DNA from: a bacterium BMS3Abin02
GTDB lineage: Bacteria; Actinomycetota; Acidimicrobiia; Spongiisociales; UBA4744
Direction: 5' to 3'
Assembly: GCA_002897675.1 (NCBI GenBank)
Contig: BDSU01000003.1
Span: 19,449 to 83,448 of the forward strand
Length of the DNA stretch: 64,000 nucleotides
Made by a program: the position numbers and the translations under genes. Shown one piece after another: positions 1-64,000 of this stretch (positions are counted from its first letter, which is position 1; every line of letters begins with the position of its first letter). The notes beneath the pieces were generated by a model. That model saw only the letters and a list, made by a program, of their open reading frames with translations, had not been told where the DNA came from and did not search any database.

Positions 1-101
1 TGCACGACACCGTCCACGTCTACTACGGGGCAGCCGATCATGTCATCGACCTGGCCACCTGCAGTCTCGAAGAGCTCCTCGACTACGCCCGGTTCGGGTG
101 A
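1..101 (+). CDS. 3' end of a CDS that begins upstream of the window (…[32 protein letters not shown]); product not assignable from about 33 aa
   Basis: Frame 3 stays open from the window edge to TGA at 99-101. The tabulated 40..282 ORF overlaps it in another frame. Confidence 0.3.
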
Positions 102-303
102 CCGGGACTCTCCGCCTTTCGGTGTGAGTGTCGTCGATCACGGACGGTGCCGGAATCTGTCAAGACGCGAACGGGAACGATGCCGGCGGGTTCTCGATTC
201 GTTGATGTGGCGCCGGCTCGTCGGCGTCACGACAGAGGATGTCGCCGGCCTGACGGAACGTCGTTTCGACGAGGGCCGGTGAGGAATGCCGGTGTACCGC
301 GTC

Positions 304-1839
304 TCATCCGTATGCGGGTACGGTCAACTCGAAGATGGTGCGTCCGCCGGCATGGCGGTAGGTCAAGTCGCCGCCCATTCTGCGGGCAAGGTCTCTCGAC
401 AGCGGCAAACCGATGCCGATCGGTCCGGGTTTGCCTTGTTGGGGTTGTGCGACGTGGAACCGTTCGAAGATCCTCTCTTGGTCATCCTCAGGCAGTGGCG
501 GTCCGTTGTCACTGACCGCAATCGTGATCGTCTCATCGTGTCGGCCGATCTCGATGCGTAGGTCTGCTCCGCCGTAGCGCTGGGCATTCGTAACGAGGTT
601 TCGCAGGATCTGGCGCACTCTGCCGGGGTCGGTGTTTCCCACGACGTTGCCCTTGACCTCGACAGGCGCCGTGACACGAAGGGACTCGAGGACGTGGCGG
701 ACCTGGTCCTCCAGGTTGACCGGCACCTGGATGACTTCGAGTTCTCCCAGCTCCGCTTGCGCCCCCACCAGGAGGTCCTCCACCAAGTTCGCCATGTCCG
801 ATGCCTCAGAAGCGATATCCTTCATCATGGCGTCCCGCTCCTCAGACGACAGCCCGGTGTCCTCTTTGAGGAGTTCTGCAAACCCGAGTATTGCGGTCAG
901 GGGCGTGCGCACTTCATGGGATACCGACGCCAGCAGCTGTAGTCGTGACTCTGCCATCTCCTCGAGCCGGCGGAGGTTCTCCAGCCGTTCGGTCACATCT
1001 CGGACGATGGCCATCAGTGCCTGCTGGCCATCGAAGCTTACGTTCGCGATCGAGATCTCGATGCGGAACTCCTCACCATTCGCTCGAACCCCGTGGAGCA
1101 GAGGCCTTTTCTCCATCCTTCGCTGGTGCTCCTCAGACACGGCGAAGTCGCGGACGAGCTTGGGATGCTTGTGTCGGAACCGTTCCGGGATGAACCTGTC
1201 GAGCGTTCCGCCAAGCACGTCACTCCTGGACTCCAGGCCGAACATCTCGACGAACCGATCGTTGACCATCACGATGTTTCCGTCGGTGTCGACCACGACG
1301 ATGCCGTTCGGGGCCAAACTGAACAGGGCATCCCATCTGACGGCCTCTGATCGGATCAGGCTTCCCGTTTCCCGGTAGAGCAGACCTCCGATGCCGCTGC
1401 CGATCAGGAGGATGCCGATGGCAAGCACAGTCAGTGCCGGAGACGCCCGCAACCTCAGGATGAACACGACGGCTGTGATCAGGATCGCGGCACCGAACCA
1501 GAGGCTCAGCCAACGTCCTCCGAGATACGCCGTCGCGGCGGCAAAGACCGTGTACGTGAGGAGGGCGCTCACCAGGATCACCGGTTCGTTGACCAGCGCA
1601 GCTCCGATCAAGAGAAGACCGGCCAGACCGAGCAGGACGTCGAGCCGAGGGTGGCCATACCTCAGCTGCCATAGAGCGAGAGCGGCGAAGAAGAACAGGA
1701 TCAGTGACGAGACGGCGAGACTGACATCCGAACGAACGCCGGCAGCGACTCCATACGCGGCGCCCAACACTGCAGCGACGTAGGCTCCAGCGTGCACGTA
1801 TCGTCGGTGCAAGTCCTCCACTGTCGGCCAGACATTCAC
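304..1839 (-). CDS. membrane-anchored PAS-domain sensor histidine kinase
   Basis: N-terminal multi-TM region, a PAS-like segment (PNGIVVVDTDGNIVMVNDRFVEMFG), an H-box (SHEVRTPLTAILGFAELL) and a C-terminal HATPase_c-like region (GGDLTYRHAGGRTIFELTVP). Confidence 0.8.
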   Translation of the reverse strand: MNVWPTVEDLHRRYVHAGAYVAAVLGAAYGVAAGVRSDVSLAVSSLILFFFAALALWQLRYGHPRLDVLLGLAGLLLIGAALVNEPVILVSALLTYTVFAAATAYLGGRWLSLWFGAAILITAVVFILRLRASPALTVLAIGILLIGSGIGGLLYRETGSLIRSEAVRWDALFSLAPNGIVVVDTDGNIVMVNDRFVEMFGLESRSDVLGGTLDRFIPERFRHKHPKLVRDFAVSEEHQRRMEKRPLLHGVRANGEEFRIEISIANVSFDGQQALMAIVRDVTERLENLRRLEEMAESRLQLLASVSHEVRTPLTAILGFAELLKEDTGLSSEERDAMMKDIASEASDMANLVEDLLVGAQAELGELEVIQVPVNLEDQVRHVLESLRVTAPVEVKGNVVGNTDPGRVRQILRNLVTNAQRYGGADLRIEIGRHDETITIAVSDNGPPLPEDDQERIFERFHVAQPQQGKPGPIGIGLPLSRDLARRMGGDLTYRHAGGRTIFELTVPAYG

Positions 1840-2018
1840 CGTGACGCACTATACCGACGCTGTCACGGAATTGCCTGCAAGACACCCAAACCTGGGGCCG
1901 CGCGAAGGCTCATCACACACGGTGGCATAGGACATCCACGGCCGGCAGGAGACGCCCGAGGGAGAAGTCGTGGCCCTGGGTGACTCTCAGGGTCGATGAC
2001 GAGGTCCACCACTCCTGA

Positions 2019-3371
2019 TCATCCGAGGTCTCGACTCGTCGGCTCGGTGATGAAGCCCTTCTCACGCCAGGCGATCATCCCTCCAGAGACGTTTCGCACA
2101 TTTCGGTAACCGAGAGTGGTCAGGAAGAGAAGGCCGAGAAGCGAGGCATTGCCCTTCTGGCAGACGCTGAGCACCGGGGTTTCGAGATCTTCGGGGAGGT
2201 CGCCAACGTGCTCGCCCAGCTTGCGGAGAGGCATGTTGACGGCACCTGGGATGTGCTCCAAAGAGAACTCCGAGTCGTTGCGCACGTCCATCACGAACGG
2301 CCTGTGTTGCCGCCACAACTCATGAGCCGATTCGACGTCGATGGTCAAGGCCATGTTGGTCCTGACATTCTCGGCCATCTGGTCGAGTAGCCGCTCTTTG
2401 CGGCTTGGTGAGGTCGCCTGCACCGACCCCAGTCCGGCCAGATGCTTGACGACCGATGATGCGTACTTGAAAGCGCTATCGGGGAAGATCACCACAACCA
2501 CGTTGCCCGGCTCGTCATCTATCAGCTTGAACGCGCCCTCCAGGGCCATGGCAGAGCTCGGTCCTGCAGTGATGCTCTCCTCCCGGTTCAGCCGCAAGCA
2601 GAGCTCGAAGGCGTCCTGGGTCTGGACCTCCACCAGACCGTCGTACTGCTCGGGGCGGAAGAAGTGAGTCTGTTGCAGCTGGTCGATGCTGCGCACACCC
2701 GGGATGTCATGACCCTCATCGGGGTGCACGCCGAGCACCTGGACATTGGGGTCTTGCTCCTTCAGGAACCGGCCCGTGCCGGTGATCGTGCCACAGGTGC
2801 CGAGACCCGCGACCAAGTGTGTCACCTTGCCCTGTGTCTGGCGCCAGATCTCCGGTCCGGTCGTCTTGTAGTGCGCCTCGGGGTTGGCCTCGTTCCCATA
2901 CTGGTTCAGCATCTGGAACTCGGATTGCTCGGCGATTCTCATCGCTTGGGCTATGGCGCCTTCGGGTGCCCATGGTGCGGGACACAGGGCATCCTGCAAT
3001 TCCAGCACCTCGGCCCCGAAGAACCGCAGCATCGTCCGTTTCTCCAGTGGGATCTCGCTGGAGAGCGGAGTGGTCAGGGAGTAGCCCTTCGCGTTGGCGA
3101 TCATGACGAGACCGAGGCCGGTATTGCCCGAGGTGGGCTCCACCAGCTTCTGATCTGCTCCGATCACGCCGCGTTCCTCGGCGTCACCGACCATGTTGGA
3201 CGCCACCCGGTCCTTGACGGACCCGAACGGGTTGAACCATTCCAGCTTGGCGTACACCTGCGTGTGCTCGAAAGGGACCACCCGTGTGAGACGCACGAGG
3301 GGTGTGGGGTTGTCGGCGTCGGGAAGGAGTCCGAGGATCGAATCGTAGACACGAAGGGAATGGTCATTCAT
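2019..3371 (-). CDS. cysteine synthase (CysK/CysM PLP-dependent family) fused to a C-terminal single rhodanese domain
   Basis: PLP-enzyme N-terminal motifs (VYAKLEWFNPFGSVKDRVA, GNTGLGLVMIA) are followed by a rhodanese domain with a catalytic-loop Cys (LSVCQKGNAS). The start is taken at the internal ATG (MNDHSLRV…), 1 nt after the TGA of the upstream gene. The 520-aa table ORF carries a spurious N-terminal extension. Confidence 0.75.
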   Translation of the reverse strand: MNDHSLRVYDSILGLLPDADNPTPLVRLTRVVPFEHTQVYAKLEWFNPFGSVKDRVASNMVGDAEERGVIGADQKLVEPTSGNTGLGLVMIANAKGYSLTTPLSSEIPLEKRTMLRFFGAEVLELQDALCPAPWAPEGAIAQAMRIAEQSEFQMLNQYGNEANPEAHYKTTGPEIWRQTQGKVTHLVAGLGTCGTITGTGRFLKEQDPNVQVLGVHPDEGHDIPGVRSIDQLQQTHFFRPEQYDGLVEVQTQDAFELCLRLNREESITAGPSSAMALEGAFKLIDDEPGNVVVVIFPDSAFKYASSVVKHLAGLGSVQATSPSRKERLLDQMAENVRTNMALTIDVESAHELWRQHRPFVMDVRNDSEFSLEHIPGAVNMPLRKLGEHVGDLPEDLETPVLSVCQKGNASLLGLLFLTTLGYRNVRNVSGGMIAWREKGFITEPTSRDLG

Positions 3372-3372
3372 G

Positions 3373-4317
3373 TCACGCTCCTCGTCGGGTTGTCGCGGAC
3401 GGTCGTGACTCCGGCCTGCCCCTCGGCTCCGCCAGAGCAGATGTTGCCCGCTCGGGGTGTGCCCCGGCCGCGTGTGAGGCCGAAAACACGGGCGAACCGG
3501 CTTGTCGAACAGCGCCGACAGGGCGGATCGGAGGCGGAACAGGCGCCCGCGAGACAAGGGTGGCCCGGAGTTCGACGACATATCCCACGACGAGTATCGC
3601 CGGCGTTCGAACAGTGAGCCTGTCGGCTGCTATCTCCCCGAGGCTCGTCACCACAACGACCTGGCCGGGCGTGGTCCCTTTCTGGACGAAGGCGGCCGGT
3701 TCGTCGGGTGACCGACCTGCCGCGATCAGATCACGGGCGATGGCGACCCGGAAGCGCACACCCATGAGGATCACCAGCGTGTCGATCCCGGCGTAGCGGG
3801 ACCACTTGGGCATCGATCCGTTCTCCTTGTGGCCGGTGATGACCGCGAACGATTCGGCGACACCCCGCCGGGTGAGGGGAATGCCGGCCACGCCGGGAAC
3901 CGAGGTCGCCGAGGTGATCCCGGGAACGAGCTCCGCTTCGATGTTGTGACGGCGGAGGTATTCCCACTCCTCGCCTCCGCGCCCGAAGATCAACGGATCT
4001 CCGCCCTTGAGGCGCACAACCGTCTTCCCCAGCGCGACGAATGTGAGCATCATGGCGTTGATGCGATCTTGGCTGTCGGCAGGACTTCCCGGTCGTTTCC
4101 CGACGGCGATGAGGATTGTCGCGGAGTCCGCCATCCTGACGATCTCGTGGCTGACCAGACGGTCGTAGAGCACGACATCGGCCTCCTCGAGGACGCGAAG
4201 CGCCTTGAGAGTGAGAAGTTCGGGGTCGCCGGGGCCGGCCCCCACAAGGAACACCTTGCCAGAGGGAACTGGCACCGGCTGTCCGGCGGCGGCATCATTT
4301 CCGGTCACGAGCCGCAT
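3373..4317 (-). CDS. cobA: uroporphyrinogen-III C-methyltransferase (SUMT, CobA/CysG C-domain type)
   Basis: Tetrapyrrole methylase motifs VFLVGAGPGDPELLTLKA and VVRLKGGDPLIFGRGGEE. The likely start is the internal ATG (MRLVTG…), which overlaps the cysH 3' end by 13 nt. Confidence 0.8.
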   Translation of the reverse strand: MRLVTGNDAAAGQPVPVPSGKVFLVGAGPGDPELLTLKALRVLEEADVVLYDRLVSHEIVRMADSATILIAVGKRPGSPADSQDRINAMMLTFVALGKTVVRLKGGDPLIFGRGGEEWEYLRRHNIEAELVPGITSATSVPGVAGIPLTRRGVAESFAVITGHKENGSMPKWSRYAGIDTLVILMGVRFRVAIARDLIAAGRSPDEPAAFVQKGTTPGQVVVVTSLGEIAADRLTVRTPAILVVGYVVELRATLVSRAPVPPPIRPVGAVRQAGSPVFSASHAAGAHPERATSALAEPRGRPESRPSATTRRGA

Positions 4318-4997
4318 GTCGATGCCTCCCCGTTGGGCGGGTGGATGCCGCACTCGGTCTTCGTGCCGTTCCAGCGACCGGAACGAGCGTTGCTCGGATC
4401 GAGAGGCAGCGACGTGCACGGAGCACAGCCGATGCTCGGATAGCCGGCGGCGTAGAGAGGGTGCAACGGCAGGTCGTTGGCGCGCGAAAACTCGAGGACT
4501 TCTTCCCAGCTCCAGTCGACGATCGGATTCACCTTGATGAGCTGCTTTCCGGTGGGAAGCCGGTACCGGTCGATTCGCGGGGTTGCGGCCCTGGTCGGTG
4601 CCTGGTCGCGTCGCAGTGCGGTGAACCAGATGTCATAGTCTTCCAGGGCCCGGAGGAGCGGATCGACCTTGCGTAACCGGCAGCACAGATTCGGATTGGT
4701 GAGGGGCAGATCGTCCACGAGGCCCTCTCCCAGCCCGTCGCCGGGGGTGATGTTCACCAGGTTGAGGTCCCACTTGCCGACGAGCTGGTCGCGGAATGCG
4801 TACGTCTCCGGGAAGTGAAGGCCGGTGTCCACGAACAGCACCGGGATGTCAGGCTGGAAGCGTCGAATGATGCTGAGCAACACGATGCCGCCGGCTTGGA
4901 AGCTGCAGGTGATGCCGACGTTGCCCGGATACTCCAGGGCTGCAGCGACCAGTGTCTCGGCTTTGAGCTCCTTGCGCGTGCGGGTGGCGGCGGTCAC
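4305..4997 (-). CDS. cysH: phosphoadenosine-phosphosulfate / adenylyl-sulfate reductase (thioredoxin-dependent, CysH family)
   Basis: PAPS-reductase fold with C-terminal Cys pairs (NPNLCC…, SIGCAPCT). The proposed GTG start at 4997 overlaps the TGA of the upstream gene (GTGA). Confidence 0.8.
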   Translation of the reverse strand: MTAATRTRKELKAETLVAAALEYPGNVGITCSFQAGGIVLLSIIRRFQPDIPVLFVDTGLHFPETYAFRDQLVGKWDLNLVNITPGDGLGEGLVDDLPLTNPNLCCRLRKVDPLLRALEDYDIWFTALRRDQAPTRAATPRIDRYRLPTGKQLIKVNPIVDWSWEEVLEFSRANDLPLHPLYAAGYPSIGCAPCTSLPLDPSNARSGRWNGTKTECGIHPPNGEASTCGS

Positions 4998-5677
4998 AGC
5001 TCCTCCTCGGTGTCGATCGATTCGAGAGCGGTTCGATGGGCGGCTCCCGTATCGCCACGCCGCACATGTTCGAAGGTCTCGCCATCGATCAGCCGCTGCC
5101 AAGCCCTTCGTCGCTCCGTGGGGTCGGTGAAACGGTCGGCCACTTGCGGCCTGAGCTCGCCGAGGAGGTCGAGGTAGGCGCCGTACTCGGGTCCGATGCC
5201 CTGAGCGATCCGGTCCCGAAGCCAGACGGAGAACGCCGGAGCCCGGCCGCCGGAGGAGACCGCGACGACAAGATCGCCCTGCCGATGTACCGCCGGGAGG
5301 ATGAAGTTGCAGTGAGGCGGGTCATCGGGGGCGTTGAGCAGGATCGAGTGCTCTTGGGCTTCCTGCCAGACCTTTTCGTTGACATCCCGTTGTTCGGTTG
5401 CAGCGATGGCGAGGAAGCGGCCGGCGAGGTCACCTTTCTGATAGGGCCTCGGGTTCCAGTCGATCCGTCCCTCCTCGAACCATGCGAGCAGGCGTTCGGT
5501 CAGCTCGGGGCTGACCACGGTGACGTCGCCGCCGGCGGCGACCAGACCCTCGACCTTGCCCTCGGCCACGTTTCCCCCTCCAACGACCACGCAGGATCGA
5601 CCTTCCAGACGGAGCAGCAGCGGGTAGTGCGCCGGGGAACGCTCGGTGGGTTGTGTGCGTGTGTGGGGGACGGTCAT
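4994..5677 (-). CDS. precorrin-2 dehydrogenase / sirohydrochlorin ferrochelatase (siroheme synthase N-domain homologue, SirC/Met8-like)
   Basis: Rossmann motif CVVVGGGNVAEGKVEGLVAAGGDVTVVSPE. It lies between the sulfite reductase and cysH. Confidence 0.7.
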   Translation of the reverse strand: MTVPHTRTQPTERSPAHYPLLLRLEGRSCVVVGGGNVAEGKVEGLVAAGGDVTVVSPELTERLLAWFEEGRIDWNPRPYQKGDLAGRFLAIAATEQRDVNEKVWQEAQEHSILLNAPDDPPHCNFILPAVHRQGDLVVAVSSGGRAPAFSVWLRDRIAQGIGPEYGAYLDLLGELRPQVADRFTDPTERRRAWQRLIDGETFEHVRRGDTGAAHRTALESIDTEEEL

Positions 5678-7434
5678 GGGAGGGTCGCTCCGTGGATCGG
5701 GGATGGTTGGTGCTGGCCGAGATCAATCGGGTCGGGTATAGGCATTGGGGGGCGCTCGCCTCGGTCGGCTGCTTCACCACTTCCCACGCCACTGCGGAGA
5801 CAGAAATCACCGAAGGTCTCCCCGTCGAACCGGTCGTCTCGGTAGGCCACGAGGATCGGTGAGAGCAGGTGGATCAGGTCCTCCCTGGCCACGTTCTCGG
5901 CCAAGAGGACGTTGAGGCGCGTCCCGAGGGCGCTGCCACCGACGTGGACGTCGTACCTGCCCTTCCGCCTGCCGACAAAGGCAATCTCCGCGGTGTGGGG
6001 GCGAGCGCACCCGTTTGGGCAGCCGGTCATGCGCACTCGGATGCTTTCTTCGCCGATCCCGAGTGCATCCAGTTCGGCCTGGAGAGCCCGTGTGACCTCT
6101 GGGAGAATGCGTTCGGACTCGGTGACGGCCAAAGGGCAGGTGGGAAGTGCGGGGCATGCCACGGAGTGGAGGACGACCGGGGGTATCCGACCGACCGGAA
6201 GGACGCCGTGGTCCTCCAGCGTTGACACCACATCTGCTCCCTCACGATTCGTGAGGTCGGTGAGAAGGAGGTTCTGGCCGGGGGTGAGCCGGATTCCGGG
6301 CCGGAACCGCTCGGTGACGATACGGAGTCCGGTGCGCAGCAACGCATCGCCGCGATCGGCGATGCGCCCTCCTTCGATCGGCACTCCGATGAACCATCGG
6401 TCGTCGTCCTGACGGTGTGCGCCGAGATGGTCATCGGCGTCGGTCCATGCCAGGGACAGTGGGGCGGCAAGACGTCGGCCGAGCCGCTGTTCGAGAGCAT
6501 CCTTGAAAATGTCCACTCCCCAGTGGTCGATCAGGTATTTCAGCCGAGCTTGTTTGCGGTCCAACCGGTCACCGAAGTCCTTCTGGAGACCGACGATGCC
6601 TTCCAGCACTTCGAAGAGGTCCTCGGGAGCAACAAAGCAGAGCGGATCGGCCAGCCGCGGGAACGTTTCGGGCCTGCCGTGAGTTCGACCCAGACCACCT
6701 CCGACGAGCAGCGTGAACCCTTCCAGATTCCCCGACCGCACATGGGCGACGATGCCCACATCCTGGGAGTAGACGTCGATGCAGTTGTCTTGGGGAAAGG
6801 CCAGGCCGATCTTGAACTTGCGGGGCAGATAGGTCCTCCCGTAGAAGGGCTCCTCGTCGGTAGTGGCAGCGGTGACTGCCCGCTCGCCGTTCATCCAGAT
6901 GTCGTAGTAGGCGCGGGTTCGTGGCCGGAACTGATCGGCAATCTGTTCGGCAAAGGCACCCAGCCCTACGCCTGCCCTATCGGGGAGCGGTGCCGGGCAG
7001 CTCATCACGTTGCGTACGGCGTCGCCGCTGGCGCCGAGGGTGGTGACGAGATGTTGGTTCAAGGTCTGAATCAGGGTGGCGAGATCGGTCTTGCGTGCGT
7101 GGTGGAACTGGATGGCCTGACGAGTCGTGAGACGAAGGGTTCCGTTGCCCACCTGGTCGGCCAGCCGGTCCAACGCCAGGTACTGGTCGGCCGTCAGCAC
7201 GCCTCCCGGGATTGCCGCCCTGACCATGAAGATGACCTCGGGGCTCGCCCCGGCCACCAAGTCGGCGCGGACGTCCCGATTGTCCTCCTCGGTGATCCCG
7301 TGGAACTTCAGCACGACGACATTCTCTTTGCTGAAGGAAGGGTTGCCGTCACTCAGTTCCTCGACGACAGTGCCCCGGAGAAAGCCGCTGCCGGCCTTGA
7401 TCTGTTCGACCAGCGAATGCTCGATAGAGATCAT
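5674..7434 (-). CDS. sir: ferredoxin-dependent sulfite reductase (nitrite/sulfite reductase hemoprotein family)
   Basis: 586 aa with NiR/SiR ferredoxin-like half-domains and the siroheme/4Fe-4S Cys cluster region (…CPNGCARP…, …VACPALPTCPLA…). Its 3' end overlaps the 5' end of the next gene by 4 nt. Confidence 0.85.
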   Translation of the reverse strand: MISIEHSLVEQIKAGSGFLRGTVVEELSDGNPSFSKENVVVLKFHGITEEDNRDVRADLVAGASPEVIFMVRAAIPGGVLTADQYLALDRLADQVGNGTLRLTTRQAIQFHHARKTDLATLIQTLNQHLVTTLGASGDAVRNVMSCPAPLPDRAGVGLGAFAEQIADQFRPRTRAYYDIWMNGERAVTAATTDEEPFYGRTYLPRKFKIGLAFPQDNCIDVYSQDVGIVAHVRSGNLEGFTLLVGGGLGRTHGRPETFPRLADPLCFVAPEDLFEVLEGIVGLQKDFGDRLDRKQARLKYLIDHWGVDIFKDALEQRLGRRLAAPLSLAWTDADDHLGAHRQDDDRWFIGVPIEGGRIADRGDALLRTGLRIVTERFRPGIRLTPGQNLLLTDLTNREGADVVSTLEDHGVLPVGRIPPVVLHSVACPALPTCPLAVTESERILPEVTRALQAELDALGIGEESIRVRMTGCPNGCARPHTAEIAFVGRRKGRYDVHVGGSALGTRLNVLLAENVAREDLIHLLSPILVAYRDDRFDGETFGDFCLRSGVGSGEAADRGERPPMPIPDPIDLGQHQPSPIHGATLP

Positions 7435-7440
7435 GCCCGC

Positions 7441-8322
7441 TCAGCACCCTTCCAGGTCCGACGCGTTCGCCGACTCGCCTCTTCGCTGGCCCCGCTCCAC
7501 CGGCGCGCCGGTGGCCGCGTAGTCCACCCAGGAGCGCTCGTAGTGCATGACCCGTGGGTAACCCAGCAATTCCTTGAGGACGAACCACGTGTGGGCCGAC
7601 CGTGCACCCGACAGCGAGTAGGTGACGACCCGGGCATTTCGGGGGACCGACTCGCGTTCGAAGAGTGATCGCAACTCGTTGGAGGACCGGAAGCTCCGGT
7701 CGGCGTTGGTCGTCCGCGGCCAGGGAATATTCCTGGCTCCGGGAATGTGGCCTCCCGCATAGCCCTGATGCTGCGACGCGTTCGGAGGCGCCAGCTGCTC
7801 TCCCCGATACTCCTGTGGCGATCGGGTGTCGACGAGAACCGTATCGCTATCTGCGGCCAGGACGTGGTCTCGGTTCGCTCTCAGTTCATGTCGATCCGCG
7901 GCTGTCACCCGAAAACCCGTGGGTCGCGGTGAGGGGATCTCCCGGGTCAGTGGGCGCGCCTCCAGTTGCCACTTCTCGCGCCCGCCGTCCAGGAGGTGGA
8001 CATCGTCGAAGCCCCGGTACTTGAGCAGCCAGTAGCCGAACGCTCCCAACCAGTTGCCGGGGCCTCCGTACACGACGACAGTGGACGTGTCGTCGACCCC
8101 CGCCCGGGAGAGCACCCGACTCAGTCCTGCCTGATCAGGGCAAGACGGCGGTTCCGGACGCTGCAGATCGCATAATCCACTCCAGAAGGTTGCGCCCGGA
8201 AGGTGACCCTGCTCGTAGGCGGCCGGTTCGGCGGCCACTTCGAGGATCCTGATTCGCGGGTCCCCGAGGCGACGTTCCAGCCACTCGGTGCTGACGAGGG
8301 CGTCTGGGTTGGCGTAGCTCAT
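7441..8322 (-). CDS. tandem-rhodanese thiosulfate/3-mercaptopyruvate sulfurtransferase-like protein (SseA/CysA-like); the predicted active-site Cys appears replaced by Ser
   Basis: Two rhodanese domains. The C-terminal catalytic loop reads VVTYSLSGARSAHTW, with S at the position where CxxGxR normally has Cys. Confidence 0.75.
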   Translation of the reverse strand: MSYANPDALVSTEWLERRLGDPRIRILEVAAEPAAYEQGHLPGATFWSGLCDLQRPEPPSCPDQAGLSRVLSRAGVDDTSTVVVYGGPGNWLGAFGYWLLKYRGFDDVHLLDGGREKWQLEARPLTREIPSPRPTGFRVTAADRHELRANRDHVLAADSDTVLVDTRSPQEYRGEQLAPPNASQHQGYAGGHIPGARNIPWPRTTNADRSFRSSNELRSLFERESVPRNARVVTYSLSGARSAHTWFVLKELLGYPRVMHYERSWVDYAATGAPVERGQRRGESANASDLEGC

Positions 8323-8947
8323 GTGTGGTCGCTCCTGGTGTCGCAGATCGTCGTTGACGAACGACAGTTATCTGGAAGGGGTGTGACGACGCCGGAAAGA
8401 GCTGACGGGTGGTGGCGTCGTCAGGAGCGTGAGGCGATGGACACGCCAACGCTCGGGTGAACCACCCGAGAGCATTGACACATACACATCGTCCACAACA
8501 TGAGGCCCGCAATCTACCGTATCGAGGGAGTCCACGCAAGCATCCGGTCTGTGCCGTATCCCCAGATCGCGCACATAGGGGGTCAGGGGTTGTCGAAGGA
8601 GGAGTTCGGTGTCTTGGTCGTTGAGCGCCGGGCGCTGCTTGTGACAGATGAGACCGGTGCCACGGTGCCGGCTCCAGGCCACCGACTTGTGGCGATCGAT
8701 ACCTGACGCGATACGGCACAGCGTCGAAAGGCCGAGAAGCCGGTAGGTCAGACGTTGCTTTGGCCCGGCCGTCGAGAAGCGATGAACGCGAGCTGGTCGG
8801 CCTCACGTTGGCAACCGACACGGCACGGCCTGAGCAGATCGATGCAACCCACTACTCGCAGGAGATGGAAACTGCCCCTTCGACACCGAGTCCAGCGACC
8901 GTCCTGGCGTTCGGGTGTGCCGCAAGGTTCCGCAGTGGCCTGCGTCT

Positions 8948-10558
8948 TCATGGGGCTGCGGTGGGCTCCGACCGGCTGGGGAGCCTGTAGGCACGTCGCC
9001 AGCAGTTGAGGTATTGCTCCACCTCGTATTCCCAACGGGTGTCGTGCCAGCCCAGTTCGTCTTGGACGATGGTCCGGATTCGGGGAAGGAGGTCGGCACC
9101 GCCGTCCGGGACCAGTAGGCCGACGCGAACACGCCGGAGCAGGAGGTCCTCGAGATGCACGACTGCTTCGGTTCGAGCTGCCCAGCGCAGTTCGGCCCAC
9201 AGCAGCGGTGTACCGGGGATGAGCGAGAGCTCTCCTGGACCCGCGGCCTGGATGAGGGTGGCAGCATCATTCGACCACCAGCCACCCAATCTGCGAGCCA
9301 GGTCCTCGCCGAGTTCTCCAGGTGGGACGTCATCGGCCGAATCGAGCGCAGGGGCATCGTGATCGGCGGGGGCCAGGTCCGGGATGTGGGAACGCAGAGC
9401 GTCGATGGCATCACGGGCGATGAGCCGGAACGTGGTCAACTTGCCTCCGGTGAGGGTGAGCAGACCCTGTTCGTCGAGGATGATGTAGTCGCGCGACTCC
9501 TGCGACGGATTTCGCTTGCCGCTTCCGATGACGGGACGTACGCCGGAGTAGGTGGCTGTCACATCGGCAGGGCGGATATCGAGGGCCGGGAAGAACGCGT
9601 GGACGCCTTCCAGCAGATAGTCGACTTCTCGACGGCTGATGGTCGGCTCGTCGTCGAGCGGAGCAACGTGGTCGACATCCGTGGTGCCGACGATCGTGAC
9701 GCCCTCCCAGGGGAAGAAGAACACGGGTCTGCTGTCCTTGGGATGGAGGACGGCCACCGCTTGTGGAACCGGCAGGCGCCAGGCCTGGATGATCAGGTGA
9801 CTGCCGCGTAGAGGGCGGATCATCGGCTCACCGTCGACCCGGCTCCGCAGCCGGTCGGCCCAGGCACCGGTGGCGTTGATCACCGCCTTGGCGGACGCCT
9901 CGGTGGTTCGACCCGTCTCCGTGTCCAGGACTCGCACGCCCACGACTTGGCCGTCGCGCCGGAGCAGATCGACCACTCGGGCGTAGTTGAGGGCCGTGGC
10001 ACCCGACCGGACGGCTTCTTTGAGCACTCGAAGCACAAGGCGGGCATCGTCGGTGCGGGCGTCGAGATAATGGAAGCCGCCGCGCAGGCCCGTGGCTTTG
10101 ATGTGGGGGGCCAGCAGGCGGAAGTCGCCGGCATCATGGAATGCATGACGCCATTGCAGAGCGAGGAGGTCATACAACATCAGTCCCAATCGGTCCAACA
10201 GTCGACCCGGGTGTTCGCCCCGATAGGTTGCCAGGAGGAAACCGAGCGGGTCGACCAACCCGGGTCCCTCCTGGAGGAGCCGGTTGCGTTCCCGCACCGC
10301 CGCTCGAGTGATGCCGATCTTCCCTTCCTTGAGGTAGCGGAGGCCGCCATGCACGAGCTTCGAGGAGCGGCTCGAGGCGCCCCAGGCGAAATCGCGCTGC
10401 TCGACCAGCAATGCCCGCAGACCGAGTCGGGCGGCCTCGCGCAGGATGGCGGCGCCGGTGATGCCGCCACCGACAACGACGAGGTCCCACGGGCGGTCGA
10501 GCGCGGACCAGATGGCTTCCCGTCGGCCGGCCCAAGAGTTCCCGTGTGGTGCACTCAT
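8948..10558 (-). CDS. glpD: FAD-dependent glycerol-3-phosphate dehydrogenase
   Basis: N-terminal dinucleotide-binding motif DLVVVGGGITGAAILREAARLG and GlpD-like length. The start is taken at the internal ATG (MSAPHGN…), which overlaps the TGA of the upstream oxidase (ATGA). The 616-aa table ORF has an Arg-rich spurious extension. Confidence 0.85.
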   Translation of the reverse strand: MSAPHGNSWAGRREAIWSALDRPWDLVVVGGGITGAAILREAARLGLRALLVEQRDFAWGASSRSSKLVHGGLRYLKEGKIGITRAAVRERNRLLQEGPGLVDPLGFLLATYRGEHPGRLLDRLGLMLYDLLALQWRHAFHDAGDFRLLAPHIKATGLRGGFHYLDARTDDARLVLRVLKEAVRSGATALNYARVVDLLRRDGQVVGVRVLDTETGRTTEASAKAVINATGAWADRLRSRVDGEPMIRPLRGSHLIIQAWRLPVPQAVAVLHPKDSRPVFFFPWEGVTIVGTTDVDHVAPLDDEPTISRREVDYLLEGVHAFFPALDIRPADVTATYSGVRPVIGSGKRNPSQESRDYIILDEQGLLTLTGGKLTTFRLIARDAIDALRSHIPDLAPADHDAPALDSADDVPPGELGEDLARRLGGWWSNDAATLIQAAGPGELSLIPGTPLLWAELRWAARTEAVVHLEDLLLRRVRVGLLVPDGGADLLPRIRTIVQDELGWHDTRWEYEVEQYLNCWRRAYRLPSRSEPTAAP

Positions 10559-12192
10559 GGCACAAGCTTTCCGGGATTCATGAGTCCGTCCGGGTCGAAG
10601 CGACGCAACGCGTCTCCGATCACCGCCACGCCCAGCGCGCCCTTCTCGGTTTGCATGTAGGGGAGGTGGTCCAGACCCACGCCATGGTGATGGCTGATCG
10701 TGCCACCGTGGGCGAGAATCGTCTCGCTGACGGCTCGCTTCAGCCGTCGAGCGCGATCGATGGTCCTCTCGAACTCGGCGGCCGTCCGGAACACGCACGT
10801 TGTGTAGACGCTCGCTCCGGTCGGGTATACGTGGGAAATGTGGGTGAAGGTGAGAATCCGCTCATCGGTGTCATGGAGGGGAGTGTGGAGGGCAGCTTCT
10901 TCGATCGCTTCCACGATTTCGGCGACATGGGTCCAGTCCGTGGCGGTTTCCCAAGTGTCGACGGCATAGCCCATTTGCCACAGGTTGTTCCGCAGATAAG
11001 GTGCGGCGAACCGGCCGGCGAGCCAGCGGTTGCCGAGTGGGCGCCCGACGTTCACGCCGCCGTGGCGTCGGATGATGCGGATGGCGATCCTGCGAGCCCG
11101 CCGCACCTCAACGGCGGCTCCGGTAAAGCCCATGATGAGCAGGCTCTTCGCCTGGCCGATCTTCCGCAGCGAAAAGACTCTCTCCATGGCTGCGATGGCT
11201 CGCGGATGCCCGGCGAGAGCGAGCGTCAGTATGGTTTCTCGGCTGGAGCTGAGTCGAAGCATGGAAAGTGGTATCCCGGCCTGAACCATCTCGCGAATGG
11301 CGTTCTGCCCTGTAGCGAAACCGGGGAAGAACACTCCGTGAAACTGTTCCCGTTCAGGGAACCGTGTCACCCGCACGGTGGCCCGGGTAAGGACCCCGAG
11401 ACGCCCTTCGGAGCCGAGCACGAGCTGGCGGAGATCCGGACCCGCCGCCGAGGCAGGGTAGGGCGGCAATTCGATGGACCCGGCAGGCGCCTCCAATCGT
11501 CCGCCGGCGAAAAGATCTTCCATGCGTCCGTATCCGAGTGACTGCTGGCCACTGGAGCGGGTGGCCACCCAGCCGCCCAGCGTCGAGTACTCGAACGATT
11601 GGGGGAAGTGCCCCAGCGTGTAGCCGCGCGCTCGGAGCTGGCCCTCGAGGTCGGGGCCCGACACGCCGGCGCCGAAGGTGGCGAGGCGGCTCACCTCGTC
11701 GAAATGGAGCAATTGGTTGATGCGTCGCATGTCGATCGTGACGACCGGGCGATCGTCCGGTTGGGGATTGATGTGGCCCAGGACGCTCGTACCGCCCCCG
11801 TAGGGGATGAGGCGAGCCCCGATATGCGCTGCCCACGTGAGTACCTCTCTGACCTCTTCTTCGGTGCGTGGCAGCACCACCCCGTCGGGGAACGAGCCGA
11901 TCCTGCCAGAGCGGAGTGCGACCCAATCGAGGAGGCTTTGGCCGCGAGCGTGCCGGAGCCGAACGCCGGGGTCTGTGAGGACCAGTGGGTGGTGGGGGAG
12001 TCTGGGGGTCGGTACCGTGGCGATCACCGACTCGAACGGCGCGTCGTCCGGAGGCGTGCCGACACCGATGACGTTGCGCAACATGTGGGCCCCGCTGGGC
12101 GACAGAGGATGGTCGGTCCCGTCGTCTCCCCAGCCGTTCCAGCGTCGCATGGCTATGGGACGGTCAAGGTGGCGCTGCCGGCGCTTCGCCAC
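10555..12192 (-). CDS. FAD-linked oxidase (FAD_binding_4 / alkylglycerone-phosphate-synthase- or GlcD-like flavoprotein)
   Basis: 545 aa with FAD-binding PCMH-type N-domain motifs (…RLIPYGGGTSVLG…) and a C-terminal HHGVG motif. It is co-directional with glpD and overlaps it. Confidence 0.75.
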   Translation of the reverse strand: MAKRRQRHLDRPIAMRRWNGWGDDGTDHPLSPSGAHMLRNVIGVGTPPDDAPFESVIATVPTPRLPHHPLVLTDPGVRLRHARGQSLLDWVALRSGRIGSFPDGVVLPRTEEEVREVLTWAAHIGARLIPYGGGTSVLGHINPQPDDRPVVTIDMRRINQLLHFDEVSRLATFGAGVSGPDLEGQLRARGYTLGHFPQSFEYSTLGGWVATRSSGQQSLGYGRMEDLFAGGRLEAPAGSIELPPYPASAAGPDLRQLVLGSEGRLGVLTRATVRVTRFPEREQFHGVFFPGFATGQNAIREMVQAGIPLSMLRLSSSRETILTLALAGHPRAIAAMERVFSLRKIGQAKSLLIMGFTGAAVEVRRARRIAIRIIRRHGGVNVGRPLGNRWLAGRFAAPYLRNNLWQMGYAVDTWETATDWTHVAEIVEAIEEAALHTPLHDTDERILTFTHISHVYPTGASVYTTCVFRTAAEFERTIDRARRLKRAVSETILAHGGTISHHHGVGLDHLPYMQTEKGALGVAVIGDALRRFDPDGLMNPGKLVP

Positions 12193-12866
12193 AGTTCGAT
12201 GCTGTCTTCCATGACCTCCCGACTCACGCGCTCTGCAGCGTCACGATCGTTGGCCCGGGCGGCAGTCTCGAGATCCGAGTAGAAACGTCTCGACCGGTCG
12301 CGGGCCTCGGAAAGAGCGAAGTAGATACTGGCCAATCGCTCGTAGAAACCTGCGAATCCATTCAGGATGAGTGTGAAGATCGGGTTGCCGGATGCGATCG
12401 ACAATCGCCGGTGCACGTCCCAATCGAAGGCGGCGAAGGCCTCAGCCCGATCGGGAAGGTCACGATGCCGAGCGACGAGGGCTGCCACCTCGTCGGGGAC
12501 ACATGCAACTGCAGCAGCTATGTACGGCGGCGCCAGGTACAAGCGGATTTCCAGCAGATGCTCCACGAAGTCGGTGGAGAGGTGTCGCGAGTGTTCGACC
12601 AGGGCACCGAGCACGTTGAGGCCACCTTCCTGCCAGAAGTGATTCACCACCGTGCGCCTGCCCTGACGGACGGTGACCCACCCATCCCGCTCCAGGCGCT
12701 GAAGGGCCTCGCGCAACGTGGGGCGCGTGACTCCGAGACGGATAGCGAGTTGGCGTTCCCCCGGGAGCTCGGACCCTGGTGGGAACGTCCCATCCAACAC
12801 CGCCTCGACGAGCGAATGCTCGGCGTGGTCGGCCGGCCGGACGGGAGCAATCCACGTGGCGGTCAT
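12153..12866 (-). CDS. GntR-family transcriptional regulator (FadR/FCD subfamily)
   Basis: N-terminal wHTH (…GERQLAIRLGVTRPTLREALQRLERDGWV…) and a C-terminal all-helical FCD-like domain. It is the first gene of the gntR / oxidase / glpD string. Confidence 0.85.
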   Translation of the reverse strand: MTATWIAPVRPADHAEHSLVEAVLDGTFPPGSELPGERQLAIRLGVTRPTLREALQRLERDGWVTVRQGRRTVVNHFWQEGGLNVLGALVEHSRHLSTDFVEHLLEIRLYLAPPYIAAAVACVPDEVAALVARHRDLPDRAEAFAAFDWDVHRRLSIASGNPIFTLILNGFAGFYERLASIYFALSEARDRSRRFYSDLETAARANDRDAAERVSREVMEDSIELWRSAGSATLTVP

Positions 12867-12877
12867 ACGTTGTTCCT

Positions 12878-12901
12878 AACTGGTGAGTGGTCTTACCAGT
12901 T
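12878..12901. promoter_or_regulatory. candidate FadR-type operator: inverted repeat AACTGGT-N10-ACCAGTT immediately upstream of the gntR start codon
   Basis: aactggtgagtggtcttaccagtt lies 12-35 nt upstream of the ATG at 12866. The TGGT…ACCA core is the classical GntR/FadR operator half-site arrangement. Confidence 0.4.
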
Positions 12902-13700
12902 GCCATGTTACACCTGAGAACCCGGGAAGTGGATACGGAATCCGTCCGTCTTCCGGGGGTTGTCGACTCTCGTTCCGAGTCGTTCGGTCATCGTCATATG
13001 TACTGCCGATCGGCACCATGGTTCCGGTCGCCGGCCGTTCACAGAGCAGCAGAATCTCGAACGGTGCCGCCCAGGACCAGAGGCGGTTCGAACAGGCCAC
13101 CGGTCGTCGCGTGGGCTCCGGTTCGTATCTTGACGACCGACGTAATCGATTCGCGGGAACGCCACATCGGAGCCGTCGCTTTCGCAACTCTGTTCGAAGG
13201 CGAGAGGGTCACGATCGAGTGAACCGTGATGCCATGATGGCCCACTCGTGATGCTCTAACCCGGGCTGCTCGGCGAGCGGTTCGAGGTTTCATCGGCACC
13301 AATCGGCGCCGATGTTTGCGAAATGAGCGCTCACATGCAGCAAAGGCCCGATAAACCTGCGAAAGTCCGAGACAGGGTCATCGGAATCGGCCATACTGCC
13401 CGCATGCATTTTGCCAGGTGTCGCTCGAGGGCGTTTTGGCTCACCCAACATCCACGATCTGCGTCCTGCCAGAGACGGAGACGCGCGGACAACTCGGACA
13501 TCGCAGCAACTCTCTGGGCATCGCTCGACAGTCGAGTGTGTCCTCGACACGAGGAACACACCTCACACACAGCTACCGCACAGACCACCAACTTTGCTCA
13601 AAAGGAGTCCGGATGACGTGTCGATGGATGGTCGAAGAGGAGACGAAAGGACCCGCTGCATCTCCCGGTTCGCGCGAACGTTGCGGAGGCTCACCTTCCC

Positions 13701-14276
13701 GTGAGAGACTCTGTCATCATGACGAATACTGAGATGCGTGACGCCGTCGGGCTCTTATGGCCCGAGCTCGACTGGATCCAAGATGAGGATCTCCGAGAGA
13801 GAACCCTCGCCACCTGGGTACTCGCATTCGAGCGCAGTCCGCTGGAACCGGACGACCTGCATGAGATCCCCTTTACACTGCTCGTCCCCGACTGCCCGAC
13901 GTCGTTCATGGAACACAAACGCTGTGTCGTGCACATCGCCCGCGGAGCTGCCGAAGCGATGCAGGAGTTTCTCGGGGACGCACTCACCATCGATATGGAC
14001 ACGGTGATCGCCGGCGGGATTCTGATCGATGTAGGCAAGCTGCTCGAGTACGAAAAGGTCGCCGGCGAGGCCGTCCAGAGCGAGTTGGGCCGCTACCTGC
14101 GCCATCCGTTCACAGGTGTGTCGCTCGCCATGGAGTGCGGTGTCCCCGACTCGGTTTGTCATATCATCGCCGCCCACTCCAAAGAGGGGGATCTGATCAC
14201 GCGTTCCGTGGAGGCAACGATTCTGCACCATGCCGACTTCATGAGTTTTCTTCCTTTCAAGGACCTGACGAGGTAG
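13701..14276 (+). CDS. HD-domain protein (putative metal-dependent phosphohydrolase)
   Basis: 191 aa with His/Asp-rich segments (…CVVHIARG…, …IIAAHSKEGD…LHHADF…). The alternative start MTNTEMRD is at 13719. It is the first gene of the co-directional cluster. Confidence 0.5.
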   Translation: MRDSVIMTNTEMRDAVGLLWPELDWIQDEDLRERTLATWVLAFERSPLEPDDLHEIPFTLLVPDCPTSFMEHKRCVVHIARGAAEAMQEFLGDALTIDMDTVIAGGILIDVGKLLEYEKVAGEAVQSELGRYLRHPFTGVSLAMECGVPDSVCHIIAAHSKEGDLITRSVEATILHHADFMSFLPFKDLTR

Positions 14277-14282
14277 CCACCA

Positions 14283-15683
14283 ATGAAGAGTCCCCATCCC
14301 GTTTCCGAGATGATCACCGCCCCGATGGCCCGCTGGGCCGCCGACCTGACATTCGCCGACTTGTCCGAAGAGGCGGTGCGCCAGGCGAAGCGCTATCTGC
14401 TCGACTCGCTGGGTTGCGCTCTCGGCGGCTATACCCAACACGATGTGAAGATCCTGCTCGACGTCTTGGAGGAGACCGCCGGCTCGGGTCCGGCCACGGT
14501 GATTGGCACCGGCGCAAGGGTGGACGCCGTGTCCGCATCTCTTGTCAATGCCCTGATGGTGAGGGCGATGGACTACAACGACATCTACTGGCAACAGGAC
14601 CCGTCGCATCCCTCCGACATCATCCCCGGCGCTCTCGCCCTCGCCGAGCGCGCAGACGGAAACGGCAAGGAGCTATGCGTCGGAATCGTCCTTGGTCACG
14701 AATTCGAGATGCGGCTTTGCGAGGCTGCGTTTCCAGGCATTCGTGAGCGAGGCTGGCACCATGCCACCTTCACGGCTTTCGCCGCCGCCCTCGTGGCGGG
14801 GCGGATGCTGCATCTCGACGCCGAACGCATCCAACATGCAGTCGGGATCTCGGGAAGCTCCCACGGGACGTTCGGCGCGGTGACAGCCGGCAAGCTCACG
14901 ATGATGAAGAACACCGTGGATCCTCTTGCGACGCAACGCGGGGTCCTGGCCGCCCTCCTTGCAGAACGGGGCTACACAGGACCAGAGCACGTGATCGACG
15001 GCAAGGAAGGATTGGTCGAAACGCTCGGCCCCGACTGGAAACTGGACATCCTGACGGACGGGCTCGGGGAATCGTGGCGTATCACACGCTGCGGCATGAA
15101 GGCATTTCCGACCGAAGCCCTGACACATACACCGATTTCCGCAGTGCTCGACCTGGTGACGGAGCATGACCTTTCTGCAGACGACGTCGAGGAGGTCCGT
15201 ATCCGATCTCTCGCGCGAGCTGCGGACATCCTGGCGGATCCCAGCAAGTACACGCCGCACAACAGAGAGACCGCCGACCACAGCCTGCCCTACGTGATTG
15301 CTGCGGCTTTGGTCGACCGACAGGTCACGCCGCTCCAATTCACGACCGCCAAGATCGAAGATCCTCGCATTCGGGCACAGCTGAACAAGGTGATCGTGGT
15401 CGCGGACCCGGAGATCGAGAAGGACTTCCCGGCGCGGCAACGTGTCGCCGTGACCATCACCACCATCGACGGCCGAAACCTCACGAAGGAGCTGGACTAT
15501 CCAAAAGGGCATCCAAGCAATCCGCTCACCACCACTGAGATCGAGCAGAAGTTTGATGCACTTGCGGCGCCGGTCATGTCGTCAGGACGTCGCCAACAGA
15601 TCAAAGATGCCGTCTGGAACCTGGAGAACCTCGACACCGTGCGTGATCTGACCGAACTGTTGCGTGTTGATGGTGTGTCGTGA
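14283..15683 (+). CDS. MmgE/PrpD-family protein (2-methylcitrate dehydratase / cis-aconitate decarboxylase family)
   Basis: 466 aa of full-length MmgE/PrpD architecture. Its stop overlaps the next gene's start by 4 nt. Confidence 0.85.
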   Translation: MKSPHPVSEMITAPMARWAADLTFADLSEEAVRQAKRYLLDSLGCALGGYTQHDVKILLDVLEETAGSGPATVIGTGARVDAVSASLVNALMVRAMDYNDIYWQQDPSHPSDIIPGALALAERADGNGKELCVGIVLGHEFEMRLCEAAFPGIRERGWHHATFTAFAAALVAGRMLHLDAERIQHAVGISGSSHGTFGAVTAGKLTMMKNTVDPLATQRGVLAALLAERGYTGPEHVIDGKEGLVETLGPDWKLDILTDGLGESWRITRCGMKAFPTEALTHTPISAVLDLVTEHDLSADDVEEVRIRSLARAADILADPSKYTPHNRETADHSLPYVIAAALVDRQVTPLQFTTAKIEDPRIRAQLNKVIVVADPEIEKDFPARQRVAVTITTIDGRNLTKELDYPKGHPSNPLTTTEIEQKFDALAAPVMSSGRRQQIKDAVWNLENLDTVRDLTELLRVDGVS

Positions 15684-17626
15684 CCAGGCCCCAAACGGTC
15701 GTTGAGGCGATAACGCAAACCCATCTCGCCGGCACTGTCAAGAGTGGATCGGTCCAAGCCGGTGACTTTGTGACCATTCGCCCCGACCACGTGCTGACCC
15801 ACGACAACACGGCTCCCGTGCTGAAGAAGTTCCAGACGATGGGGGCAACACGCGTCTCGGATCCAAAACAGCCCGTGTTCGCTCTCGACCACGATATCCA
15901 GAACACGTCGGAGGCCAACCTGGCGAAGTACCGGAAGATCGAGGAGTTCGCCAGGAGTCAGGGCGTCGATTTCTACGCCGCCGGCGAAGGAATCGGCCAT
16001 CAGATCATGGTCGAACAGGGATATGTCACTCCCGGTTCGTTCGTCGTCGCATCCGACTCGCATGCGAATATCTACGGTGCGCTCGGAGCGATAGGAACGC
16101 CTGTCGTGCGTACCGACGCCGCCGCGATCTGGGCGACTCGCGAGTTCTGGTGGCAGGTTCCGCGCACCGTCCGCGTCGAGTTGATAGGAGAGCTTCCTTC
16201 GGGAGCAGCCGGAAAGGATGTGATCCTCATCCTATGCGGGCTCTACTCCCATGGAGAAGTACTCAATGCCGCCGTCGAATTCACCGGACCCGGAGTGAAG
16301 AGCCTGACCATGGAAGCACGGCTCACCATCTCGAACATGACGACCGAATGGGGTGCCTTGGTCGGATGGTTCCCCGTCGACCGGATCACCCTCGACTACC
16401 TCGCGTGGCGGCGTGGAGCCATCGGACCCAGAGGACGGCGACGCCTTGGTGACATCCGAGATACGGTGGCCGGTTATGCGAGCGCCGATCCGGATGCCCG
16501 CTACGCGGCGAACATCGTGTTCGACCTCGGCGAAGTCATTCCGCATGTCAACGGTCCCGATACCGTGCAGGCGACGAGGTCGCTCATGACCATCCAGGAA
16601 CAGGCCGTGTCCATCGACAAGGCCTACCTGGTCTCGTGTGTGAATTCGCGCTTCGAGGATCTCGCCGCGGCAGCGAGGGAACTCGTGGGCAGACACGTCG
16701 CGGACGGCGTCGAGCTGTATTTCGCTGCAGCCAGTCGCGAGGTTCAAGAGCGTGCCGAAGCTGCCGGACACTGGCAGACGATCCTCGATGCGGGCGGGCG
16801 ACCGTTGCCACCCGGGTGCGGTCCGTGCATCGGTCTTGGGACCGGTCTGCTCGCAGCGGGGGAGGTGGGGATCTCTGCGACGAACCGCAACTTCAAAGGC
16901 CGCATGGGCTCACGCGACGCTCAATGCTATCTCGCCAGCCCTCAGGTGGTGGCCGCCTCCGCGGTGGCCGGCCATATCTGTGGTCCGGGTGACTGGCCAG
17001 ACCATGTTCTGCAGCCGAGTATCGACGTCGCCGACCGCTCGGTGCCAGATGTTGCGAAGAGTGTGACGATCAAAGAAGGGTTCCCTGCCCGGCTGGAAGG
17101 CCGGATCGTGTTGCTCACCCAGGACAACATCAATACCGACGGCATCTATGGCAAGGACTACACCTATCGTGACGACATGACTCCCGAAGCCATGGCCCGT
17201 GTCGTCATGGAGAACTACGATCCGGAGTTCGCCTCCATGATCCGACCCGGTGACATCCTCATCGGCGGTCACAACTTCGGGACAGGCTCGAGTCGGGAAC
17301 AGGCGGCGACCGCTCTCCAGGCGGCGGGCATTGCCATGGTGATTGCCTCCAGCTACTCACAGACGTACCTGCGCAATGCATTCAACAACGGCTTTGTGTG
17401 CGTCGAATGCCCTGAGCTCGTCGCCTACCTGCGGGAGATGTTCGCAACGGCGATCGACCGCGGCGCCCGTTCCATCTTCTCGGATGACACGTTGAGTGTC
17501 GACTTCACGACCGGGAAGGTCTCCGTCGAAAACCGCGTGTTCCGTTTTCCCGTCCTCGGTGAAGTTCCCCAATCTCTCGTGGCGGCGGGCGGTCTGGAGA
17601 ACGCCGTTCGCCGGAGGCTTTCATGA
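15680..17626 (+). CDS. aconitase-family hydro-lyase with fused LeuC-like large and LeuD-like small domains
   Basis: 648 aa with the ASDSH motif, the Fe-S ligand region PGCGPCIGLGTG, NRNFKGRMG, and a C-terminal swivel domain with GHNFGTGSSRE. Confidence 0.8.
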   Translation: MTRPQTVVEAITQTHLAGTVKSGSVQAGDFVTIRPDHVLTHDNTAPVLKKFQTMGATRVSDPKQPVFALDHDIQNTSEANLAKYRKIEEFARSQGVDFYAAGEGIGHQIMVEQGYVTPGSFVVASDSHANIYGALGAIGTPVVRTDAAAIWATREFWWQVPRTVRVELIGELPSGAAGKDVILILCGLYSHGEVLNAAVEFTGPGVKSLTMEARLTISNMTTEWGALVGWFPVDRITLDYLAWRRGAIGPRGRRRLGDIRDTVAGYASADPDARYAANIVFDLGEVIPHVNGPDTVQATRSLMTIQEQAVSIDKAYLVSCVNSRFEDLAAAARELVGRHVADGVELYFAAASREVQERAEAAGHWQTILDAGGRPLPPGCGPCIGLGTGLLAAGEVGISATNRNFKGRMGSRDAQCYLASPQVVAASAVAGHICGPGDWPDHVLQPSIDVADRSVPDVAKSVTIKEGFPARLEGRIVLLTQDNINTDGIYGKDYTYRDDMTPEAMARVVMENYDPEFASMIRPGDILIGGHNFGTGSSREQAATALQAAGIAMVIASSYSQTYLRNAFNNGFVCVECPELVAYLREMFATAIDRGARSIFSDDTLSVDFTTGKVSVENRVFRFPVLGEVPQSLVAAGGLENAVRRRLS

Positions 17627-17651
17627 CATGACAACGCACAAGGAGGATGCA

Positions 17652-18833
17652 ATGACTCGAAGGACCGTCGTGACGATGCCAGGTGATGGCATCGGCGCCT
17701 TTGTCCTCCCTGAATCGATCCGCGTCCTCGACGCCGTCGGTTTCGAAGCAGACTACGTCCAGGCCGACATCGGCTGGGAGTGCTGGCGGGAACAGGGCAA
17801 CCCCCTCCCTGAGGCTACGATCGATCTTCTGGCCAAGCACAAGCTCGGTCTGTTCGGCGCGATCACCTCCAAGCCAAAGGCAGCGGCGGAAGCGGAGCTC
17901 GCTCCTGAATTACGCGGCCAGGGCCACGTGTACTTCAGCCCAATCGTGAGCCTTCGTCAGCGCTTCGGCCTGGACATCTGCGTTCGACCCTGTCGTTCCT
18001 ACACGGGCAATCCGCTCAATTTCGTTCGCCAAACCGGTAACGGTGTCGAGGAGCCGCCCGTAGACGCGGTGATCTTTCGTCAGAACACCGAAGGTCTCTA
18101 CGCCGGTATCGAGTGGACCGATCCTCCCGCCGAGGTTCTTGCGGCGCTGGCAACGCACCCCAAGTTTGCGCCGTTCACCTCGATTCCGAGCGCCGATCTG
18201 GCGATCTCCACCCGCATATTTTCACGGAACGCATGCCGGCGCATCGTCCGTTCCGCTTTCGAATACGCCACAAAGCACGGCTACGAGACGGTCACCGTGT
18301 GTGAGAAGCCCAACGTCCTGAGGGAAACATCGGGCATGCTCGAGGAGGTCGCGAAAGAGATCGGCGCCGACTACCCGGACATCGAGCGACGGTCGACGAA
18401 CATCGATGCCCAGATGATGTGGCTCACCAAGAACCCGGAGAACTACGGAGTCCTGGTGGCAGGAAACCTGTTCGGTGACATCATCTCCGACGGCTTCGCA
18501 GGACTGGTCGGTGGGCTCGGGTTCGCCTGCTCGGGGAACATCGGGGACGAGGTGGCAGTATTCGAACCGACACACGGCTCGGCGCCCAAATACGCGAACC
18601 TGGCGCCGTCGATTGTCAACCCGATCGCCATGATTCTGGCGTCTGCAATGCTGCTCGATCATGTAGGAGAGGAAGACGGGGCCGACCGGATCAGAGAAGC
18701 AGTCGGGAACGTCATTCGTGATGGTGCGGTCAGAACCTACGACATGATGCACCTTCCCGGAGGGCCGGGAGTCGTCGACGCGGGTGCTGCGACCACCTCC
18801 GAAATGACCGACGCCATTGTGAGCGCCTTATGA
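17652..18833 (+). CDS. isocitrate/isopropylmalate-dehydrogenase-family beta-hydroxyacid oxidative decarboxylase (IDH / IPMDH / tartrate-DH / homoisocitrate-DH family)
   Basis: Motifs MPGDGIG, NLFGDIISD and HGSAPK. The start is chosen at the ATG preceded by AGGAGG at 17641-17646. The table ORF (17496) overlaps the upstream gene. Confidence 0.8.
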   Translation: MTRRTVVTMPGDGIGAFVLPESIRVLDAVGFEADYVQADIGWECWREQGNPLPEATIDLLAKHKLGLFGAITSKPKAAAEAELAPELRGQGHVYFSPIVSLRQRFGLDICVRPCRSYTGNPLNFVRQTGNGVEEPPVDAVIFRQNTEGLYAGIEWTDPPAEVLAALATHPKFAPFTSIPSADLAISTRIFSRNACRRIVRSAFEYATKHGYETVTVCEKPNVLRETSGMLEEVAKEIGADYPDIERRSTNIDAQMMWLTKNPENYGVLVAGNLFGDIISDGFAGLVGGLGFACSGNIGDEVAVFEPTHGSAPKYANLAPSIVNPIAMILASAMLLDHVGEEDGADRIREAVGNVIRDGAVRTYDMMHLPGGPGVVDAGAATTSEMTDAIVSAL

Positions 18834-20041
18834 GGTCGCGAAGCGGCGAAGCGGGTTTCACCGGTCCTGGCGTCCGGTCCGATCTGCGCGTGAAAGTCGA
18901 GGAACGAGAACGTGGCGGTATCGTCGTCGATCTGGTGTCAAGGGTCGAGGCCTACTACGGGAATGCGATTCGGCGTCAGGTCCGCGACCAACTCGAACAT
19001 CTCGGTCTCGAGAGCGCGCACGTCACGATCAACGACATGGGTGCGCTGCCTTTCACCATCGCCGCACGAGTTGAGACGGCGGCTCGGAGGGCGGGGCTCC
19101 TCGACGAACACCATCTCGATACCCTCTCCGAACCCGACCGCGCTCCGTCCGAGCGGCGGCGATTGCGACGATCACGCCTCTACCTTCCGGGCAACGATCC
19201 GAAGTACATGGTCAATGCGGGCCTCTATGGCTCCGACGCTCTCATCCTCGATCTCGAGGACTCCGTACACCCGGCCGAGAAGGACGGCGCCCGCCTTCTG
19301 GTGGCCAATGCGATCCGGCGCCTGGATTTCGGACCGGCAGAGATCATGGTCCGTATCAATCAACTTCCGGTCGGACTCGAAGACCTCGCGACGGTGATCC
19401 CCAGCGGACCAGACCTGATCCTCGTCCCGAAAGTGGAAGACCCGAGCGAAATCGAAGAGGTCGACCGGACGATTGCCAGGATGCTCGAAGAGCTGGGTTG
19501 GCAGCGGCCGATCTGGATCATGCCGATCCTCGAGTCCGCTCTCGGAGTCGAGATGGCGTTCGACATCGCCCGCTGTTGCGACAGGGTCGTCGCTCTCACC
19601 GTGGGACTCGAAGACTTGACCGCGAACCTCGGTGTGCCCGGATCTGCGAAGGAGCAGGCGACACGATACGCGCGTGCCCGCATTGTGAATGCTGCGGTCG
19701 CCGCAGCCGTTCAGCCGATCGACTCGGTGTTCGCCGACGTGTCCGATCTCGAGGGATTGGCATCCTGGTGCGAGAGATCGAAGGCGCTGGGCTTCGAAGG
19801 AATGGGCTGTCTTCATCCGCGTCAGATCCCGATTGTTCATCAGGCATTCACTCCCACTCCCGAGGAGATCGAGCGGGCGCAAGCGATCGTTGCCGCCTTC
19901 GAGCGGGCACGAGAAGAGGGTTTGGCGATCGTCAGTATTGGTTCCAAGATGATCGACGCCCCGATCGTGCAAAGAGCTGTGAAGGTCGTCGAGCGGGCTC
20001 GAGCGCTGGGCCTCTTGGTGGAAGAGAGGGGTGGGCAATGA
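18830..20041 (+). CDS. citrate-lyase acyl-carrier (CitD-like) domain fused to citrate-lyase beta / citryl-CoA-lyase (CitE, HpcH/HpaI family) domain
   Basis: The N-terminal roughly 100 aa aligns with CitD (…SRVEAYYGNAIRRQVRDQLEHLGLESAHVTINDMGALPFTIAARVETA…, and an RSD segment at the prosthetic-group Ser position). The rest is CitE-like (LYLPGNDPKYMVNAGLYGSDALILDLEDSV). Confidence 0.75.
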   Translation: MRSRSGEAGFTGPGVRSDLRVKVEERERGGIVVDLVSRVEAYYGNAIRRQVRDQLEHLGLESAHVTINDMGALPFTIAARVETAARRAGLLDEHHLDTLSEPDRAPSERRRLRRSRLYLPGNDPKYMVNAGLYGSDALILDLEDSVHPAEKDGARLLVANAIRRLDFGPAEIMVRINQLPVGLEDLATVIPSGPDLILVPKVEDPSEIEEVDRTIARMLEELGWQRPIWIMPILESALGVEMAFDIARCCDRVVALTVGLEDLTANLGVPGSAKEQATRYARARIVNAAVAAAVQPIDSVFADVSDLEGLASWCERSKALGFEGMGCLHPRQIPIVHQAFTPTPEEIERAQAIVAAFERAREEGLAIVSIGSKMIDAPIVQRAVKVVERARALGLLVEERGGQ

Positions 20042-21615
20042 TGGCGGGCTTCACCGAGAACGCCGCGGGTCGGAGGGTTCCGGCCGTCGTGAACGGCCAT
20101 GAGCAGACCCCGTACCGAGGCATCGGCGGCCACCGGCCGGCCGGCAAGAAGGCCGGGCCTCCGATCCGAGTCTCGTCCGACTACCCGGACAACGGAGACA
20201 AACGTGTCGGATCGCTGGAAGTGGCCCTCGAGCTGTGCAGTCTGGCCGATGGGATGGTTGTTTCCACTCATCATCACCTTCGCAACGGTGACCGTGTGGC
20301 TCTCAGCCTCCTCAATGCTGCGAGACGCATGGGGATTCGCGATCTGACCTGGTTTCCGAGTGCGTCATTCCCCTGCCACGAACCGGTGATCGATCTGATG
20401 GAGGCCGGCGTCGTGCATCACATCGAAGGGAGCATGAACGGGCCGCTGGGGGAGTACTGCTCACAGGGGAGGATGCGTGGACTGGGGGTGCTTCGCTCAC
20501 ACGGCGGCCGTTGGCAGGCGATCTCCGATGGCGAAGTGCACATCGATATTGCCGTGATCGCCGCTCCGTGCGCAGACATGTTCGGCAACGCAAACGGTGC
20601 ACAAGGCAAGTCCGCGTGTGGATCTCTCGGCTTCGCTCTGGCAGATTCCCTGTATGCCGATCGAGTCATTGTCGTTACCGACGGACTCGTTCCATTCCCA
20701 TGCGTTCCCTGGCAGATACAGGGCAACAACGTGGACTATGTGGTCGAGGTGGCCTCGATCGGAGATCCGAGCAAGATCGTCTCCGGCACGACCCAGATCA
20801 CGAAAAGCCCGGATCGGCTCAAGATCGCCGAGTACACGGCTCGGTTTGTCAGAGATTCAGGCATCCTGCGCGATGGTTTCTCCTTCCAGGCGGGAGCGGG
20901 GGGCATCTCACTTGCCTTCACCGCGTTCCTCGCCGACATGATGCGAAACTCCGGCGCCACTGCACGGTTCGTCCGCGGTGGCTCCACCCGCGTGCTCGTC
21001 GACATGTTGCGGGAAGGCCTGACCGACTACATCCTCGACGGTCAAACATTCGATCTCAGTGGTGTCCAATCGATTGCGACAGACTCGCGCCACGTGGCGA
21101 CTTCCCCATTCACTTCGTACAACTTCAACGGCAAAGGCAACTTCGCGAGCATGGTCGATGCCGTTGTTCTCGGCGCAACCGAGGTCGACGTCGATTTCAA
21201 CGCCAACGTGGTGACACACTCAGACGGACGTCTACTGCATGGCATCGGCGGATGGCAGAACTGCCTGTTCGCCGGTTGCACGATCTTGGCGATGCCGTCG
21301 TTTCGCGACCGAAATCCCGTCATTCGAGATCGAGTGACCACTCTCACGGGGCCGGGCGAACTCATCGATGTCGTGGTGACCGAGCGGGGTGTCGCCATCA
21401 ATCCGAGGCGCCAGGACCTGATCGATGCAACCAAGGCGTCTGATCTTCCCATCGTCGACATTCGGCACTTGCAGGCCGACGTGGAGCGGATCTGTGGAGG
21501 CAAGCCGGATCCGGCCGCACTGACGGAGCAGCCCGCGGCTGTGATCAAGTGGGTGGACGGCACAGTCCTCGACACCGTGTGGCAAACGGAAAACCGGCGA
21601 ACCCAGGGCTCGTAG
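20038..21615 (+). CDS. citF: citrate lyase alpha subunit / citrate CoA-transferase (CitF family)
   Basis: About 525 aa of CitF-like sequence. The ATG at 20038 overlaps the citDE stop (ATGA). The 705-aa table ORF (19498) is an out-of-frame 5' extension across citE. Confidence 0.8.
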   Translation: MMAGFTENAAGRRVPAVVNGHEQTPYRGIGGHRPAGKKAGPPIRVSSDYPDNGDKRVGSLEVALELCSLADGMVVSTHHHLRNGDRVALSLLNAARRMGIRDLTWFPSASFPCHEPVIDLMEAGVVHHIEGSMNGPLGEYCSQGRMRGLGVLRSHGGRWQAISDGEVHIDIAVIAAPCADMFGNANGAQGKSACGSLGFALADSLYADRVIVVTDGLVPFPCVPWQIQGNNVDYVVEVASIGDPSKIVSGTTQITKSPDRLKIAEYTARFVRDSGILRDGFSFQAGAGGISLAFTAFLADMMRNSGATARFVRGGSTRVLVDMLREGLTDYILDGQTFDLSGVQSIATDSRHVATSPFTSYNFNGKGNFASMVDAVVLGATEVDVDFNANVVTHSDGRLLHGIGGWQNCLFAGCTILAMPSFRDRNPVIRDRVTTLTGPGELIDVVVTERGVAINPRRQDLIDATKASDLPIVDIRHLQADVERICGGKPDPAALTEQPAAVIKWVDGTVLDTVWQTENRRTQGS

Positions 21616-21634
21616 ATGCGCTGAGCGCACCCCT

Positions 21635-21654
21635 GAGCCCAGGGTTCGGGGCTC
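21635..21654. terminator. GC hairpin between convergent citF and ftcD (possible bidirectional terminator)
   Basis: gagccc-agggttcg-gggctc: a 6-bp stem with an 8-nt loop, located between the stops at 21615 and 21659. Confidence 0.3.
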
Positions 21655-21658
21655 CCGG

Positions 21659-23314
21659 TTACTGATCGCCGGCGATACGGCTCTCCACGGTCGCCAGCAC
21701 CTTGGATGCCAGCGTCCTAGAAGACTCCAATGCAGCGCTTCGTCGAGCTTGCAGGTGTTCTGTTTCGGGATGATCTGGAAGTGAGCTGAGGTTGATGCGT
21801 ACGTTCAGAGACGCACCCTCTGCGGCAGCGAGCGCACACATGGCAGCGACGCCGGTATCGCTGACGGCGCTCTCGTTGCCGCTCTTGGCAACCACCGCCG
21901 CGGCGTCGAGGGCAGCGACGCAATGCTCGATCACTTCGAGAGGGACGATGCTGGCGGTCAGTGTGGCGTCCTGCACGGCACGGTCGCGAGCGAGACGTTC
22001 GGCGTCGGTCTTGCGAGGCAGGCGCATCGCCTCCATCAGCGAGTCGAACGACTCGGTGTCCCGATCGACCGCGTCGAGGAACCAGTCCTTGAGTAGCTGT
22101 GCCGACCGGCCGGTGTCCTCCATCTTGGTGTCGCTCGTCTTGGAGAACGTGAGTGCCGCGACCATCGAAGTCAGTGCCACCGACAGGGAGGCAGCCAACG
22201 CGGCGACACTGCCACCTCCGGGCGTCGGCGTGCCCGCCGAGAGGACGTCGGCGAAGTGTCGAAGCGAGTGGTTGACGAGGCCCGACGGTACCCCTTGATA
22301 TCGGTACTCGATCACTTTGTCTGCCGGATCGAACGGTGAGACATCGTCCAGGCCGAGGCTCAGCGCCGCGATATGCATTCGTTCTGCTTCCGGGACGCCA
22401 GTCGTCTTGCCCTGGGCACGCAAGTAGTGATCCCCGGCGGCAAGCATCGCGCGGCGGGGGACAAGGCCTACGATCTCGCTACCCGTTACGCGCACGCCGA
22501 GCCGGCCGGCCTCCTCGCAAGCCGCGTCGAAGACGGCATGAAGTGAGGTGATGTCTGGATCGGTCAAGTTGAACGACACCTGCGCTCTTCCGTACTCCTC
22601 GATGTACCAGCCGACCCCTCGTAGGTGGGTAAACCGTCCCGGCTCGCGCAGAGCAACACCGTTCGCATCACGTTCGACCTTGCCGTCGGGACCACGTTTT
22701 GGTCGCCCACTTTCCCTGAGAGCGCCGGCGATCCTGTTGGCGATTCTGCGGTCGCGGGTGTTGAGGTTCACGTTGTAGGCAATCAGGAAGTTGCGTGCGC
22801 CGATCGCGATCGCTCCGTTCTTCGCGTTGAATCCGGTCGGACCAAAGTCGGGCTCGTCCTCACGATCGGCAAGCCCTTCGTACTCACCGCGGCGAACGTC
22901 GGCGAGTGATCGGTGCTCCGGGCACGATGCGGCTTCCCCGTACAAGTACACGGGGATTCGGAGTTCGGCTCCAACGCGTTCGCCCAGACGCTGTGCGATC
23001 TGAACGCAATCCTCCATGGAGGCTCCGTCGAGTGGAACGAACGGGCAAACATCGGTGCTTCCCATTCGTGGATGTTCACCATGGTGGGTCCGCATGTCGA
23101 TCAGGTCGGCTGCCTTCTCGATGGCGGCGAACGCGGCTTCCTCCACGGCTTCCGGCGATCCCGCGAACGTCATCACGGTGCGATTCGTGGCAGCCCCAGG
23201 GTCGACATCGAGCAGTGTCACGCCGTCGACGGCGCCGATGACGGCGGCGATCGCATCGATGACACGCCGATCGCTACCTTCGCTGAAGTTGGGAATGCAT
23301 TCGATGAGTTTCAT
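21659..23314 (-). CDS. ftcD: glutamate formimidoyltransferase fused to formiminotetrahydrofolate cyclodeaminase (FtcD-like)
   Basis: N-terminal formiminotransferase (MKLIECIPNFSEGSD…) and a C-terminal cyclodeaminase helical domain. The start is taken at the internal MKLIE… ATG. Confidence 0.8.
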   Translation of the reverse strand: MKLIECIPNFSEGSDRRVIDAIAAVIGAVDGVTLLDVDPGAATNRTVMTFAGSPEAVEEAAFAAIEKAADLIDMRTHHGEHPRMGSTDVCPFVPLDGASMEDCVQIAQRLGERVGAELRIPVYLYGEAASCPEHRSLADVRRGEYEGLADREDEPDFGPTGFNAKNGAIAIGARNFLIAYNVNLNTRDRRIANRIAGALRESGRPKRGPDGKVERDANGVALREPGRFTHLRGVGWYIEEYGRAQVSFNLTDPDITSLHAVFDAACEEAGRLGVRVTGSEIVGLVPRRAMLAAGDHYLRAQGKTTGVPEAERMHIAALSLGLDDVSPFDPADKVIEYRYQGVPSGLVNHSLRHFADVLSAGTPTPGGGSVAALAASLSVALTSMVAALTFSKTSDTKMEDTGRSAQLLKDWFLDAVDRDTESFDSLMEAMRLPRKTDAERLARDRAVQDATLTASIVPLEVIEHCVAALDAAAVVAKSGNESAVSDTGVAAMCALAAAEGASLNVRINLSSLPDHPETEHLQARRSAALESSRTLASKVLATVESRIAGDQ

Positions 23315-23324
23315 ACGACCTCCA

Positions 23325-23576
23325 TCAGAGATCCGGCTCTTCTTCAGGGGACAGGAAGGTCTCCAGCGGTTCGCGGGCAACATAATGTGACGTCATGGAC
23401 TCTTCCCACTCCAGGTACCGTTCCTCGCACCGCACCGAGCAGAACTCGGAACCGGCTTGCCGGGGGGCACCGTCCCAGAGGCACGTCGTGTGGCTCCGCC
23501 GCAACCACGGTGGATCGTACAGGGGATATCGTCCATGACTCCGGCGGTAGTCACCGGGCATCGGCTCGACATCCAT
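23325..23576 (-). CDS. hypothetical small Cys-containing protein (MDVEPMPGDYRRSHGRYPLYDPPW…CLWDG…CSVRCEERY…)
   Basis: C-terminal 84 codons of the 469-aa table ORF. GC3 is about 76 %. It lies directly upstream of ftcD on the same strand. Confidence 0.2.
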   Translation of the reverse strand: MDVEPMPGDYRRSHGRYPLYDPPWLRRSHTTCLWDGAPRQAGSEFCSVRCEERYLEWEESMTSHYVAREPLETFLSPEEEPDL

Positions 23577-23735
23577 GGGCGGTCTCCTCGCTGTTCCGAC
23601 CCAGGCTAGAGGCCGCCGGGGCCCGCGTAGGCTCAAACTCGCAAACCCCCGGTGACGGATGGGTGAGACGGACTCTGCAGCCTCGCTTCCGGTGCCGAAG
23701 AAGGAAACTCCTACAGGAAGCCGACCTGTGCTCCG

Positions 23736-23936
23736 ATGTCGAAAGTGATGACCAACCGCACCGAGTTCACGTTCATGTGCACGCGCTGTGGGGAGAAGGC
23801 GGCCGTCGTCAAACAAGGGCGCAAGGTGTTCCTCTGTGCAGTGTGTGCCTCCGACGCCATGTGGCACGATATGGTCGGCGTGATCATCAACGGCCCCGAC
23901 GCTGCTCGAGAGGACGACGGTGGCCGTCAGTCCTGA
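23736..23936 (+). CDS. hypothetical small zinc-ribbon protein (CxxC-x15-CxxC)
   Basis: 66 aa, MCTRCGEKAAVVKQGRKVFLCAVCASD, GC3 about 83 %. It is convergent with the ABC permease and overlaps its stop by 10 nt. Confidence 0.3.
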   Translation: MSKVMTNRTEFTFMCTRCGEKAAVVKQGRKVFLCAVCASDAMWHDMVGVIINGPDAAREDDGGRQS

Positions 23937-24796
23937 ATGCTCACCAGCCACATGGCGAGCAGGTTCATCACGACTCCGAACACGGTAACAACGATCAGAT
24001 CCTGCCCAACGGTCATCGCGTGTCCGAAGACCTTGATTCCGAGACCGAAGTCGGGAAGCCGATCCAGCACGGCGGCCGGCAACCCCTGGGCGTCCAGGAC
24101 CAACCTCCGGAGTGGGTCGACGGCGTAGGTGATCGGGTTGACCTTGACGAGAACGGTCATCCATGCGGGTAGACCCTGGAGTGGAAAGAACACTCCCGAC
24201 AGGAAGATCAGCGGGAAGGTGACGAACTGGTTCACGACCTGGAATGCCTCGGTGCTTCGCATCCGCGCCGCGAGCGCGACACCCATCCCCGACAGGCCAA
24301 AAGCACCGAGGAACATCACCGGCCAGAGTTGAAGCACGAGAATAGGCGTCAGAGTGACCCCGACGAGCGGGGCGAACAGGAAGACGAGCGTACCTTGAAC
24401 GGTCGCGACCGTGGCACCACCAAGCGTCTTGCCGAACGCCACGGAGGCACGATTGACGGGGGCGACGAGGACCTCTTTGAGGATGCCGAACTCGCGGTCG
24501 TAGACCAGCGAGATGCCGTTGAAGATCGACGCGAAGAACACGTTCATGGCGATGATGCCGGGGAAGATGAACTGCTTGAAGTCGATCGTCGGGCCGCCGG
24601 AGCCCTCCCCGATCAATGATCCCATCGCGCCGCTGAGCCCCACACCAAAGATCAGCAGAAAGATGATCGGCATCCCGAGGGATCCGATGATCCTCGTCTT
24701 GTCTCGCCACCATCGAATGATCTCTCTGCGCCAAATGATGCCGACTGCCGCAATTGACGAGGATGATCGTCCAACACGAGTCCGTGGTGCCGTCAT
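23927..24796 (-). CDS. ABC-2 type transporter permease
   Basis: 289 aa with six predicted TM helices of ABC-2 exporter type. Its 5' end overlaps the ATPase 3' end by 4 nt. Confidence 0.85.
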   Translation of the reverse strand: MTAPRTRVGRSSSSIAAVGIIWRREIIRWWRDKTRIIGSLGMPIIFLLIFGVGLSGAMGSLIGEGSGGPTIDFKQFIFPGIIAMNVFFASIFNGISLVYDREFGILKEVLVAPVNRASVAFGKTLGGATVATVQGTLVFLFAPLVGVTLTPILVLQLWPVMFLGAFGLSGMGVALAARMRSTEAFQVVNQFVTFPLIFLSGVFFPLQGLPAWMTVLVKVNPITYAVDPLRRLVLDAQGLPAAVLDRLPDFGLGIKVFGHAMTVGQDLIVVTVFGVVMNLLAMWLVSIQD

Positions 24797-25782
24797 CCGT
24801 GCCCCCTCCGTCTACGGACCATCATCCTGAGACGATTACGGTTGAGGTCAACCTGATCGAGTTCGGACTCCCGGATCGTTCTTCCTGTCAGCTTCAGAAA
24901 GACGTCATCGAGGGTCGGTCTCCTGAGTTCGATGGCGTCGATACGGCCTTTGAACTCCCGGGCGAGGTGTGGAATGAACGGTGCACCCTCTTGCACCTCG
25001 ATTCGGATGCTGCCGTTCCTCTGCGTTGTCATGACAGGCTCCGTGGAGAGGAAGTCGACGAGATCATTCGAGTCGGGCGTCCTTACGGTGATCACGTCGC
25101 CGCCGACCATGCGCTTGAGACCCTCGGGTGTGTCGAGAGCGACAATGCCCGCGTGGTCCATGATGGCGATTCGATTGCAGAACTCCGCTTCGTCCATGTA
25201 GTGGGTGGTCATGAAGATGGTCGTGCCGGTTTCCTCGCGCAGTCGTTTGATGTGGTCCCACATGTTGCGTCTCGTCTGCGGATCGAGGCCGATCGTCGGC
25301 TCGTCGAGAAAGAGGATCTCGGGAGTGTGCAAGAGCCCCCTCGCTATCTCGAGCCGGCGTTTCATGCCGCCGGAGAACTTCTCGACGATGTCATCGGCTC
25401 GTGAATCGAGGTCGACGAGCTTCAGGAGTTCGTCGATCCGCTCCCTCCGAATCTGCGGGGGGACGTTGTAGAGAACACCGTGGAAGTTGAGGTTCTCACG
25501 GGCCGTGAGGCGGTCGTCGAGGCTTGGCTCCTGAAAGACGATGCCGATCGAAGATCGAACGGCGCTCTGCTCGGATCGGATGTCGTGCCCGGCAACAGTT
25601 GCGGTGCCCGCCGACGGCTTGAGGAGGGTCGTCAGCATCGAGATCGTCGTTGTCTTGCCCGCACCGTTGGGTCCCAGAAAGCCGAACACCTCGCCCTTGT
25701 TCACCCAGAAGTCGACCGCGTCGACCGCAACGAGATTCCCGAAGTGCCTGGTCAGGGCATTCACGTCGATCGCTCGAGTCAT
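24793..25782 (-). CDS. ABC transporter ATP-binding protein
   Basis: Walker A GPNGAGKTT, signature FSGGMKRR, Walker B ILFLDEPT, H-loop. Confidence 0.9.
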   Translation of the reverse strand: MTRAIDVNALTRHFGNLVAVDAVDFWVNKGEVFGFLGPNGAGKTTTISMLTTLLKPSAGTATVAGHDIRSEQSAVRSSIGIVFQEPSLDDRLTARENLNFHGVLYNVPPQIRRERIDELLKLVDLDSRADDIVEKFSGGMKRRLEIARGLLHTPEILFLDEPTIGLDPQTRRNMWDHIKRLREETGTTIFMTTHYMDEAEFCNRIAIMDHAGIVALDTPEGLKRMVGGDVITVRTPDSNDLVDFLSTEPVMTTQRNGSIRIEVQEGAPFIPHLAREFKGRIDAIELRRPTLDDVFLKLTGRTIRESELDQVDLNRNRLRMMVRRRRGHG

Positions 25783-25864
25783 TCCCCCGTCCCTCAGGGC
25801 AAGGTTAGTGCCGTCCAGATGAGTCTCGTTTCACCGATCCGACACAGACCTCTACCGTTGGTGT

Positions 25865-26185
25865 ATGTACCGCCGAACCGGCATCATCCTGGTCATCGTC
25901 GCCGTGGTTCTGAGCGCCTGGATGCTTACGACACCCGTCCGCCATTTCACCGGCTACCTCATCGGCGGAGGTGAAACCGAAAAGCTGTTCACGACCTGCG
26001 GAAAGACGATCGACATCCTTTCCGGCCGATTCGATGAAGAAGTTACGACGCCCGGCGCACGAGGAGACTGCGTGAAGGAGGCACGAGGCCGCGTTGCCTA
26101 CGTGGTCATCGTCGCCGCACCACTGTTGCTGGTCGCAGGATTCGCGATCGCGCGGGGGAGATATCCGAACCTGCCCCTTCCTTGA
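25865..26185 (+). CDS. hypothetical small membrane protein (TM helices at both ends)
   Basis: 106 aa with high GC3. It is divergent from the ABC operon, with hydrophobic IILVIVAVVLSAWML and VVIVAAPLLLVAGFAIA segments. Confidence 0.4.
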   Translation: MYRRTGIILVIVAVVLSAWMLTTPVRHFTGYLIGGGETEKLFTTCGKTIDILSGRFDEEVTTPGARGDCVKEARGRVAYVVIVAAPLLLVAGFAIARGRYPNLPLP

Positions 26186-26239
26186 AGAGATGGCCGCTAC
26201 GTGCTGCTCGGCGGGCACCCGACATGTGGCGCAAACGAT

Positions 26240-27145
26240 CTATCGGGCCTCCGCCCTGGAGGCCAGGAACGCCCCGATGAGCACGACCGCTGTTCCCACG
26301 ATCGACAATGGCGCCACATACTCGCCGTGCAAGAAGACCCCCAGCAGGATCGCCACCACCGGAAGGAAGTAGATGGCGATGGAGGCACGAGTCGCCCCGA
26401 CCCGTCCGGCCAGTACCGTCATCGCGAGGAGCGCGAGTCCCGTTCCGAACACACCCAAGGTCGCGACTGCCGCCAGAGGACCCCATGCGAAGCGTGTCTG
26501 CCCCGCGTGAATCAACCCGAAAGGAGCGACGAGTGCGAGCGCGACGACTTGGGCGCGCAAGATCACCGGGAAAGCGCCGTACCGCTGCTGGAGTGGCACG
26601 GCCAGGTTGACCGACACTCCGTAGGAGATCGTGGCGACAAGCACCAGCAAGGTCCCGCGAAGGACCGATGGCCCCCCTTCGATGCCCGGAACGCCGATCG
26701 CAACGATCCCGACGAGGCCGAGCAATACGCCGATGATCTGGTTGCGGCCAGGCGTCCTACGAAGAAGGAAGGCCGCGATGATTGCGGAGAAAATCGGCAT
26801 CGACCCGTTGAGCATGCCGGCGAGCGAGGATGAGATCCACTGTTGGGCGATCGGGAAGAGGAGCATGGGAAACCCCATCCAGATCACGCCGAGAAGAACG
26901 ATCCGGGGAAGGTCCGCCCGGTCGACCGGTCGCCTCGAGGCAGGAAACAGAGCGAGCGTGACTGCGCCGATGGCGAGGCGAAGCGAGGCGATGAGGGTAG
27001 GGGGAAACCCTTCGAGTCCGATGGCGATGAGGAGGAACGAGGAGCCCCAGATGAGCGCAACCCCTGTGAGCAGACCCCAGTCGGTGAGCGCGAAGGCGGC
27101 TCGCCGGGTCCCCGGTGCAGTCGAGAGGATTGAAGACGCCCTCAT
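26240..27145 (-). CDS. EamA/DMT-family transporter
   Basis: Ten TM segments in two EamA halves. The start is taken at the internal ATG (MRASSILST…). The 388-aa table ORF has a non-membrane 87-aa extension. Confidence 0.75.
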   Translation of the reverse strand: MRASSILSTAPGTRRAAFALTDWGLLTGVALIWGSSFLLIAIGLEGFPPTLIASLRLAIGAVTLALFPASRRPVDRADLPRIVLLGVIWMGFPMLLFPIAQQWISSSLAGMLNGSMPIFSAIIAAFLLRRTPGRNQIIGVLLGLVGIVAIGVPGIEGGPSVLRGTLLVLVATISYGVSVNLAVPLQQRYGAFPVILRAQVVALALVAPFGLIHAGQTRFAWGPLAAVATLGVFGTGLALLAMTVLAGRVGATRASIAIYFLPVVAILLGVFLHGEYVAPLSIVGTAVVLIGAFLASRAEAR

Positions 27146-27445
27146 CGACGGCAGCGTAGTGCCTTTGCAGGCAAGGCTCGGAGTGTCGATGTCGAGGCAG
27201 GGCGTCGTGCCACTGCTCGTGTATTTCGTACCTTGTGTTTCGCACTTTGCATCTCGAGAACGCACAGACGGGGACGGTGGAACCGTCTCGAGGGTGTCGA
27301 AACGTCGGTCCGGCGTGGCTTTCTGCCGAGATTCACCGATGTGGCTCACCTGTACGTTGATCCGCTTCATGCTTCGTATCGCGACTTGCCCGACAGAAGG
27401 GCGCAAAGGTTCTCTGTCGAGGCATCGATGCGGGGAGTAGGGGCT

Positions 27446-28684
27446 TCAGGCCGGCTGGTCGTACTCTGCGACGTTGAGGGCAGACCAGACGACGGTGCGA
27501 GAGAGATACACGGCGAAGAGGACGATGAGGACCGGTCCGAGCCGGACGATCGTCAGCAGGCCGATACGATCGGCCAGGGCCGTGCCGAACAGGGCGCCGA
27601 ATGGGACCGTGCTCCAGGCCAGGCCGCGTCCGGCGGCGCTGACTCTCCCGAGCAGATGCTGCGGAGTGTAGAGCTGGCGCATCGTGAGGAGACTCACATT
27701 GGCCCACACGAGCCCGGCGAAACCCACCGCCAGGATGCTGGTAACGACCAGCAGGTTGCTCGACCAGGTCAGGCCGAACATTCCGAGGCCAAAGATCGCG
27801 AATCCGAACACGTACGTGCGGCCGATCTGGATGCGGCCGATGACTTTCGAAACGCTGATCGCTCCAATGATGCCACCGGCACCCATTCCGACGAAGAAGA
27901 TCCCGAGTCGAGCCGGATCGTCCGTCCCGAGAAGCTGAGCTCCGATGAGCACGAGCGTTGCCTCGATGAAGCCGGTGACGAAGTTGGCCAGACCTCCACC
28001 AAGGGTGGTCAGGCGGATTCTGTGTTCGGACCACAGGTGCGCCCATCCTTCCCGCAGGTTTTCGAAGAAATGATCGCCGGGAATGAGGGCGCGCTTAGGA
28101 AGGCGAGACAGATACATGAACGACAAGGCCGACACGAGGAATGTCATCCCGTTGAAGGCGAACGCGACGGAGAAGCCGGCGCCCTTCACGATCAGTCCGC
28201 CGGTGAGAGGTCCGAGCAGGAAAGCGATCTGTTGAGAAAGTGAGAGGCGTCCGTTTGCTCGAGTCAAACCCAGTCCGGCAGCTATCGACGGGATGAACGC
28301 CTGCAAAGAGGCGTTGAATGAAGCGGCGAGACTTCCCGCGATGAACGCAAACGCGAAGAGACCCCATGTCGTAAATGTGCCGCCACGAACCATGATGGCA
28401 AGTGAGAAGAACGCGGCGGCTCGCGCCAACTCGTTGCTGACGATGATCCATCGCAGCCGGTATCGATCCAACAGCGTTGCGCCGACAAAACCGAAGATCA
28501 GCGTGGGGAGGTTCTCGGCAGCAGACAGGATGCCGAAGGCGAACGCCCGCTGCGAAAGCTCGGCGAGAAAGAGTGGGACCGTCAGGTACGCGACGTAGTC
28601 GCCAAACAGTGAAACTGTCTGTCCGGTCCATACGATCGAGAAGTTCCGGGCAGGCGGAACCCTCCTGTGCGTGCCTTGGCTCAC
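27446..28684 (-). CDS. MFS transporter
   Basis: 412 aa with 12 TM segments and an MFS motif region (…GATLLDRYRLRW…). Confidence 0.85.
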   Translation of the reverse strand: MSQGTHRRVPPARNFSIVWTGQTVSLFGDYVAYLTVPLFLAELSQRAFAFGILSAAENLPTLIFGFVGATLLDRYRLRWIIVSNELARAAAFFSLAIMVRGGTFTTWGLFAFAFIAGSLAASFNASLQAFIPSIAAGLGLTRANGRLSLSQQIAFLLGPLTGGLIVKGAGFSVAFAFNGMTFLVSALSFMYLSRLPKRALIPGDHFFENLREGWAHLWSEHRIRLTTLGGGLANFVTGFIEATLVLIGAQLLGTDDPARLGIFFVGMGAGGIIGAISVSKVIGRIQIGRTYVFGFAIFGLGMFGLTWSSNLLVVTSILAVGFAGLVWANVSLLTMRQLYTPQHLLGRVSAAGRGLAWSTVPFGALFGTALADRIGLLTIVRLGPVLIVLFAVYLSRTVVWSALNVAEYDQPA

Positions 28685-28744
28685 GATTCACCAGCCTAGT
28701 GGCGGACCCACATACGATGCCTGGATCTGGTGAATGATGGAGGC

Positions 28745-28995
28745 ACCTCGTACCTCGCACTTCGTGTTTCGTATCGCGGCCTCAGGTCGGTGCACGACCG
28801 CGGGCCGGCCTCTATTGGTCCCCCCCAGGGAGCGAAGCGACCGCAGGGGGGAAAGTACCGCAGCGGCTTTGCGCCGGGGTAACGGGGTTCTTCCCCAAGG
28901 GAGCGAAGCGGCCTGTTTCTCCCCAGCGAGCAAAGCGAGCGTTGGGGAAGTACGGCGAAGCCGGAAAGGAGATCGGCGAAGCCGGAAAAGGGAGG
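28745..28995. repeat. composite GC-rich intergenic repeat element, copy A (minus orientation relative to copy B)
   Basis: 28812-28887 (ctattggtcccccccagggagcgaagcgaccgcaggggggaaagtaccgcagcggctttgcgccggggtaacgggg) is near-identical to the reverse complement of 41414-41490. Degenerate sub-repeats follow. The flank 28745-28811 matches the reverse complement of 41491-41560. Confidence 0.6.
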
Positions 28996-29194
28996 AAACT
29001 ACGGCGGTCGCTTCGAGTCGGGGTAAGGAGATCAGGGCCTCAGAGAGTGCGCTTCGGGGTTCACGTTCGATGCGGTGTGACCCGGTCGAAGAGGGCGCCT
29101 CGTTCGGCTCTCGGGGATCTTCCGTGCCTGAGAAGCGCACTCCAAGGAATTGATTCGCCTATGAATCGGGCGCTCGGGTAGCCTCGGTGGCGTC

Positions 29195-29488
29195 ATGAGC
29201 GATGTAAGCGAGATCCCCGAACAGGTCGGAGAGCTGATCGACCTGTCCAAGCAATACCTGCGGGAGCAGACCATCGAGCCGGCGAAGCGGCTCGGAAGGG
29301 TCGCGGGGATGGGTCTGGGCGCCGCGGTATTGTTCTCCATCGGGGCGCTTCTCCTTGCCGTCGCCGGAACGAGGTCGCTGATCCGCGTCCTTCCGGATGG
29401 CGACCTGTGGAGTGCGCTTGGTCTGTTCATCTCCGCCATCGTCCTTTCCGGAATCGCCGGTCTGATCATGTGGAGGGCAACGCGCTGA
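29195..29488 (+). CDS. holin-like small membrane protein (actinobacterial 'phage holin' superfamily-like, 2 TM)
   Basis: 97 aa with two hydrophobic helices (GLGAAVLFSIGALLLAVAG and LGLFISAIVLSGIAGLIMW). Confidence 0.45.
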   Translation: MSDVSEIPEQVGELIDLSKQYLREQTIEPAKRLGRVAGMGLGAAVLFSIGALLLAVAGTRSLIRVLPDGDLWSALGLFISAIVLSGIAGLIMWRATR

Positions 29489-29679
29489 TGGTCGAACGAG
29501 CAGACATCGAAGCAAAAGCTCGAGAGATCGAGCAGGCTCTGAACGAGACGAGAGAGAGCGTCCAGCAGAAGGGCGTCGTCATCGCCGTCGCGGTGATCGC
29601 CGTTGTCGTGCTTGCGTTCGTGATCGGCCGCCGTCGCGGAAGCCGATCGAGGGCGGTCGTGAAGGTCTACCGTTCCTGA
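29488..29679 (+). CDS. small DUF3618-like protein (N-terminal charged helix plus C-terminal TM)
   Basis: 63 aa. The ATG overlaps the stop of the holin-like gene (TGATG). It has a C-terminal TM segment (VVIAVAVIAVVVLAFVIG). Confidence 0.4.
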   Translation: MVERADIEAKAREIEQALNETRESVQQKGVVIAVAVIAVVVLAFVIGRRRGSRSRAVVKVYRS

Positions 29680-29990
29680 GGTTCGAGCCGGATCTCGAGA
29701 GAGTCGCCCGGCCGGAGACGCCGCTCATACACCAACGCATCGGCGCTCGGCTTTCGTAGCCAGTTGAGCCCCAGGAGCGCCGCGCCGATCAGGAGCAGGC
29801 GAACGTCACCTGTTCGTAGACCTCGAAGAGCGCTTCTTACGGCGATGCGACCCAGTTGCATGGAGTCCAGCGTAGTTGCGAAGCCGGCATCCGTTACACT
29901 CCGGAGACTTCGCCCTGCCACCGTCGGGACCGGAATCGGAACGACGCAGGTCCACAAGGCGCGTAGAGTACGGGCATGCTCAATGACACC

Positions 29991-30077
29991 ATGAAGAAGA
30001 TCGTGATCTGGGTGATCGTCCTTGGGATGGTCCTGTCACTCGCCGTCGGGCTCGCTGCGCTGGTGTTCTCTTCGTGA
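29991..30077 (+). CDS. 28-aa hydrophobic micro-ORF MKKIVIWVIVLGMVLSLAVGLAALVFSS
   Basis: Not in the ORF table because it is under 60 aa. Its TGA overlaps the GTG start of the ThiS-like gene (GTGA). It encodes a single predicted TM helix. Confidence 0.25.
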   Translation: MKKIVIWVIVLGMVLSLAVGLAALVFSS

Positions 30078-30268
30078 AGGTCGTGCGCCGCCACCCTCGA
30101 CGCGAGATCGACATTGAGGGGCCGACGACGGTGCGTGCCCTTCTCGAACACCTGGACATCGTCCCAGAGACGGTGCTGGTTATCCGCGGCAGCGACCTGC
30201 TCACCCGCGACCAACGGCTCGCGGCGGACGACACCGTGGAGTTGCGGCCTGTTATTTCGGGGGGCTGA
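30074..30268 (+). CDS. ThiS/MoaD-family ubiquitin-like sulfur-carrier protein (TtuB/CysO-like) ending in Gly-Gly
   Basis: 64 aa with the C-terminal sequence …VELRPVISGG*. Its stop overlaps the ATG of the PP-loop gene (TGATG). Confidence 0.65.
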   Translation: MKVVRRHPRREIDIEGPTTVRALLEHLDIVPETVLVIRGSDLLTRDQRLAADDTVELRPVISGG

Positions 30269-31158
30269 TGCGCTGTCGCGTATGCAGAGGGAACGCGGCG
30301 ATCGAGGTGAGACGTCACAACGCGGCGTTCTGTCCGGACCACTTCATCGAACATGTGCGCAGGCAGGTCGGACGAACGATTCACGACTACGCGATGTTCC
30401 ACGCGGACGAGCGTCTCGCGGTTGGTGTGTCGGGAGGCAAGGACAGTCTCGCGCTCTGGGATATCCTGCATCACCTCGGCTATCGGGCAGAAGGCATCTA
30501 CCTCGACCTGGGCATCGGGGGCTACTCGAAGGACAGTCTGACACGAGTCCAGACCTTCGCCGAGAAACGGGATCTGATTCTGCATTCGATCGGCCTGGCG
30601 CAGCAATACGGCTTCTCGGTTCCCGATGCGGCAAAAGCGACTCGGCGCACGGCCTGCTCCGCATGCGGGCTCTCCAAGCGGTACATCCTGAACGAGGAGG
30701 CGGCGCGCCGAGGTTTCGACGTTCTGGTGATGGGACATAATCTGGATGACGAGGCTGCGACGCTGTTCTCCAACGTTCTCAACTGGAATGTGGAGTACCT
30801 GGGGCGACAGCGCCCCGTCCTCCCGGCTTCGGACGGTTTGGTCAAGAAAGTGAAGCCGTTGATTCGCGTCGCCGAACGCGAGACCGCGGCGTACGCGATT
30901 CTCTCGGGAATCGACTACGAGGTCGAGGAATGTCCAATGGTGGAAGGCAACACGGTCAATCGTCTCAAGGAATGGATGACCCTGCTCGAACAGCGCTCGC
31001 CCGGAATCACTCAGCACTTCCTTGGAGGCTTCTTCGACAGAGTCTCGGATCTCTTCGCGGTCGAGATTCCCGACCTGCATCCCTGCTCGGACTGCGGAAG
31101 GCCAACCACCGGGGAACGGTGTGCATTCTGCCGGCTTCAGGAACGAGCGATGCAATGA
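30268..31158 (+). CDS. TtuA/NcsA-family PP-loop ATPase (tRNA 2-thiolation enzyme-like)
   Basis: N-terminal zinc finger CRVCRG…CPDH, PP-loop GVSGGKDS, central CSAC…C cysteines consistent with an Fe-S site, and a C-terminal zinc finger CSDCGRP…CAFC. Confidence 0.8.
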   Translation: MRCRVCRGNAAIEVRRHNAAFCPDHFIEHVRRQVGRTIHDYAMFHADERLAVGVSGGKDSLALWDILHHLGYRAEGIYLDLGIGGYSKDSLTRVQTFAEKRDLILHSIGLAQQYGFSVPDAAKATRRTACSACGLSKRYILNEEAARRGFDVLVMGHNLDDEAATLFSNVLNWNVEYLGRQRPVLPASDGLVKKVKPLIRVAERETAAYAILSGIDYEVEECPMVEGNTVNRLKEWMTLLEQRSPGITQHFLGGFFDRVSDLFAVEIPDLHPCSDCGRPTTGERCAFCRLQERAMQ

Positions 31159-31928
31159 CATTCGAAACGGGAGATCAGTGTCTGCTGGTCGACTCCAAGG
31201 GAAGGTGCTATCTGCTCATGCTTCGAGAAGGTGGTGAGTTTCACTCGCACCTTGGCGTGGTTCCGCACGCAGACCTGATCGGGGTACAGGAAGGTTCTCT
31301 GGTCTCGACGGGGAGCGGGAGGAAGTTGCTGGCCATTCGCCCACGGTTCGTGGACTACGTCCTGAAGATGCGCAGGGGGGCACAAGTCGTCTATCCGAAG
31401 GACATTGGTCCGATCCTCGTCTACGGAGATATCAGGCCCGGCAGCATCGTCGTGGAAGCAGGCACCGGATCCGGCGCTTTGACCATTGCTCTCGTACGTG
31501 CGGTCGGGCCGAGTGGACGTGTTATCAGTGTCGAACGTCGTGAAGATCACGCAACGCATGCTCGGCGCACGATCGAACGATTCTTCGGTGAGATCCCCTC
31601 GACCCTCGACCTGCGCGTCGGGGATGTCGAAACCGAAGCCGAGACCGTACACGCGGACCGGCTCGTTCTCGATCTTCCCGAACCGTGGCACATCGCTCGC
31701 GTAGGCGGCCACCTGGAGTCCGGAGGCATTTTGATCGCATACCTCCCCACCGTGCCACAGGTGCAGACACTCGTGGAAACGATGCGAGAGGTCGACTCAT
31801 ACGCGCTGATCGACGTCTTCGAGACGCTGCACCGCAGCTGGAAGGTCGAAGGACGATCGGTTCGTCCCGATCACCGAATGGTCGGGCACACCGGCTTCGT
31901 CGTCATTGGACGGCGTACCAACACATGA
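31155..31928 (+). CDS. trmI: tRNA (adenine58-N1)-methyltransferase (TrmI family)
   Basis: SAM-MTase motif VVEAGTGSGALT and Gcd14-type architecture. ATGA overlap with the ttuA-like stop. The 332-aa table ORF is extended 5'. Confidence 0.8.
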   Translation: MTFETGDQCLLVDSKGRCYLLMLREGGEFHSHLGVVPHADLIGVQEGSLVSTGSGRKLLAIRPRFVDYVLKMRRGAQVVYPKDIGPILVYGDIRPGSIVVEAGTGSGALTIALVRAVGPSGRVISVERREDHATHARRTIERFFGEIPSTLDLRVGDVETEAETVHADRLVLDLPEPWHIARVGGHLESGGILIAYLPTVPQVQTLVETMREVDSYALIDVFETLHRSWKVEGRSVRPDHRMVGHTGFVVIGRRTNT

Positions 31929-31935
31929 GTCATGA

Positions 31936-31961
31936 GTGAAGGCCCCCTGCGGGGCCTTCAC
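31936..31961. terminator. perfect 11-bp GC-rich hairpin between convergent trmI and ferredoxin genes (bidirectional terminator candidate)
   Basis: gtgaaggcccc-ctgc-ggggccttcac. Confidence 0.45.
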
Positions 31962-31984
31962 TCGGACCTGTTGCGGCCGGTGAT

Positions 31985-32230
31985 CTATGGCTCGATGAAG
32001 ATGCACTCTCCTGGGCATTCTTCTGCAGATTCGATAACCATCTCATCCTGTCCTGCAGGGACAACGGCAATGCCCTGAGCCCCTTCCGCGTTGCCTTCGG
32101 ACGCAGCAAAGATCTTGTCGCCCTCTTTGACATAGGCGAGTCCGTCATCCAGCAGCACGAAAACATCCGGGGCGATCTCTTCGCAGAGGCCGTCACCTGT
32201 ACACAGATCTTGGTCGATCCAAACCTTCAT
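31985..32230 (-). CDS. small ferredoxin (single Cys cluster: CxxDxxC…CP)
   Basis: 81 aa, [24 protein letters not shown]…[11 protein letters not shown]. Confidence 0.75.
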
Positions 32231-32326
32231 AGCTCAGGAGCTCCTTGTGTGTTGCAGGCATGCTACCCAAATTCGTGCTCTCCACTAAGTGCAGTCTCGG
32301 CACCGCCGTATACTCCGCGCGAGCCC

Positions 32327-34024
32327 ATGACCGACGTCGAGCAACTCAAAGCAGCCGTTGCGCATCTCGAGGCGGAGATTGCGTCCCTCAGATCGGAATC
32401 GAATCGCGTCCGCAAGCTGGAAGGCCGGCTGTCCGAGACCGAGACGCAGCTCGAGCGGGCAAGATCCCAGAACGAGCGGATGGCAGAACTGCTGGGCGAG
32501 GCGCGAGAACAACTCGCCATGCTTCGCCGCGAGATCGAGAAACTCGCAGCTCCTCCCAACCAGTTCGGAACAGTCCTGCAGGTCAACGCCGGCGGAACCG
32601 TGGACATCGTCAGTGGTGGTCACAAACTGCGTGTGACGGCTCAACCGAGTATCGAGGTCAAGCAGCTCCAACGTGGCCAGGAGGTCCTGCTGAACGAGGC
32701 GATGAATATCGTCGACGTACGGCATTTCACCGTGTCTGGCGAGGTCGTGACCGTCAAGGAGCGCCTCGAAGAGCAGCGCCTCCTCGTCCTTGCGAGAGGA
32801 GACGAAGAGCGAGTCGTGGAGATTGCAGAACCCCTCGAGGAGGAGTCCTTCCGGGCCGGCGACGCTGTACGCCTCGACACACGTACCGGACTCGTGTTCG
32901 AAAAGCTCTTGCGCCCCGAAGTCCAGGAGCTGATCCTCGAAGAGGTCCCCGACGTGACCTACGACAAGGTCGGAGGGCTCAGGGAGCAGATCGAGATGAT
33001 TCGTGACGCCGTCGAGCTCCCGTACGTACACAAGGAACTCTTCGCCGACTACGGACTCGAAGCCCCGAAAGGAGTGCTGTTGTACGGGCCGCCCGGCTGT
33101 GGCAAGACACTGATCGCCAAGGCAGTCGCCAACAGTCTTGCCGAGGCGGTGGCCGCTCGTACCGGGCGCACCGATATCCGCTCACACTTCCTCAACGTGA
33201 AAGGCCCGGAACTGCTCAACAAGTACGTCGGTGAGACGGAGCGTCAGATTCGATTGATCTTCCGCAGGGCCAAGGAAAAGTCGGATCAGGGAGTCCCGGT
33301 CATCGTGTTCTTCGACGAGATGGACTCGTTGTTCCGCACCAGAGGCACCGGAGTGTCATCCGACATGGAGTCGACGGTCGTCCCTCAGTTACTCTCGGAA
33401 CTCGACGGTGTGGAGAGCCTCAAGAACGTGATCGTGATCGGGGCATCGAATCGTGAGGACTTGATCGACCCCGCGATCCTTCGGCCGGGGCGTCTCGACG
33501 TGAAGATCAAGATCAACCGGCCCGACGAGACGTCCGCTCGTGAGATCTTCCGCATCTACCTCGACGGTGCTGCACCGCTGGACAGGAAAGAGCTCGAGGA
33601 AGCAGGAGGTGATCGTGAGGCGATGCTCTCCGCCATGATCGATCACACCGTCGAGCGGATGTATGCGCAGGACGACACCAACAAGTTCCTCGAGGTCACA
33701 TACGCGAACGGTGATCGGGAACTGCTCTACTTCAAGGACTTCTCCAGCGGCGCGATGATCCAGAACATCGTCAGCCGGGCCAAGAAGGAGGCGATCAAAC
33801 GCGAGATCGCCGGAGGGCCGAGAGGGCTGCGGACGACCGATCTGCTGAGCGCGATCGCGAGCGAATTCGCCGAACACGAAGGCCTTCCCAACACGACGAA
33901 TCCGGACGACTGGGCGAAAGTCTCCGGCAGGAAAGGGGAGCGCATCGTGTACGTCCGGACGCTGATGCGAGGTGAAGACAAGTCGAAGAAGATCGAGGCC
34001 GTCACGACCGGTCAGTACCTGTGA
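32327..34024 (+). CDS. mpa: proteasome-associated AAA ATPase Mpa/ARC
   Basis: N-terminal coiled coil, Walker A GPPGCGKT, and the C-terminal GQYL proteasome-docking motif. The start is taken at the internal MTDVEQL. Confidence 0.95.
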
Positions 34025-34077
34025 GGAGATCCGAGATGCTCGTTGCGCCCTCCCAGTCATTCCTGGTTTCCTAGCCG

Positions 34078-35547
34078 ATGGCCATTCCGAAGGTGCTCGG
34101 TACCGAGACCGAATTCGGAATCACGATTCGTCACCGGGCGGACTTCGACCCCGTGCTCGCCTCGGGACTCGTCGTCAACGGCTCTTCGGACGGATTACGA
34201 GTGCGGTGGTCCCTCGCCGAGGAGTCTCCCGGGCGCGACGCGCGGGGACGATCGTTCGGTACGGGCGTCGCGCTCGATGCGGAGACCCTCAACGTCCTGC
34301 TTCCCAACGGAGCGCGGATGTACGTCGATCATGCCCACCCTGAGTACTCGACGCCCGAATGTCTGGACGCCCGCGAAGCGGCCCTGCACGACAAGGTGGG
34401 GGAACTCGCCATGGCACGCGCGGCGAAGGAGGTGCAACGGATCCTCGCGCCAGGGGAGACGATCTCCATCTACAAGAACAACAGCGACGGCAAAGGCAAT
34501 TCATACGGGGCTCACGAGAACTATCTCGTGTCGAGAGTCCTACCGTTCAACGACATCGTCCGTCACCTGACAACGTTCCTGGTCACCCGCCAGGTCTTCA
34601 CCGGTTCGGGGAAAGTCGGGGCGGAGAACGGGCGGACCCCGGTCGACTTTCAGATCAGTCAGCGAGCCGACTTCTTCGAAGAGCGGGTCGGATTGGAAAC
34701 GACACTGCGACGCCCCATCATCAACACAAGAGACGAACCGCACGGCGACCCCGAGCGGTTCCGCAGGTTGCACGTCATCATTGGGGACGCCACGCGCTCC
34801 GAGATTCAAACCTATCTGAAACTCGGAACGACGTCACTTCTTCTGGCGGCAATCGAGGACGAGGCCCTTCCCGACGATCTCGAACTTCTCGATCCCGTGG
34901 CAGCGACTTGGCAGGTGAGCCACGACATCGGTTTGGGTCGGTCTCTACGGCTCGCGAGCGGCGGTTCCGCCACCGCGCTCGAGTTGCAGTGGCAATACCT
35001 CGATTGGCTCTCGAAGTACGCGGAGGCATCATCGGCCGACGAGGTGAGTCGCGACGTCTTGGTGCACTGGGAGGACGTCCTCCATGACCTCGAAGCGGAT
35101 CCGATGAGCACCGCCGACCGTCTCGATTGGACCGCAAAACTGAGGATCATGCGGGCATACAGAGATCGGGAGCACATCGACTGGGGCCATTCGCGCCTGA
35201 AAGCGCTCGACCTCCAATACCACGACGTCGACCCAAGCCGGGGATTGTATGACCGTTTCGTCGAGAGGGGTTCGATTCGGCGTCTTTTCGCCGACACCGA
35301 AGTGGCCGATGCGCTGCACCATCCCCCCAGGGGTACGAGAGCGTATTTCCGGGGTCGCTGCGTCAGTGAACATGGCGATGCGTTGGTGGCCGCGAACTGG
35401 GATTCGCTCGTGTTCGATACGGGCGAATCCACATTCAAGAGGGTGCCTATGATGGATCCGCTACGAGGAACGGCGGAACGAGTAGGTGCACTCCTCGATA
35501 CATCATCGAGCGCTGCCGATCTCCTCGAAGTGCTAGGAGGTGACTGA
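34078..35547 (+). CDS. dop: Pup deamidase/depupylase Dop
   Basis: Pup-ligase/deamidase fold (GTETEFG…). It is longer than the PafA paralogue (489 vs 452 aa), and it has the expected position between mpa and pup. Confidence 0.8.
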   Translation: MAIPKVLGTETEFGITIRHRADFDPVLASGLVVNGSSDGLRVRWSLAEESPGRDARGRSFGTGVALDAETLNVLLPNGARMYVDHAHPEYSTPECLDAREAALHDKVGELAMARAAKEVQRILAPGETISIYKNNSDGKGNSYGAHENYLVSRVLPFNDIVRHLTTFLVTRQVFTGSGKVGAENGRTPVDFQISQRADFFEERVGLETTLRRPIINTRDEPHGDPERFRRLHVIIGDATRSEIQTYLKLGTTSLLLAAIEDEALPDDLELLDPVAATWQVSHDIGLGRSLRLASGGSATALELQWQYLDWLSKYAEASSADEVSRDVLVHWEDVLHDLEADPMSTADRLDWTAKLRIMRAYRDREHIDWGHSRLKALDLQYHDVDPSRGLYDRFVERGSIRRLFADTEVADALHHPPRGTRAYFRGRCVSEHGDALVAANWDSLVFDTGESTFKRVPMMDPLRGTAERVGALLDTSSSAADLLEVLGGD

Positions 35548-35727
35548 ATGAAAGAGAACATCCGAAAGCCCCGCCGGAAGCAGGAGGCCGCCGAAGACAC
35601 CGATGTCGCCTTCACTCCCGAGGTGCACACCGAAGAGATCGACGGTCTACTCGATGAGATCGACGAGGTCCTCGAAGAGAACGCTGAAGAGTTCGTCAAG
35701 AACTACGTCCAGAAGGGCGGAGAATGA
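35548..35727 (+). CDS. pup: prokaryotic ubiquitin-like protein Pup (C-terminal …QKGGE)
   Basis: 59 aa, MKENIRKPRRKQEAAEDTDVAFTPEVHTEEIDGLLDEIDEVLEENAEEFVKNYVQKGGE*. It is absent from the table because it is under 60 aa. Its stop overlaps the prcB ATG. Confidence 0.85.
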   Translation: MKENIRKPRRKQEAAEDTDVAFTPEVHTEEIDGLLDEIDEVLEENAEEFVKNYVQKGGE

Positions 35728-36494
35728 GAGACGAGTTCGGAAAGGGTGTGAGCTTCACCGACCTCCTCGCCTCCCTCGAGATGACGCCGAAGTGGGAGAT
35801 TCCGGCGACGGAGCACTCTGCACTCGACGCTCCCGTGGCCACGACCGTCCTCGCTCTGCGGTACGGCGACGGTGTGGCGATGCTCGGAGATCGCCAGGCT
35901 ACGGAGGGACACTTCGTTGCCCACCGCAGAATCCAGAAGGTCTTCCAGGCCGACCATTTCTCCGCCGTTGCGATCTCTGGCACCGCCGGTATTGCCGTCG
36001 ACCTCGTCCGTCTCTTCCAAACCGAGCTGGAGCACTACGAGAAGCTGGAGGGCACACGCCTCAGCCTCGACGGCAAGGCAACCTACCTGAGTCGAATGGT
36101 CCGCCAGCAGCTCCCTTTGGTGTTCCAGGGCCTTGTCGTCGTTCCGCTCTTCTGTGGATACGACGAAGAAGAGCGTACCGGACGTCTCTACACATTCGAT
36201 GTGATCGGCGGCCGGTACGAAGAGCACGAATACGGAGCCACCGGCTCGGGCTCTCGCGATGCGAAGGGGTACCTGCGATCCGCGTACCGGGCCGATCTCG
36301 ACGAATCGGATGCGTTGGACATCGGAATGCGCGCACTGGTCACTGCCTCTCAAGAGGACACGGCGACCGGCGGACCCGACCTCGCTCGCGGCATCCTTCC
36401 GAATGTCGTGACCGTCACGGCGGACGGGTTCATCGAGGTCGAATCGGACCAGGTTGCAGCCCTGGCCTCCGCAGCACTGGGAGACATCCGATGA
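35724..36494 (+). CDS. prcB: 20S proteasome beta subunit with propeptide
   Basis: Ntn-hydrolase fold, with the Thr1 context …DAPVATTVLAL. Confidence 0.9.
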   Translation: MRDEFGKGVSFTDLLASLEMTPKWEIPATEHSALDAPVATTVLALRYGDGVAMLGDRQATEGHFVAHRRIQKVFQADHFSAVAISGTAGIAVDLVRLFQTELEHYEKLEGTRLSLDGKATYLSRMVRQQLPLVFQGLVVVPLFCGYDEEERTGRLYTFDVIGGRYEEHEYGATGSGSRDAKGYLRSAYRADLDESDALDIGMRALVTASQEDTATGGPDLARGILPNVVTVTADGFIEVESDQVAALASAALGDIR

Positions 36495-37174
36495 CGGTTC
36501 CGTTCTACGTGCCTCCGGAGCAACTCGTCAAGGATCGAGCCGAGTTCGCCCGCAAAGGCATCGCTCGGGGCCGATCGATCGTCGCTGCCGAGTACGACCT
36601 GGGAGTGCTGCTGCTCGCAGAGAATCCGAGCGCCACGCTTCACAAGATCAGTGAGATCTACGACCGTGTTGCTTTCGCCGGTGTGGGCAAGTACAACGAA
36701 TTCGAGGCGCTGCGCGTCGCGGGAACTCGCCATGCGGACCTGAGAGGGTATCTGTACAGCAGGTCGGATGTGAACGCAAAGGGCCTTGCGAACGCTTTCT
36801 CCCAAACGCTCGGCAACATCTTCACACACGAGATGAAGCCATATGAGGTCGAGATCCTCATTGCAGAGCTGGGTGTCAACAGTCATCCAAACCATCTGTA
36901 CCGGGTGACCTACGACGGCACACTGTCGGACGAAGGTCGGTACTGTGCCATTGGCGGGCAGGCGGACGCGCTGAGCGAGATCCTGGAAGCGAGAGGCCAG
37001 AAGATCGGGTCGCTCGCCGAGACGATCACCGCGCTCGCAGCAGCGTTCTCAGAAGTCCTCGACAGAGAGGTCGACGGATGGGAAGCGGCGGTCCTGGATT
37101 CGACAGGAGGCCGGCGAACGTTTCGCAGGCTATCGCATGCCGAGGTCGACGAGATTCTAGGCGCCTCCGACTGA
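36491..37174 (+). CDS. prcA: 20S proteasome alpha subunit
   Basis: ATGA overlap with prcB. 227 aa of alpha-subunit-like sequence. The table ORF (35603) is a long out-of-frame extension. Confidence 0.9.
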   Translation: MTVPFYVPPEQLVKDRAEFARKGIARGRSIVAAEYDLGVLLLAENPSATLHKISEIYDRVAFAGVGKYNEFEALRVAGTRHADLRGYLYSRSDVNAKGLANAFSQTLGNIFTHEMKPYEVEILIAELGVNSHPNHLYRVTYDGTLSDEGRYCAIGGQADALSEILEARGQKIGSLAETITALAAAFSEVLDREVDGWEAAVLDSTGGRRTFRRLSHAEVDEILGASD

Positions 37175-37484
37175 GCTTCTGCCCGCGAGCGATGCCGGTG
37201 CGTGGATCGAGGTGGCTCACTTCGTTCACCGTACCTGGTGCTTCGGCCGATTCGAGCGGTGGACGTGACATCTGACCTGTGGGAAGTTGTGATGGGAGGC
37301 CCGAGGAGTTCGCGGTCGGCGGTGGGGTGGATGGGATCGCTGTGGACACAGCGCAACGGCCTCGCGTGAATCGGGGGTCCGAATCGGTGGCCGGTCACCG
37401 GTCGGTACCTATCGGTTCGAAGCCCGTGGGCGCGTGCCATGCCTTGCTCGGCGGGCTCCCGCCCACGGGGTCTACGCTGAAGCG

Positions 37485-38840
37485 ATGAAGCGTCGCATCT
37501 ACGGGCTCGAAAGCGAATACGGTGTGACGTGCACGCTGCGTGGCCAGCGAAGGTTGAGTCCGGACGAGGCCGCGAGGTATCTGTTTCGCCGGGTCGTGAG
37601 TTGGGGTCGATCGTCGAATGTCTTTCTCGAGAATGGTGCCCGTCTCTATCTGGACGTGGGCAGTCACCCCGAGTACGCGACCCCCGAATGTGACGATCTT
37701 TCCGCCCTGATTGCCACCGACAAGGCAGGCGAGCGGATTCTGCAGAACTTGGCCGTGGAAGCTCAGAACCGCCTGGGCGAGGAAGGGATCAGCGGCGAGA
37801 TCTTTCTCTTCAAGAACAACACGGACTCGGCGGGCAACTCCTACGGGTGCCATGAGAACTACCTGATACGGCGCAGCACCGACTTCCCGACCGTGCTGGG
37901 CGCGCTGCTTCCGTTTCTCGTCACCAGGCAGATCTTTGCCGGCGCCGGCAAGTTGCTGCGAACTACCAGGGGAGTCCGGTTCACGATGTCTCAGCGTGCC
38001 GAACACATCTGGGAGGGAGTGTCATCTGCCACGACCCGCAGCCGACCAATCGTGAACACGAGGGACGAACCCCACGCAGATGCTGCGCTCTACCGGAGAC
38101 TGCACGTCATCGCCGGCGACTCCAACATGTCCGAGATCGCCGGCTATGCGAAGGTCGGAGTGGTTGGCGCACTCCTTCAGATGCTCGAAGAAGGACACGA
38201 GTTCCGCGCGCTCGATCTCGAGAATCCGATCCGTGCGATCCGCGAGATCAGTTCCGACCCAACGTGCCGACGGCGGGTCCGGCTTGCGAACGGTCGAGAG
38301 CTCTCCGCCCTCGACATCCAGTGGGAGTACCTGGACAAGGCCACACAGTACGCGAGAGCCCATGGTTTTCCTCCGGTCATCGATCGGGCAGTTCGGATGT
38401 GGGAAGGGATGCTCGCCGGCATCGAGAAGGATCCGATGACGCTCGCGAGCCAGGTCGATTGGGTTGCCAAGTGGCAACTCATCGAGGCATACCGAGCTCG
38501 GCACGATCTCGCCTTGTCAGATCCACGGCTGGCCATGATGGACCTCTCGTACCACGACATCAATCCAGCTCGCGGGTTGTACAACCTGCTGGTCCGGCGA
38601 GGCAAGATCGAACGCGTGGTCGATGACGCGGCGATCGCCCAGGCGATGACGAAAGCCCCTGCGACCACGCGAGCTCGTCTGCGGGGAGAGTTCATCCGCG
38701 CAGCGAAGGCCGCCGGCCGGGACTTCACCGTGGACTGGGTCCATCTGAAGGTCAACGATCAGGCGCAGCGAACGGTTCTCTGCAAAGACCCGTTCGTGCA
38801 CACCGATCCTCGTGTTGACCGGCTCATCGCGGGGTTGTAG
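37485..38840 (+). CDS. pafA: Pup--protein ligase PafA
   Basis: [13 protein letters not shown]… ligase family. It is the shorter paralogue of Dop. Confidence 0.85.
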
Positions 38841-39109
38841 AGCGGTGCATCCTCAGGATCGTGACGTGACGTGGCTCGAGTTTCGAGCACGACACGTTGG
38901 AGATGATGACGGGTTGCCGTCAGGTTGGCGTTCTCGGGACTCGAGTCAGCGGCCTGTTGCGGTGTGACCTCGACTCGGGGTTTTCATGTGGTCGACGTCA
39001 AACGAGGCAAGTGGCGACGTTCGTCGAGATGCGTGCCGTGCGTTGCCCGGCGAACTCAGGTGCCAAGGGCCTGGTACGGCGAGCGTACGGGGCCTACAGT
39101 TGCTACCGC

Positions 39110-40024
39110 ATGCGACGTGTGCTCGAACGGCTTCTCAACCTTCTCGCCTTCCTGCTCACGGCCGACCGACCGGTCACGGCCGAGGAGATACGCATCACCG
39201 TGGCCGGGTATGCGCAGGACTCGGACGACGCGTTCCACCGGATGTTCGAACGTGACAAGGACCTTCTGCGTCGAATGGGAATCCCGATCGAACTTCGCCC
39301 GACGGACGGGTGGGAGGTCGAATACGGCTACGTCCTCCGGCCCGACGCATATCAGCTGCCGGACCCCGATCTCTCCGACGAGGAGCGAGCCGCCCTCTGG
39401 CTCGCTGCGCAAGTCGTACGATTGGGCGGTCAGCCGGCAGGACCGGAAGCCCTCATGAAGCTCGGCGGGCTGGCGATGAGCGGAGGTGGAGAGCCGCTTG
39501 CAGCGGAACTCGGCTTGGGTGCCGAGGTCCTCTCTGCAGCGTATCTGGCCGCAACGGAACGCCGCATGCTCTCGTTCACGTACCGGAGTCGACGTCGGAA
39601 TGTCCAACCCATGGGGATCCTGCACCAGCGGGGACACTGGTATCTGATCGCCAGAGACCGTGAGGAGATGCGGGCCTACCGGATCGACCGGGCATCGAAG
39701 TTCGCCGTGGGGGATTCTCCCAGGGCGTTCACGCGACCGCCAGGCTTCAGTCTGCGAGATGCTCTTCCCGTGGAACCGTGGGCCACAGGGGAGGAGGACA
39801 TCCTCGCCAAGGTGGTGTTCGACGCGGACACCGCATGGTGGGCGAAGAGGCAACTCGGTGCCGAGGCGATCGAGCGGCCCGATGGGTATCTGGAGGCCGA
39901 ACTGAGGGTGGCGAATCCGGACGCCTTCATCGGTTGGATACTGAGCTTTGAGGACAAGGCAGAGATCTTGGAGCCCCCACAGCTCCGGCAGGCGCTGATC
40001 GATCGAGTTCGAGGGCGATCGTGA
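39110..40024 (+). CDS. pafB: PafB-like WYL-domain transcriptional regulator
   Basis: N-terminal HTH (RLLNLLAFLLTADRPVTAEEI) and a WYL-like C-terminal part. The start at the internal MRRVLERLL is tentative. Confidence 0.7.
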   Translation: MRRVLERLLNLLAFLLTADRPVTAEEIRITVAGYAQDSDDAFHRMFERDKDLLRRMGIPIELRPTDGWEVEYGYVLRPDAYQLPDPDLSDEERAALWLAAQVVRLGGQPAGPEALMKLGGLAMSGGGEPLAAELGLGAEVLSAAYLAATERRMLSFTYRSRRRNVQPMGILHQRGHWYLIARDREEMRAYRIDRASKFAVGDSPRAFTRPPGFSLRDALPVEPWATGEEDILAKVVFDADTAWWAKRQLGAEAIERPDGYLEAELRVANPDAFIGWILSFEDKAEILEPPQLRQALIDRVRGRS

Positions 40025-40953
40025 GCAAGACAAAGCACCGGCTGACGCAGATCCTGTCGATGCTTCCCTGGGTGATCGCCAATCCTGGAGCCACCGTGCA
40101 GGAGGTCTGCGATCGTTTCGGTTACACGCGTAGCAAGCTCATCGAGGACCTGAACCTCGTATTCGTCTGCGGGCTTCCGGGGTACGGACCCGGCGACTTG
40201 ATGGTCGCCTACGTGGATGAAGACGAAGTCGTCGTCGACATGGCCGACTACTTCTCCCATTCGCTCCGTCTCAGCGCCTCGGAGGCGCTTGCACTTCTTG
40301 CAGCGGCCAAGACCCTCATCGCGACAGACCAGGCGCCACCTGCGCTGCGGAGCGCCGTCGACAAGCTCACGACAGCGCTCGATATCGCGTCCGATGAAAC
40401 GCTCGCCATCGAGATCGAGGGAGAATCGGGGCTCGTGACCATGCTGCGCGATGCGGCCGGAGAGGGACGCGTGATCGATATGACCTACACGTCACTGAAC
40501 AAGGGCAAGACAACGCGACGTCTGGTCGAACCATGGTCGGTCTTCACGACGATGGGGAACTGGTATCTGTCGGCCTTCTGTCGGTCCGCGGGGGCCGAAC
40601 GAGTATTCCGTGTCGACCGTATCCGATCCGCCATCCCGACCGAGGATCGCTTCGTCCCAAACCCCGAACCGCCGCCTCCGGTGCTGCGCTACACGCCTTC
40701 GGAGGACGATGTGCGGGCAACGATTCGTCTTGAACCGCGCGCTGCGTGGGTCGCCGACTATTACCCGGTCGACATCGTTTCCACAGACCCTTTCGTGATC
40801 CGCTTCTCGGCATCCGATCCAAGCGTCGCCGCCAGGCTCCTCGTGCGGCTCGGCCAAGATGCCGTCCTGCTCGAAGGAGCCGAGACAGCGGCAGCGACCG
40901 CTTCCTTGCGCCACAGGGTGCTCTCCCGCTACGGGGTGACCATTTCGGAATAG
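40021..40953 (+). CDS. pafC: PafC-like WYL-domain transcriptional regulator
   Basis: GTG start overlapping the pafB stop. N-terminal HTH (LTQILSMLPWVIANPGATVQEV) and a WYL-like C-terminus. Confidence 0.7.
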   Translation: MSKTKHRLTQILSMLPWVIANPGATVQEVCDRFGYTRSKLIEDLNLVFVCGLPGYGPGDLMVAYVDEDEVVVDMADYFSHSLRLSASEALALLAAAKTLIATDQAPPALRSAVDKLTTALDIASDETLAIEIEGESGLVTMLRDAAGEGRVIDMTYTSLNKGKTTRRLVEPWSVFTTMGNWYLSAFCRSAGAERVFRVDRIRSAIPTEDRFVPNPEPPPPVLRYTPSEDDVRATIRLEPRAAWVADYYPVDIVSTDPFVIRFSASDPSVAARLLVRLGQDAVLLEGAETAAATASLRHRVLSRYGVTISE

Positions 40954-41015
40954 TCACTTCAGGGCGTGTTCGCGAAGGCCGATACACGGGACATGAACGG
41001 TGAGCGGAGCGCCGA

Positions 41016-41315
41016 ATGACCACTATCAAGACGACGTGTGAGCACTGCGGGGACATTGAACTGCACCCGGATGACCTCGCCCTCGAGCTGGATCCGACCG
41101 AAGATTCGGGCAGCTACCTCTTCACGTGCCCGGCGTGCGGAAACCTTCAACGCCGACCGGCGAATCCCCGAGTCGTGAACGTGCTCCTCGCTACCGGTGT
41201 CACGTATGACGTAGTCGTTCCCGAACCCGGGCCGATCACCACCGAGGAAATCGACCGGTTCGTGCGCGCACTCGACAGGGAAGAGGATCTCTGGAGGATG
41301 CTTCCCTCGTCGTAG
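41016..41315 (+). CDS. hypothetical small zinc-ribbon protein
   Basis: 99 aa, CEHCGD…CPACGN. Confidence 0.4.
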   Translation: MTTIKTTCEHCGDIELHPDDLALELDPTEDSGSYLFTCPACGNLQRRPANPRVVNVLLATGVTYDVVVPEPGPITTEEIDRFVRALDREEDLWRMLPSS

Positions 41316-41339
41316 GAACCCGGCGAGTACTGCGAAACG

Positions 41340-41585
41340 CCAATCCCCCTACCCCGGCCCAAAGCCACTGCGGTACCTTCCCCCCTGCGGTCGCTTCGCT
41401 CCCTGGGCAAGAGCCCCCCTACCCCAGCGCAAAGCCGCTGCGGTACCTTCCCCCCTGCGGTCGCTTCGCTCCCTGGGGGGGACCAATAGACGCTTGCCCC
41501 GCGGTCCTGCACTGCTGCCACGTCGCGATAGGAAGCACGAAATACGAAGCACCAAATGCCGCATACGAAATACGATGGGCAAAGC
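41340..41585. repeat. composite GC-rich intergenic repeat element, copy B (two tandem units of about 66 bp plus a shared flank)
   Basis: Units at 41345-41406 and 41414-41479 (…cccctacccc[g/a]gc[c/g]caaagcc[a/g]ctgcggtaccttcccccctgcggtcgcttcgctccctggg…). The flank 41480-41560 is homologous to the reverse complement of 28745-28811. Confidence 0.6.
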
Positions 41586-41606
41586 GAGTCCTAACATGGG
41601 AATGCC

Positions 41607-42035
41607 GTGTTTTTCGATGTCAGCCCCACCGAACTCCTTTTCATCTTCCTTGTTGCACTCGTCGTGTTCGGTCCGCGGCGCCTGCCGGAAATGGCGAAGA
41701 AGATCGCCTCGCTGGTCCGCGAGATCCAATCAACGGCCGGGGACCTCCAGCGGGGCCTCGAAAAAGAAGTGAAAGACTTGGCGGCACCGCTCAAAGATCT
41801 GGCAGAGCCTCTGAAGGAACTCTCACAGCCGGTCAGGGACCTCACCAAGCCGCTGAAGGACCTCACCAAGCCGCTGGAGGACCTCACCAAGCCGCTGGAG
41901 GACCTCACCAAGCCGCTGGAGGACCTCGCCACCAAGCCGGTGAACGACTCGAGGGACGAAGACGCGACGGGGGACGCTTCACCCGCGCAGGAGGACAGCG
42001 ACGTCGCGTCGAACGATCGGCCTGCGGATGAGTAA
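41607..42035 (+). CDS. tatA: twin-arginine translocase TatA/E-family protein with a long repetitive acidic C-terminal tail
   Basis: GTG start. TM plus amphipathic helix (LFIFLVALVVFGPRRLPEMAKK), followed by the (DL[TA]KPL[KE])n tail. Confidence 0.8.
   Translation: MFFDVSPTELLFIFLVALVVFGPRRLPEMAKKIASLVREIQSTAGDLQRGLEKEVKDLAAPLKDLAEPLKELSQPVRDLTKPLKDLTKPLEDLTKPLEDLTKPLEDLATKPVNDSRDEDATGDASPAQEDSDVASNDRPADE
41837..41920 (+). repeat. four perfect tandem copies of a 21-bp unit (gacctcaccaagccgctgRag) inside tatA, encoding DLTKPLE/K heptads
   Basis: Direct reading of 41837-41920. Diverged copies flank it, spanning about 41774-41941. Confidence 0.7.
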
Positions 42036-42741
42036 GGACCGTCCACGCCCTGTTCTCGAGCACCTCGAAGAGCTGCGATGGCGCCTCGTGAAGAGTGCGA
42101 TCGCGCTGACGGTCGGGGCCGTCGTGGCATTCCTGTTTCGTGAGCAGCTGTTCGACGTCCTCGCCAAACCGTACCGGCTTGCTCTCCCAGGGCAGGACCT
42201 CAATCAGTTCCAGGTGACCGAGGGCTTTTCGATCGCAATGCGACTCTCTCTCTTCGGGGGGGCTTTCCTCGCCAGCCCTGTCCTCTTCTACCAATTATGG
42301 GCATTCGTGAATCCTGCACTCACGAAGAAGGAGAGGAAGTGGACGATTCCGATCGTGACCGCTCTCGTGGTCCTGTTCAGCGGCGGCGCTGCATTCGGCT
42401 ATTACATTCTCCCCAGAGGCCTCGTGTTCCTTCTCGGTATTCAGCCCGGGCTCACGTCGGTGATCGGGGCTTCGGACTATTTTGGCCTCACGCTGCGGTT
42501 TCTTCTGATATTCGGCGTCGCGTTCGAGTTCCCGGTGTTCCTGTTCGCAGCGGCCGCCGTTGGAGTAGTGAACTCAACACAACTGAAGAAGGGCCGTCGG
42601 TGGGCCGTGCTCATCATCGTGATAGTGGGTGCCGTCGTCACCCCGACGGGCGATCCGCTGACGCTGACCGCTCTGTCAGTGCCCCTCTACGTGCTCTATG
42701 AAGCAACGATCTGGCTGGTGAAGTTGGCGCTGCATAAATGA
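42028..42741 (+). CDS. tatC: twin-arginine translocase subunit TatC
   Basis: 237 aa with six TM segments and a TatC-like sequence. It overlaps the tatA 3' end. Confidence 0.9.
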   Translation: MSKDRPRPVLEHLEELRWRLVKSAIALTVGAVVAFLFREQLFDVLAKPYRLALPGQDLNQFQVTEGFSIAMRLSLFGGAFLASPVLFYQLWAFVNPALTKKERKWTIPIVTALVVLFSGGAAFGYYILPRGLVFLLGIQPGLTSVIGASDYFGLTLRFLLIFGVAFEFPVFLFAAAAVGVVNSTQLKKGRRWAVLIIVIVGAVVTPTGDPLTLTALSVPLYVLYEATIWLVKLALHK

Positions 42742-45215
42742 TCGGGTTCGACCTCGATTTTGAACCGGACGCGTTCCAGCTCGAGGCTGCGGATGCGATC
42801 AGGTCGGGAGCATGCGTGGTCGTGACCGCCCCGACGGGCTCCGGGAAGACCCTCGTGGCCGAAGTCGCGATTCGTGAGGCCATGTCCCGTGGCAAGAAGG
42901 CTTTCTACACCACACCGCTCAAAGCATTGTCGAACCAGAAGTTCAACGACTTGCGCGGGCAGTTTCCTGATGTCGGGCTCTTGACCGGAGACAACACCAT
43001 CAACGGTGACGCCCCCCTGGTCGTGATGACGACAGAGGTCATCCGGAACATGATCTATGCGGGATCGGCGGCTCTCGCGGGTCTCGAAGTCGTCATCCTC
43101 GACGAGGTCCACTATTTGGGGGACCGGTTTCGTGGCCAGGTGTGGGAGGAGATCATCGTCCACGCTCCGGCAGGCACCCAGCTGGTATGCCTCTCCGCGA
43201 CCGTGTCCAACGCCGACGAGTTCACGGCATGGGTCCGCAGTCGGAGGGGGAGCACGAGGCTCATACAGGCGGAACGGCGTCCCGTCCCACTGGTCAATCT
43301 CTACGCGGTGAAAGATCGATGGAACGACGAGGTCTTCATGGACGAAATGCTCAGGAAACACCGAGCGAACCAGTCCATCGAGTCACGCATCAGCGGAAGG
43401 AATGCCCGCCGCTACGGGACGCCGCGGCGAACCGAAACCGTGTCGGCCCTGGCCGCCAAGGGAATGCTTCCCGTCATCTACTTCATCTTCTCGAGGGCAG
43501 GCTGCAACGACGCCGCCGCAAGGCTCCTCTCGTCCGGCGCGAGATTCACCGATGCGGCGGAACGCGAGACCATCCGTAGAGTCGCCGAAGAAAGGACGGC
43601 CCATCTCGATCCCGGTGACCTCACCGTCCTCGAATATGACGGGTGGTTGACGGGCCTGCAGGCAGGGATCGCTCCCCACCACGCAGGGATGGTGCCGGCA
43701 TTCAAAGAAACCGTCGAGGACCTCTTCGCCCGTGGCCTGATCAAGGTCGTCTTCGCCACCGAGACACTGTCGCTTGGCATCAACATGCCGGCTCGGAGCG
43801 TCGTTCTCGAAAGCCTCAGTCGATTCACGGGAGAAACCCACGAACTGCTCAGGGCCGGCGACTACACGCAGTTGACCGGCAGGGCAGGGCGCCGTGGAAT
43901 CGACGAAGTCGGATACGGCGTCGTCCTGCACTCACGATTCGTGCCTTTCTCACAAGTTGCCAAACTCGCCGCCGCCGGGTCCCATTCGCTGCAATCGAGT
44001 TTCCGCCCCACCTACAACATGGCCGTAAACCTGGTCGCAAACTACTCCCGTGAGCGGGCGCGGAAGCTACTGAACGCATCATTCGGCCAGTTTCAAGCGT
44101 CGAAGGGAATACGCAAGAAGGCCCGATCCCTCGAACGTCGAGAAGCTGAGCTTGCGTCATTGAGGAAAGCGGCGTCGTGCGACCGGGGGGACATCGCAGA
44201 ATACCGGGAACTCCTCAACGTCTCTGCCACCCGGGAATCGTCCGCCATGGGCGGGCTGTGTCGCGGGCGAGTGATCGAACTCGTGTCGGGAGGCAAAGCG
44301 GGTCGATACGTCGTGGTGAAACGCCGGCGAGGCAAGAGAGTCGAAGTCATCGTGTTCTCGACACGAGGCAAAGTCGTCCGGCTGCGTCCGAAGGACGTGG
44401 GTTCCGATGCCATGGCGCTGGGCTCCATCGTCATGACGAATTCCTCGCGGATCGGGGACCCGAAGTTCCGAGCGCGGGTGGCGCGACAACTTCGAGCGTT
44501 TCGGGGTCGCCCCGAGCCCCTGAGCAACGAAGAACCGGCACCCGAACACCCGGTCGCCGCGTGTCCCGACAGAGATGAACATCTGCAGGCGCTCGAACGG
44601 GCACTTCGTTTGCAGCGCGAGAACCGGCAACTCGGTAGAGACCTGGAGATGGCGCAGGTGGGCCTGGTCCAAGAACTCGAACAGATACTCGACCTGCTCG
44701 AGACTCGCGGCTACGTGGACGGCTGGACCCTGACGCCACGCGGTGAACGCCTTCGGGTGATCTACAGCGAACTCGATCTGCTCATCTCCGAAGCCGTCCA
44801 AGAGGGACTCTTCGATGCCCTCAGTCCTGCCGAGGTGGCCGCGTTGGTCTCGCTGGCCGTCTACGAGCCGAGAAGGGACGAAAGGGGCATACAAGGGTGG
44901 CCATCCGAGGCAGTTCGCGCGAGGAGCGCCCAGTTCATGGCACTCTGGGAGGAACTCGTCGAGGATGAACGAGGCAGGGGGCTCGCAGAGACTCGTCGAC
45001 CGGACCCGGGATTCGCTTCGCTTGCGTATCGTTGGACGACAGGAGAGGACCTGAGCGAAGTACTCGGCACACGGGAGGCAGGTGACTTCGTTCGAACGTC
45101 GAGACAGCTTCTCGACGTGATGCGGCAGATGCGTGAGGCGGCTCCACAGCTCGCAGCAGCGTTGGGAACGGCGATTCGGGGTATCGATCGCGGCGTCGTC
45201 GCGGCAGTACGGTGA
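42738..45215 (+). CDS. helY: Ski2-like DEAD/DEAH-box RNA helicase HelY
   Basis: Walker A APTGSGKT, DEVH box, helicase C and C-terminal DSHCT-like region. It follows tat genes as in mycobacteria. Confidence 0.9.
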   Translation: MIGFDLDFEPDAFQLEAADAIRSGACVVVTAPTGSGKTLVAEVAIREAMSRGKKAFYTTPLKALSNQKFNDLRGQFPDVGLLTGDNTINGDAPLVVMTTEVIRNMIYAGSAALAGLEVVILDEVHYLGDRFRGQVWEEIIVHAPAGTQLVCLSATVSNADEFTAWVRSRRGSTRLIQAERRPVPLVNLYAVKDRWNDEVFMDEMLRKHRANQSIESRISGRNARRYGTPRRTETVSALAAKGMLPVIYFIFSRAGCNDAAARLLSSGARFTDAAERETIRRVAEERTAHLDPGDLTVLEYDGWLTGLQAGIAPHHAGMVPAFKETVEDLFARGLIKVVFATETLSLGINMPARSVVLESLSRFTGETHELLRAGDYTQLTGRAGRRGIDEVGYGVVLHSRFVPFSQVAKLAAAGSHSLQSSFRPTYNMAVNLVANYSRERARKLLNASFGQFQASKGIRKKARSLERREAELASLRKAASCDRGDIAEYRELLNVSATRESSAMGGLCRGRVIELVSGGKAGRYVVVKRRRGKRVEVIVFSTRGKVVRLRPKDVGSDAMALGSIVMTNSSRIGDPKFRARVARQLRAFRGRPEPLSNEEPAPEHPVAACPDRDEHLQALERALRLQRENRQLGRDLEMAQVGLVQELEQILDLLETRGYVDGWTLTPRGERLRVIYSELDLLISEAVQEGLFDALSPAEVAALVSLAVYEPRRDERGIQGWPSEAVRARSAQFMALWEELVEDERGRGLAETRRPDPGFASLAYRWTTGEDLSEVLGTREAGDFVRTSRQLLDVMRQMREAAPQLAAALGTAIRGIDRGVVAAVR

Positions 45216-46123
45216 CGAGGGAAGGCAACATGGAGGAATGGCTCGTCTTGGTGAACCCGAAAGCCGGATACCGGAGCCACGCGGAAGCGCGCACGAGGGA
45301 GGCGCTTCGTCGCGGTGGAGTCAAGGCAACAGTCCGTGTACCGACCACCGTGAAGGCGATGCGAGACGCGGTCGACATGGGTGCTCGCGAGGGCAGGAGG
45401 CGATTTGTCGCGGTTGGAGGCGATGGAACCATCAATGTCGTCGTCGATCAACTGTTGCAGCACGAATGGAACGAGCCCCCGGTCGTGGGGCTGCTCCCCT
45501 CCGGATCCGGCTCGGATCTCGCCCGGACATTCGACATCGCACAGAACATCGAAGAGGCCGCAACGACGTTGCACGGCGACGCTCACAAGAGGGTCGACGT
45601 GGGTGTCCTCGAGGGCAACTGGGGGAGTCGGTACTTCATCAACGTGGCAGAAGCCGGACTCACCGCGGCGGTGCTGCACCGTGCCCTGACCTTGCCACGA
45701 TGGTTGGGCTCGAGCAAGTATCACCTGGCATTGGCGCTGACCTTCCCACGCATTCGGCTGGTCGAGATGACTCTCCAGGCAGGTGACATGGAATTCTCGG
45801 GGACATCTCTCCTCGCCGTGTTCGCCAATGCCCGGTATTTCGCAGGGGGCTGGCACATCGCGCCTCACGCGTCGACTTCCGACGGCCTGTTCGACATCCA
45901 GGTGTTCACGGCCTCCAAGAAGGATGTTCCCCGGCTTTGGTGGCTCGCCAAGAGCGGGTCCCACATCGACGAGCCGCAGATTCGCACGGTTGTTGCCGAC
46001 TCATTCAGCCTGAGTGTGTCGGCGCCGTGGCCGGTGGAGGCCGACGGCGAGTACTTCGGGGAAGGCTCGATGCGGGGGCGCATCCGTCGAGGGGCGGTGT
46101 TGCTGAAGACGGCCCATCCCTGA
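45212..46123 (+). CDS. diacylglycerol-kinase-family lipid kinase (DagK/YegS-like)
   Basis: …VLVNPKAG… and GGDGT motif (VAVGGDGTIN). The alternative start MEEWL is at 45230. Confidence 0.8.
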   Translation: MTREGNMEEWLVLVNPKAGYRSHAEARTREALRRGGVKATVRVPTTVKAMRDAVDMGAREGRRRFVAVGGDGTINVVVDQLLQHEWNEPPVVGLLPSGSGSDLARTFDIAQNIEEAATTLHGDAHKRVDVGVLEGNWGSRYFINVAEAGLTAAVLHRALTLPRWLGSSKYHLALALTFPRIRLVEMTLQAGDMEFSGTSLLAVFANARYFAGGWHIAPHASTSDGLFDIQVFTASKKDVPRLWWLAKSGSHIDEPQIRTVVADSFSLSVSAPWPVEADGEYFGEGSMRGRIRRGAVLLKTAHP

Positions 46124-46289
46124 AACTCGCCACGAGGAACGAGAGAGCGAAGATGGCCGCCTTCCGGCCGGCTGTTCAAGTCGCTGATCTACGGTCTCAC
46201 GAGAGAGGAGAGACGCTACTGTCAGATCGAGCTCCAGGCGGGGGTTTGTGGGTATACTCTCGCCGCCTCATACGAGAGAGAGAGGACCA

Positions 46290-46718
46290 GTGGCCCCCAA
46301 CGATGACAACGTCGAGGTCGATCTCGAAGACGCAGTCACCGAGGAACTCGAATCCGACGACATCGACGTCCCCGGCGATGATCTCGACAAAATCGAGCTG
46401 GACGAAGGTTTCGGAGATGGAGATCTCAATCCCAGCGCTGAGGACGACGGGGACGACAAGGCGGCGGAAGAGGCCGCCGAGGCCCTGGAAGAACTCGAAG
46501 CCGAGGAACTGGAGTTGCTCGAAGACGAGGCCGCGGAGACACTGCTTGTCGACGAGGCCGCCGAACTTCGCGCGATCCGGCGTGCAGAACTCACCCTCGA
46601 CGCCGACGCGGAGGAGATTCGGGGAGACGAATTCGTTTGCTCTTCCTGCTTCCTCGTCAAGCGGATCAGCCAGCTTGCAGACAAGCGGAAGCTGATCTGC
46701 AAAGACTGTGCCGGCTGA
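46290..46718 (+). CDS. DUF4193-family acidic protein with C-terminal CxxC…CxxC
   Basis: GTG start after GAGAGAGAGG. Highly acidic, with the C-terminal end …FVCSSCFLVKR…LICKDCAG. Confidence 0.65.
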   Translation: MAPNDDNVEVDLEDAVTEELESDDIDVPGDDLDKIELDEGFGDGDLNPSAEDDGDDKAAEEAAEALEELEAEELELLEDEAAETLLVDEAAELRAIRRAELTLDADAEEIRGDEFVCSSCFLVKRISQLADKRKLICKDCAG

Positions 46719-47433
46719 CCCCGCGCAGGTGACGGTCGTCCTTCCGACGTTCAACGAACGCGAGAATCTCGAACCGATCGTCAGGGACGTGACGCGACAC
46801 GGGTATCGTGTCTTGGTGGTCGATGATGCCTCGCCCGATGGCACGGGCGAACTGGCGGACGATCTTGCAAAGGAGATCCCTTCGGTCAGCGTTCTCCACC
46901 GGACGCAGAAGGCGGGTCTGGGCCCTGCCTACGCTGCCGGGTTTCGGCATGCGTTCTCAGACGGCGCCCGGATCATCTGCGAGATGGATGCCGACTTCTC
47001 CCACGACCCGGCGGCGCTTCCCTCGCTCGTGGAGGCAGTGGACCTTGGCGCGGAGCTCGCAATCGGCAGCCGGTATGTCGAGGGGGGCGCCACTCCGGAT
47101 TGGCCTCTGCATCGGCGCTTGCTGTCCAAGGGCGGGAACTGGTATGCGAGACGCATGCTCGCCCTCCCGATTGGTGATGCCACGGCGGGATTTCGCGCGT
47201 ATCGGGCCGAAGAACTGATGAGCCTCGAGGCCGAGACCTGTCTGGCCTCCGGATACGCTTTCCAGGTGGAAATGACCCTGCGAGCCGTGGATCAGGGCCT
47301 CCGAATCGTGGAGGTGCCGATTACGTTCAGAGACCGTCGCGAGGGCACGTCGAAGATGGGAGCCAAGATCGTGGTCGAGGCCATGTGGCTCGTCACAAAA
47401 TGGGGTGTTCGGAGGAGGGTCGCAGGGAGATGA
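46708..47433 (+). CDS. GT2 polyprenol-phosphate mannosyltransferase (Ppm1 / dolichol-P-mannose-synthase-like)
   Basis: VVLPTFNERENL…VVDDASPDGT…EMDADFSHDP. Confidence 0.8.
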   Translation: MPADPAQVTVVLPTFNERENLEPIVRDVTRHGYRVLVVDDASPDGTGELADDLAKEIPSVSVLHRTQKAGLGPAYAAGFRHAFSDGARIICEMDADFSHDPAALPSLVEAVDLGAELAIGSRYVEGGATPDWPLHRRLLSKGGNWYARRMLALPIGDATAGFRAYRAEELMSLEAETCLASGYAFQVEMTLRAVDQGLRIVEVPITFRDRREGTSKMGAKIVVEAMWLVTKWGVRRRVAGR

Positions 47434-47762
47434 CCGATGTGGCGGTGAGAGCATGGCGTGATACCTCCGATGATCTCGCAGACCCGATGCGGCCGTATCG
47501 GGGTCTCAAACAGGAGATGGTGAGCCTGCGTCCCATTCGGACACCCGCGGACGGCATCCATCGATCTGCTCTTCACCCAACCGGACCCGAGAGGGGTCGG
47601 TGTGGGAAGAGTCATACTGGACACCGCCCTCGCCGACCTTCGAGCCCGCCGTATCCACAGATTCGGCGTCGCCATGCTGCGGGCCACCGTCTGGCCAAGA
47701 GCTTCTTCGAAGCCCACGAGTTCAAGGTTCGAGCGATCATCATGCACTATGAAGACCTCTGA
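47430..47762 (+). pseudogene. possible frameshifted/truncated GNAT acetyltransferase remnant
   Basis: GNAT C-terminal signature split over two frames: …[31 protein letters not shown] (frame +1) and [23 protein letters not shown] (frame 0), joined near 47695. Confidence 0.25.
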
Positions 47763-48189
47763 TCGAGCACCGATTCCGGGCGTCGGCGTCGTCATCGTGC
47801 ACGAAGGAAAACTCCTGCTGATCCGGAGAGGTCATGGGGCGAACAAAGGCCTCTGGGCGGTACCGGGCGGAAAAGTCGAGTTTGGAGAGACACGCGAGGT
47901 CGCCGCCGCACGAGAGGCACGAGAGGAGACAGGTCTCGAGATCGCCGTCGGAGAGGTGGTATGGGCAGGCGACGCAATTGGACCCGGGGATCCACCCGCG
48001 TGGCATTTCACGCTCGTCGACTTCGCCGCGACGGTGGTCCGTGGAACATTGTGCGCGGGCGATGATGCAGCCGAGATCGAGTGGGTGCCGCTGAACGACG
48101 TGCTGAAGCGGCCCGTTACACCGACCATGGTCGACCTGATGAAGGTCCTCGTCGGCTCGAGGGAGTCCCGCCCGTTCAGAAAGATCTGA
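47749..48189 (+). CDS. NUDIX hydrolase
   Basis: Nudix box [25 protein letters not shown]. The start is at the internal [11 protein letters not shown]. Confidence 0.75.
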
Positions 48190-49297
48190 GCACGAGGCCC
48201 GCACGCGGTTTGGGAATGAAGAGCGTCGTCTTCCGGGGGAAACGAAGCCCCTGAGCCGCTGCGTCCGAGACTGCTTTCTCCGGCACCGCAGCCATGAGGA
48301 GAACCGCACCGTCAGGAGCACCCGCGAGCTCACCGATGAGCCTCTCGGGATCCGGATGGAACACGGCGTCGTCCTCCCCGACACCGCACCGCGGATAGAG
48401 CAGCTCTCGCGCCACGGCAGTGCTGGCGCTTCTCCATGGGACGGGAAGATCCTGAAGCGGGCCCGCCTTCGGAACGAGAAGTCTCGATCCGCCGACGGTG
48501 ATCATCGTGATGGAACCGGGCACCGTCGGCGGTATCGACAAGACGGGCTGTACGTGTACGTCGAAGATGTCGCCGATGTCCCCGATGGCGAGAGTCGGGA
48601 AGAACCTGTGGATGGGACGTATCTGCAGTCCGCTGCCCTCCGCCGGTGCCACGAAAGCCATGATTGCGTCCCATCCACCCCGGCCTTCGCGCGAAGCCTG
48701 GTATTCGAGTGCCGCGGTAAACCGATGATGACCGTCCGCGATGGCCAGGGGATGCGCGTCGACGGCTTCGGCGATCGCGGCAGACTCCCTTTCGAGGTCA
48801 TACAAAGCATGGTGGACGCCCTCGGCCTCAAACGCGAAACGAGGAGGCCCTTCCGGTTCGAGCAGCGCAGGAAGCCCGGGTGCGGGGGAGAGGGTGATGA
48901 TCAGATCCAGATTCGACCGGGTTGCCCTCAGAAGCTCCAAGCGGTCGACTCCCGTGTGTGCCATCGTCTCCTCGTGGCCGAGGATCCGAGCGCCGATCGG
49001 CTCGAGACCCAGGGCGCCGATCACTCCACGTGCCTCGTGTTCAATGCCCTGATGCGAGCGGTAGCGCATCGTGTAGAGGTAGAAGCGAGGATCCGCGTCG
49101 ACCTGAAGCGTTCCGTTCCCCAGCCAGGATTTGAGAAGGCGTGCGGAATCCTGATACGTTTCCGGGAGAAGAAGCCTGACCATGTTGTGGGGCGAGGAGT
49201 CACGCAACGTGGCGGCGTCATCGATCATGTCGTACGGTGGGCTGGTGGACGCCGCGACATCGGCTGTGAACGTGGTTCCTCGGAAAGGTCTGAACAT
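48176..49297 (-). CDS. DUF1015-family protein
   Basis: About 370 aa. The start is taken at the internal MFRPFRG…. The 440-aa table ORF runs 5' through the divergent HAD gene. Confidence 0.65.
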
Positions 49298-50135
49298 GAC
49301 GAGAGTTGTAGTCGGTGCGGAGCGGTTCGGCAACGTCCTGTGCGATCTCAACGGCGTCCTGGACCGGGGCACCGAGGCGATCCCCGGAGCAGGGGACGCG
49401 CTGCGCCGTCTCGACGAGGCAGGGTTCTCCATCGTCTTCGTCACGAACAACTCGACGGGAACATGCGCCGACGTCGCCGAGACGATCGCCCGCCTCAACG
49501 GCTACCCGGCCTCACCGGACCAGGTCATCACCTCGGCCGTGGCCGCTGCCGCACTTCTCGCACCCGATCGGCCGGCCTCCATGGTGGTCGGCGGAGAGGG
49601 AATCCTATCGGCGCTGAGTGAGCGCGAGATCTCCATCGTCGTCGACCCCTCCGTCGCCGAAGCCGTGGTCGTGGGACTCGACGTCGACTTCACCTATCAA
49701 AGCCTCGACATGGCGGCGTCTGCGATCCGCAAGGGAGCCCGCTTCATTGCCACCAACACCGATGTCACCTTTCCCGGACCGGGTGATCTCCACGCCGGCG
49801 CAGGTGCGATAGTCGCTGCGATTGCAGCGGCATCCGGACGAACGCCGACGGTCGCCGGCAAACCTCACTCTGCGATACGGGCATTGGTCAAACAGCGACT
49901 CGTTCCCGGTCCTGTGTGGGTGGTGGGGGATCGTCCCGAGACCGATCTGGCCATGGCGAAGGCCGAGAACTGGAACGCTGCCCTGGTCCTGACGGGCGTC
50001 GTCTCGGACCCGGGCGAAGTTCCATCCGGCCTGGAACCGGACCTCGTCAACGCCTCTCTTTCCGAGTTCGCAGATGTCCTCACGAGCGACCGGCTCAGCG
50101 GCGAGCGGCGATCCGACCCCGGCGGACCCGTCTGA
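49296..50135 (+). CDS. HAD-superfamily (subfamily IIA, NagD-like) hydrolase
   Basis: Motif I LCDLNGVL, then …FVTNNS… and a C-terminal VGDRPETD. Confidence 0.8.
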   Translation: MTRVVVGAERFGNVLCDLNGVLDRGTEAIPGAGDALRRLDEAGFSIVFVTNNSTGTCADVAETIARLNGYPASPDQVITSAVAAAALLAPDRPASMVVGGEGILSALSEREISIVVDPSVAEAVVVGLDVDFTYQSLDMAASAIRKGARFIATNTDVTFPGPGDLHAGAGAIVAAIAAASGRTPTVAGKPHSAIRALVKQRLVPGPVWVVGDRPETDLAMAKAENWNAALVLTGVVSDPGEVPSGLEPDLVNASLSEFADVLTSDRLSGERRSDPGGPV

Positions 50136-50823
50136 GCAGTGTCGGTCGCATCAGGGTTGCGACGGCGACACCGAAGAGGAATCCGCCGACGTGAGCCTGC
50201 CACGCGATGCCCGTCGCCCCGACGAAGAACTGCCCGACGAACCAGAAGACCAGAAAGATCGACGCAGGGAGCGCAATCGGAAGGAAGAAGAGGATCGGGA
50301 ATACGGACACAACTCGAGCTCTGGGGTAGAGAACGAGATAGGCACCCATCACGCCGGCGATTGCGCCCGATGCGCCGATCAAAGGGGTGAGCGCGCTCGG
50401 GTTGGAGGCGACGAAGGCCGCTGTCGCAGCCACTCCCGAGGTCAGATAGAAGAGCACATACCCAGGCTTGCCGAAAGCATCTTCCACGTTGTTACCGAAG
50501 ATCCACAGTACCCAGAGGTTACCGATGAGATGCCACGGAGTCGCGTGCAGGAACATGGACACGAAGACGCTCCCCCACAGGTTCTTGTCCGGATAGAGAG
50601 GTGGAGGCCGAGGAATCGGCGAGCAGCCCGAGAGATCACCCTGGTCGAGAAGTCGGGCCGAAGAGAGTTCGCATGGAATCGCGGCGTGGTGGACATCGAA
50701 CTCCAGGGCGGCACGTTCACCGTGGGGCTGAACGAAGAAGAAGACGAACGCTGCCGCGGCGATGATCAGCCAAGTGATGACAGGGCGGGAGATGCCTGGA
50801 TTCGCGTCCCGAATGGGAATCAA
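50095..50823 (-). CDS. rhomboid-family intramembrane serine protease
   Basis: GASGAIAG serine motif and a catalytic His in AHVGGFLFG. Six TM segments. TTG start 6 nt after AGGAGG. The 298-aa table ORF is extended 5'. Confidence 0.8.
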   Translation of the reverse strand: MIPIRDANPGISRPVITWLIIAAAAFVFFFVQPHGERAALEFDVHHAAIPCELSSARLLDQGDLSGCSPIPRPPPLYPDKNLWGSVFVSMFLHATPWHLIGNLWVLWIFGNNVEDAFGKPGYVLFYLTSGVAATAAFVASNPSALTPLIGASGAIAGVMGAYLVLYPRARVVSVFPILFFLPIALPASIFLVFWFVGQFFVGATGIAWQAHVGGFLFGVAVATLMRPTLLRRVRRGRIAARR

Positions 50824-50854
50824 ATGACTCCTCCTGTCGGAGTGAGATGTGATA

Positions 50855-50998
50855 ATGGCGTGGATGGATGATACGCAAGTCGCCGAGATGCTCGAGAAGC
50901 TCGCCGGTATGAATCCGGCCGATGCTGCGGAAACGGCCGAAAGGCTGGCCGAGATGCTCGCGGATCGGCTCGAAGAGAGAGCGGAGGACACGGCCTGA
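50855..50998 (+). CDS. small conserved hypothetical protein (47 aa, MAWMDDTQVAEMLEKLAGMNPADAAETAERLAEMLADRLEERAEDTA)
   Basis: GC3 about 74 %. Its position is analogous to the small ORF preceding tlyA in mycobacterial genomes. Its TGA overlaps the candidate tlyA start. Confidence 0.4.
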   Translation: MAWMDDTQVAEMLEKLAGMNPADAAETAERLAEMLADRLEERAEDTA

Positions 50999-51774
50999 CC
51001 AGGCGCAGGCTCGATATCGAGCTCGTTCGCAGAGGGATGGTTGCGAGCCGCAGGGAAGCGCAGGCCGCCATCGAATCGCGAAGAGTGACGGTTGGAGGAG
51101 TGCCGACCCCAAAACCGGCCACCATGGTGGACAGTTCATCGTCTCTCCGCCTCGTTGGTCCATCGCCACGATTCGTCTCGCGAGGTGGCGACAAGCTCGC
51201 CGGAGCCCTCGACCTGTTCGATGTGGCTGTCACGGGGAGGCGCTGCCTGGATGCGGGAGCTTCGACAGGCGGCTTCAGCGATTGTCTGCTTCAGGAAGGA
51301 GCATCCGCGGTCGTTGCCCTGGACGTAGGGTATGGACAGCTGGCATGGAGGATCCGAAACGACCCGAGAGTACGGGTGGTGGAGAGAACCAACCTCCGTC
51401 ACGTGGACCCCGCCGACATCGATGCGCCCTTCGAGGTGATCGTTGCCGACCTGTCATTCATCTCCCTCTGTACGGTTCGCGAGGCGCTCGCGGCTTGCAG
51501 CACCGGGGACACAGACTTCGTCCTGTTGGTGAAGCCACAGTTCGAAACAGGACGGAGCAAGGTTGGCAAGGGCGGGATCGTGCGCGACCCTAAAGTGCAC
51601 ACTGAGGTGCTCGAGAGGGTGACCGGCTGTCTCGAGCGTTCGGGTATCGGTGCGAAAGAGGTGATTCGCTCTCCTATCCGGGGAGCCGGCGGGAACGTGG
51701 AGTTCTTCCTCTGGGCAAGGCAGGGGCTTGTGACTGTGAATGACGAGATGATCGCAAAGGTGGTGCACGCGTGA
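50995..51774 (+). CDS. tlyA: TlyA-family rRNA 2'-O-methyltransferase (S4 plus FtsJ-like domains)
   Basis: The conserved N-terminal sequence …RRRLDIELVRRGMVASRREAQAAIESRRVTV begins before the first ATG (51037). The 5' end is therefore placed at the in-frame CTG at 50995 (non-canonical, uncertain). Confidence 0.75.
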   Translation: MTRRRLDIELVRRGMVASRREAQAAIESRRVTVGGVPTPKPATMVDSSSSLRLVGPSPRFVSRGGDKLAGALDLFDVAVTGRRCLDAGASTGGFSDCLLQEGASAVVALDVGYGQLAWRIRNDPRVRVVERTNLRHVDPADIDAPFEVIVADLSFISLCTVREALAACSTGDTDFVLLVKPQFETGRSKVGKGGIVRDPKVHTEVLERVTGCLERSGIGAKEVIRSPIRGAGGNVEFFLWARQGLVTVNDEMIAKVVHA

Positions 51775-52574
51775 GGCTGACGATGGTCGTACACGAGAGG
51801 CGTCCACAGGCGGGAACCGTGGCGGAACGCTTTCGCGAAGGCTGCCTGCTGCGGGGCATCGAAATCGTGGACCAGGAAGCAGAGCACGTTGACGCCGTCA
51901 TTGCCATCGGCGGTGATGGGACCGTGCTGCGAGCAGCCAGAATCGCGTTGAAGTCGGGCGCCGCGCTCCTTGGAGTCAACGTTGGACGGAAGGGTTTCCT
52001 GGCGGATGTGGAGCCGGCCGGATTGCCTGAAGCACTGGACGTGTTGGCGTCTGGGACATGGCGCGAGTCGGCCCGCATGACGATCCGGGCACGCATGAAC
52101 GGAGGAGAGACGGCGGTGGGCATCAACGATGTGGTGGTCGAGAAGACCGGAGGGCACAGCATCATCTCGATCGAGGTTCGCGTCGACGGCGAACGCTTCA
52201 TCGACTACCACGCCGACGGCCTCGTGTTCGCAACGCCGACGGGTTCGACCGCCTACAACCTCTCTGCCGGTGGACCACTGATGGATCCCGAAGTCGAGGC
52301 GCTGATCATGTCGCCGGTCGCCCCCCACTCATTGTTCTCGAAGTCGGTCATCCTGCATCCGGATGCCGAGATCCGATGCATGGTGGTTGCCGACAGGCCC
52401 GCAGGCGTCAGTGTGGACGGACGAGATCTCGGAACGGCACACAGCGGCGACATGATCTTCATCGAACGTGGGTCTGAACAGGTTCGCTTCATCGACGTAT
52501 CGGGTACGTCGTTTCCTCGGCGTGTGAAGGACAAATTCCATCTCAATGAGGATCGAAGGTCGGTGGGTGGCTGA
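51771..52574 (+). CDS. nadK: NAD(+) kinase
   Basis: GGDGT motif (IAIGGDGTVL) and NadK C-domain. GTGA overlap with tlyA. Confidence 0.85.
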   Translation: MRLTMVVHERRPQAGTVAERFREGCLLRGIEIVDQEAEHVDAVIAIGGDGTVLRAARIALKSGAALLGVNVGRKGFLADVEPAGLPEALDVLASGTWRESARMTIRARMNGGETAVGINDVVVEKTGGHSIISIEVRVDGERFIDYHADGLVFATPTGSTAYNLSAGGPLMDPEVEALIMSPVAPHSLFSKSVILHPDAEIRCMVVADRPAGVSVDGRDLGTAHSGDMIFIERGSEQVRFIDVSGTSFPRRVKDKFHLNEDRRSVGG

Positions 52575-54167
52575 ATGCTCGACGAGTTGAAGGTCGAGAA
52601 CCTCGGCATCCTCGACGAAGTCACCATTGAGCCTGGCCCGGGACTGGTGGTTGTCAGCGGTGAAACCGGTGCAGGCAAGACTTTGCTCCTTGGAGCGTTG
52701 CGCCTGTTGATGGGCGGGCGCGTGTCCACCGACACGATCGGCCCGCGCACAGCAGAGGCCATGATCGAAGGCCGGTTCGTGATCGATCACGAGGAAATGG
52801 TGCTCGCACGACGTGTCACAGCTGGACGAAGCCGAGCCTACGTCGACGGGCACATGGTGCCGGCTCGTACGCTCGAGGAGCGGACGCAGTCACTCATCGA
52901 GATCATCGGCCAGCACGATCGGCTGAAGCTTGCCCGGCCGGGTGCGATGCGCAACCTCGTCGATGCTCGCCTGAACTCGCGTTCCGTGCTGGAGTCCTAC
53001 CGGGATGCGTGGGAGAACGTGAAGGGCCTCGAAGCAGACCTGGAGGCACTCGGAGGTGATCGTCGCGCCCTGGAACGCGAACACGACCTCCTTTCGTACC
53101 AGCACAACGACATCATTTCTGCCGGTTTTCAGGCCGGCGATGACGAACGGCTACGCCAAAGCGCCACGCGACTTCGCAATGCCGGCGAACTGACCGAGGG
53201 CCTCTCGAGAGTGCGCACGGCGCTCGAAGACACCATCACGGCCGCCGGATGGGCCATCGACGAACTGAGGACCGTCACCGGCCTCGACCCATCGACGGTC
53301 CCGCTGCTCGCCGAGGCCGACGAGGTTGCGGTACGTGCAGGCGAATTGTTCACCCAGGTGCGCCAGCTCGCGGAAGGCATCGAACATGACCCTGCCGCTC
53401 TCGACGTGCTGGAACAGCGCATTGCGCGCCTCGCCGATTTGCAGCGCAAGTACGGCGCAACACTCGATGACGTGCTCGGCTTCGGAGTGCGAGTGGGGCA
53501 CAGACTCGAACAGCTGGATCGTCTCCTGAGCCGGGCGGACGCCATCGGAGATGACCTGGGGGAAGCGAAGAAGGAACTCGAAGCAGCCGGAAGATCCCTG
53601 CTCCTCGCTCGAGAAGAGGCGGCGCGGACCATCGAGGGGGAGGCAGCACAGCATCTTCGCGAACTTGGGTTCTCCGACGCCTCGTTCCGGATAACAGTGG
53701 AAGAGACACAGGCCGGGCCAAACGGAGCCGACACCGTCCGGGTCCTCTTCGCCTCGGATAGCCGGCTGGACGCGGCACCCATCGATCGGTTCGCATCCGG
53801 CGGGGAGCTGAGCCGAATCGTTCTTGCCCTGCACCTCGCCGCAGACGTCGGGCACGTTCCCATCGTGGCCTTCGACGAGATCGACGCGGGCGTCGGCGGC
53901 GAAACGGCGCTTGCCCTTGGACGAAAACTGGCCAAGCTCGCGGTCAATCGTCAGGTGCTATGTGTCACACACCTCCCGCAGGTAGCCGCCTTCGCGGAGC
54001 GTCACTTCGTCGTCACCAGGGAAGGGATCCGGGCACGCGTCGGAAGGGTGGAGGGAGATGACCGGTTGCGTGAGCTGTCGAGAATGTTGGCAGGACTGCC
54101 AGAATCGGAGCAGGGTCGAAGGCACGCCGAAGAGTTGATCGCCGCGGCGCAGAGATATGACAGCTGA
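52575..54167 (+). CDS. recN: DNA repair protein RecN
   Basis: SMC-like Walker A GETGAGKT at the N-terminus, coiled coil, and a C-terminal signature/Walker B region. Confidence 0.9.
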   Translation: MLDELKVENLGILDEVTIEPGPGLVVVSGETGAGKTLLLGALRLLMGGRVSTDTIGPRTAEAMIEGRFVIDHEEMVLARRVTAGRSRAYVDGHMVPARTLEERTQSLIEIIGQHDRLKLARPGAMRNLVDARLNSRSVLESYRDAWENVKGLEADLEALGGDRRALEREHDLLSYQHNDIISAGFQAGDDERLRQSATRLRNAGELTEGLSRVRTALEDTITAAGWAIDELRTVTGLDPSTVPLLAEADEVAVRAGELFTQVRQLAEGIEHDPAALDVLEQRIARLADLQRKYGATLDDVLGFGVRVGHRLEQLDRLLSRADAIGDDLGEAKKELEAAGRSLLLAREEAARTIEGEAAQHLRELGFSDASFRITVEETQAGPNGADTVRVLFASDSRLDAAPIDRFASGGELSRIVLALHLAADVGHVPIVAFDEIDAGVGGETALALGRKLAKLAVNRQVLCVTHLPQVAAFAERHFVVTREGIRARVGRVEGDDRLRELSRMLAGLPESEQGRRHAEELIAAAQRYDS

Positions 54168-54192
54168 GTTCGCCCACGGGCTGCTACGCTGA

Positions 54193-56383
<2,191 letters not shown>

Positions 56384-56387
<4 letters not shown>

Positions 56388-57511
56388 TCATTGGAGTGCC
56401 ACGAGAGATCAAACCGGGTGAACATCGCGTCGCCATCACTCCTGTCGGTGTCCGTGAGCTCATCGGCAGAGGCCACCGCGTCGTCATCGAGACCCGCGCC
56501 GGAGAGGGCTCGACGATCCACGACGTTGAGTACGAAGATCAAGGCGGCGAGATCGCAGCATCTGCTCGAGACGTCTTCGAGATCGCCGAACTCATCCTCA
56601 AAGTGAAGGAGCTGCAGCCGCCGGAGGTCGCGATGCTGCACGCAGAGCAGGTGCTGTTCACGTATCTGCATCTGGCCGCTCATCCGGATCTGACAGCAAG
56701 GATGCTCGACCGTGACGTCATCGGTATCGCGTACGAAACCGTCGAACTTCCCGGCGGAGCGCTGCCACTGCTCGCTCCGATGTCGGAAGTGGCCGGAAGG
56801 ATGGCGACACAGGCCGGCGCCTACTTCTTGGAGAAGGCGCACGGTGGACGCGGTGTCCTGCTCGGCGGTGTCCCGGGGGTCATGCCGGCGAAAGTCGTGA
56901 TCATCGGTGCGGGCATGGCCGGTACGAACGCTGCGATGATGGCGGCGGGCCTCGGCGCCAGAGTGGTCGTTCTCGACACGGACGCGGCGAAACTGCAGGC
57001 CCTCGATGCCCTCTACCGTGGGCGCATCCTGACTTTGTCTTCGAACATGCTGACTATCGAGGAACAGGTACGGGACGCAGACCTCGTTATCGGAGCGGTC
57101 CTGCTTCCGGGAGCGTCCGCTCCCAAGCTGGTGACCGAGACGATGGTGAAGGAGATGAAACGCGGCTCCGTGCTCGTCGACATCGCGATCGATCAGGGCG
57201 GGTGTTTCGAAACGAGCAGAGAAACGACTCACCACGACCCCACCTACGTTCTCCACGAGGTCGTTCACTACGCCGTCGGAAACATCCCCGGCGCCGTTCC
57301 TCACACGTCGACCTACGCGCTCACCAATGCGACTTTGCCCTACGTCCTGGCGCTCGCCGACGGTGGCGTTTCGGGAGCCGTTGCCAGGCGTCCGGAGTTG
57401 TTGTTGGGACTGAATATCATCGGTTCCGCCATCGTCCATCGAGCCGTGGCGAAAAGCCTCGGGTTGGAGTATGCAGATCCGACACAGATCCTCGACCACT
57501 GGCCGAATTGA
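56384..57511 (+). CDS. ald: alanine dehydrogenase
   Basis: AlaDH/PNT N- and C-domains, with the NAD motif [14 protein letters not shown]. Confidence 0.9.
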
Positions 57512-57518
57512 CGCGAAG

Positions 57519-58409
57519 TTGGATGCGACAGGCACCCGGGCGGGAATCGAGGAGTACCTTGCATCTCTGACAATCGAGCGGGGCCTCTCGCCGAACACGG
57601 TCGCTGCGTATCGCCGCGATCTGCAGCAGTACCTGACGTTCCTCGATGGCCGTCCGAGCACCGCAGGGTCGGTCGTCGAGTTCGTCTCGATGCTCCACGG
57701 ATCGTCGTTGGCTCCGTCCACTGTCGCCCGCAAAATGGCGGCCCTTCGAGGTCTGCACCGTTTCCTGGTGGCCGAAGGCTCCGCTGTCGACGATCCGACG
57801 GTCTTGATCGAGACCCCAAAGCTCGCGCGCGGTCTGCCCAAGGCTCTCACGGTACAGGAGATGCTGAACCTGCTGGATGCACCCGATATTTCTTCGCCAC
57901 TCGGCCGCAGAGACCGAGCATTGCTCGAGTTCATGTACGCAACCGGCGCACGCGTCTCTGAGACAACCGGCATCGATACGGACGCGGTCGATCTCGAAGA
58001 ACGAACGGCGCTCGTGACCGGGAAGGGTTCAAAGCAGCGAGTCGTCCCGATCGGCGTGTATGCCGTCGAGGCCATTCGGGCCTACCTGCCCGATCGCATG
58101 GTCATGAGGTCGGGACGGCCGGATCCGGGCGCTCTTTTCCTCAGTGCGAGAGGCCGAAGGCTCAGCCGCCAGGGTGTGTGGCTGATCGTGCGGGCTCAGA
58201 CGTTGCGAGCGGGCATCACCCCAGATCGTGTTTCTCCCCATGTACTTCGGCACTCGACGGCGACCCACATGGTGGAAGGGGGAGCGGACCTCAGAACGGT
58301 TCAGGAAATGTTAGGGCACGCTAGTATCTCAACCACACAGGTGTACACCAAGGTCTCTCCTCAACATCTTTACGAGGTGTACGTTATGTCACACCCACGG
58401 AGCAGGTGA
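57519..58409 (+). CDS. xerD: tyrosine recombinase XerD
   Basis: N-terminal SAM-like domain (…YLASLTIERGLSPNTVAAYRRDL…) and catalytic R…HxxR…Y (HVLRHSTATHM…TTQVYT). A TTG start at 57519 is preferred over the ATG at 57471, which overlaps ald by 40 nt. Confidence 0.85.
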   Translation: MDATGTRAGIEEYLASLTIERGLSPNTVAAYRRDLQQYLTFLDGRPSTAGSVVEFVSMLHGSSLAPSTVARKMAALRGLHRFLVAEGSAVDDPTVLIETPKLARGLPKALTVQEMLNLLDAPDISSPLGRRDRALLEFMYATGARVSETTGIDTDAVDLEERTALVTGKGSKQRVVPIGVYAVEAIRAYLPDRMVMRSGRPDPGALFLSARGRRLSRQGVWLIVRAQTLRAGITPDRVSPHVLRHSTATHMVEGGADLRTVQEMLGHASISTTQVYTKVSPQHLYEVYVMSHPRSR

Positions 58410-58416
58410 ACACACA

Positions 58417-58749
58417 ATGGACGACATCCGTTCGACACTCACGAGGGAACGTGAAGAGCTGATTCGTCAGCTCGAGGAGTTCGGCGCGACCGATCGTGGC
58501 AACCTTCGTTCCGACGTTCAGTTCTCAGGATCCTTCGCAGACGCCGGTGCCGCCACTGCGGAACGCAGTGAAGTGATCGGCATCGTCCAGAGCCTCGCAC
58601 GCCGGGTTCGGATGGTCGATCGAGCGCTCGCCAAGATGGACGAAGGCACCTACGGAATCTGTGACCGCTGTGGCGAGCCGATCCCCGACGCCCGTCTCGA
58701 GGCTCGGCCCGAATCTGTCCTCTGCGTCGACTGTAAGTCCCGTTCTTGA
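58417..58749 (+). CDS. DksA/TraR-family C4 zinc-finger protein
   Basis: C-terminal CDRCGEPI…CVDC. Confidence 0.7.
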   Translation: MDDIRSTLTREREELIRQLEEFGATDRGNLRSDVQFSGSFADAGAATAERSEVIGIVQSLARRVRMVDRALAKMDEGTYGICDRCGEPIPDARLEARPESVLCVDCKSRS

Positions 58750-59354
58750 GCCCGATCGTCCAAGGCCTGATCTTCATCGCGGTGCTGGCGCCGTCCGTGA
58801 TTCTGCATGAGGTGGCCCACGGCTGGGTAGCGGAGCGATTCGGTGATACCACGGCACGAGACGCCGGCCGGATCACCCTCAATCCGCTCGTTCACATCGA
58901 TCCGATGGGAACGGTCATCCTTCCGGCGGTACTCGCATTGACGGGTGCGCCGGTATTCGGCTGGGCGAAGCCCGTCCCTGTCGTTCCCGCGCGTCTCCGA
59001 AGGCCGGTACGCGACATGGCGATCGTCGGGCTGGCCGGACCGGTCACCAACGGGATCCTTGCTCTGCTTGCGGGCCGATTGCTCCTGCCTGCGGTCTCGG
59101 GTTGGGTTGGTGTCGGCGTGTGGGCGTTCGCCTATGTCAATGTCGTGCTGGCGATCTTCAATCTGCTTCCGGTGCCACCCCTCGACGGCAGCCGTCTCCT
59201 GCCACTCTTTCTGGGCGCACGGGGTCGCAGCGTGTGGGCGTCGATCGAGCCGTTCGGTCTGTTGATCGTCTTCGCGCTCCTGTTCATCCCCAAGTTCTCG
59301 GTTGTTCTCATGGCACCGATCAGAGCACTCGCGCGGTTTGCAGGACTCGCATGA
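58746..59354 (+). CDS. site-2-protease-family (peptidase M50) membrane metalloprotease
   Basis: HExxH motif in a TM segment (VILHEVAHGW). About six TM segments. TTG start. Confidence 0.7.
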   Translation: MSPIVQGLIFIAVLAPSVILHEVAHGWVAERFGDTTARDAGRITLNPLVHIDPMGTVILPAVLALTGAPVFGWAKPVPVVPARLRRPVRDMAIVGLAGPVTNGILALLAGRLLLPAVSGWVGVGVWAFAYVNVVLAIFNLLPVPPLDGSRLLPLFLGARGRSVWASIEPFGLLIVFALLFIPKFSVVLMAPIRALARFAGLA

Positions 59355-59857
59355 GTGGTTTCAGAGGGTGGTGGCACCTCCTGCGGCGGTTTCTCGAAGT
59401 GCTGACGGCCCGTCCCCTCGATGCGCAGGAGAGAAGAGAGGCCTCGGACCTGCTGCGATCGGACGCCGAGAACAGGATCTTCTTCGACCAGTCTGCTGCG
59501 GACCAGCAGCATGGCCTCGCGGCTGCGAAGCTCGTGGCGGGCAGGATTGAACTCCAGCGAGCGGCACTGCTGCACGATGTCGGAAAACGACAGGCCGGAC
59601 TCGGAGTCTGGGGCAGATCGCTGGCCACCGCTCTCGCGGGGATCCACGTCGAAGTCCACGGTCGTTTCCGAACGTATCTCGATCACGGATCCCTCGGCGC
59701 CGACATCCTGGAAGAGCTCGGTGCGGAATCCATCGTCGTCGCCTTCGCACGACATCATCAGGGTGAGCGCCCTCCGACGATCACACCAGATGACTGGGAC
59801 ACGCTGCAACGTGCGGAGAGAAAAGCGCAAACCCTGTTGAAGAGGACAATACGATGA
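59351..59857 (+). CDS. HD-domain phosphohydrolase
   Basis: Start at the internal MSGFRGWW…. H…HD motif (…QQHGLAAAKL…LLHDVGK). The 251-aa table ORF overlaps the M50 gene. Confidence 0.5.
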   Translation: MSGFRGWWHLLRRFLEVLTARPLDAQERREASDLLRSDAENRIFFDQSAADQQHGLAAAKLVAGRIELQRAALLHDVGKRQAGLGVWGRSLATALAGIHVEVHGRFRTYLDHGSLGADILEELGAESIVVAFARHHQGERPPTITPDDWDTLQRAERKAQTLLKRTIR

Positions 59858-59864
59858 GGGCACC

Positions 59865-60629
59865 ATGAAGACCTATGAAGTCAAGACCTCCGTCTTCGAA
59901 GGACCTCTCGATCTGCTCCTGCAACTGATTACGAGACACCAGGTGGAGATCACGGCGGTGAACCTCGTCGATCTGGTGGACGAATACCTGGAAACACTGG
60001 AAACGCTCGGGCAACTCGACATGGACGTCACGAGTGGATTCGTCCTGATTGCCTCGACGTTGATCCAACTCAAGGCGCGTCGCCTGCTCCCCACGGACGA
60101 TGGGGTGGACATGGACGAGGAGCTCGAACTCATGGAGGAGCGAGACCGGCTCCTCTCGCGTCTGCTCGCGTGCGTGACGTTCAGAGACGTCGCCGCGGTG
60201 ATCGCGTACCACCTCGAAGAAGCCGGCCGATACGTGTCGCGCTCGGGTGGCATGGACTTCTCGCCGCTGCACAAGCCACCGGAAACGGTGTTCACGATCG
60301 ACGCCGAAGGACTTGCCGCTCTTGCCGGACGTCTACTCGACGCCACGGTGGCCGAGCCCGACCTCGATCATCTCGATCTCGATCTCCCGTCGGTGGGCGA
60401 GGCGATGGCCGATCTGAGAACCAGAGTCAGTGCAGCAGCCGAGGCAGACTTCTCCGACATCGTGGCACATGCGGAGCGAACGGTGGAGGTCGTCGCCTAC
60501 TTTCTCGCATTGCTGGAGTTGGCTCGCTGGGGCGTCGTAGAGGCAAGCCAGGCCGGGTGGCTGTCGGAAATTCACATCAAAGCCACCGAGGCCGGCTCGA
60601 GGGAGGAGGGCGTCAGTGAATGGGAGTGA
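59865..60629 (+). CDS. scpA: segregation and condensation protein A
   Basis: ScpA N-terminal sequence MKTYEVKTSVFEGPLDLLLQLI…. Confidence 0.85.
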   Translation: MKTYEVKTSVFEGPLDLLLQLITRHQVEITAVNLVDLVDEYLETLETLGQLDMDVTSGFVLIASTLIQLKARRLLPTDDGVDMDEELELMEERDRLLSRLLACVTFRDVAAVIAYHLEEAGRYVSRSGGMDFSPLHKPPETVFTIDAEGLAALAGRLLDATVAEPDLDHLDLDLPSVGEAMADLRTRVSAAAEADFSDIVAHAERTVEVVAYFLALLELARWGVVEASQAGWLSEIHIKATEAGSREEGVSEWE

Positions 60630-61188
60630 GACGACGGCAGTCTCGGTGCTCGAGGCGATCCTGTTCGTTGCGGAGGAGCCCGTGCCCATCGAAGAGTTGG
60701 CCGAGGTATTGGAGATGAGCACCGACCGCGTGCAATCGGAACTCGCCAAACTCGCCGGGGAACTGGACGACAGGGGATCAGGTCTGGTCGTACGCACCGT
60801 GGGAGGTGGCTGGCGCCTGTACGCGAGGCCAGGCGTGCGGGCCTACTTGGAACGCTATGCAACTACGCCAAGCGCTACCCGGCTCTCTCCGGCGGCGCTC
60901 GAAGTCCTGTCCATCGTCGCCTATGAGCAGCCGGTATCACGCGGGCAGATCGGAGAGATTCGCGGTGTCGATTCCGGATCCGCGGTTCGGACGCTGGAGC
61001 GGCGAGGCCTGATCGAAGAACGCGGGCGCCTCTCCGTGCCGGGCAACCCGGCCATATACGGCACCTCATCCCTCTTTCTCGAGAAGCTCGGCATCGGCTC
61101 ACTCGACGATCTCCCACCACTCGCCGATCACGTCCCGCCTTCGCAGGTCGTCGAATCGCTCGAGGACACGTTCCGTACAGACCTGTGA
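60616..61188 (+). CDS. scpB: segregation and condensation protein B
   Basis: Tandem winged helices (…LEAILFVAEEPV…). GTG start overlapping scpA. Confidence 0.85.
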   Translation: MNGSETTAVSVLEAILFVAEEPVPIEELAEVLEMSTDRVQSELAKLAGELDDRGSGLVVRTVGGGWRLYARPGVRAYLERYATTPSATRLSPAALEVLSIVAYEQPVSRGQIGEIRGVDSGSAVRTLERRGLIEERGRLSVPGNPAIYGTSSLFLEKLGIGSLDDLPPLADHVPPSQVVESLEDTFRTDL

Positions 61189-61901
61189 ACGAACGCCTCC
61201 AGAAGCTCATCGCTCATTCAGGGCTCACTTCGCGCCGCGGTGCGGAGGAACTCATACGGCAAGGAAGGGTGACGGTCGATGGAACCGCCGCTCATCTGGG
61301 GCAGAAGATCGACCCTGAGCAGGCATCCGTCTTGATAGATGGGGTTCCGCTCCCCGTGGCACCAGGTCTCGTCTACTACCTTCTGAACAAGCCGCCGGGG
61401 GTCGTCAGCACGGCGAGCGACCCTCAGGGCCGCCGGACGGTCGTCGAGATCGTGGGTGATCACACGAGGTTGTATCCGGTGGGACGGCTGGACGTGGACT
61501 CCGAGGGGTTGCTCATCCTCACGAACGACGGAGATCTTGCCCATCTGCTGATGCACCCGAGATTCGAAGTCGCCAAGACATATACGGTGCTTGTCGGCAC
61601 CAACCCGACCGCCCGTCAACTCCGGGATCTGCGAGAAGGCGTGGAGCTGGAAGACGGGCCTGCGGCAGCGCTGTCCGCACGGGTGATCGATCGTTCGGAG
61701 GGACAGGCGTTGATCGAGATCGTGATGGGCGAGGGACGCAAGCGGGAGGTCCGCCGGATGTGCGGCGAGGTCGGCCTACCGGTTTTGAGACTCGTTCGGA
61801 CGGCCATCGGTCCCTTGCGCGATCGTTCTCTTCGCCCCGGGTCATTTCGGTCATTGACCATTGAGGAAGTGCGAAATCTCTATGGAGCGGCGATCCCATG
61901 A
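61185..61901 (+). CDS. rluB: pseudouridine synthase (RsuA/RluB family) with S4 domain
   Basis: S4 motif and a catalytic Asp in …YPVGRLDVDSEGLLILTNDG…. Confidence 0.85.
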   Translation: MNERLQKLIAHSGLTSRRGAEELIRQGRVTVDGTAAHLGQKIDPEQASVLIDGVPLPVAPGLVYYLLNKPPGVVSTASDPQGRRTVVEIVGDHTRLYPVGRLDVDSEGLLILTNDGDLAHLLMHPRFEVAKTYTVLVGTNPTARQLRDLREGVELEDGPAAALSARVIDRSEGQALIEIVMGEGRKREVRRMCGEVGLPVLRLVRTAIGPLRDRSLRPGSFRSLTIEEVRNLYGAAIP

Positions 61902-63181
61902 GACGCTGCATGACACCAACCACTGCCCGAGGAGAGATCACCGTGCCGGGGTCTCGAAGCATCACGAACCGGGTTCTTGTGATGGCGGCCCTCGCCGAGG
62001 GAGTGAGCATCCTTCGGGGTGTTCCACTCTGTGACGACACAGAGGCGATGATCTCCGGATTGCGCAGTCTCGGTGTGAGAATCCGCAGGGACGACGACGA
62101 GTTCCAGGTCACAGGGACGGGCGGGAGAATCGGAAGACCCGGAGCAGCCGTCGATGCGATGGCCTCCGGCACGACTGCACGGTTCCTGACTGCGGTTGCA
62201 TGCCTTGGCAAGCAAGTGGCGGTTGTTGACGGTGTGAGGCGGCTGCGGGAACGACCTCTACGCCCCCTCGTCGAGGCGCTTGGGAGCATGGGAGCACACA
62301 TCGAAGGTGAACACCTGCCCATCGTTGCCGGGGGGAGCAGACTCACAGGTGGCAGTGTCGAGGTGGATGCCTCGGCGTCGAGCCAATTCGTCTCTGCACT
62401 GGCCCTCATCGGACCCGTGATCGACGGAGGCCTGTCGATCCGGTGGAGTGAACTCGTGTCGAGGCCTTTCGTCGAGATGACGGTGGAGGTCATGGCGATC
62501 TTCGGCGTGACGGCGGAGCTGTCCGATCGTGGTCTGACCATCCCGGACGGAGCTGCCTATCGGGCGGCCGAGATGTCGATCCCCCCTGACGCCGCATCTG
62601 CCGTATACCCGGCACTGGCTGCCGCCATCACGAAAGGCAGTGTCATGATCAAAGAACTGCGACGAGCACCTTCCCAGGCGGACTTGCGGGTCTTCCAGGT
62701 TCTCGAACAGATGGGCTGCCGTGTCGTATGGAGTGCAACGGGCGTGAGCGTGAACGGTCCTGAGCGGCTGCGTTCCGTGGACGCCGACATGGCCGGCGCC
62801 CCGGACGGAGCCCTCGCCGTAGCGATCGCAGCAGCATTCGCCGATGGGACATCGACCATCCGTGGACTCGGCACACTCGCAGCAAAAGAGAGCGACCGCA
62901 TTGCCGGACTCGCCGAAGGGTTGACAGCCATGGGGGCCGTCGTCGAGGTCCAGGCCGCCGGCCTTTCGATCACCTCCGGCGACCTTCGCGATGCGACCAT
63001 CGATCCGCGCGCGGACCATCGAATAGCGATGGTGTTCTCCGTTGCCGGGATCGCCAGGGAGGGGATCTGCGTGGAGGACACGGATTGTGTGAGCAAGACG
63101 TGGCCCGGCTTCTATGAAGACATGGCGCGAATCTCTGGTTCAGGCTGGGCACGGTCAAGCAGACGACAATCCGCCGGGTGA
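61898..63181 (+). CDS. aroA: 3-phosphoshikimate 1-carboxyvinyltransferase (EPSP synthase)
   Basis: EPT family, with LAAKESDRI and a C-terminal …KTWPGFYEDM. ATGA overlap with rluB. Confidence 0.75.
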   Translation: MRRCMTPTTARGEITVPGSRSITNRVLVMAALAEGVSILRGVPLCDDTEAMISGLRSLGVRIRRDDDEFQVTGTGGRIGRPGAAVDAMASGTTARFLTAVACLGKQVAVVDGVRRLRERPLRPLVEALGSMGAHIEGEHLPIVAGGSRLTGGSVEVDASASSQFVSALALIGPVIDGGLSIRWSELVSRPFVEMTVEVMAIFGVTAELSDRGLTIPDGAAYRAAEMSIPPDAASAVYPALAAAITKGSVMIKELRRAPSQADLRVFQVLEQMGCRVVWSATGVSVNGPERLRSVDADMAGAPDGALAVAIAAAFADGTSTIRGLGTLAAKESDRIAGLAEGLTAMGAVVEVQAAGLSITSGDLRDATIDPRADHRIAMVFSVAGIAREGICVEDTDCVSKTWPGFYEDMARISGSGWARSSRRQSAG

Positions 63182-63289
63182 TGCGGGTGCGAGGATCGAC
63201 GGGCGCCATCGAGATGCCATACCCCCTTCGACCTCGACCAAGACCCCGAGACCACCTCTCCCGGCGTCGGCCCTGAGGGCTCCTCCCAG

Positions 63290-63365
63290 GGGAGGAAACG
63301 GCGCTCGCTGGGGAAGAAACAGGCCGGGAGGGAGGCCGACGCCGGCCGGAGGGGGAGTACGGCAA
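63290..63365. repeat. degenerate relative of the 28.8/41.4-kb repeat family, upstream of cmk
   Basis: ggcgctcgctggggaagaaacaggccg is close to the reverse complement of 28909-28933. gggggagtacggcaaagccgg is close to ggggaagtacggcgaagccgg at 28945-28965. Confidence 0.35.
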
Positions 63366-63396
63366 AGCCGGCCCAGCCACTAGGGTTGCCCCGCCA

Positions 63397-64000
63397 TGGA
63401 GCATCTCGTGATCGCGATCGACGGGCCGGGAGGATCCGGCAAGACGACGGTGAGCCAGGCGCTCGCCAAAGCTCTGGGGGTGGCGCATCTGGATACCGGT
63501 GCGTTCTATCGGGCAGTCACTTTGGCGGCACTTCGGGCTGGAATCTCCGCCGCACCGGACCTGGCCGCTCTCGCGAAGCGTATCGATCTGCGCTACGAGG
63601 ACGGGCACATGTATCTCGACGGCGAGGACGTCTGTGGGGCGATTCGTTCGGAGCCGGTCAATGCGTTCGTGTCGGCGGTCAGTGCGGAGCCGGCTGTACG
63701 CAGAGCAATGGTCGAATGCCAGCGGCATTGGGTCCAGCGCCATGACGGTCGGGCTGTCGTCGAGGGCCGGGACATCGGGACCGTGGTCTTTCCGCACGCC
63801 GAACTGAAGGTCTTCCTCGTTGCACGGCCGGAAGTGAGAGCCGCACGCCGTGCACACGAACTCGACGCCCCCGGAGTAGAGAACGTGCAGGAGGACCTCG
63901 CGCGGCGGGACCACCTGGACTCTTCCCGCGCCGTGTCACCGCTGAGCATGGCAGAAGACGCCATCACGATCGACACATCCGACGTGAACGTGGACGACGT
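63397..64000 (+). CDS. cmk: cytidylate kinase (5' part; continues past the window end)
   Basis: MEHLVIAIDGPGGSGKTTVSQALA… P-loop. Open to the window edge, so it is not in the ORF table. Confidence 0.85.

Follow-up and report, generated by a model that had tools for sequence, protein, structure and literature searches.

A six-gene operon conserved across bacterial phyla and its possible role in homocitrate-type tricarboxylate chemistry

A 64,000-nucleotide stretch of bacterial DNA (the window) contains an operon with no described function, conserved in many bacterial phyla. Its six genes (Table 1) combine an ACP-type lyase, an aconitase-family hydro-lyase, a decarboxylating dehydrogenase, a PrpD-like protein and an HD-fold protein. 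We tentatively propose, at a probability of roughly 0.4, that it encodes a module linking 2-oxoglutarate and acetate reversibly to 2-oxoadipate and CO2 by way of C7 'homo' tricarboxylates. The preliminary description had recognised no known pathway in this gene set, and our full-text literature search likewise yielded neither a pathway with this set nor a description of the operon.

Table 1. Features of the operon region, in window positions.
Feature	Position	Strand	Basis or location
HD-fold protein, degenerate HD motif	13701..14276	+	Marginal Pfam HD match
MmgE/PrpD-family protein, distinct subfamily	14283..15683	+	Pfam MmgE_PrpD_N and MmgE_PrpD_C, strong matches
Fused large and small aconitase-family hydro-lyase, homoaconitase (fungal Lys4-like) type	15680..17626	+	Aconitase and Aconitase_C in one protein
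Beta-decarboxylating dehydrogenase, HICDH-like substrate loop, NADP-type coenzyme pocket	17652..18833	+	Iso_dh 3e-78
CitD-type acyl carrier (residues ~16-89) fused to CitE-type acyl-ACP oxoacid lyase (~110-395)	18830..20041	+	Pfam ACP, HpcH_HpaI
CitF-type acyl-ACP:tricarboxylate transferase (alpha subunit, ACP-dependent lyase)	20038..21615	+	Pfam CitF 2e-128
Strong hairpin	21587..21664	.	Between CitF and FTCD gene, convergent junction

The six plus-strand open reading frames, spanning 13701-21615, lie where the preliminary description had placed them, and independent gene callers give the same six genes on identical contigs. The first gene encodes 191 aa from a GTG start; in one NCBI record it begins 18 nt downstream, at an ATG (13719, 185 aa). 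Read from the sequence, the gaps between successive genes are +6, -4, +25, -4 and -4 nt: the HD-fold and PrpD-like genes are 6 nt apart, the PrpD-like and hydro-lyase genes overlap by GTGA, the 25 nt before the dehydrogenase gene carry an AAGGAGG ribosome-binding site, and ATGA overlaps join the dehydrogenase gene to the citD-citE fusion and the fusion to citF. A scan of the operon found no internal terminator-like sites above shuffle expectation and no promoter-like sites. Beyond citF, the hairpin has a minimum free energy of -41.3 kcal/mol (shuffles: mean -31.35, s.d. 3.27; z = -3.04), equalled by none of 200 shuffles; it has no U tract and is likely a bidirectional transcript end for CitF and FTCD.

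Using the PrpD-like protein as query we recovered 80 genome loci, and the neighbourhood, whose conservation the preliminary description had proposed to examine, proved to be co-conserved. Indeed, all six genes stand on one strand in identical order in 58 of the 80 loci, the remaining 22 being mostly cut by contig or locus ends; this order, together with the 4-nt overlaps at three junctions, upholds the view that the genes act as one unit. The operon occurs in Acidobacteriota, Gemmatimonadota, Latescibacterota, Eisenbacteria and Rhodothermales (52-80% identity), with identities across phyla of 70-77% for the PrpD-like protein and a median of 74% for CitF. No further gene is co-conserved in the 80 loci: citC, citX, citG, transporters and regulators all fail. 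The GntR regulator previously noted upstream is present on the opposite strand (a GntR/FadR-like gene, 12153-12866), but it is lineage-specific and outside the conserved unit, being kept in one close relative, missing in another syntenic one and absent from the loci of all other phyla.

The HD-domain gene had been seen only as the leader of the operon. It is the first gene, but it is also a core member, conserved as strongly as the enzymes (78 of 80 loci, 63-76% identity). Its HD motif is degenerate: the Pfam HD match is weak (25.2 bits, cutoff 22), HDIG reaches 27.0 bits (cutoff 27.6), and the HD doublet has lost its His, being ID in the window protein and AD in the consensus of the family; numerous His and Asp residues elsewhere do not vary. 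Clustered at 50% identity, the wider family accounts for only 966 clusters in a set of 1.84 billion representatives. The gene travels with the homoaconitase and PrpD-like genes, and its product is probably an obligatory partner.

Our Pfam and NCBIfam profile searches confirmed the family assignments and domain content given earlier, and the logic of a lyase, dehydratase, hydratase and decarboxylating dehydrogenase acting on a tricarboxylate stands. The hydro-lyase passes the homoaconitase equivalog TIGR00139 (706 bits, cutoff 529.9) and scores 350 (cutoff 612) and 282 (cutoff 719) on aconitate hydratase models. Its best PDB relative is the large subunit of M. jannaschii homoaconitase (4kp2, 1.3e-71), the three cluster cysteines are retained in SC..NSR and CGPCIG, and family members are annotated homoaconitase by NCBI and JGI. 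Fungal and Thermus homoaconitases interconvert only homoaconitate and homoisocitrate, the homocitrate step being handled by a second enzyme, as methylcitrate dehydratase partners aconitase (PMC3556520). Because of this restriction a second (de)hydratase is needed, a slot that the PrpD-family gene would fill.

Among NCBIfam models, the dehydrogenase scores highest on the AksF homoisocitrate dehydrogenases, though it falls below every NCBIfam cutoff. Its loop Y-F-S-P-I-V-S-L-R shares the pattern S-P-I-V-x-L-R with Y-S-S-P-I-V-A-L-R of S. pombe HICDH (3TY3). Every catalytic residue of E. coli IDH (EcIDH) is invariant in the family (n = 48 members), and the Ser113 equivalent and EcIDH-type insertion are kept; the position of Asn115 is Ile in 48 of 48 members, and that of Arg85 in T. 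thermophilus HICDH (TtHICDH) is Val. Its first PDB relative is 6lky, a putative NAD-dependent isocitrate dehydrogenase (6.2e-58), and its second T. thermophilus HICDH (3.5e-56).

The CitD-CitE fusion matches Pfam ACP (PF06857, 69.7 bits) and HpcH_HpaI (165.6 bits). Its lyase domain has citE (TIGR01588) as best NCBIfam match, at 250.7 against a cutoff of 443.4, and its carrier reaches 61.2 on the citD model (cutoff 63.5). CLYBL and malyl-CoA lyase are the nearest solved structures; the Asp of the MID(A/M)P stretch, which we take to be catalytic in CLYBL, aligns with the same stretch of that enzyme. The carrier domain has an invariant R-S-D one column off Ser14 of E. coli CitD. CitF scores 474.6 bits on TIGR01584, slightly below the cutoff of 501.45.

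In the proposed module, the fusion and CitF would interconvert homocitrate and 2-oxoglutarate plus free acetate in the way citrate lyase handles citrate, through acetyl and homocitryl thioesters on the lyase's own carrier domain. A first (de)hydratase, for which the PrpD-family protein is a candidate, would interconvert homocitrate and cis-homoaconitate, the Lys4-type Fe-S homoaconitase would take cis-homoaconitate to homoisocitrate and back, and the NADP-type dehydrogenase would reversibly convert homoisocitrate and NADP+ to 2-oxoadipate, CO2 and NADPH. The preliminary description had offered an oxaloacetate to 2-oxoglutarate version or its homocitrate homologue. Of these the homocitrate version is favoured, and C7 substrates appear most likely from the TIGR00139 pass, the 4kp2 relationship, the homoaconitase naming, the AksF models, the TtHICDH match, the S-P-I-V-x-L-R loop and the replacement of Asn115 by Ile; the oxaloacetate version is less supported.

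Since neither ATP nor a CoA thioester would be consumed at any step, the module should run near equilibrium and be reversible. We lean slightly towards the degradative direction, from 2-oxoadipate, CO2 and NADPH to 2-oxoglutarate and acetate, for three reasons. The coenzyme pocket resembles that for NADP in E. coli IDH (the family retains the determinants K344, Y345, V351, Y391 and R395, with His at R395 in the window protein), whereas NAD is the coenzyme of biosynthetic HICDHs; as far as we know, every ACP-type lyase characterised (citrate lyase, citramalate lyase) runs as cleavage; and there is no LeuA-type synthase in ~90 loci. Given this pocket and the lack of energy input at the lyase step, the reverse of the flux first suggested, from acetate and a 2-oxoacid to the next 2-oxoacid, is at least as plausible. 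If degradative, the module would be a 'reverse alpha-aminoadipate' route for lysine- or tryptophan-derived 2-oxoadipate.

Several observations count against the C7 module. The dehydrogenase, below all NCBIfam cutoffs, lacks the specificity-setting Arg85 of T. thermophilus HICDH, and overall its similarity to fungal HICDH (1e-42) does not exceed that to NAD-IDH (6e-58); a near-canonical citrate-lyase alpha subunit suits citrate equally. No dehydratase is as near to the PrpD-like protein as iminodisuccinate (IDS) epimerase and IRG1 are, and since otherwise intact operons such as that of a Planctomycetota MAG (L085) lack it, the first (de)hydratase may be another protein. An active ACP lyase is unproven because citX, citG and citC, for prosthetic-group synthesis and acetylation, are absent from the 64-kb window and all loci. 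Lysine-catabolic or lysine-biosynthetic genes show no consistent linkage to the operon, and we know of no precedent for reductive carboxylation of 2-oxoadipate.

A C6 version, running reversibly between oxaloacetate plus acetate and 2-oxoglutarate through citrate, cis-aconitate and isocitrate, seems unlikely to us. It would be a citrate synthase and aconitase bypass or, run backwards, a reductive branch that yields oxaloacetate and acetate from 2-oxoglutarate without ATP. The nearly canonical CitF, the citE match of the lyase domain, the 6lky match and the Ser113 equivalent, insertion and NADP pocket of the dehydrogenase all suit it, and E. coli PrpD, by the name of its NCBIfam model, also hydrates cis-aconitate. 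However, Asn115, invariably replaced by Ile, binds the isocitrate gamma-carboxylate; the hydro-lyase scores far higher on the homoaconitase model than on those for aconitate hydratase; homoaconitase-type enzymes are specialised away from aconitate (PMC3556520); and, with ordinary TCA enzymes expected in these phyla, a second set this dedicated and this well conserved would call for an explanation.

It is similarly doubtful that the substrate is a different, perhaps novel, substituted tricarboxylate or hydroxy-dicarboxylate, with a released acid that might differ from acetate; candidates include 2-methylcitrate and other alkylcitrates, the longer (homo)n-citrates of coenzyme B chemistry, and citramalate or methylmalate. 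PrpD-family enzymes usually dehydrate 2-substituted citrates, AksF enzymes accept several chain lengths, and none of CitE, CitD, CitF, the dehydrogenase and the PrpD-like protein reaches its equivalog cutoff. Furthermore, the hydrophobic Ile/Val of the dehydrogenase pocket, against Asn in IDH and Arg in TtHICDH, resembles isopropylmalate dehydrogenase logic. Against this, the hydro-lyase passes the homoaconitase equivalog, the loop pattern is identical to that of a specific fungal HICDH, PrpD and 2-methylcitrate models score very low on the PrpD-like protein (90-113 bits, cutoffs 458-950), and the loci examined have no PrpC-, PrpB- or LeuA-type partner.

The claim that the PrpD-like protein is a PrpD-type tricarboxylate dehydratase was not established: it reaches 113 bits on the PrpD equivalog (cutoff 575), and in the PDB it is matched best by IDS epimerase (6e-41) and a B. 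subtilis IRG1-like protein (4e-35), ahead of PrpD (4e-21). To solved relatives phmmer gives at most 144 bits, over ~420 residues, whereas scores inside the family are 760-990 bits. We consider it a candidate homocitrate/cis-homoaconitate (de)hydratase, but it could also be a decarboxylase or isomerase. That it is in fact a cis-aconitate decarboxylase (CAD)/IRG1-like decarboxylase or IDS-epimerase-like isomerase of an ene-tricarboxylate, the homoaconitase doing both hydrations, is fairly improbable. The decarboxylase would give an itaconate-like product, such as 2-methyleneglutarate from cis-homoaconitate, and the isomerase a stereo- or cis/trans correction. The nearest solved structures fit this, as do the L085 operon and the kept equivalents of CAD residues H103, H159, K207, K272 and Y318, and M. 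jannaschii homoaconitase catalyses both half-reactions. On the other hand, those residues are common across the MmgE/PrpD family and do not discriminate, no linked enzyme would process an itaconate-like product further, the gene sits between the HD-fold and hydro-lyase genes in the great majority of loci, and Lys4-type enzymes are known to depend on a second enzyme to handle homocitrate (PMC3556520). Finally, chance neighbourhood of six functionally unrelated, separately transcribed genes is most improbable: a few lineages split the set (L037, L098, L070, L006, L086) and the promoter and terminator scan favours neither side, but three junctions overlap and the order persists in 58 of 80 loci of several phyla whose flanks all differ.

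Compared with known systems, the operon shares CitD, CitE and a near-canonical CitF with citrate lyase (citCDEFXG; EC 4.1.3.6) and ACP-dependent citramalate lyase, but CitD and CitE are fused, all three components fall under equivalog cutoffs, citC, citX and citG are not nearby, and the neighbours are a dehydratase, hydratase and dehydrogenase instead of oxaloacetate decarboxylase or a citrate carrier. As in the methylcitrate cycle (PrpC, PrpD, AcnB or AcnD-PrpF, PrpB), a PrpD-family protein would serve the tertiary alcohol and an aconitase-family one the secondary; unlike it, the operon has a PrpD-like protein of another subfamily (113 bits against 575), lacks PrpC and PrpB, and ends in oxidative decarboxylation where the cycle uses a PrpB-type lyase. 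Among solved structures, the PrpD-like protein comes nearest to IRG1/cis-aconitate decarboxylase and iminodisuccinate epimerase (E 6e-41 to 5e-27), with which it has His, Lys and Tyr active-site positions in common, but the kinship is distant (144 bits against 760-990) and the genomic context wholly different. The alpha-aminoadipate lysine pathway, in its first half, and archaeal 2-oxoacid elongation employ homocitrate synthase, (aconitase +) homoaconitase Lys4/HacAB and homoisocitrate dehydrogenase Lys12/Hicdh/AksF. The operon differs from them in having an ACP-type lyase in place of a LeuA-family acetyl-CoA-dependent synthase, an NADP-type and not NAD pocket, a PrpD-family protein instead of aconitase, an added degenerate HD protein and no linked downstream lysine genes. 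It resembles them in its homoaconitase-type Fe-S hydro-lyase passing TIGR00139, in a dehydrogenase with the fungal HICDH substrate loop, and in a homocitrate step that requires a separate enzyme.

The six plus-strand genes of the operon (see table) were found as open reading frames and as gene calls, and the same six were called independently on identical public contigs (ERZ1742235/DRR093003, marine/hydrothermal metagenome; MAG GCA_011040845.1; 'bacterium BMS3Abin02'). Read in order from the HD-like gene to the CitF gene, the junctions are a gap of 6 nt, a GTGA overlap, a gap of 25 nt and two ATGA overlaps; the 25-nt gap, which precedes the dehydrogenase gene, holds an AAGGAGG ribosome-binding site. 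A promoter/terminator scan, itself uninformative, gave no terminator-like site inside the operon above shuffle expectation, and a strong hairpin of -41.3 kcal/mol (z = -3.0) lies between the operon end and the convergent formiminotransferase-cyclodeaminase (FTCD) gene. The six-gene operon of the preliminary description is confirmed, and the family assigned there to each gene was upheld, with added detail, by Pfam and NCBIfam. The base composition of the operon equals that of its surroundings and carries no mark of horizontal transfer.

Features of the window, with the median identity of operon proteins at the compared loci to the window protein
Feature	Position	Strand	Basis or remark	Median identity to window protein
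Assimilatory sulfur cluster	2019-8322	-		
FadR-type GntR regulator, GlcD-like FAD-linked oxidase, GlpD-like FAD dehydrogenase (DAO_C)	8948-12866	-	divergent, overlapping ends	
Gap between FadR-like and HD-like genes	12867-13700		835 bp	
HD-like protein gene	13701-14276	+	ORF + gene calls	69%
MmgE/PrpD-family gene	14283-15683	+	ORF + gene calls	72%
Fused homoaconitase-type gene	15680-17626	+	ORF + gene calls	62%
Beta-decarboxylating dehydrogenase gene	17652-18833	+	ORF + gene calls	68%
CitD-CitE fusion gene	18830-20041	+	ORF + gene calls	57%
CitF gene	20038-21615	+	ORF + gene calls	74%
Pup-proteasome cluster	32210-40953			
tatA and tatC	41607-42741			

Conservation of this neighbourhood in other genomes, a check that the preliminary description had proposed, proved extensive. 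Thousands of proteins in other phyla are more than 70% identical to the PrpD-like protein, and three protein searches gave some 8,000 close relatives or more apiece. When one genome was scanned for each species, at least 582 confirmed loci were obtained; among the best 80 of these, which were examined, 58 carry all six genes in one order on one strand, and most of the remaining 22 are cut by contig ends. The 80 loci belong to Acidobacteriota (including Terriglobia and Thermoanaerobaculia), Gemmatimonadota, Latescibacterota, Eisenbacteria and Rhodothermales, with further members in Planctomycetota, Myxococcota and 'Deltaproteobacteria' MAGs. Conservation across phyla is unusually high (medians of 57-74%), which argues for an important, constrained function, and the level of identity (L005-L084), very high for metabolic enzymes when an actinobacterium is compared with Acidobacteriota/Gemmatimonadota (CitF 74%, PrpD-like protein 72%), suggests either that the cassette spread laterally as a whole or that it is exceptionally constrained. 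In the search for cultured carriers, the plasmid collection gave no close copy, and cluster look-ups returned pipeline names only.

When all ORFs of the 80 loci were clustered, no flanking family beyond the six was common to more than 15 loci. The flank families that are shared, read from representative sequences as galactose-1-phosphate uridylyltransferase-like, purine nucleoside phosphorylase-like and thioredoxin-like, look like lineage synteny. No transporter, regulator or acyl-CoA-dependent synthase is co-conserved in these flanks, and a condensing enzyme of the PrpC or LeuA/HCS/AksA/CimA type is neither present in the operon nor conserved beside it. At one locus (L088, 18454-19872) an aldehyde dehydrogenase gene overlaps the CitF stop, with an amidohydrolase gene next after it; at another (L090, 8638-9942) a class-III aminotransferase gene precedes the HD gene at a distance of 59 nt. 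These extensions would fit amino-acid catabolism, for example of lysine to aminoadipate, at single loci and not generally: tblastn led us to reject both the aldehyde dehydrogenase and the aminotransferase as general partners, and showed that AlaDH/saccharopine-DH-fold genes and POR with ADP-forming acyl-CoA synthetase are not general partners either.

The fused aconitase-family protein scores 706 bits on TIGR00139, the NCBIfam equivalog for Lys4-type homoaconitase, and so passes the cutoff of 529.9; its next best models, and all those for aconitate hydratase and for isopropylmalate dehydratase, stay under cutoff. Its best solved relative is the large subunit of M. jannaschii homoaconitase (1.3e-71 in PDB), the Aconitase and Aconitase_C domains lie within a single chain of 648 aa, and the three [4Fe-4S] cysteines are kept, with the motifs SC..NSR and CGPCIG conserved; NCBI and JGI also label members of this family homoaconitase. 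The hydro-lyase is of the Lys4-like homoaconitase type, with predicted activity on cis-homoaconitate/homoisocitrate.

The dehydrogenase fell under every equivalog cutoff, those of the isocitrate dehydrogenase models included. Its top models were the AksF homoisocitrate dehydrogenases of NCBIfam (score/cutoff: AksF 269.7/540, AksF2 262.9/500; the iso_homocit_dh model gave 144.2/680), and the homoisocitrate dehydrogenase (HICDH) of T. thermophilus was among its top PDB matches. In E. coli isocitrate dehydrogenase (EcIDH), Ser113 and Asn115 bind the gamma-carboxylate of isocitrate. The substrate loop of the window enzyme, Y-F-S-P-I-V-S-L-R, which precedes the first conserved Arg, keeps Ser113 of the EcIDH loop (S113-L-N115-V-A-L-R119) and replaces Asn115 with Ile, a residue found there in 48/48 members of the family. 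Val replaces Arg85 of the T. thermophilus loop (A-I-R85-Y-L-R88), and the match is with S. pombe HICDH (3TY3, Y-S-S-P-I-V-A-L-R), an entry that was found with a yeast Lys12 fragment as bait and compared through its own PDB sequence. The EcIDH reference sequence agrees with textbook numbering at 15 of 15 residues; against it, the catalytic residues R119, R129, R153, Y160, K230, D283, D307 and D311 are invariant in the 48 members, and the NADP determinants K344, Y345, V351, Y391 and R395 are conserved in the family, with His at the R395 position in the window enzyme alone. The dehydrogenase thus appears to pair a coenzyme pocket of the NADP type with a substrate loop resembling that of HICDH, and judging from these residues it looks NADP-type rather than NAD+-dependent like the characterised HICDHs.

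The MmgE/PrpD protein passed none of the PrpD equivalogs (113.1/575, 103.5/950 and 89.6/458) and, on the first of these scores, is not a PrpD orthologue. Its nearest solved relatives are, in order, IDS epimerase together with the IRG1-like protein of B. subtilis, then cis-aconitate decarboxylase (CAD), and PrpD after these. The active site of human CAD, comprising H103, H159, K207, K272, L278 and Y318, is conserved at five of six positions (all but L278) in a protein that aligns to CAD with a low 99.5 bits. These positions are common across the superfamily, so dehydratase, decarboxylase and isomerase are indistinguishable from the His, Lys and Tyr residues.

All three citrate-lyase components are present, with the carrier fused to CitE, and their Pfam domain cutoffs are passed. 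None reaches its citrate lyase equivalog (citF 474.6/501.45, citE 250.7/443.4, citD 61.2/63.5). In the MID(A/M)P stretch of the lyase, the Asp aligns with the same stretch in CLYBL, where it is the catalytic residue. In E. coli CitD, Ser14 carries 2'-(5''-phosphoribosyl)-3'-dephospho-CoA; an invariant Ser17 in the carrier domain (R-S-D) lies one column off this residue (E-S-G-D) in a MAFFT alignment with the E. coli sequence. Citrate lyase is activated by the ligase CitC, and CitX and CitG synthesize and attach its prosthetic group. None of citC, citX and citG was found by Pfam among the approximately 50 larger ORFs of the 64-kb window, nor as a co-conserved family in the flanks of the 80 loci; such genes may sit in other parts of these genomes.

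Three independent lines of evidence point to chemistry in the C7 series: the score above the homoaconitase equivalog cutoff, a homoaconitase as the best solved relative, and a loop of HICDH type from which the isocitrate Asn is lost. The series would run through homocitrate, cis-homoaconitate, homoisocitrate and 2-oxoadipate. Fungal and Thermus homoaconitases interconvert homoaconitate and homoisocitrate only and need a second enzyme for homocitrate, and a parallel has been drawn with methylcitrate dehydratase as the partner of aconitase (PMC3556520). A PrpD-family partner of the Lys4-type enzyme would therefore be biochemically sensible. A citrate-lyase-type complex in place of an acetyl-CoA-dependent homocitrate synthase predicts in turn the interconversion of homocitrate with 2-oxoglutarate and acetate. 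We give a probability of roughly 0.4 to the operon being a C7 module, linking 2-oxoglutarate and acetate to 2-oxoadipate and CO2, in a direction that we infer. The preliminary description had predicted a route between a 2-oxoacid plus acetate and a citrate-, homocitrate- or methylcitrate-like tricarboxylate, leading on to the next 2-oxoacid, and this pathway is partly supported: its homocitrate version is favoured over the C6 version, from oxaloacetate to 2-oxoglutarate.

The direction of the C7 module can be weighed by rough analogy with the citrate reactions. Citrate lyase has an equilibrium near 1 M, so that millimolar concentrations favour cleavage by roughly 17 kJ/mol, and aconitase and isocitrate dehydrogenase together are near zero energetically. 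On these rough figures the whole module would lie near equilibrium and could run either way with the NADP(H) ratio, CO2 and acetate. We slightly favour the degradative direction, from 2-oxoadipate, CO2 and NADPH to 2-oxoglutarate and acetate, because the ACP lyases known to us are all catabolic, because the dehydrogenase looks NADP-specific whereas biosynthetic HICDHs use NAD+, and because no downstream lysine-biosynthesis genes are linked to the operon. Against this direction, we know of no precedent for the reductive carboxylation of 2-oxoadipate, and tblastn found no lysine-catabolic genes linked to the operon.

The HD-like protein passed Pfam HD marginally only, with HDIG just under its cutoff. 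Its H...HD...D signature is broken: in place of the doublet His the window protein has Ile, and the family consensus Ala. The doublet Asp and many further His, Asp and Cys residues of the family are invariant. The fold is that of HD proteins, and fold searches gave generic HD relatives, with YhaM the best; a PDB sequence search gave nothing significant. The wider family is small, with 966 clusters at 50% identity among 1.84 billion representatives. Full-length distant homologues of 30-35% identity occur on S. meliloti pSymA (L095, 8959-9591), A. tumefaciens pAt (L096) and Haloarcula marismortui pHMA288 (L093). The two rhizobial homologues head an amino-acid ABC-transporter operon with a LysR regulator beside it, and the haloarchaeal ones lie on megaplasmids, the pHMA288 copy adjoining an EthD-family gene that a Natrinema record lacks. 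One S. meliloti pSymA record bears the name 'YhaM family exoribonuclease', which looks doubtful given the metabolic contexts. These rhizobial and haloarchaeal contexts are uninformative for the operon.

Variants of the operon are informative. A Planctomycetota MAG (L085, GCA_040754415.1, 7488-14023) has the HD, homoaconitase, dehydrogenase, CitDE and CitF genes without the PrpD-like gene, and a deltaproteobacterial contig (L086) has the HD-homoaconitase pair only. In two Thermoanaerobaculaceae and one Polarisedimenticolaceae (L006, L070, L098) the HD, PrpD-like and homoaconitase genes stand apart from the rest, and in L037 the HD-PrpD pair is split from the remaining genes. From these variants, the HD-like gene travels with the pair of (de)hydratase-type genes rather than with the carrier gene. 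As to its role, we can only speculate that it is accessory to the (de)hydratases, substitutes for the absent carrier-activation genes or does something else. Upstream of the L085 operon lie a MerR-type regulator gene and, a few kb away, DsrC-like and DsrMK-like (nitrate-reductase-gamma/CCG) genes, which suggest an anaerobic sulfur-metabolising carrier.

Around the operon, the FadR-type regulator passes the FadR model NF003444. The unit it forms with the GlcD-like and GlpD-like genes is kept in locus L091, and multihaem cytochrome genes stand instead in the syntenic L097; the regulator and its partners are specific to the lineage of the window. A riboswitch or RNA leader for the operon was rejected, as Rfam gave no match in the window region at E <= 1 and none, at the gathering threshold, in seven loci of other phyla. 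The gap upstream of the HD-like gene, which also has no Rfam match, holds no credible gene and shares approximately 80% DNA identity with the equivalent L091 gap (8474-9436); it could be an extended leader, a region with a regulatory role or an undescribed RNA. A 296-aa ORF called in the L091 gap, Arg/Ser/Pro-rich and split over frames in the window, looks spurious.

Locus L097 (GCA_011682695.1, JAACED010000012.1), labelled 'Gammaproteobacteria bacterium', has the gene order of the window on both sides of the operon (sulfite reductase/CysH/CysG/rhodanese, operon, FTCD, ABC, EamA, MFS) and a homoaconitase 87% identical to that of the window. Given this synteny, and since Pup-proteasome genes mark the window as actinobacterial, the label of the L097 MAG or contig looks wrong. 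The Pup-proteasome cluster of the window is complete, with an ARC/Mpa-type AAA ATPase, two Pup-ligase-family genes (Dop/PafA type), a proteasome-subunit-domain ORF and PafB/PafC-like WYL regulators, and is followed by tatA and tatC. The sulfur cluster comprises a PLP-enzyme/rhodanese fusion, a tetrapyrrole methylase, PAPS reductase, sulfite reductase and a double-rhodanese protein. The N-terminal module of sirohaem synthase is a gene of its own here, so that the methylase and the dehydrogenase/chelatase of this synthase seem to be encoded apart.

The gene set is abundant, and its carriers include dominant, poorly cultured soil and sediment phyla. Pipelines name its parts 2-methylcitrate dehydratase, homoaconitase, isocitrate dehydrogenase, citrate lyase and HDIG protein, and such piecemeal names mislead metabolic reconstructions, in which, for example, lysine biosynthesis, the methylcitrate cycle or citrate fermentation is called falsely. 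If true, the C7 reading would bring a new ACP-dependent lyase specificity, a new PrpD-superfamily activity and possibly a new 2-oxoadipate route, and the operon family offers a concrete candidate, among bacteria, for the evolutionary origin of Lys4 and Lys12 in fungi. A fuller scheme, unlikely as a whole, would be a hitherto unrecognised 'reverse alpha-aminoadipate' route that needs neither ATP nor CoA and is widespread among bacteria of soils, sediments and the sea. In it, 2-oxoadipate from lysine or tryptophan breakdown would be reductively carboxylated with NADPH to homoisocitrate, isomerised by the Lys4-type homoaconitase and a new PrpD-family homocitrate (de)hydratase, and split as homocitrate by a new ACP-dependent homocitrate lyase to 2-oxoglutarate and acetate. 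A new accessory function, such as carrier activation replacing CitC/CitX/CitG or CO2 supply, would fall to the degenerate HD protein, and the bacterial family would be the closest prokaryotic kin of fungal Lys4/Lys12.

The enzyme families are known; their combination is very widespread and, within the full-text literature covered, which includes few subscription journals, undescribed, as no paper there treats the six genes together. It probably contains two or three new enzyme specificities. The module falls outside all the systems compared; only the homoaconitase passes membership, and the defining condensing enzymes, accessory genes and equivalog cutoffs are missing. From citrate lyase CitDEF it differs in lacking linked citC/citX/citG, in the window as in the flanks of the 80 loci, and in subunits that score below the equivalog cutoffs. 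The acyl-CoA condensing enzyme of the methylcitrate cycle and of LeuA-type elongation operons is absent from it, and it shares with the methylcitrate cycle the division of labour between PrpD and aconitase. In its working it resembles the alpha-aminoadipate/2-oxoacid-elongation pathway over the first half of its course, joined to a C-C lyase of the citrate-lyase type.

Follow-up and report, generated by a model that had tools for sequence, protein, structure and literature searches.

Introduction

In the citrate lyases of E. coli and K. pneumoniae, Ser14 of CitD (the γ subunit) is the attachment site of 2'-(5''-phosphoribosyl)-3'-dephospho-CoA. The isolated α and β subunits of citrate lyase use acetyl-CoA and citryl-CoA (EC 2.8.3.10 and EC 4.1.3.34). 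A CitE–CitD fusion adjoining CitF has been described in Ignavibacterium album (IALB_1147/IALB_1146), where, from annotation only, a citrate lyase or an enzyme of the reverse TCA cycle was suggested and the accessory genes were unmentioned (PMC3362086).

The operon that we describe lies in a 64 kb stretch of DNA (the window, by which the whole of this stretch is meant) and contains the same γ–β fusion beside CitF as I. album. The fusion is a widespread architecture that is not peculiar to the window and was already noted for I. album, while the serine replacement and the six-gene operon reported below are absent from that description (PMC3362086). We favour, with some reserve, a lyase that is independent of a prosthetic group and cycles CoA, with the γ domain serving as an adaptor, and that would complete a module for lengthening or shortening 2-oxoacids, possibly acting on homocitrate.

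A genuine γ–β fusion followed by CitF

Gene 5 of the operon (positions 18830–20041, plus strand) encodes a 403-amino-acid protein that is a genuine γ–β fusion of a citrate-lyase-like enzyme. An N-terminal CitD-like (γ) domain (residues 1–89; 18830–19096, plus strand; delimited by PF06857, hhalign and the AF2 model) is joined by a linker of about 22 residues (19097–19162, plus strand; placed by AF2 pLDDT and the family alignment) to a C-terminal CitE (β) lyase domain (residues 112–403 and the stop codon; 19163–20041, plus strand; delimited by HpcH_HpaI and TIGR01588). Residues 17–88 match the Pfam acyl carrier family PF06857 (E = 2.7e-19, 69.7 bits against a cutoff of 25.1), and the NCBIfam CitD model TIGR01608 gives 61.2 bits, just under its cutoff of 63.5. 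E. coli CitD aligns to the γ-domain family with 98% probability in hhalign, over 77 gapless columns that include the D-x-G-A-L block. The match of the N-terminus to CitD profiles, on which the first-pass annotation had staked its reading of an in-frame CitD–CitE fusion, is thus borne out. The γ domain is modelled by AF2 as a compact α/β unit (pTM of 0.88 for the whole protein), whereas the linker forms a block of low pLDDT (68) and is variable in sequence within the family.

The HpcH_HpaI match covers residues 114–330 (E = 1.3e-48, Pfam), and the DLEDS motif, Glu235 and Asp262 of the CitE domain are invariant in the family alignment. Its nearest folds according to Foldseek are malyl-CoA lyase, CLYBL and citramalyl-CoA lyase. 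Because the identical fusion protein is present on five independent contigs and the architecture is common to all 120 of the 120 best homologues, a frameshift artefact is ruled out as its origin.

Gene 6 (20038–21615, plus strand) starts within the stop of gene 5 in an ATGA overlap and encodes a CitF-type acyl transferase (α subunit; 525 residues; PF04223, E = 2e-128, 429.6 bits), with PDB entries 2hj0 and 1xr4 as relatives. At two loci of the family a hydantoinase-A-like ORF stands in place of CitF.

Both lyase subunits score below the NCBI citrate-lyase equivalog cutoffs: the CitE domain aligns to TIGR01588 over residues 111–394 with 250.7 bits (cutoff 443.4), and CitF reaches 474.6 bits with TIGR01584, just below the cutoff of 501.45. 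The corresponding scores against the E. coli proteins are 183 bits for CitE and 340 bits for CitF. As far as sequence comparison goes, these values indicate a specificity paralogous to that of citrate lyase.

Distribution and synteny

The fusion of the window belongs to a very large, deep, cross-phylum citrate-lyase-like clade. It is found in at least 562 genome loci from Acidobacteriota, Verrucomicrobiia and Binatia, and further members are labelled Planctomycetota, Clostridia and Gammaproteobacteria. Fusion and CitF usually occupy the fifth and sixth places of an operon with the conserved order HD-like protein, PrpD-like protein, Lys4-type homoaconitase, β-decarboxylating dehydrogenase, fused γ–β and CitF. 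This six-gene order is kept in 69 of the 80 genome-contig loci L005–L084 and also in L088, L089 and L091, and identities across phyla are 60–90%.

The enzyme could also be a plain citrate lyase serving citrate fermentation, or a redundant paralogue in decay, and its odd features would then mean nothing functionally. This reading would agree with the Pfam families, which are those of CitD, CitE and CitF, and with the I. album fusion having been read by its authors as an ATP-independent citrate lyase (PMC3362086). We regard this as the least probable of the readings considered here. The CitE domain is far under the citrate-lyase cutoff, and neither a citrate transporter nor an oxaloacetate decarboxylase was found in the 64 kb window by precomputed Pfam assignments or by a Pfam scan of long ORFs. 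Decay is contradicted by the strict synteny, the high cross-phylum identity and the many invariant catalytic-motif residues, which together point to purifying selection. A second, unfused citD accompanied by citCXG, which the first-pass annotation had considered as the sign of a redundant copy, was not seen within the window.

The prosthetic-group serine is replaced

The codons cgg-tcc-gat (18875–18883, plus strand; read directly from the sequence) specify Arg16-Ser17-Asp18, which align to Ser14-Gly/Ser15-Asp16 of the canonical CitDs. The earlier alignment of the prosthetic-group position to this RSD segment can be refined: in three independent gapless alignments the canonical Ser14 column is occupied by Arg16, and Ser17 falls on canonical position 15 (Gly/Ser). 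These alignments were obtained with NCBIfam (fusion residues 16–89 onto model coordinates 14–87), hhalign and MAFFT (with four canonical CitDs).

Arg or Lys occupies the Ser14 column in 134 of 139 representative clusters. The RSD motif itself is present in 121/139 clusters, in 119 of the first 120 homologues and in 78 of the 79 loci with a readable motif among L005–L084, the exception being RAD in L049. The fused Clostridial relatives L090 and L092 (Ihubacter sp. rT4E-8) have KQD or PQD, and in L173 (Anaerosolibacter carboniphilus) an unfused CitD with AQD lies beside a 2HCT transporter, CitE, CitF and OadA. Fused or unfused, these Clostridial relatives lack Ser or Thr at positions 14–15, yet their operons with CitF are intact. 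Within the RSD clade, sequencing errors could account for some Ser-less variants, as their assemblies have low coverage or are built from long reads (L091 at 1x, and L049).

Ser17 is kept in 130/139 clusters (∼94%), which is above what is expected for a mere small-residue position, and the attachment site may therefore have moved by one residue. The protein would then be a classical acyl carrier in which Ser17 bears 2'-(5''-phosphoribosyl)-3'-dephospho-CoA, with CitG, CitX and an acetylating enzyme encoded at unlinked sites and the fusion doing no more than fixing the γ:β ratio at 1:1. The near-constancy of Ser17 in clusters, readable loci and first homologues alike speaks for such a shift, as do the invariant Arg and Asp that flank it, as those of a recognition motif would be. 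Against it stand the placement of Ser17 on position 15, not 14, in all three alignments and the occurrence of RAD, RGD, KQD, PQD and AQD members in apparently intact operons. Together with the distribution of the accessory genes, this leaves the shifted site as the main alternative, though a tentative one.

Accessory genes are missing from the loci

The first-pass annotation had remarked on the lack of citC, citX and citG in the 64 kb, and our searches agree. None was found by precomputed Pfam among the called genes at about 1–30 kb and 33–55 kb or by a Pfam scan of the remaining long ORFs, and the E. coli CitC, CitX and CitG sequences gave no phmmer match at E ≤ 1 to any six-frame ORF of the window. 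With the same E. coli queries, CitC, CitX and CitG had zero matches in the flanks (1.93 Mb) of 110 Ser14-less loci from many phyla, whereas in canonical plasmid and chromid loci CitC was recovered in 5/5 and CitX and CitG in 4/5 (E-values of 1e-19 to 1e-104). Including the E. coli locus itself, accessory genes are present in all six of six canonical controls, and the difference in linkage has a p of 2.6e-9 by Fisher's exact test, uncorrected for phylogeny.

This difference weighs against a shifted attachment site. On the other side, canonical loci can have their accessory genes partly unlinked, as in Fusobacterium (L177), where citC is present and citX and citG are not within 10 kb. In addition, G. 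sulfurreducens retains citG and citX without a lyase, so these genes can live apart from it (PMC2996986).

The dilemma posed on first reading, loading genes elsewhere or a different activation, was correctly drawn. Given an Arg in the place of Ser14, and accessory genes that are lacking at about 110 loci but present in 6/6 controls, it is more likely that the enzyme has no classical prosthetic group than that it is activated by a new route.

The HD-like protein

Gene 1 (13701–14276, plus strand; an ORF from GTG 13701, the deposited 185-residue protein starting at ATG 13719) encodes a divergent HD-like protein that scores 25.2 bits with Pfam HD (cutoff 22). With about 8000 or more homologues at 71–92% identity across phyla, it is more conserved than any other gene of the operon. 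No pathway step is assigned to it, and it accompanies the fusion in the same 69/80 loci. These features would suit a new activation system in which the γ cofactor is installed or maintained by an enzyme other than CitX or CitG, with the HD-like protein as the obvious candidate, for example as a phosphodiesterase or phosphatase that uses CoA or the holo-domain as its substrate.

We consider such a system improbable and the HD-like protein unlikely to be a lyase activator, since its distribution follows that of PrpD and the aconitase more closely than that of CitDE. The co-occurrence check fails to single it out as a specific partner of the fusion: the PrpD-like gene comes next after it in 49/54 loci, it occurs without CitDE in five of 22 loci (L100, L109, L114, L137 and L159), and it is missing from seven of 80 loci with CitDE and CitF and from all Clostridial loci. 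Throughout the family, Ile or Ala stands where the HD doublet should have its His, and the AF2 model (pLDDT 92.7) resembles only the generic HD fold in Foldseek (YhaM, TM 0.58). To our knowledge, HD enzymes are hydrolases or oxygenases and never phosphoribosyl transferases, which also counts against this role.

Operon partners and a proposed mechanism

A GntR/FadR-type regulator of 237 residues (12153–12866, minus strand; GntR and FCD by precomputed Pfam on identical contigs) is divergent from the operon across an 834 bp gap. It is not conserved beside the cluster in other phyla and is possibly a local regulator in this lineage only.

Gene 2 (14283–15683, plus strand; 466 residues; Pfam MmgE_PrpD_N and MmgE_PrpD_C) is a presumed dehydratase. 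It reaches no NCBIfam equivalog (113 bits with PrpD, cutoffs 458–950), and its nearest solved relatives are iminodisuccinate epimerase and IRG1/cis-aconitate decarboxylase, with PrpD behind these. An assignment as 2-methylcitrate dehydratase PrpD was therefore rejected in favour of membership of the MmgE/PrpD superfamily only. Gene 3 (15680–17626, plus strand; 648 residues; TIGR00139, Pfam Aconitase and Aconitase_C) starts with a GTGA overlapping the stop of gene 2 and encodes an aconitase-family hydratase with fused large and small parts. It passes the homoaconitase equivalog TIGR00139 with 706 bits (cutoff 529.9), a score that makes it a putative homoaconitase of the fungal Lys4 type. Homoaconitases of this type carry out the second half-reaction only, hence the need for a separate dehydratase in the operon (PMC3556520).

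Gene 4 (17652–18833, plus strand; 393 residues; Pfam Iso_dh, E = 3e-78) is a β-decarboxylating dehydrogenase of the isocitrate/homoisocitrate/isopropylmalate family. Its top NCBIfam models are the homoisocitrate dehydrogenases AksF2 and AksF, with 270 and 263 bits (below the cutoffs of 540 and 500), and its pocket has Ile at the position of Asn115 of E. coli IDH and Val at that of Arg85 of Thermus HICDH. Identification as a homoisocitrate dehydrogenase, by equivalog and by Arg85-type recognition of the distal carboxylate, was thus rejected. The pathway substrate is uncertain because the pocket fits neither the isocitrate nor the Thermus homoisocitrate determinants.

Returning to the prosthetic-group-independent lyase, we propose that the enzymes of the family probably work with free coenzyme A in a conserved six-gene pathway. 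With the cofactor serine of the classical CitD exchanged for Arg or Lys throughout the clade, CitG, CitX and CitC would no longer be needed. CitF would take CoA from acetyl-CoA, present in catalytic amounts either free or bound non-covalently, and pass it to a hydroxy-tricarboxylate with release of acetate, and the CitE domain would cleave the resulting acyl-CoA to a 2-oxoacid and regenerated acetyl-CoA. The γ-like domain would have ceased to be a covalent carrier and would act as a fixed adaptor between the β and α subunits, and we conjecture that this is why so highly conserved a domain is retained although free CoA esters would be used. More speculatively, Arg16 could bind CoA at its phosphate end.

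A single cycle that lengthens or shortens a 2-oxoacid chain could be performed jointly by the PrpD-like dehydratase, the homoaconitase of Lys4 type and the β-decarboxylating dehydrogenase, and the lyase would be the final step, or the first if the pathway runs backwards. Our best guess for the reaction is homocitrate/2-oxoadipate ↔ 2-oxoglutarate + acetate, with 2-oxoglutarate ↔ oxaloacetate + acetate as the alternative citrate version. Whereas the fusion, the synteny of the operon, the exchange of Ser14 for Arg and the lack of linked accessory genes are shown, we infer substrate and direction, like CoA cycling and the adaptor role.

Comparison with known systems

Classical citrate (pro-3S)-lyase CitDEF of E. 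coli, Klebsiella and lactic acid bacteria (EC 4.1.3.6) consists of the same three families in the same D–E–F order, and the fusion retains the D-x-G-A-L block and the overall fold of CitD. It differs in that γ is fused to β, Ser14 is replaced by Arg and CitE and CitF fall under the equivalog cutoffs. In contrast to classical citCDEFXG clusters, the 110 loci of the Ser14-less type have no linked citC, citX or citG. The lyase genes of the present operon have a dehydratase, a hydratase and a dehydrogenase as partners, in place of the citrate transporter and oxaloacetate decarboxylase of classical loci.

The Clostridial loci L173 (unfused) and L092 (fused) share with the window a Ser14-less γ, adjacent CitE and CitF and the lack of citC, citX and citG within 10 kb. 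Their CitE and CitF are much nearer to the canonical proteins (499–525 bits with E. coli CitF), their motif is xQD rather than RSD, and their context of transporter and OadA, or of peptidases, suggests true citrate use. Citramalate lyase (EC 4.1.3.22) of glutamate-fermenting clostridia is paralogous to citrate lyase and acts on a different hydroxy acid. A likely example is the Peptoclostridium locus L174, beside methylaspartate-pathway genes; its CitD retains ESSD, and citC and citX/G are still linked to it, unlike in the clade of the window.

With the α-aminoadipate and 2-oxoacid elongation modules (homocitrate synthase, homoaconitase Lys4 or LysTU, homoisocitrate dehydrogenase) the operon has in common a Lys4-type homoaconitase and a related dehydrogenase, and it requires a separate dehydratase, as in fungi and Thermus (PMC3556520). 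It differs from them in having no homocitrate synthase and no lysine-specific genes nearby; its condensing or cleaving step belongs to a citrate-lyase-type enzyme, and its dehydratase to the PrpD family.

The proposed working mode is that of the pairs of a CoA-transferase and a CitE-like lyase (itaconate Ict/RipA with Ccl/RipC, citryl-CoA lyase, M. tuberculosis CitE and human CLYBL), in which a free CoA thioester made by the transferase is cleaved by a lyase of the CitE fold. Such lyases are also the best structural matches to the CitE domain of the window. Whereas these pairs are without a γ-like domain and their transferases are unrelated to CitF, the enzyme of the window keeps both γ and CitF.

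Architecture of the lyase operon and of the fusion protein

The window holds a block of six genes that run head to tail on the + strand. They encode an HD-like protein (13701–14276; 185 aa from the deposited start at 13719), an MmgE/PrpD-family protein (14283–15683), an aconitase-family protein in which the large and small parts are fused (15680–17626), an Iso_dh-family dehydrogenase (17652–18833), a 403 aa fusion of a CitD-like (gamma) domain and a CitE (beta) domain (18830–20041), and CitF (20038–21615). Genes 1 and 2 are separated by 6 nt and genes 3 and 4 by 25 nt; the other three junctions are overlaps, GTGA between genes 2 and 3 and ATGA both between genes 4 and 5 and between genes 5 and 6. 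Promoter and terminator scans inside the block gave no signal above chance, and the block thus reads as one operon. The gene of a GntR/FadR regulator is located divergently, 834 bp upstream. The intervening gap (12867–13700) is unusually long and has no called gene; neither an Rfam family at E ≤ 1 nor a sigma-70-like promoter was found in this leader, and Rfam searches of it together with seven related loci returned no riboswitch that would name an effector. Downstream, and convergent with CitF, lies a fused glutamate formiminotransferase–cyclodeaminase (FTCD_N, FTCD and FTCD_C; 21659–23383, − strand, about 551–574 aa), a neighbourhood that is kept only in the window's own lineage (loci L001–L003).

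The first-pass annotation had read the fusion as an N-terminal CitD followed by a normal CitE, and both halves are borne out. Residues 17–88 match PF06857 (E = 2.7e-19) and score 61.2 bits against TIGR01608 (cutoff 63.5), while the CitE match extends over residues 111–394. Alignment of a profile of 31 homologous N-domains to Escherichia coli CitD with hhalign gives 98% probability over 77 gapless columns. The same fusion is present on five contigs, in 120 of the 120 best database matches and in at least 562 genome loci, and is therefore not an assembly artefact. It is also already known, having been noted in Ignavibacterium album (PMC3362086) and being routinely annotated; the database entry for the identical protein is named 'citrate lyase subunit beta [bacterium BMS3Abin02]'. 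Two proteins picked up in the searches, P0241 (3678 aa with 44 stretches, the top match of the representative search) and P0354, are unrelated repeat proteins and were left out.

The gamma-like domain is under strong constraint, with 16 invariant positions that include a D-x-G-A-L-P block, and in the AF2 model of the fusion (pTM 0.88) it is packed against the CitE barrel. A sequence search of the PDB with the gamma domain returned no relative, and none of the solved structures combines CitE or CitF with a gamma domain.

Replacement of the attachment serine

The attachment serine of E. coli CitD is located in the motif A-G-T-L-E-S14-G-D, and five other canonical CitDs from four phyla read A-G-T/S-L/I-E-S-S-D. 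Three independent gapless alignments (NCBIfam model coordinates, which place protein residues 16–89 on model positions 14–87; hhalign; and MAFFT with canonical and intermediate sequences) agree that Ser14 corresponds to Arg16 of the fusion, Gly/Ser15 to Ser17 and Asp16 to Asp18. The earlier placement of the attachment serine in the RSD segment is thus correct for the segment, but the Ser14 column itself is occupied by Arg16 and the serine of RSD is at position 15.

This replacement is the rule among the relatives. When they are grouped at 50% identity into 139 representative clusters, these columns hold RSD in 121, KSD in five, the canonical SSD in three, RAD and RGD in two each, KTD, RTD, PQD and KQD in one each, and RSC and GPT (misaligned) in one each. 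Among 80 loci on genome contigs, RSD is found in 78 and RAD in one (L049), the remaining motif being unreadable.

A clostridial lineage has Ser or Thr at neither position 14 nor position 15. The fused clostridial proteins P0387 and P0391 read KQD, and P0392 and P0393 from Ihubacter sp. rT4E-8 read PQD. The operon around this second fused gamma–beta lineage (loci L090 and L092, the latter at 4626–12739 of Ihubacter sp. rT4E-8 CP187532.1) is conserved and consists of LysR, M28 and M20 peptidases, a DcuC/AbgT-type transporter, the fusion and CitF, which hints that an acyl-amino-acid conjugate is taken up, hydrolysed and fed to the lyase. In Anaerosolibacter carboniphilus (L173; JACHEN010000006.1, 8372–13981) an unfused CitD of 91 aa reads A-G-H-E-N-A-Q-D and is likewise without the attachment serine; its neighbours are a 2HCT transporter, CitE, CitF and OadA, and the locus looks like one of ordinary citrate fermentation. 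No citC, citX or citG was found within 10 kb of the KQD/PQD loci or of L173.

Accessory genes

The reported lack of citC, citX and citG in the window is confirmed. Pfam gave no match (coverage was precomputed for about 1–30 kb and 33–55 kb, and the remaining long ORFs were scanned by us), and phmmer with E. coli K-12 CitC, CitX and CitG against all six-frame ORFs of the window returned nothing at E ≤ 1.

The sensitivity of the E. coli queries was tested on five canonical ESSD loci from Peptoclostridium, Azospirillum, Gluconobacter, Fusobacterium and Streptococcus equi. The queries recovered CitC from every one of them (E from 1e-27 to 1e-104) and CitX and CitG from four (E from 1e-19 to 1e-79); with E. 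coli included, linked accessory genes are present in six of six canonical loci. These controls were drawn from plasmids and chromids because a supposedly canonical clostridial CitE locus, tried as a positive control, proved to be a Ser-less CitD locus. In the 110 gamma-domain loci without Ser14, 77 of which are flanked by 5 kb or more on either side, no accessory gene was found in 1.93 Mb of flanking sequence. The difference gives p = 2.6e-9 by Fisher's exact test, for loci that are not phylogenetically independent. Four weak CitX matches (E from 0.004 to 0.03) were discarded as chance, as they are galactose-1-phosphate uridylyltransferases with an HPHCQ motif.

The loss of Ser14, together with the loss of every nearby serine in one lineage and the consistent lack of genes for loading and charging, argues against a covalent arm, and we consider it somewhat probable that the Ser14-less lyases do without one. 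The main rival reading takes the conserved Ser17 as a shifted attachment site that is served by unlinked genes. Ser17 is indeed well conserved, and in Fusobacterium citX and citG may lie more than 10 kb from the lyase genes, which calls for caution with flank-only searches; the clostridial KQD and PQD proteins have no serine to shift to, and we judge a shifted site rather unlikely. A lyase without a covalent arm can be formulated from known activities. When isolated, the alpha subunit of citrate lyase acts as a citrate CoA-transferase (EC 2.8.3.10) and the beta subunit as a citryl-CoA lyase (EC 4.1.3.34), so that acetyl-CoA in catalytic amounts could cycle between the CitE domain and CitF. The gamma-like domain would then be an adaptor between beta and alpha, and Arg16 may, more speculatively, anchor the CoA phosphate non-covalently.

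Conservation of the six-gene module

The 80 genome-contig loci (L005–L084) were fetched with the N-domain profile and stem mostly from Acidobacteriota, with some Verrucomicrobiia and Binatia. The full order from the HD-like gene to CitF is kept in 69 of them, and the same order is seen on contigs labelled as other phyla. Clustering of all flanking ORFs gave no seventh conserved gene, the best family occurring in only 24 loci; the flanking neighbours (rhodanese, thioredoxin-like, CtaB, sigma-54 activators, TonB receptors) are lineage-specific. One acidobacterial MAG, MFD01299.bin.2.91, has at least four RSD-type gamma-domain loci (L009, L033, L052 and L055): one full six-gene operon, one fusion–CitF pair and two that appear truncated.

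The reverse search, with the HD-like protein in metagenome contigs, yielded at least 583 loci. The HD-like gene is followed by the PrpD-like gene in 49 of 54 metagenome loci, and the complete set of six is found in 14 of the 22 loci that extend far enough downstream. The PrpD-like gene is missing from one of these 22 (L107, 3086–9911), where the HD-like gene directly precedes the aconitase-like gene. In two others of the 22, both from soil metagenomes (L152, 16751–18781; L157, 9746–11773), the place of CitF directly after the fusion is taken by a 677 aa hydantoinase-A/oxoprolinase-like ORF with an IAIDTGGTFTD motif, and no CitF was found within 10 kb. Locus L159 (3977–14439) keeps the first four genes, from the HD-like gene through the PrpD-like and aconitase-like genes to the dehydrogenase gene; in the place of the lyase genes there is a Liv-type ABC transporter.

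The proposed co-occurrence of the HD-like gene with the fusion therefore stands as a frequent arrangement, but neither gene strictly requires the other: the fusion is missing from five of the 22 HD-like loci, and seven of the 80 genome-contig loci have the fusion and CitF alone. By these counts the closest ties of the HD-like gene are to the genes of the dehydratase and the hydratase. Such linkage speaks against the HD-like protein as an activator of the gamma domain, and the first-pass suggestion of it as lyase partner or activator is not upheld. It is the most conserved protein of the set (71–92% identity across phyla, 68 invariant columns). The HD fold is present in the model (pLDDT 92.7; best match YhaM, TM 0.58), while the His of the HD doublet is replaced by Ile or Ala throughout the family; a fold search returned generic HD enzymes only. 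By analogy with PrpF, which stands beside AcnD, we conjecture that the HD-like protein may act on an aconitate-type intermediate.

Possible chemistry of the module

PrpD supplies the dehydration step of the methylcitrate cycle. The aconitase-family protein of the operon scores above the NCBI equivalog model for fungal-type homoaconitase (706 versus 529.9 bits). Homoaconitases of this type only interconvert homoaconitate and homoisocitrate, the first dehydration needing another enzyme (PMC3556520). By analogy, the PrpD-family dehydratase would fit this gap. The dehydrogenase is closest to NAD-dependent isocitrate dehydrogenases and Thermus homoisocitrate dehydrogenase. It has Ser-Pro-Ile-Val where E. 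coli isocitrate dehydrogenase has Ser113-Leu-Asn115-Val, and Val in place of Arg85 of the Thermus enzyme; as its pocket differs from both, the substrate cannot be read from the sequence. Both lyase components fall below the citrate lyase equivalog cutoffs (CitE domain, 250.7 versus 443.4 bits; CitF, 474.6 versus 501.45 bits).

Taken together, the four activities would make up one round of 2-oxoacid elongation or shortening, possible in either direction, in which a lyase stands where a synthase would. Our best guess for the substrate is homocitrate/2-oxoadipate, with citrate/2-oxoglutarate or an alkyl-malate as alternatives.

Other features of the window

The Pup-proteasome genes at 32210–40953 form a complete set (ARC/Mpa ATPase, two Pup-ligase family genes, Pup, proteasome alpha and beta, and PafB/PafC WYL regulators), which suggests that the MAG is actinobacterial. 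An assimilatory sulfate-reduction block at 304–8322, comprising sulfite reductase, sirohaem synthase parts, PAPS reductase, uroporphyrinogen methylase and a rhodanese-fused PLP enzyme, adjoins a PAS histidine kinase. A second HD-domain ORF (Pfam HD, E = 1e-5), unrelated to that of the operon, lies upstream of scpA, and there is an XerC/D-type tyrosine recombinase (59102–59857 and 57471–58409, respectively, + strand). The long ORFs at 56357–58075, 29980–31161 and 62970–63914, all on the − strand, match no Pfam family and could be shadow ORFs.

Discussion

In textbooks, citrate lyase exemplifies an enzyme that depends on a covalently attached, CoA-like arm of its own, which the products of three helper genes make and charge. 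What appear to be thousands of relatives in which the attachment serine is replaced and linked helpers are absent suggest a second, simpler way of doing the same chemistry. They are found in soil Acidobacteriota, Planctomycetota, Verrucomicrobiota, Clostridia and the marine BMS3Abin02 MAG. Our searches of the literature returned no description of the serine replacement, of its correlation with missing accessory genes or of the six-gene module; neither 'homocitrate lyase' nor the combination of citrate lyase with homoaconitase, PrpD and an HD domain gave any result.

We tentatively propose, at slightly less than even confidence, a large cross-phylum class of lyases without the covalent phosphoribosyl-dephospho-CoA arm (Ser14 replaced by Arg or Lys, no CitC, CitX or CitG) that would work on non-covalent CoA. 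In most members the lyase would be the entry or exit of a six-gene central-metabolic module that reversibly converts acetate and a 2-oxoacid into the next-longer 2-oxoacid while no net acetyl-CoA thioester is spent, for example 2-oxoglutarate + acetate ↔ 2-oxoadipate + CO2. If this is true, automatic calls of 'citrate lyase subunit beta' and of the reverse TCA cycle in these genomes mislead. The operon is among the more conserved uncharacterised metabolic modules of peat and soil bacteria; knowledge of its substrate would close a gap in models of carbon flow in the organisms that carry it, and the module could supply an ATP- and CoA-sparing C2 addition or removal for metabolic engineering.

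A canonical gene set is found on plasmid EAL2_808p of Peptoclostridium acidaminophilum (L174, 6540–18312), where citC, citX(G) and citD-E-F adjoin methylaspartate mutase and methylaspartase genes and hut genes including ftcD. The set probably encodes the citramalate lyase, an ACP-dependent enzyme, of the methylaspartate pathway. The lyase operon of the window and the plasmid locus are alike in that both adjoin an FTCD gene.

What the first reader, a model, noticed from the sequence alone, without database searches (positions are those of the whole stretch)
28745..28995. Composite GC-rich repeat element present upstream of two unrelated genes in the same orientation relative to each gene (MFS at 28.7 kb, tatA at 41.6 kb), with a degenerate third relative at 63.3 kb
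28745-28995 and 41340-41585 are reverse complements of each other over about 150 nt. They share a roughly 66-bp unit (…ccccctacccc.gc.caaagcc.ctgcggtaccttcccccctgcggtcgcttcgctccctggg…), which is duplicated in tandem at 41.4 kb and degenerate-repeated at 28.9 kb. They also share a roughly 70-bp flank (gaccaataga…gcgata.gaa.cacgaa.t.cg…).

The MFS gene is on the minus strand and tatA on the plus strand. In both cases the shared flank end therefore points at the start codon of the downstream gene, about 60 and about 45 nt away. That is the arrangement expected for a mobile or duplicated promoter or 5'-UTR module (a MITE-like element or shared regulatory leader), not a random REP.

Fragments of the same motif (ggggRAgtacggcRaagccgg) recur ahead of cmk at 63290-63365.
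Basis: seen in the sequence. Interest (0 to 1): 0.55.

Follow-up and report, generated by a model that had tools for sequence, protein, structure and literature searches.

The report
Modular GC-rich intergenic repeat arrays
The two look-alike stretches in front of the MFS transporter gene and tatA are real copies of an undescribed family of short, GC-rich, tandemly stacking intergenic repeats in uncultured marine Acidimicrobiia; they were inserted recently and change copy number between strains, but nothing shows that they act as a promoter.

Summary
A 70-nt unit plus junction is 94% identical between the two loci, and the following flank is 70% identical. The aroA-cmk spacer (63277-63377) is a true degenerate relative.

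Comparison with other assemblies shows what the element is.
- Three to four outgroup lineages have compact "empty" spacers: 18-38 bp before tatA and about 100 bp between holin and MFS. Both copies are therefore lineage-specific insertions.
- Near-identical strains differ in module number: 2 vs 3 units at tatA, and 1 vs 2 copies of a 21-nt and a 70-nt module at MFS.
- A sister species (about 86% nt identity) has only the flank at MFS. It carries a related array at a different site (prcA-pafA) in the opposite orientation.

The arrays are built from about 20-45-nt modules: a C/G run plus a tiny GC stem with a GAA/AAA loop.

I found no Rfam hit, no sigma-70 or terminator consensus, no terminal inverted repeats at tatA, no unusual RNA stability and no transposase in about 78 kb.

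Best reading: a new BOX/MIRU/BIME-like modular interspersed minisatellite family. The "same orientation towards the gene" argument rests on n=2, and one of those loci is a divergent spacer. A promoter or leader function is neither supported nor excluded. No whole-genome census was possible.

The parts
41347..41484 (+). Two tandem 70-nt units (about 41345-41414 and 41415-41484). The C-rich strand is the tatA sense strand. Each unit is a C-run, then GCGCAAAGCCGCTGCGGTAC, then a C-run, then TGCGGTCGCTTCGCTCCCTGGG.
   Evidence: TRF period 70, 1.9 copies, 95% matches. nhmmer E about 1e-20. Other assemblies of the same species have 3 units (L007, L009) or carry SNPs or a 2-nt deletion in the first half of a unit.
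41478..41590 (+). Flank module, tatA copy. It consists of the GGGGGGGACCAATAGA junction, the box CCGCGGTCCTGCAC (41499-41512), then about 7-nt repeats of the RYACGAA type (41525-41577), ending just before the conserved CCTAACATG that precedes the tatA GTG.
   Evidence: Alignments. Heptad pattern found 6 times in the window against 0.07 expected, 5 of them in the two flank copies and 1 at the EamA start. The whole of 41347-41590 is absent from three outgroup lineages, whose spacer is 18-38 bp.
28745..28820 (-). Flank module, MFS copy. It consists of heptads ATACGAA/ACACGAA/GTGCGAG/GTACGAG (28745-28778), the box CCGCGGTCGTGCAC (28790-28803) and GACCAATAGA (28811-28820).
   Evidence: 70% identical to the tatA flank. 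Present at the orthologous site in the sister species without the 70-nt unit (L032 9850-9935). Absent in L034 and L051.
28821..28889 (-). Single 70-nt unit, 59/63 identical to tatA unit B.
   Evidence: The unit is duplicated, with an extra 17-nt duplication, in strains L016/L017.
28890..29037 (+). Degenerate array of smaller modules (G-rich strand on +). There are two CCCCAxGGAGCRAAGCG-type modules (28893-28940), two GGCGAAGCCGG modules with 21-nt period (28944-28985), and one inverted core GCGGTCGCTTCG (29004-29015).
   Evidence: D13. The 21-nt module is present once or twice in different strains. 28887-29006 aligns with the sister species' prcA-pafA array, score 123 against a null maximum of 28.
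63277..63377 (+). Degenerate single-copy relative in the aroA-cmk spacer. The G-rich strand is the sense strand, the opposite orientation to tatA. It has no flank module.
   Evidence: Identical in 8 assemblies of the species, with no copy-number variation.
27371..27390 (-). Flank-like fragment GTCGCGATACGAAGCATGAA (18/20 identical to the tatA flank), abutting and running into the ATG of the EamA transporter gene. Membership is uncertain.
   Evidence: nhmmer E=0.063. Absent from the sister species and outgroups.

Best explanation
These are copies of an undescribed, lineage-restricted family of modular GC-rich interspersed repeats in an uncultured marine Acidimicrobiia genus. They behave like a bacterial minisatellite.

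Building blocks. The modules are 20-45 nt long. Each has a run of C (or G) followed by a short GC-rich segment, often a 3-5-bp stem closed by a GAA/AAA (TTC/TTT) loop. The core is GGAGCGAAGCGACC or GGCGAAGCCGG. Modules stack head to tail, and sometimes inverted, into arrays such as the 70-nt unit.

Shown:
- The arrays sit only in intergenic spacers.
- They are insertions relative to outgroups.
- They occupy different spacers in sister species.
- They gain and lose modules between near-identical strains.

Inferred:
- Arrays expand and contract by replication slippage or unequal recombination.
- They reach new spacers, or are homogenised between spacers, by recombination or gene conversion, or by an unidentified trans-acting enzyme.

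The tatA and MFS copies additionally share an older, about 100-nt 'flank' module: a CCGCGGTCnYGCAC box plus 7-nt ACGAA repeats. This flank was already at both sites in the common ancestor of the two species. The 94%-identical unit plus junction next to a 70%-identical flank indicates a much more recent copying or conversion event between the two loci.

The most likely effect on the cell is slight. The arrays are probably tolerated, transcribed-through spacer DNA inside or in front of operons, with at most a modulating effect on expression.
For: 1. Real and non-random repeats.
2. Empty sites. The orf99-tatA spacer is 38, 38 and 18 bp in lineages with 84, 83 and 79% TatC identity, and ends in the same CCTAACATG as the window. 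The holin-MFS spacer is about 100 bp in the 77% and 81% MFS lineages, against 510 bp here.
3. Strain polymorphism confined to the arrays, with nearly identical flanking DNA. At least 9 contigs end inside the arrays. One scaffold has an N-gap inside an array.
4. Different occupancy in the sister species (about 86% nt identity). It has the flank only at MFS, a degenerate unit plus flank at tatA, and a large array (29-nt x3 plus 45-nt x2.5) between prcA and pafA, where the window has unrelated sequence.
5. Significant cross-locus alignments.
6. Both orientations occur.
7. Step in paralogue identity, 74/79 against 45/64.
8. The flank evolves at roughly the four-fold-site rate: 0.66-0.77 against 0.57-0.69.
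9. No Rfam, promoter, terminator or G4 signal, and no unusual folding energy.
Against: - No genome-wide census was possible. Only about 78 kb of this species and about 35 kb of the sister were readable, so copy number (3 loci here) and the positional or orientation distribution are unknown.
- The flank occurs only at two gene-proximal sites. It keeps an invariant 12/14-nt box across two paralogues and two species. That hints at function and fits a regulatory cassette better than junk DNA.
- The hairpins are tiny, with no compensatory changes observed.
- The mechanism of spread is not demonstrated. No transposase or RAYT appears among called genes in the region.
- Some of the copy-number differences could be short-read collapse of tandem repeats. 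However, the variants recur in independent assemblies with distinct SNPs.
Confidence: 0.65

Rival explanations
1. Portable promoter or 5'-leader cassette. The flank, with or without the units, is a mobile regulatory module. It supplies a promoter or leader to tatA(C) and to the MFS gene. Array copy number might tune expression.
For: - Both flank copies lie 47-60 nt upstream of a start codon in the same polarity.
- The insertion split a formerly compact, probably translationally coupled orf99-tatA junction. tatAC would need read-through or a new promoter.
- The box CCGCGGTCnYGCAC, and a TAnGAA element 16 nt downstream of its GCAC core, are invariant in 4 sequences. The rest of the flank drifts at a near-neutral rate.
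- A 20-nt flank-like fragment also abuts the EamA start.
- BOX boxA/boxC elements are reported to stimulate downstream genes (PMC3049150).
Against: - n=2, and one site is a divergent spacer.
- No sigma-70-like -35/-10 pair is found. TAnGAA lacks the final T of actinobacterial -10 boxes (own knowledge).
- Overall flank divergence is close to neutral.
- No expression data exist.
- Related arrays at cmk and at the sister species' pafA lack the flank and are inverted.
Confidence: 0.17
2. True REP/REPIN-type elements mobilised by a RAYT (IS200/IS605-like Y1 transposase) encoded elsewhere in the genome. The 70-nt unit would be an inverted doublet of two REP-like modules.
For: - Modules are short GC-rich near-palindromes, often preceded by GTAC/CTAC/GATC (GTACGGCGAAGCCGG, CTACGGCGGTCGC).
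- The two halves of the unit are imperfect inverted copies (12/18 by eye).
- The MFS array is bracketed by inverted 12-nt cores.
- An unrelated metagenome contig carries the same 21-mer on both arms of an inverted-repeat structure spanning about 380 nt.
- The arrays are mosaic clusters in alternating orientation, like BIMEs (own knowledge).
Against: - No RAYT or transposase appears among called genes in about 78 kb.
- Stems are only 3-5 bp.
- Folding energies are not better than shuffles (z = 0.66 and -1.12).
- The exact 21-mer is nearly absent from 185,579 species genomes (3 hits, about the chance level for high-GC DNA).
- The copy number expected of REPs (hundreds) is not shown.
Confidence: 0.1
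3. A structured cis-regulatory RNA or small RNA (riboswitch-like leader) shared by tatA and MFS.
For: Position in the putative 5' UTRs. Sequence blocks are conserved across paralogues and species.
Against: - No Rfam hit at E<=1.
- RNAalifold gives only 7 pairs with no compensatory change and -5 kcal/mol.
- MFE z-scores are not significant.
- Copy number varies between strains, and the element is absent from close outgroups.
Confidence: 0.04
4. G-quadruplex or i-motif forming tracts that act through DNA or RNA structure.
For: G/C runs of 4-7 nt recur every 20-35 nt throughout the arrays.
Against: No canonical quadruplex motif with loops <=12 nt lies in the unit or module arrays. One loop<=12 hit overlaps the left edge of the aroA-cmk spacer (63244-63287). 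Otherwise only long-loop (<=25 nt) patterns occur, and these are common in this 63% GC window (52 hits).
Confidence: 0.04

Closest known systems
BOX elements of Streptococcus pneumoniae / S. suis (boxA-boxB(n)-boxC)
   Same: Both are composite intergenic repeats in which a tandem module varies in number between strains and is flanked by non-repeated end modules. Size is variable (67-637 bp for BOX). Both insert into or next to operons, have ORF-free reading frames on both strands, and have disputed regulatory effects (PMC3049150). Here the layout is left part - 70-nt unit (2-3 copies) - flank at tatA.
   Different: No sequence similarity. The element is GC-rich and comes from a different phylum. 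There are no terminal inverted repeats between the end modules at tatA. Target-site duplication is not established. The flank is seen at only two loci. Arrays also occur without any end module (cmk, and the sister species' prcA-pafA).
MIRU / VNTR minisatellites of Mycobacterium tuberculosis
   Same: Both occur in an actinobacterial host. Both are 40-100-bp direct tandem repeats located mainly in intergenic regions, including inside operons. Both are dispersed over many loci, and copy number is polymorphic among strains (PMC5056196). Here the 70-nt period lies inside the paf-tat gene string and is polymorphic.
   Different: MIRUs have one orientation relative to the adjacent gene, contain small ORFs and lack obvious palindromes (PMC5056196). 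Here both orientations occur, 70 is not a multiple of 3, and the modules contain short inverted segments. No sequence similarity was tested or is expected.
REP / BIME / REPIN elements with RAYT transposases (Proteobacteria)
   Same: Both are short GC-rich extragenic near-palindromes assembled into mosaic clusters in alternating orientation. Occupancy varies between related genomes (own knowledge of Gilson 1991, Nunvar 2010, Bertels & Rainey 2011).
   Different: No RAYT was found in the sampled region. Stems are much shorter. High copy number is not demonstrated. The tandem 70-nt periodicity and the non-repeated flank are not REP features.
MITEs such as Correia/CREE elements of Neisseria
   Same: Both are small non-coding insertions close to gene starts that can carry promoter or processing signals (own knowledge).
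   Different: MITEs have a fixed length, terminal inverted repeats and a target-site duplication. Here there are no TIRs at tatA, length is variable, and there is only a tentative CCTA duplication.

Membership tests
MITE | Terminal inverted repeats at both ends of the inserted segment | tested here: not met
   No inverted repeat >=10 nt in 41300-41620. At the MFS locus, only 12-nt inverted module cores (28833-44 / 29004-15) bracket the array, not the whole insertion.
MITE | Target-site duplication seen by comparing filled and empty sites | tested here: inconclusive
   The empty site in L028/L045 reads ...CCCATC CCTA ACATG. The filled site reads ...AATCC CCTA [CCCC...GAGT] CCTA ACATG. A CCTA duplication is possible, but this is one site, in C-rich sequence, across about 28% nucleotide divergence.
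MITE | Uniform unit length across copies | tested here: not met
   Insert sizes differ between loci and between strains.
REP/REPIN-RAYT | 20-40-nt imperfect palindrome able to form a stable hairpin | tested here: inconclusive
   Only 3-5-bp stems with GAA/AAA loops. Folding energies of the elements are not better than shuffles (z 0.66 and -1.12).
REP/REPIN-RAYT | Conserved 5' GT[AG]G-type tetranucleotide next to the palindrome | tested here: inconclusive
   GTAC, CTAC or GATC precede the GGCGAAGCCGG / GGCGGTCGC modules. None is the canonical GTAG.
REP/REPIN-RAYT | Associated RAYT (Y1 transposase) gene | not testable with these tools
   No transposase among called genes over about 78 kb. The rest of the genome could not be fetched.
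REP/REPIN-RAYT | Tens to hundreds of extragenic copies per genome | not testable with these tools
   3 array loci in about 78 kb. The source genome is not in the scanned collections. A census in protein space found nothing.
BOX-type composite repeat | End modules flanking a tandem module of variable number | tested here: met
   tatA locus: left part, then 70-nt unit x2 or x3, then flank. MFS locus: 21-nt and 70-nt modules x1 or x2. This is an architectural analogy only.
BOX-type composite repeat | Complementary (TIR-like) boxA and boxC ends; homology to BOX | tested here: not met
   No inverted repeat between the ends. The composition and the sequence are unrelated.
MIRU-VNTR | 40-100-bp direct tandem repeats in intergenic regions, polymorphic in copy number | tested here: met
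   Period 70. 2 vs 3 copies among assemblies. 1 vs 2 copies at MFS.
MIRU-VNTR | Single orientation relative to adjacent gene; small ORFs overlapping the flanking genes' stop and start | tested here: not met
   Both orientations occur (tatA against cmk and the sister species' pafA). 70 nt is not a multiple of 3. The insert starts 31 nt after the orf99 stop and ends 16 nt before the tatA start.
Sigma-70-type promoter | -35 and -10 hexamers with 16-18-nt spacing | tested here: not met
   0 promoter-like sites in 28600-29250 and in 41250-41700. Other promoter types are not covered by the scan.
Any Rfam RNA family | Covariance-model match | tested here: not met
   0 hits at gathering threshold in the window. 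0 hits at E<=1 in either element.

The most novel reading that the evidence does not exclude
The flank (CCGCGGTCnYGCAC box plus ACGAA heptads) is a portable regulatory cassette that re-wired expression of tatAC and of an MFS exporter in this lineage. The adjacent hypervariable arrays would act as a copy-number 'rheostat', a contingency locus in a free-living marine actinobacterium.
Probability: 0.12. Interest if true: 0.55.

Novelty: new member of a known kind. Interest (0 to 1): 0.3.

Why it matters
Interspersed modular repeats are well studied in a few pathogens (BOX, MIRU, REP/BIME, Correia). They are essentially undescribed in uncultured marine Acidimicrobiia.

This family matters in three ways:
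- It explains why assemblies of this lineage break at these spacers.
- It offers a VNTR-like strain marker for metagenomic populations.
- It shows insertions splitting a conserved, tightly packed paf-tat gene string.

If the flank proved to carry a promoter, it would be an example of operon re-wiring by a small mobile cassette. On present evidence the element is an ordinary, if new, repeat family.

Tried and rejected
1. Whole-collection scans with the 21-mer GCGGTCGCTTCGCTCCCTGGG. There were 3 hits in 185,579 species genomes and 2 in metagenome contigs. None came from the source genome, and the count is near the chance level for high-GC DNA. Only L002 and L005 share wider context. No census was possible.

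2. Census in protein space, using a synthetic query of the unit translated in sense and antisense frames. There were 424 word candidates and none with E<=10.

3. Viral contigs. There were 0 hits for the 21-mer. The 2 hits for GGGGARTACGGCRMAGCCGG lie in coding sequence and are chance matches. There was no match in plasmids or phages.

4. Rfam at gathering threshold and at E<=1: nothing.

5. RNA structure. MFE z-scores are 0.66 and -1.12. RNAalifold on four flanks gave 7 pairs with no covariation.

6. Promoter and terminator scans: 0 sites.

7. G-quadruplex scan: no canonical motif in the unit or module arrays.

8. Terminal inverted repeats at tatA: none.

9. Other long spacers of the window (37196-37432 and 38843-39018) were read and are not of this family.

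10. Extending the window by 5 kb to the left and 10 kb to the right gave no further copies.

11. Assembly artefact was rejected. The elements recur in independent assemblies from several samples.

Full report
OBSERVATION

The window is 62.7% GC. It carries a Pup-proteasome / pafABC / tatAC gene string typical of Actinomycetota. Its relatives are labelled Acidimicrobiia.

The reported match is real.
- The repeat finder gives inverted arms 28802-28900 / 41401-41499 (99 nt, 90%) and 28824-28889 / 41342-41407 (66 nt, 91%). All other inverted pairs in the window are at most 33 nt.
- MAFFT extends the homology to about 160 nt.
- TRF finds a 70-nt period with 1.9 copies and 95% matches at 41345-41477.
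- The 23-mer CTGCGGTCGCTTCGCTCCCTGGG occurs three times, against 0 expected.
- Block identities are 74/79 for unit plus junction (…GGGGGGGACCAATAGA) and 45/64 for the flank that follows. The flank match exceeds shuffles: 48 matches against 38.8 +/- 2.1.

MFS is at 27446-28684 (-) and tatA starts with GTG at 41607 (+). One correction is needed. The 28.7-29.2-kb spacer is divergent, with a holin-X-like gene starting at 29195 (+). The element there is therefore upstream of two genes.

ANATOMY

Read on the C-rich strand, each 70-nt unit has four parts: a C-run, then GCGCAAAGCCGCTGCGGTAC, then a C-run, then TGCGGTCGCTTCGCTCCCTGGG.

The 28.9-29.04-kb part is a stack of smaller relatives of these halves:
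- two CCCCA(A/G)(G/C)GAGC(G/A)AAGCG modules;
- two GGCGAAGCCGG modules with a 21-nt period;
- one inverted GCGGTCGCTTCG core.

The common theme is a C/G run plus a 3-5-bp GC stem around a GAA/AAA (TTC/TTT) triplet.

The flank is not repeated in tandem as a whole. It contains a box CCGCGGTCnYGCAC, followed about 16 nt later by 4-7 imperfect heptads of the type RYACGAA. The heptad pattern occurs 6 times in the window against 0.07 expected; 5 of these lie in the two flank copies and 1 at the EamA start.

COMPARATIVE EVIDENCE

Exact-protein look-ups retrieved the same loci from many marine-metagenome assemblies of the same species. They also retrieved a sister species at about 86% nucleotide identity and several outgroup lineages at about 72%. 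Four results follow.

1. Empty sites.
   - In lineages with 84, 83 and 79% TatC identity, the orf99-tatA spacer is 38, 38 and 18 bp. It ends in the same CCTAACATG that precedes the tatA GTG here.
   - Window 41347-41590 (units plus flank, 244 nt) is therefore a lineage-specific insertion into a previously compact gene junction.
   - Likewise, the holin-MFS spacer is about 100 bp in the 77% and 81% MFS lineages. It is 247 bp in the sister species and 510 bp here.

2. Strain polymorphism. Assemblies that encode identical flanking proteins differ only inside the arrays.
   - At tatA there are 2 units (window, L006, L008, L014) or 3 units (L007, L009). SNPs or a 2-nt deletion are restricted to the first half of a unit.
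   - At MFS the 21-nt module is present once or twice. The 70-nt unit is present once or twice, with a 17-nt duplication.
   - At least nine contigs terminate inside the arrays. One scaffold has an N-gap in one.
   - The single-copy, degenerate aroA-cmk spacer is invariant in 8 assemblies.
   - Short-read collapse could contribute. However, the alleles recur in independent assemblies with distinct SNPs.

3. Separable parts and changing occupancy.
   - The sister species has a degenerate unit plus the flank at tatA.
   - At MFS it has the flank without any 70-nt unit.
   - It has a large array between prcA and pafA: (TTTCTCCCCCCAGGGAGCGAAGCGACCTG)x3 followed by (GGGGAGTACGGCGCAGCCGGGAGGGGGGCCGGCGTCAGCCGGAAA)x2.5. 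The window has unrelated sequence at that position.
   - That array aligns with window 28887-29006 (score 123 against a null maximum of 28) and with the aroA-cmk spacer (59 against 34). The 63.3-kb 'third relative' is therefore genuine.

4. Orientation. The C-rich strand is the sense strand at tatA and MFS. The G-rich strand is the sense strand at cmk, at the holin gene and at the sister species' pafA. The arrays have no consistent polarity towards downstream genes. The flank is known from only two loci, one of them divergent, so its 'same orientation' has about an even chance under random orientation.

AGE AND CONSTRAINT

Four-fold degenerate sites are 57-69% identical between the two species. 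The tatA flank is 77% identical and the MFS flank 66%. The flank as a whole is therefore close to neutral.

The box CCGCGGTCnYGCAC and parts of the first heptads are nevertheless invariant in all four sequences.

The step from 94% (unit plus junction) to 70% (flank) between the window's two copies, together with the absence of the unit at the sister's MFS locus, has two possible explanations. Either the unit was recently copied or converted between the two loci, or the sister lost it. In either case the flank duplication is older and predates the species split.

FUNCTIONAL TESTS

- Rfam: no hit at gathering threshold in the window, and none at E<=1 in either element.
- No tRNA in the window.
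- No sigma-70-like promoter and no intrinsic terminator.
- MFE z-scores are 0.66 and -1.12.
- RNAalifold on four flanks gives 7 pairs with no compensatory change.
- No canonical G-quadruplex motif lies in the unit or module arrays.
- No terminal inverted repeats at tatA.
- A CCTA target duplication is possible but rests on one site.
- No transposase appears among called genes across about 78 kb.
- No similarity to plasmids, phages or viral contigs.

CENSUS

- The source genome is not in the scannable collections. The 21-mer gave 3 genome hits and 2 metagenome hits, roughly the chance level for high-GC DNA. Only L002 (an Acidimicrobiia MAG, at a contig end) and L005 share wider context.
- A protein-space surrogate found nothing.
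- Within the about 78 kb readable for this species there are three array loci and two flank copies, plus a 20-nt flank-like fragment at the EamA start.

INTERPRETATION

The evidence fits a new, lineage-restricted family of modular interspersed repeats that behave as bacterial minisatellites. They are confined to spacers, inserted relative to outgroups, differently distributed in sister species, and variable in module number between strains.

In architecture and behaviour they resemble three known kinds:
- pneumococcal BOX elements, which have end modules plus a variable tandem module (PMC3049150);
- mycobacterial MIRU-VNTRs, which are 40-100-bp intergenic tandem repeats, polymorphic between strains and found in an actinobacterial host (PMC5056196);
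- REP/BIME mosaics, which resemble them more loosely.

They are not members of any of these families. TIRs, single orientation, overlapping ORFs, stable palindromes and an associated transposase were each either not met or not testable.

The claim that this arrangement marks a promoter or UTR module 'rather than a REP' is not supported. It is also not excluded for the flank, whose conserved box and gene-proximal position remain unexplained. I put about 0.65 on the modular-repeat reading with little or no dedicated function, and about 0.17 on a regulatory cassette. The rest is divided among a bona fide REP-RAYT system, a structured RNA and a G4/i-motif.

VERDICT

This is a real feature and a new member of a known kind. 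Interest is modest (0.3).

Noticed in passing
window 41806-41948: The 3' part of tatA contains a 21-nt (7-aa, PLKDLTK-like) tandem repeat, 6.7 copies at 85% matches. Gene calls for tatA differ between assemblies (54+88 aa, 142 aa, 149 aa) and the sister species (112 aa). The coding repeat, or a frameshift in it, may therefore also vary between strains.
   Followed up: partly
window 27371-27390 (-), at the EamA transporter start: The 20-nt fragment GTCGCGATACGAAGCATGAA is 18/20 identical to the tatA flank and runs into the EamA ATG. The window's EamA has an N-terminal extension of about 75 aa compared with the sister species and outgroups (376 aa against about 300), which lack this fragment.
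   Followed up: partly
L025 5385-5605 (sister species, prcA-pafA spacer); L026 5427-5545: A large related array (29-nt x3 plus 45-nt x2.5) sits inside the Pup-proteasome operon of the sister species only. A second assembly of the same contig has an N-gap exactly there.
   Followed up: yes
L005 8753-9133 (metagenome contig JADMIO011694210.1): An intergenic inverted-repeat structure spanning about 380 nt (arms up to 43 nt at 91% complementarity). It is rich in CGCTCGCT motifs and carries the same GCGGTCGCTTCGCTCCCTGGG core on both arms. It may be a REPIN/MITE-like relative in an unidentified organism.
   Followed up: partly
window 29045-29055 / 29132-29142: A perfect 11-nt inverted repeat (GAGTGCGCTTC / GAAGCGCACTC), 76 nt apart, lies in the holin-proximal part of the spacer, outside the repeat arrays. 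This stretch is also absent from the sister species.
   Followed up: no
window 41590-41598 and orthologous sites in L025, L028, L045, L047: The motif CCTAACAT(G/A) lies 6-9 nt upstream of the tatA GTG and is conserved across all lineages examined despite about 28% nucleotide divergence. Its function is unknown.
   Followed up: no
sister-species records (P0001, P0121; GCA_011682695.1): The sister MAG's proteins are labelled 'Gammaproteobacteria bacterium' in NCBI. Its gene content (Pup-proteasome, pafBC) and its nearest relatives are Acidimicrobiia. The taxonomy label is probably wrong.
   Followed up: no
L037 16672-16746 (about 5.6 kb beyond the right end of the window): A tRNA gene (Rfam RF00005, 66 bits) lies in a 510-bp spacer before a pstS-like gene. 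One contig of the species (L038) ends there.
   Followed up: no
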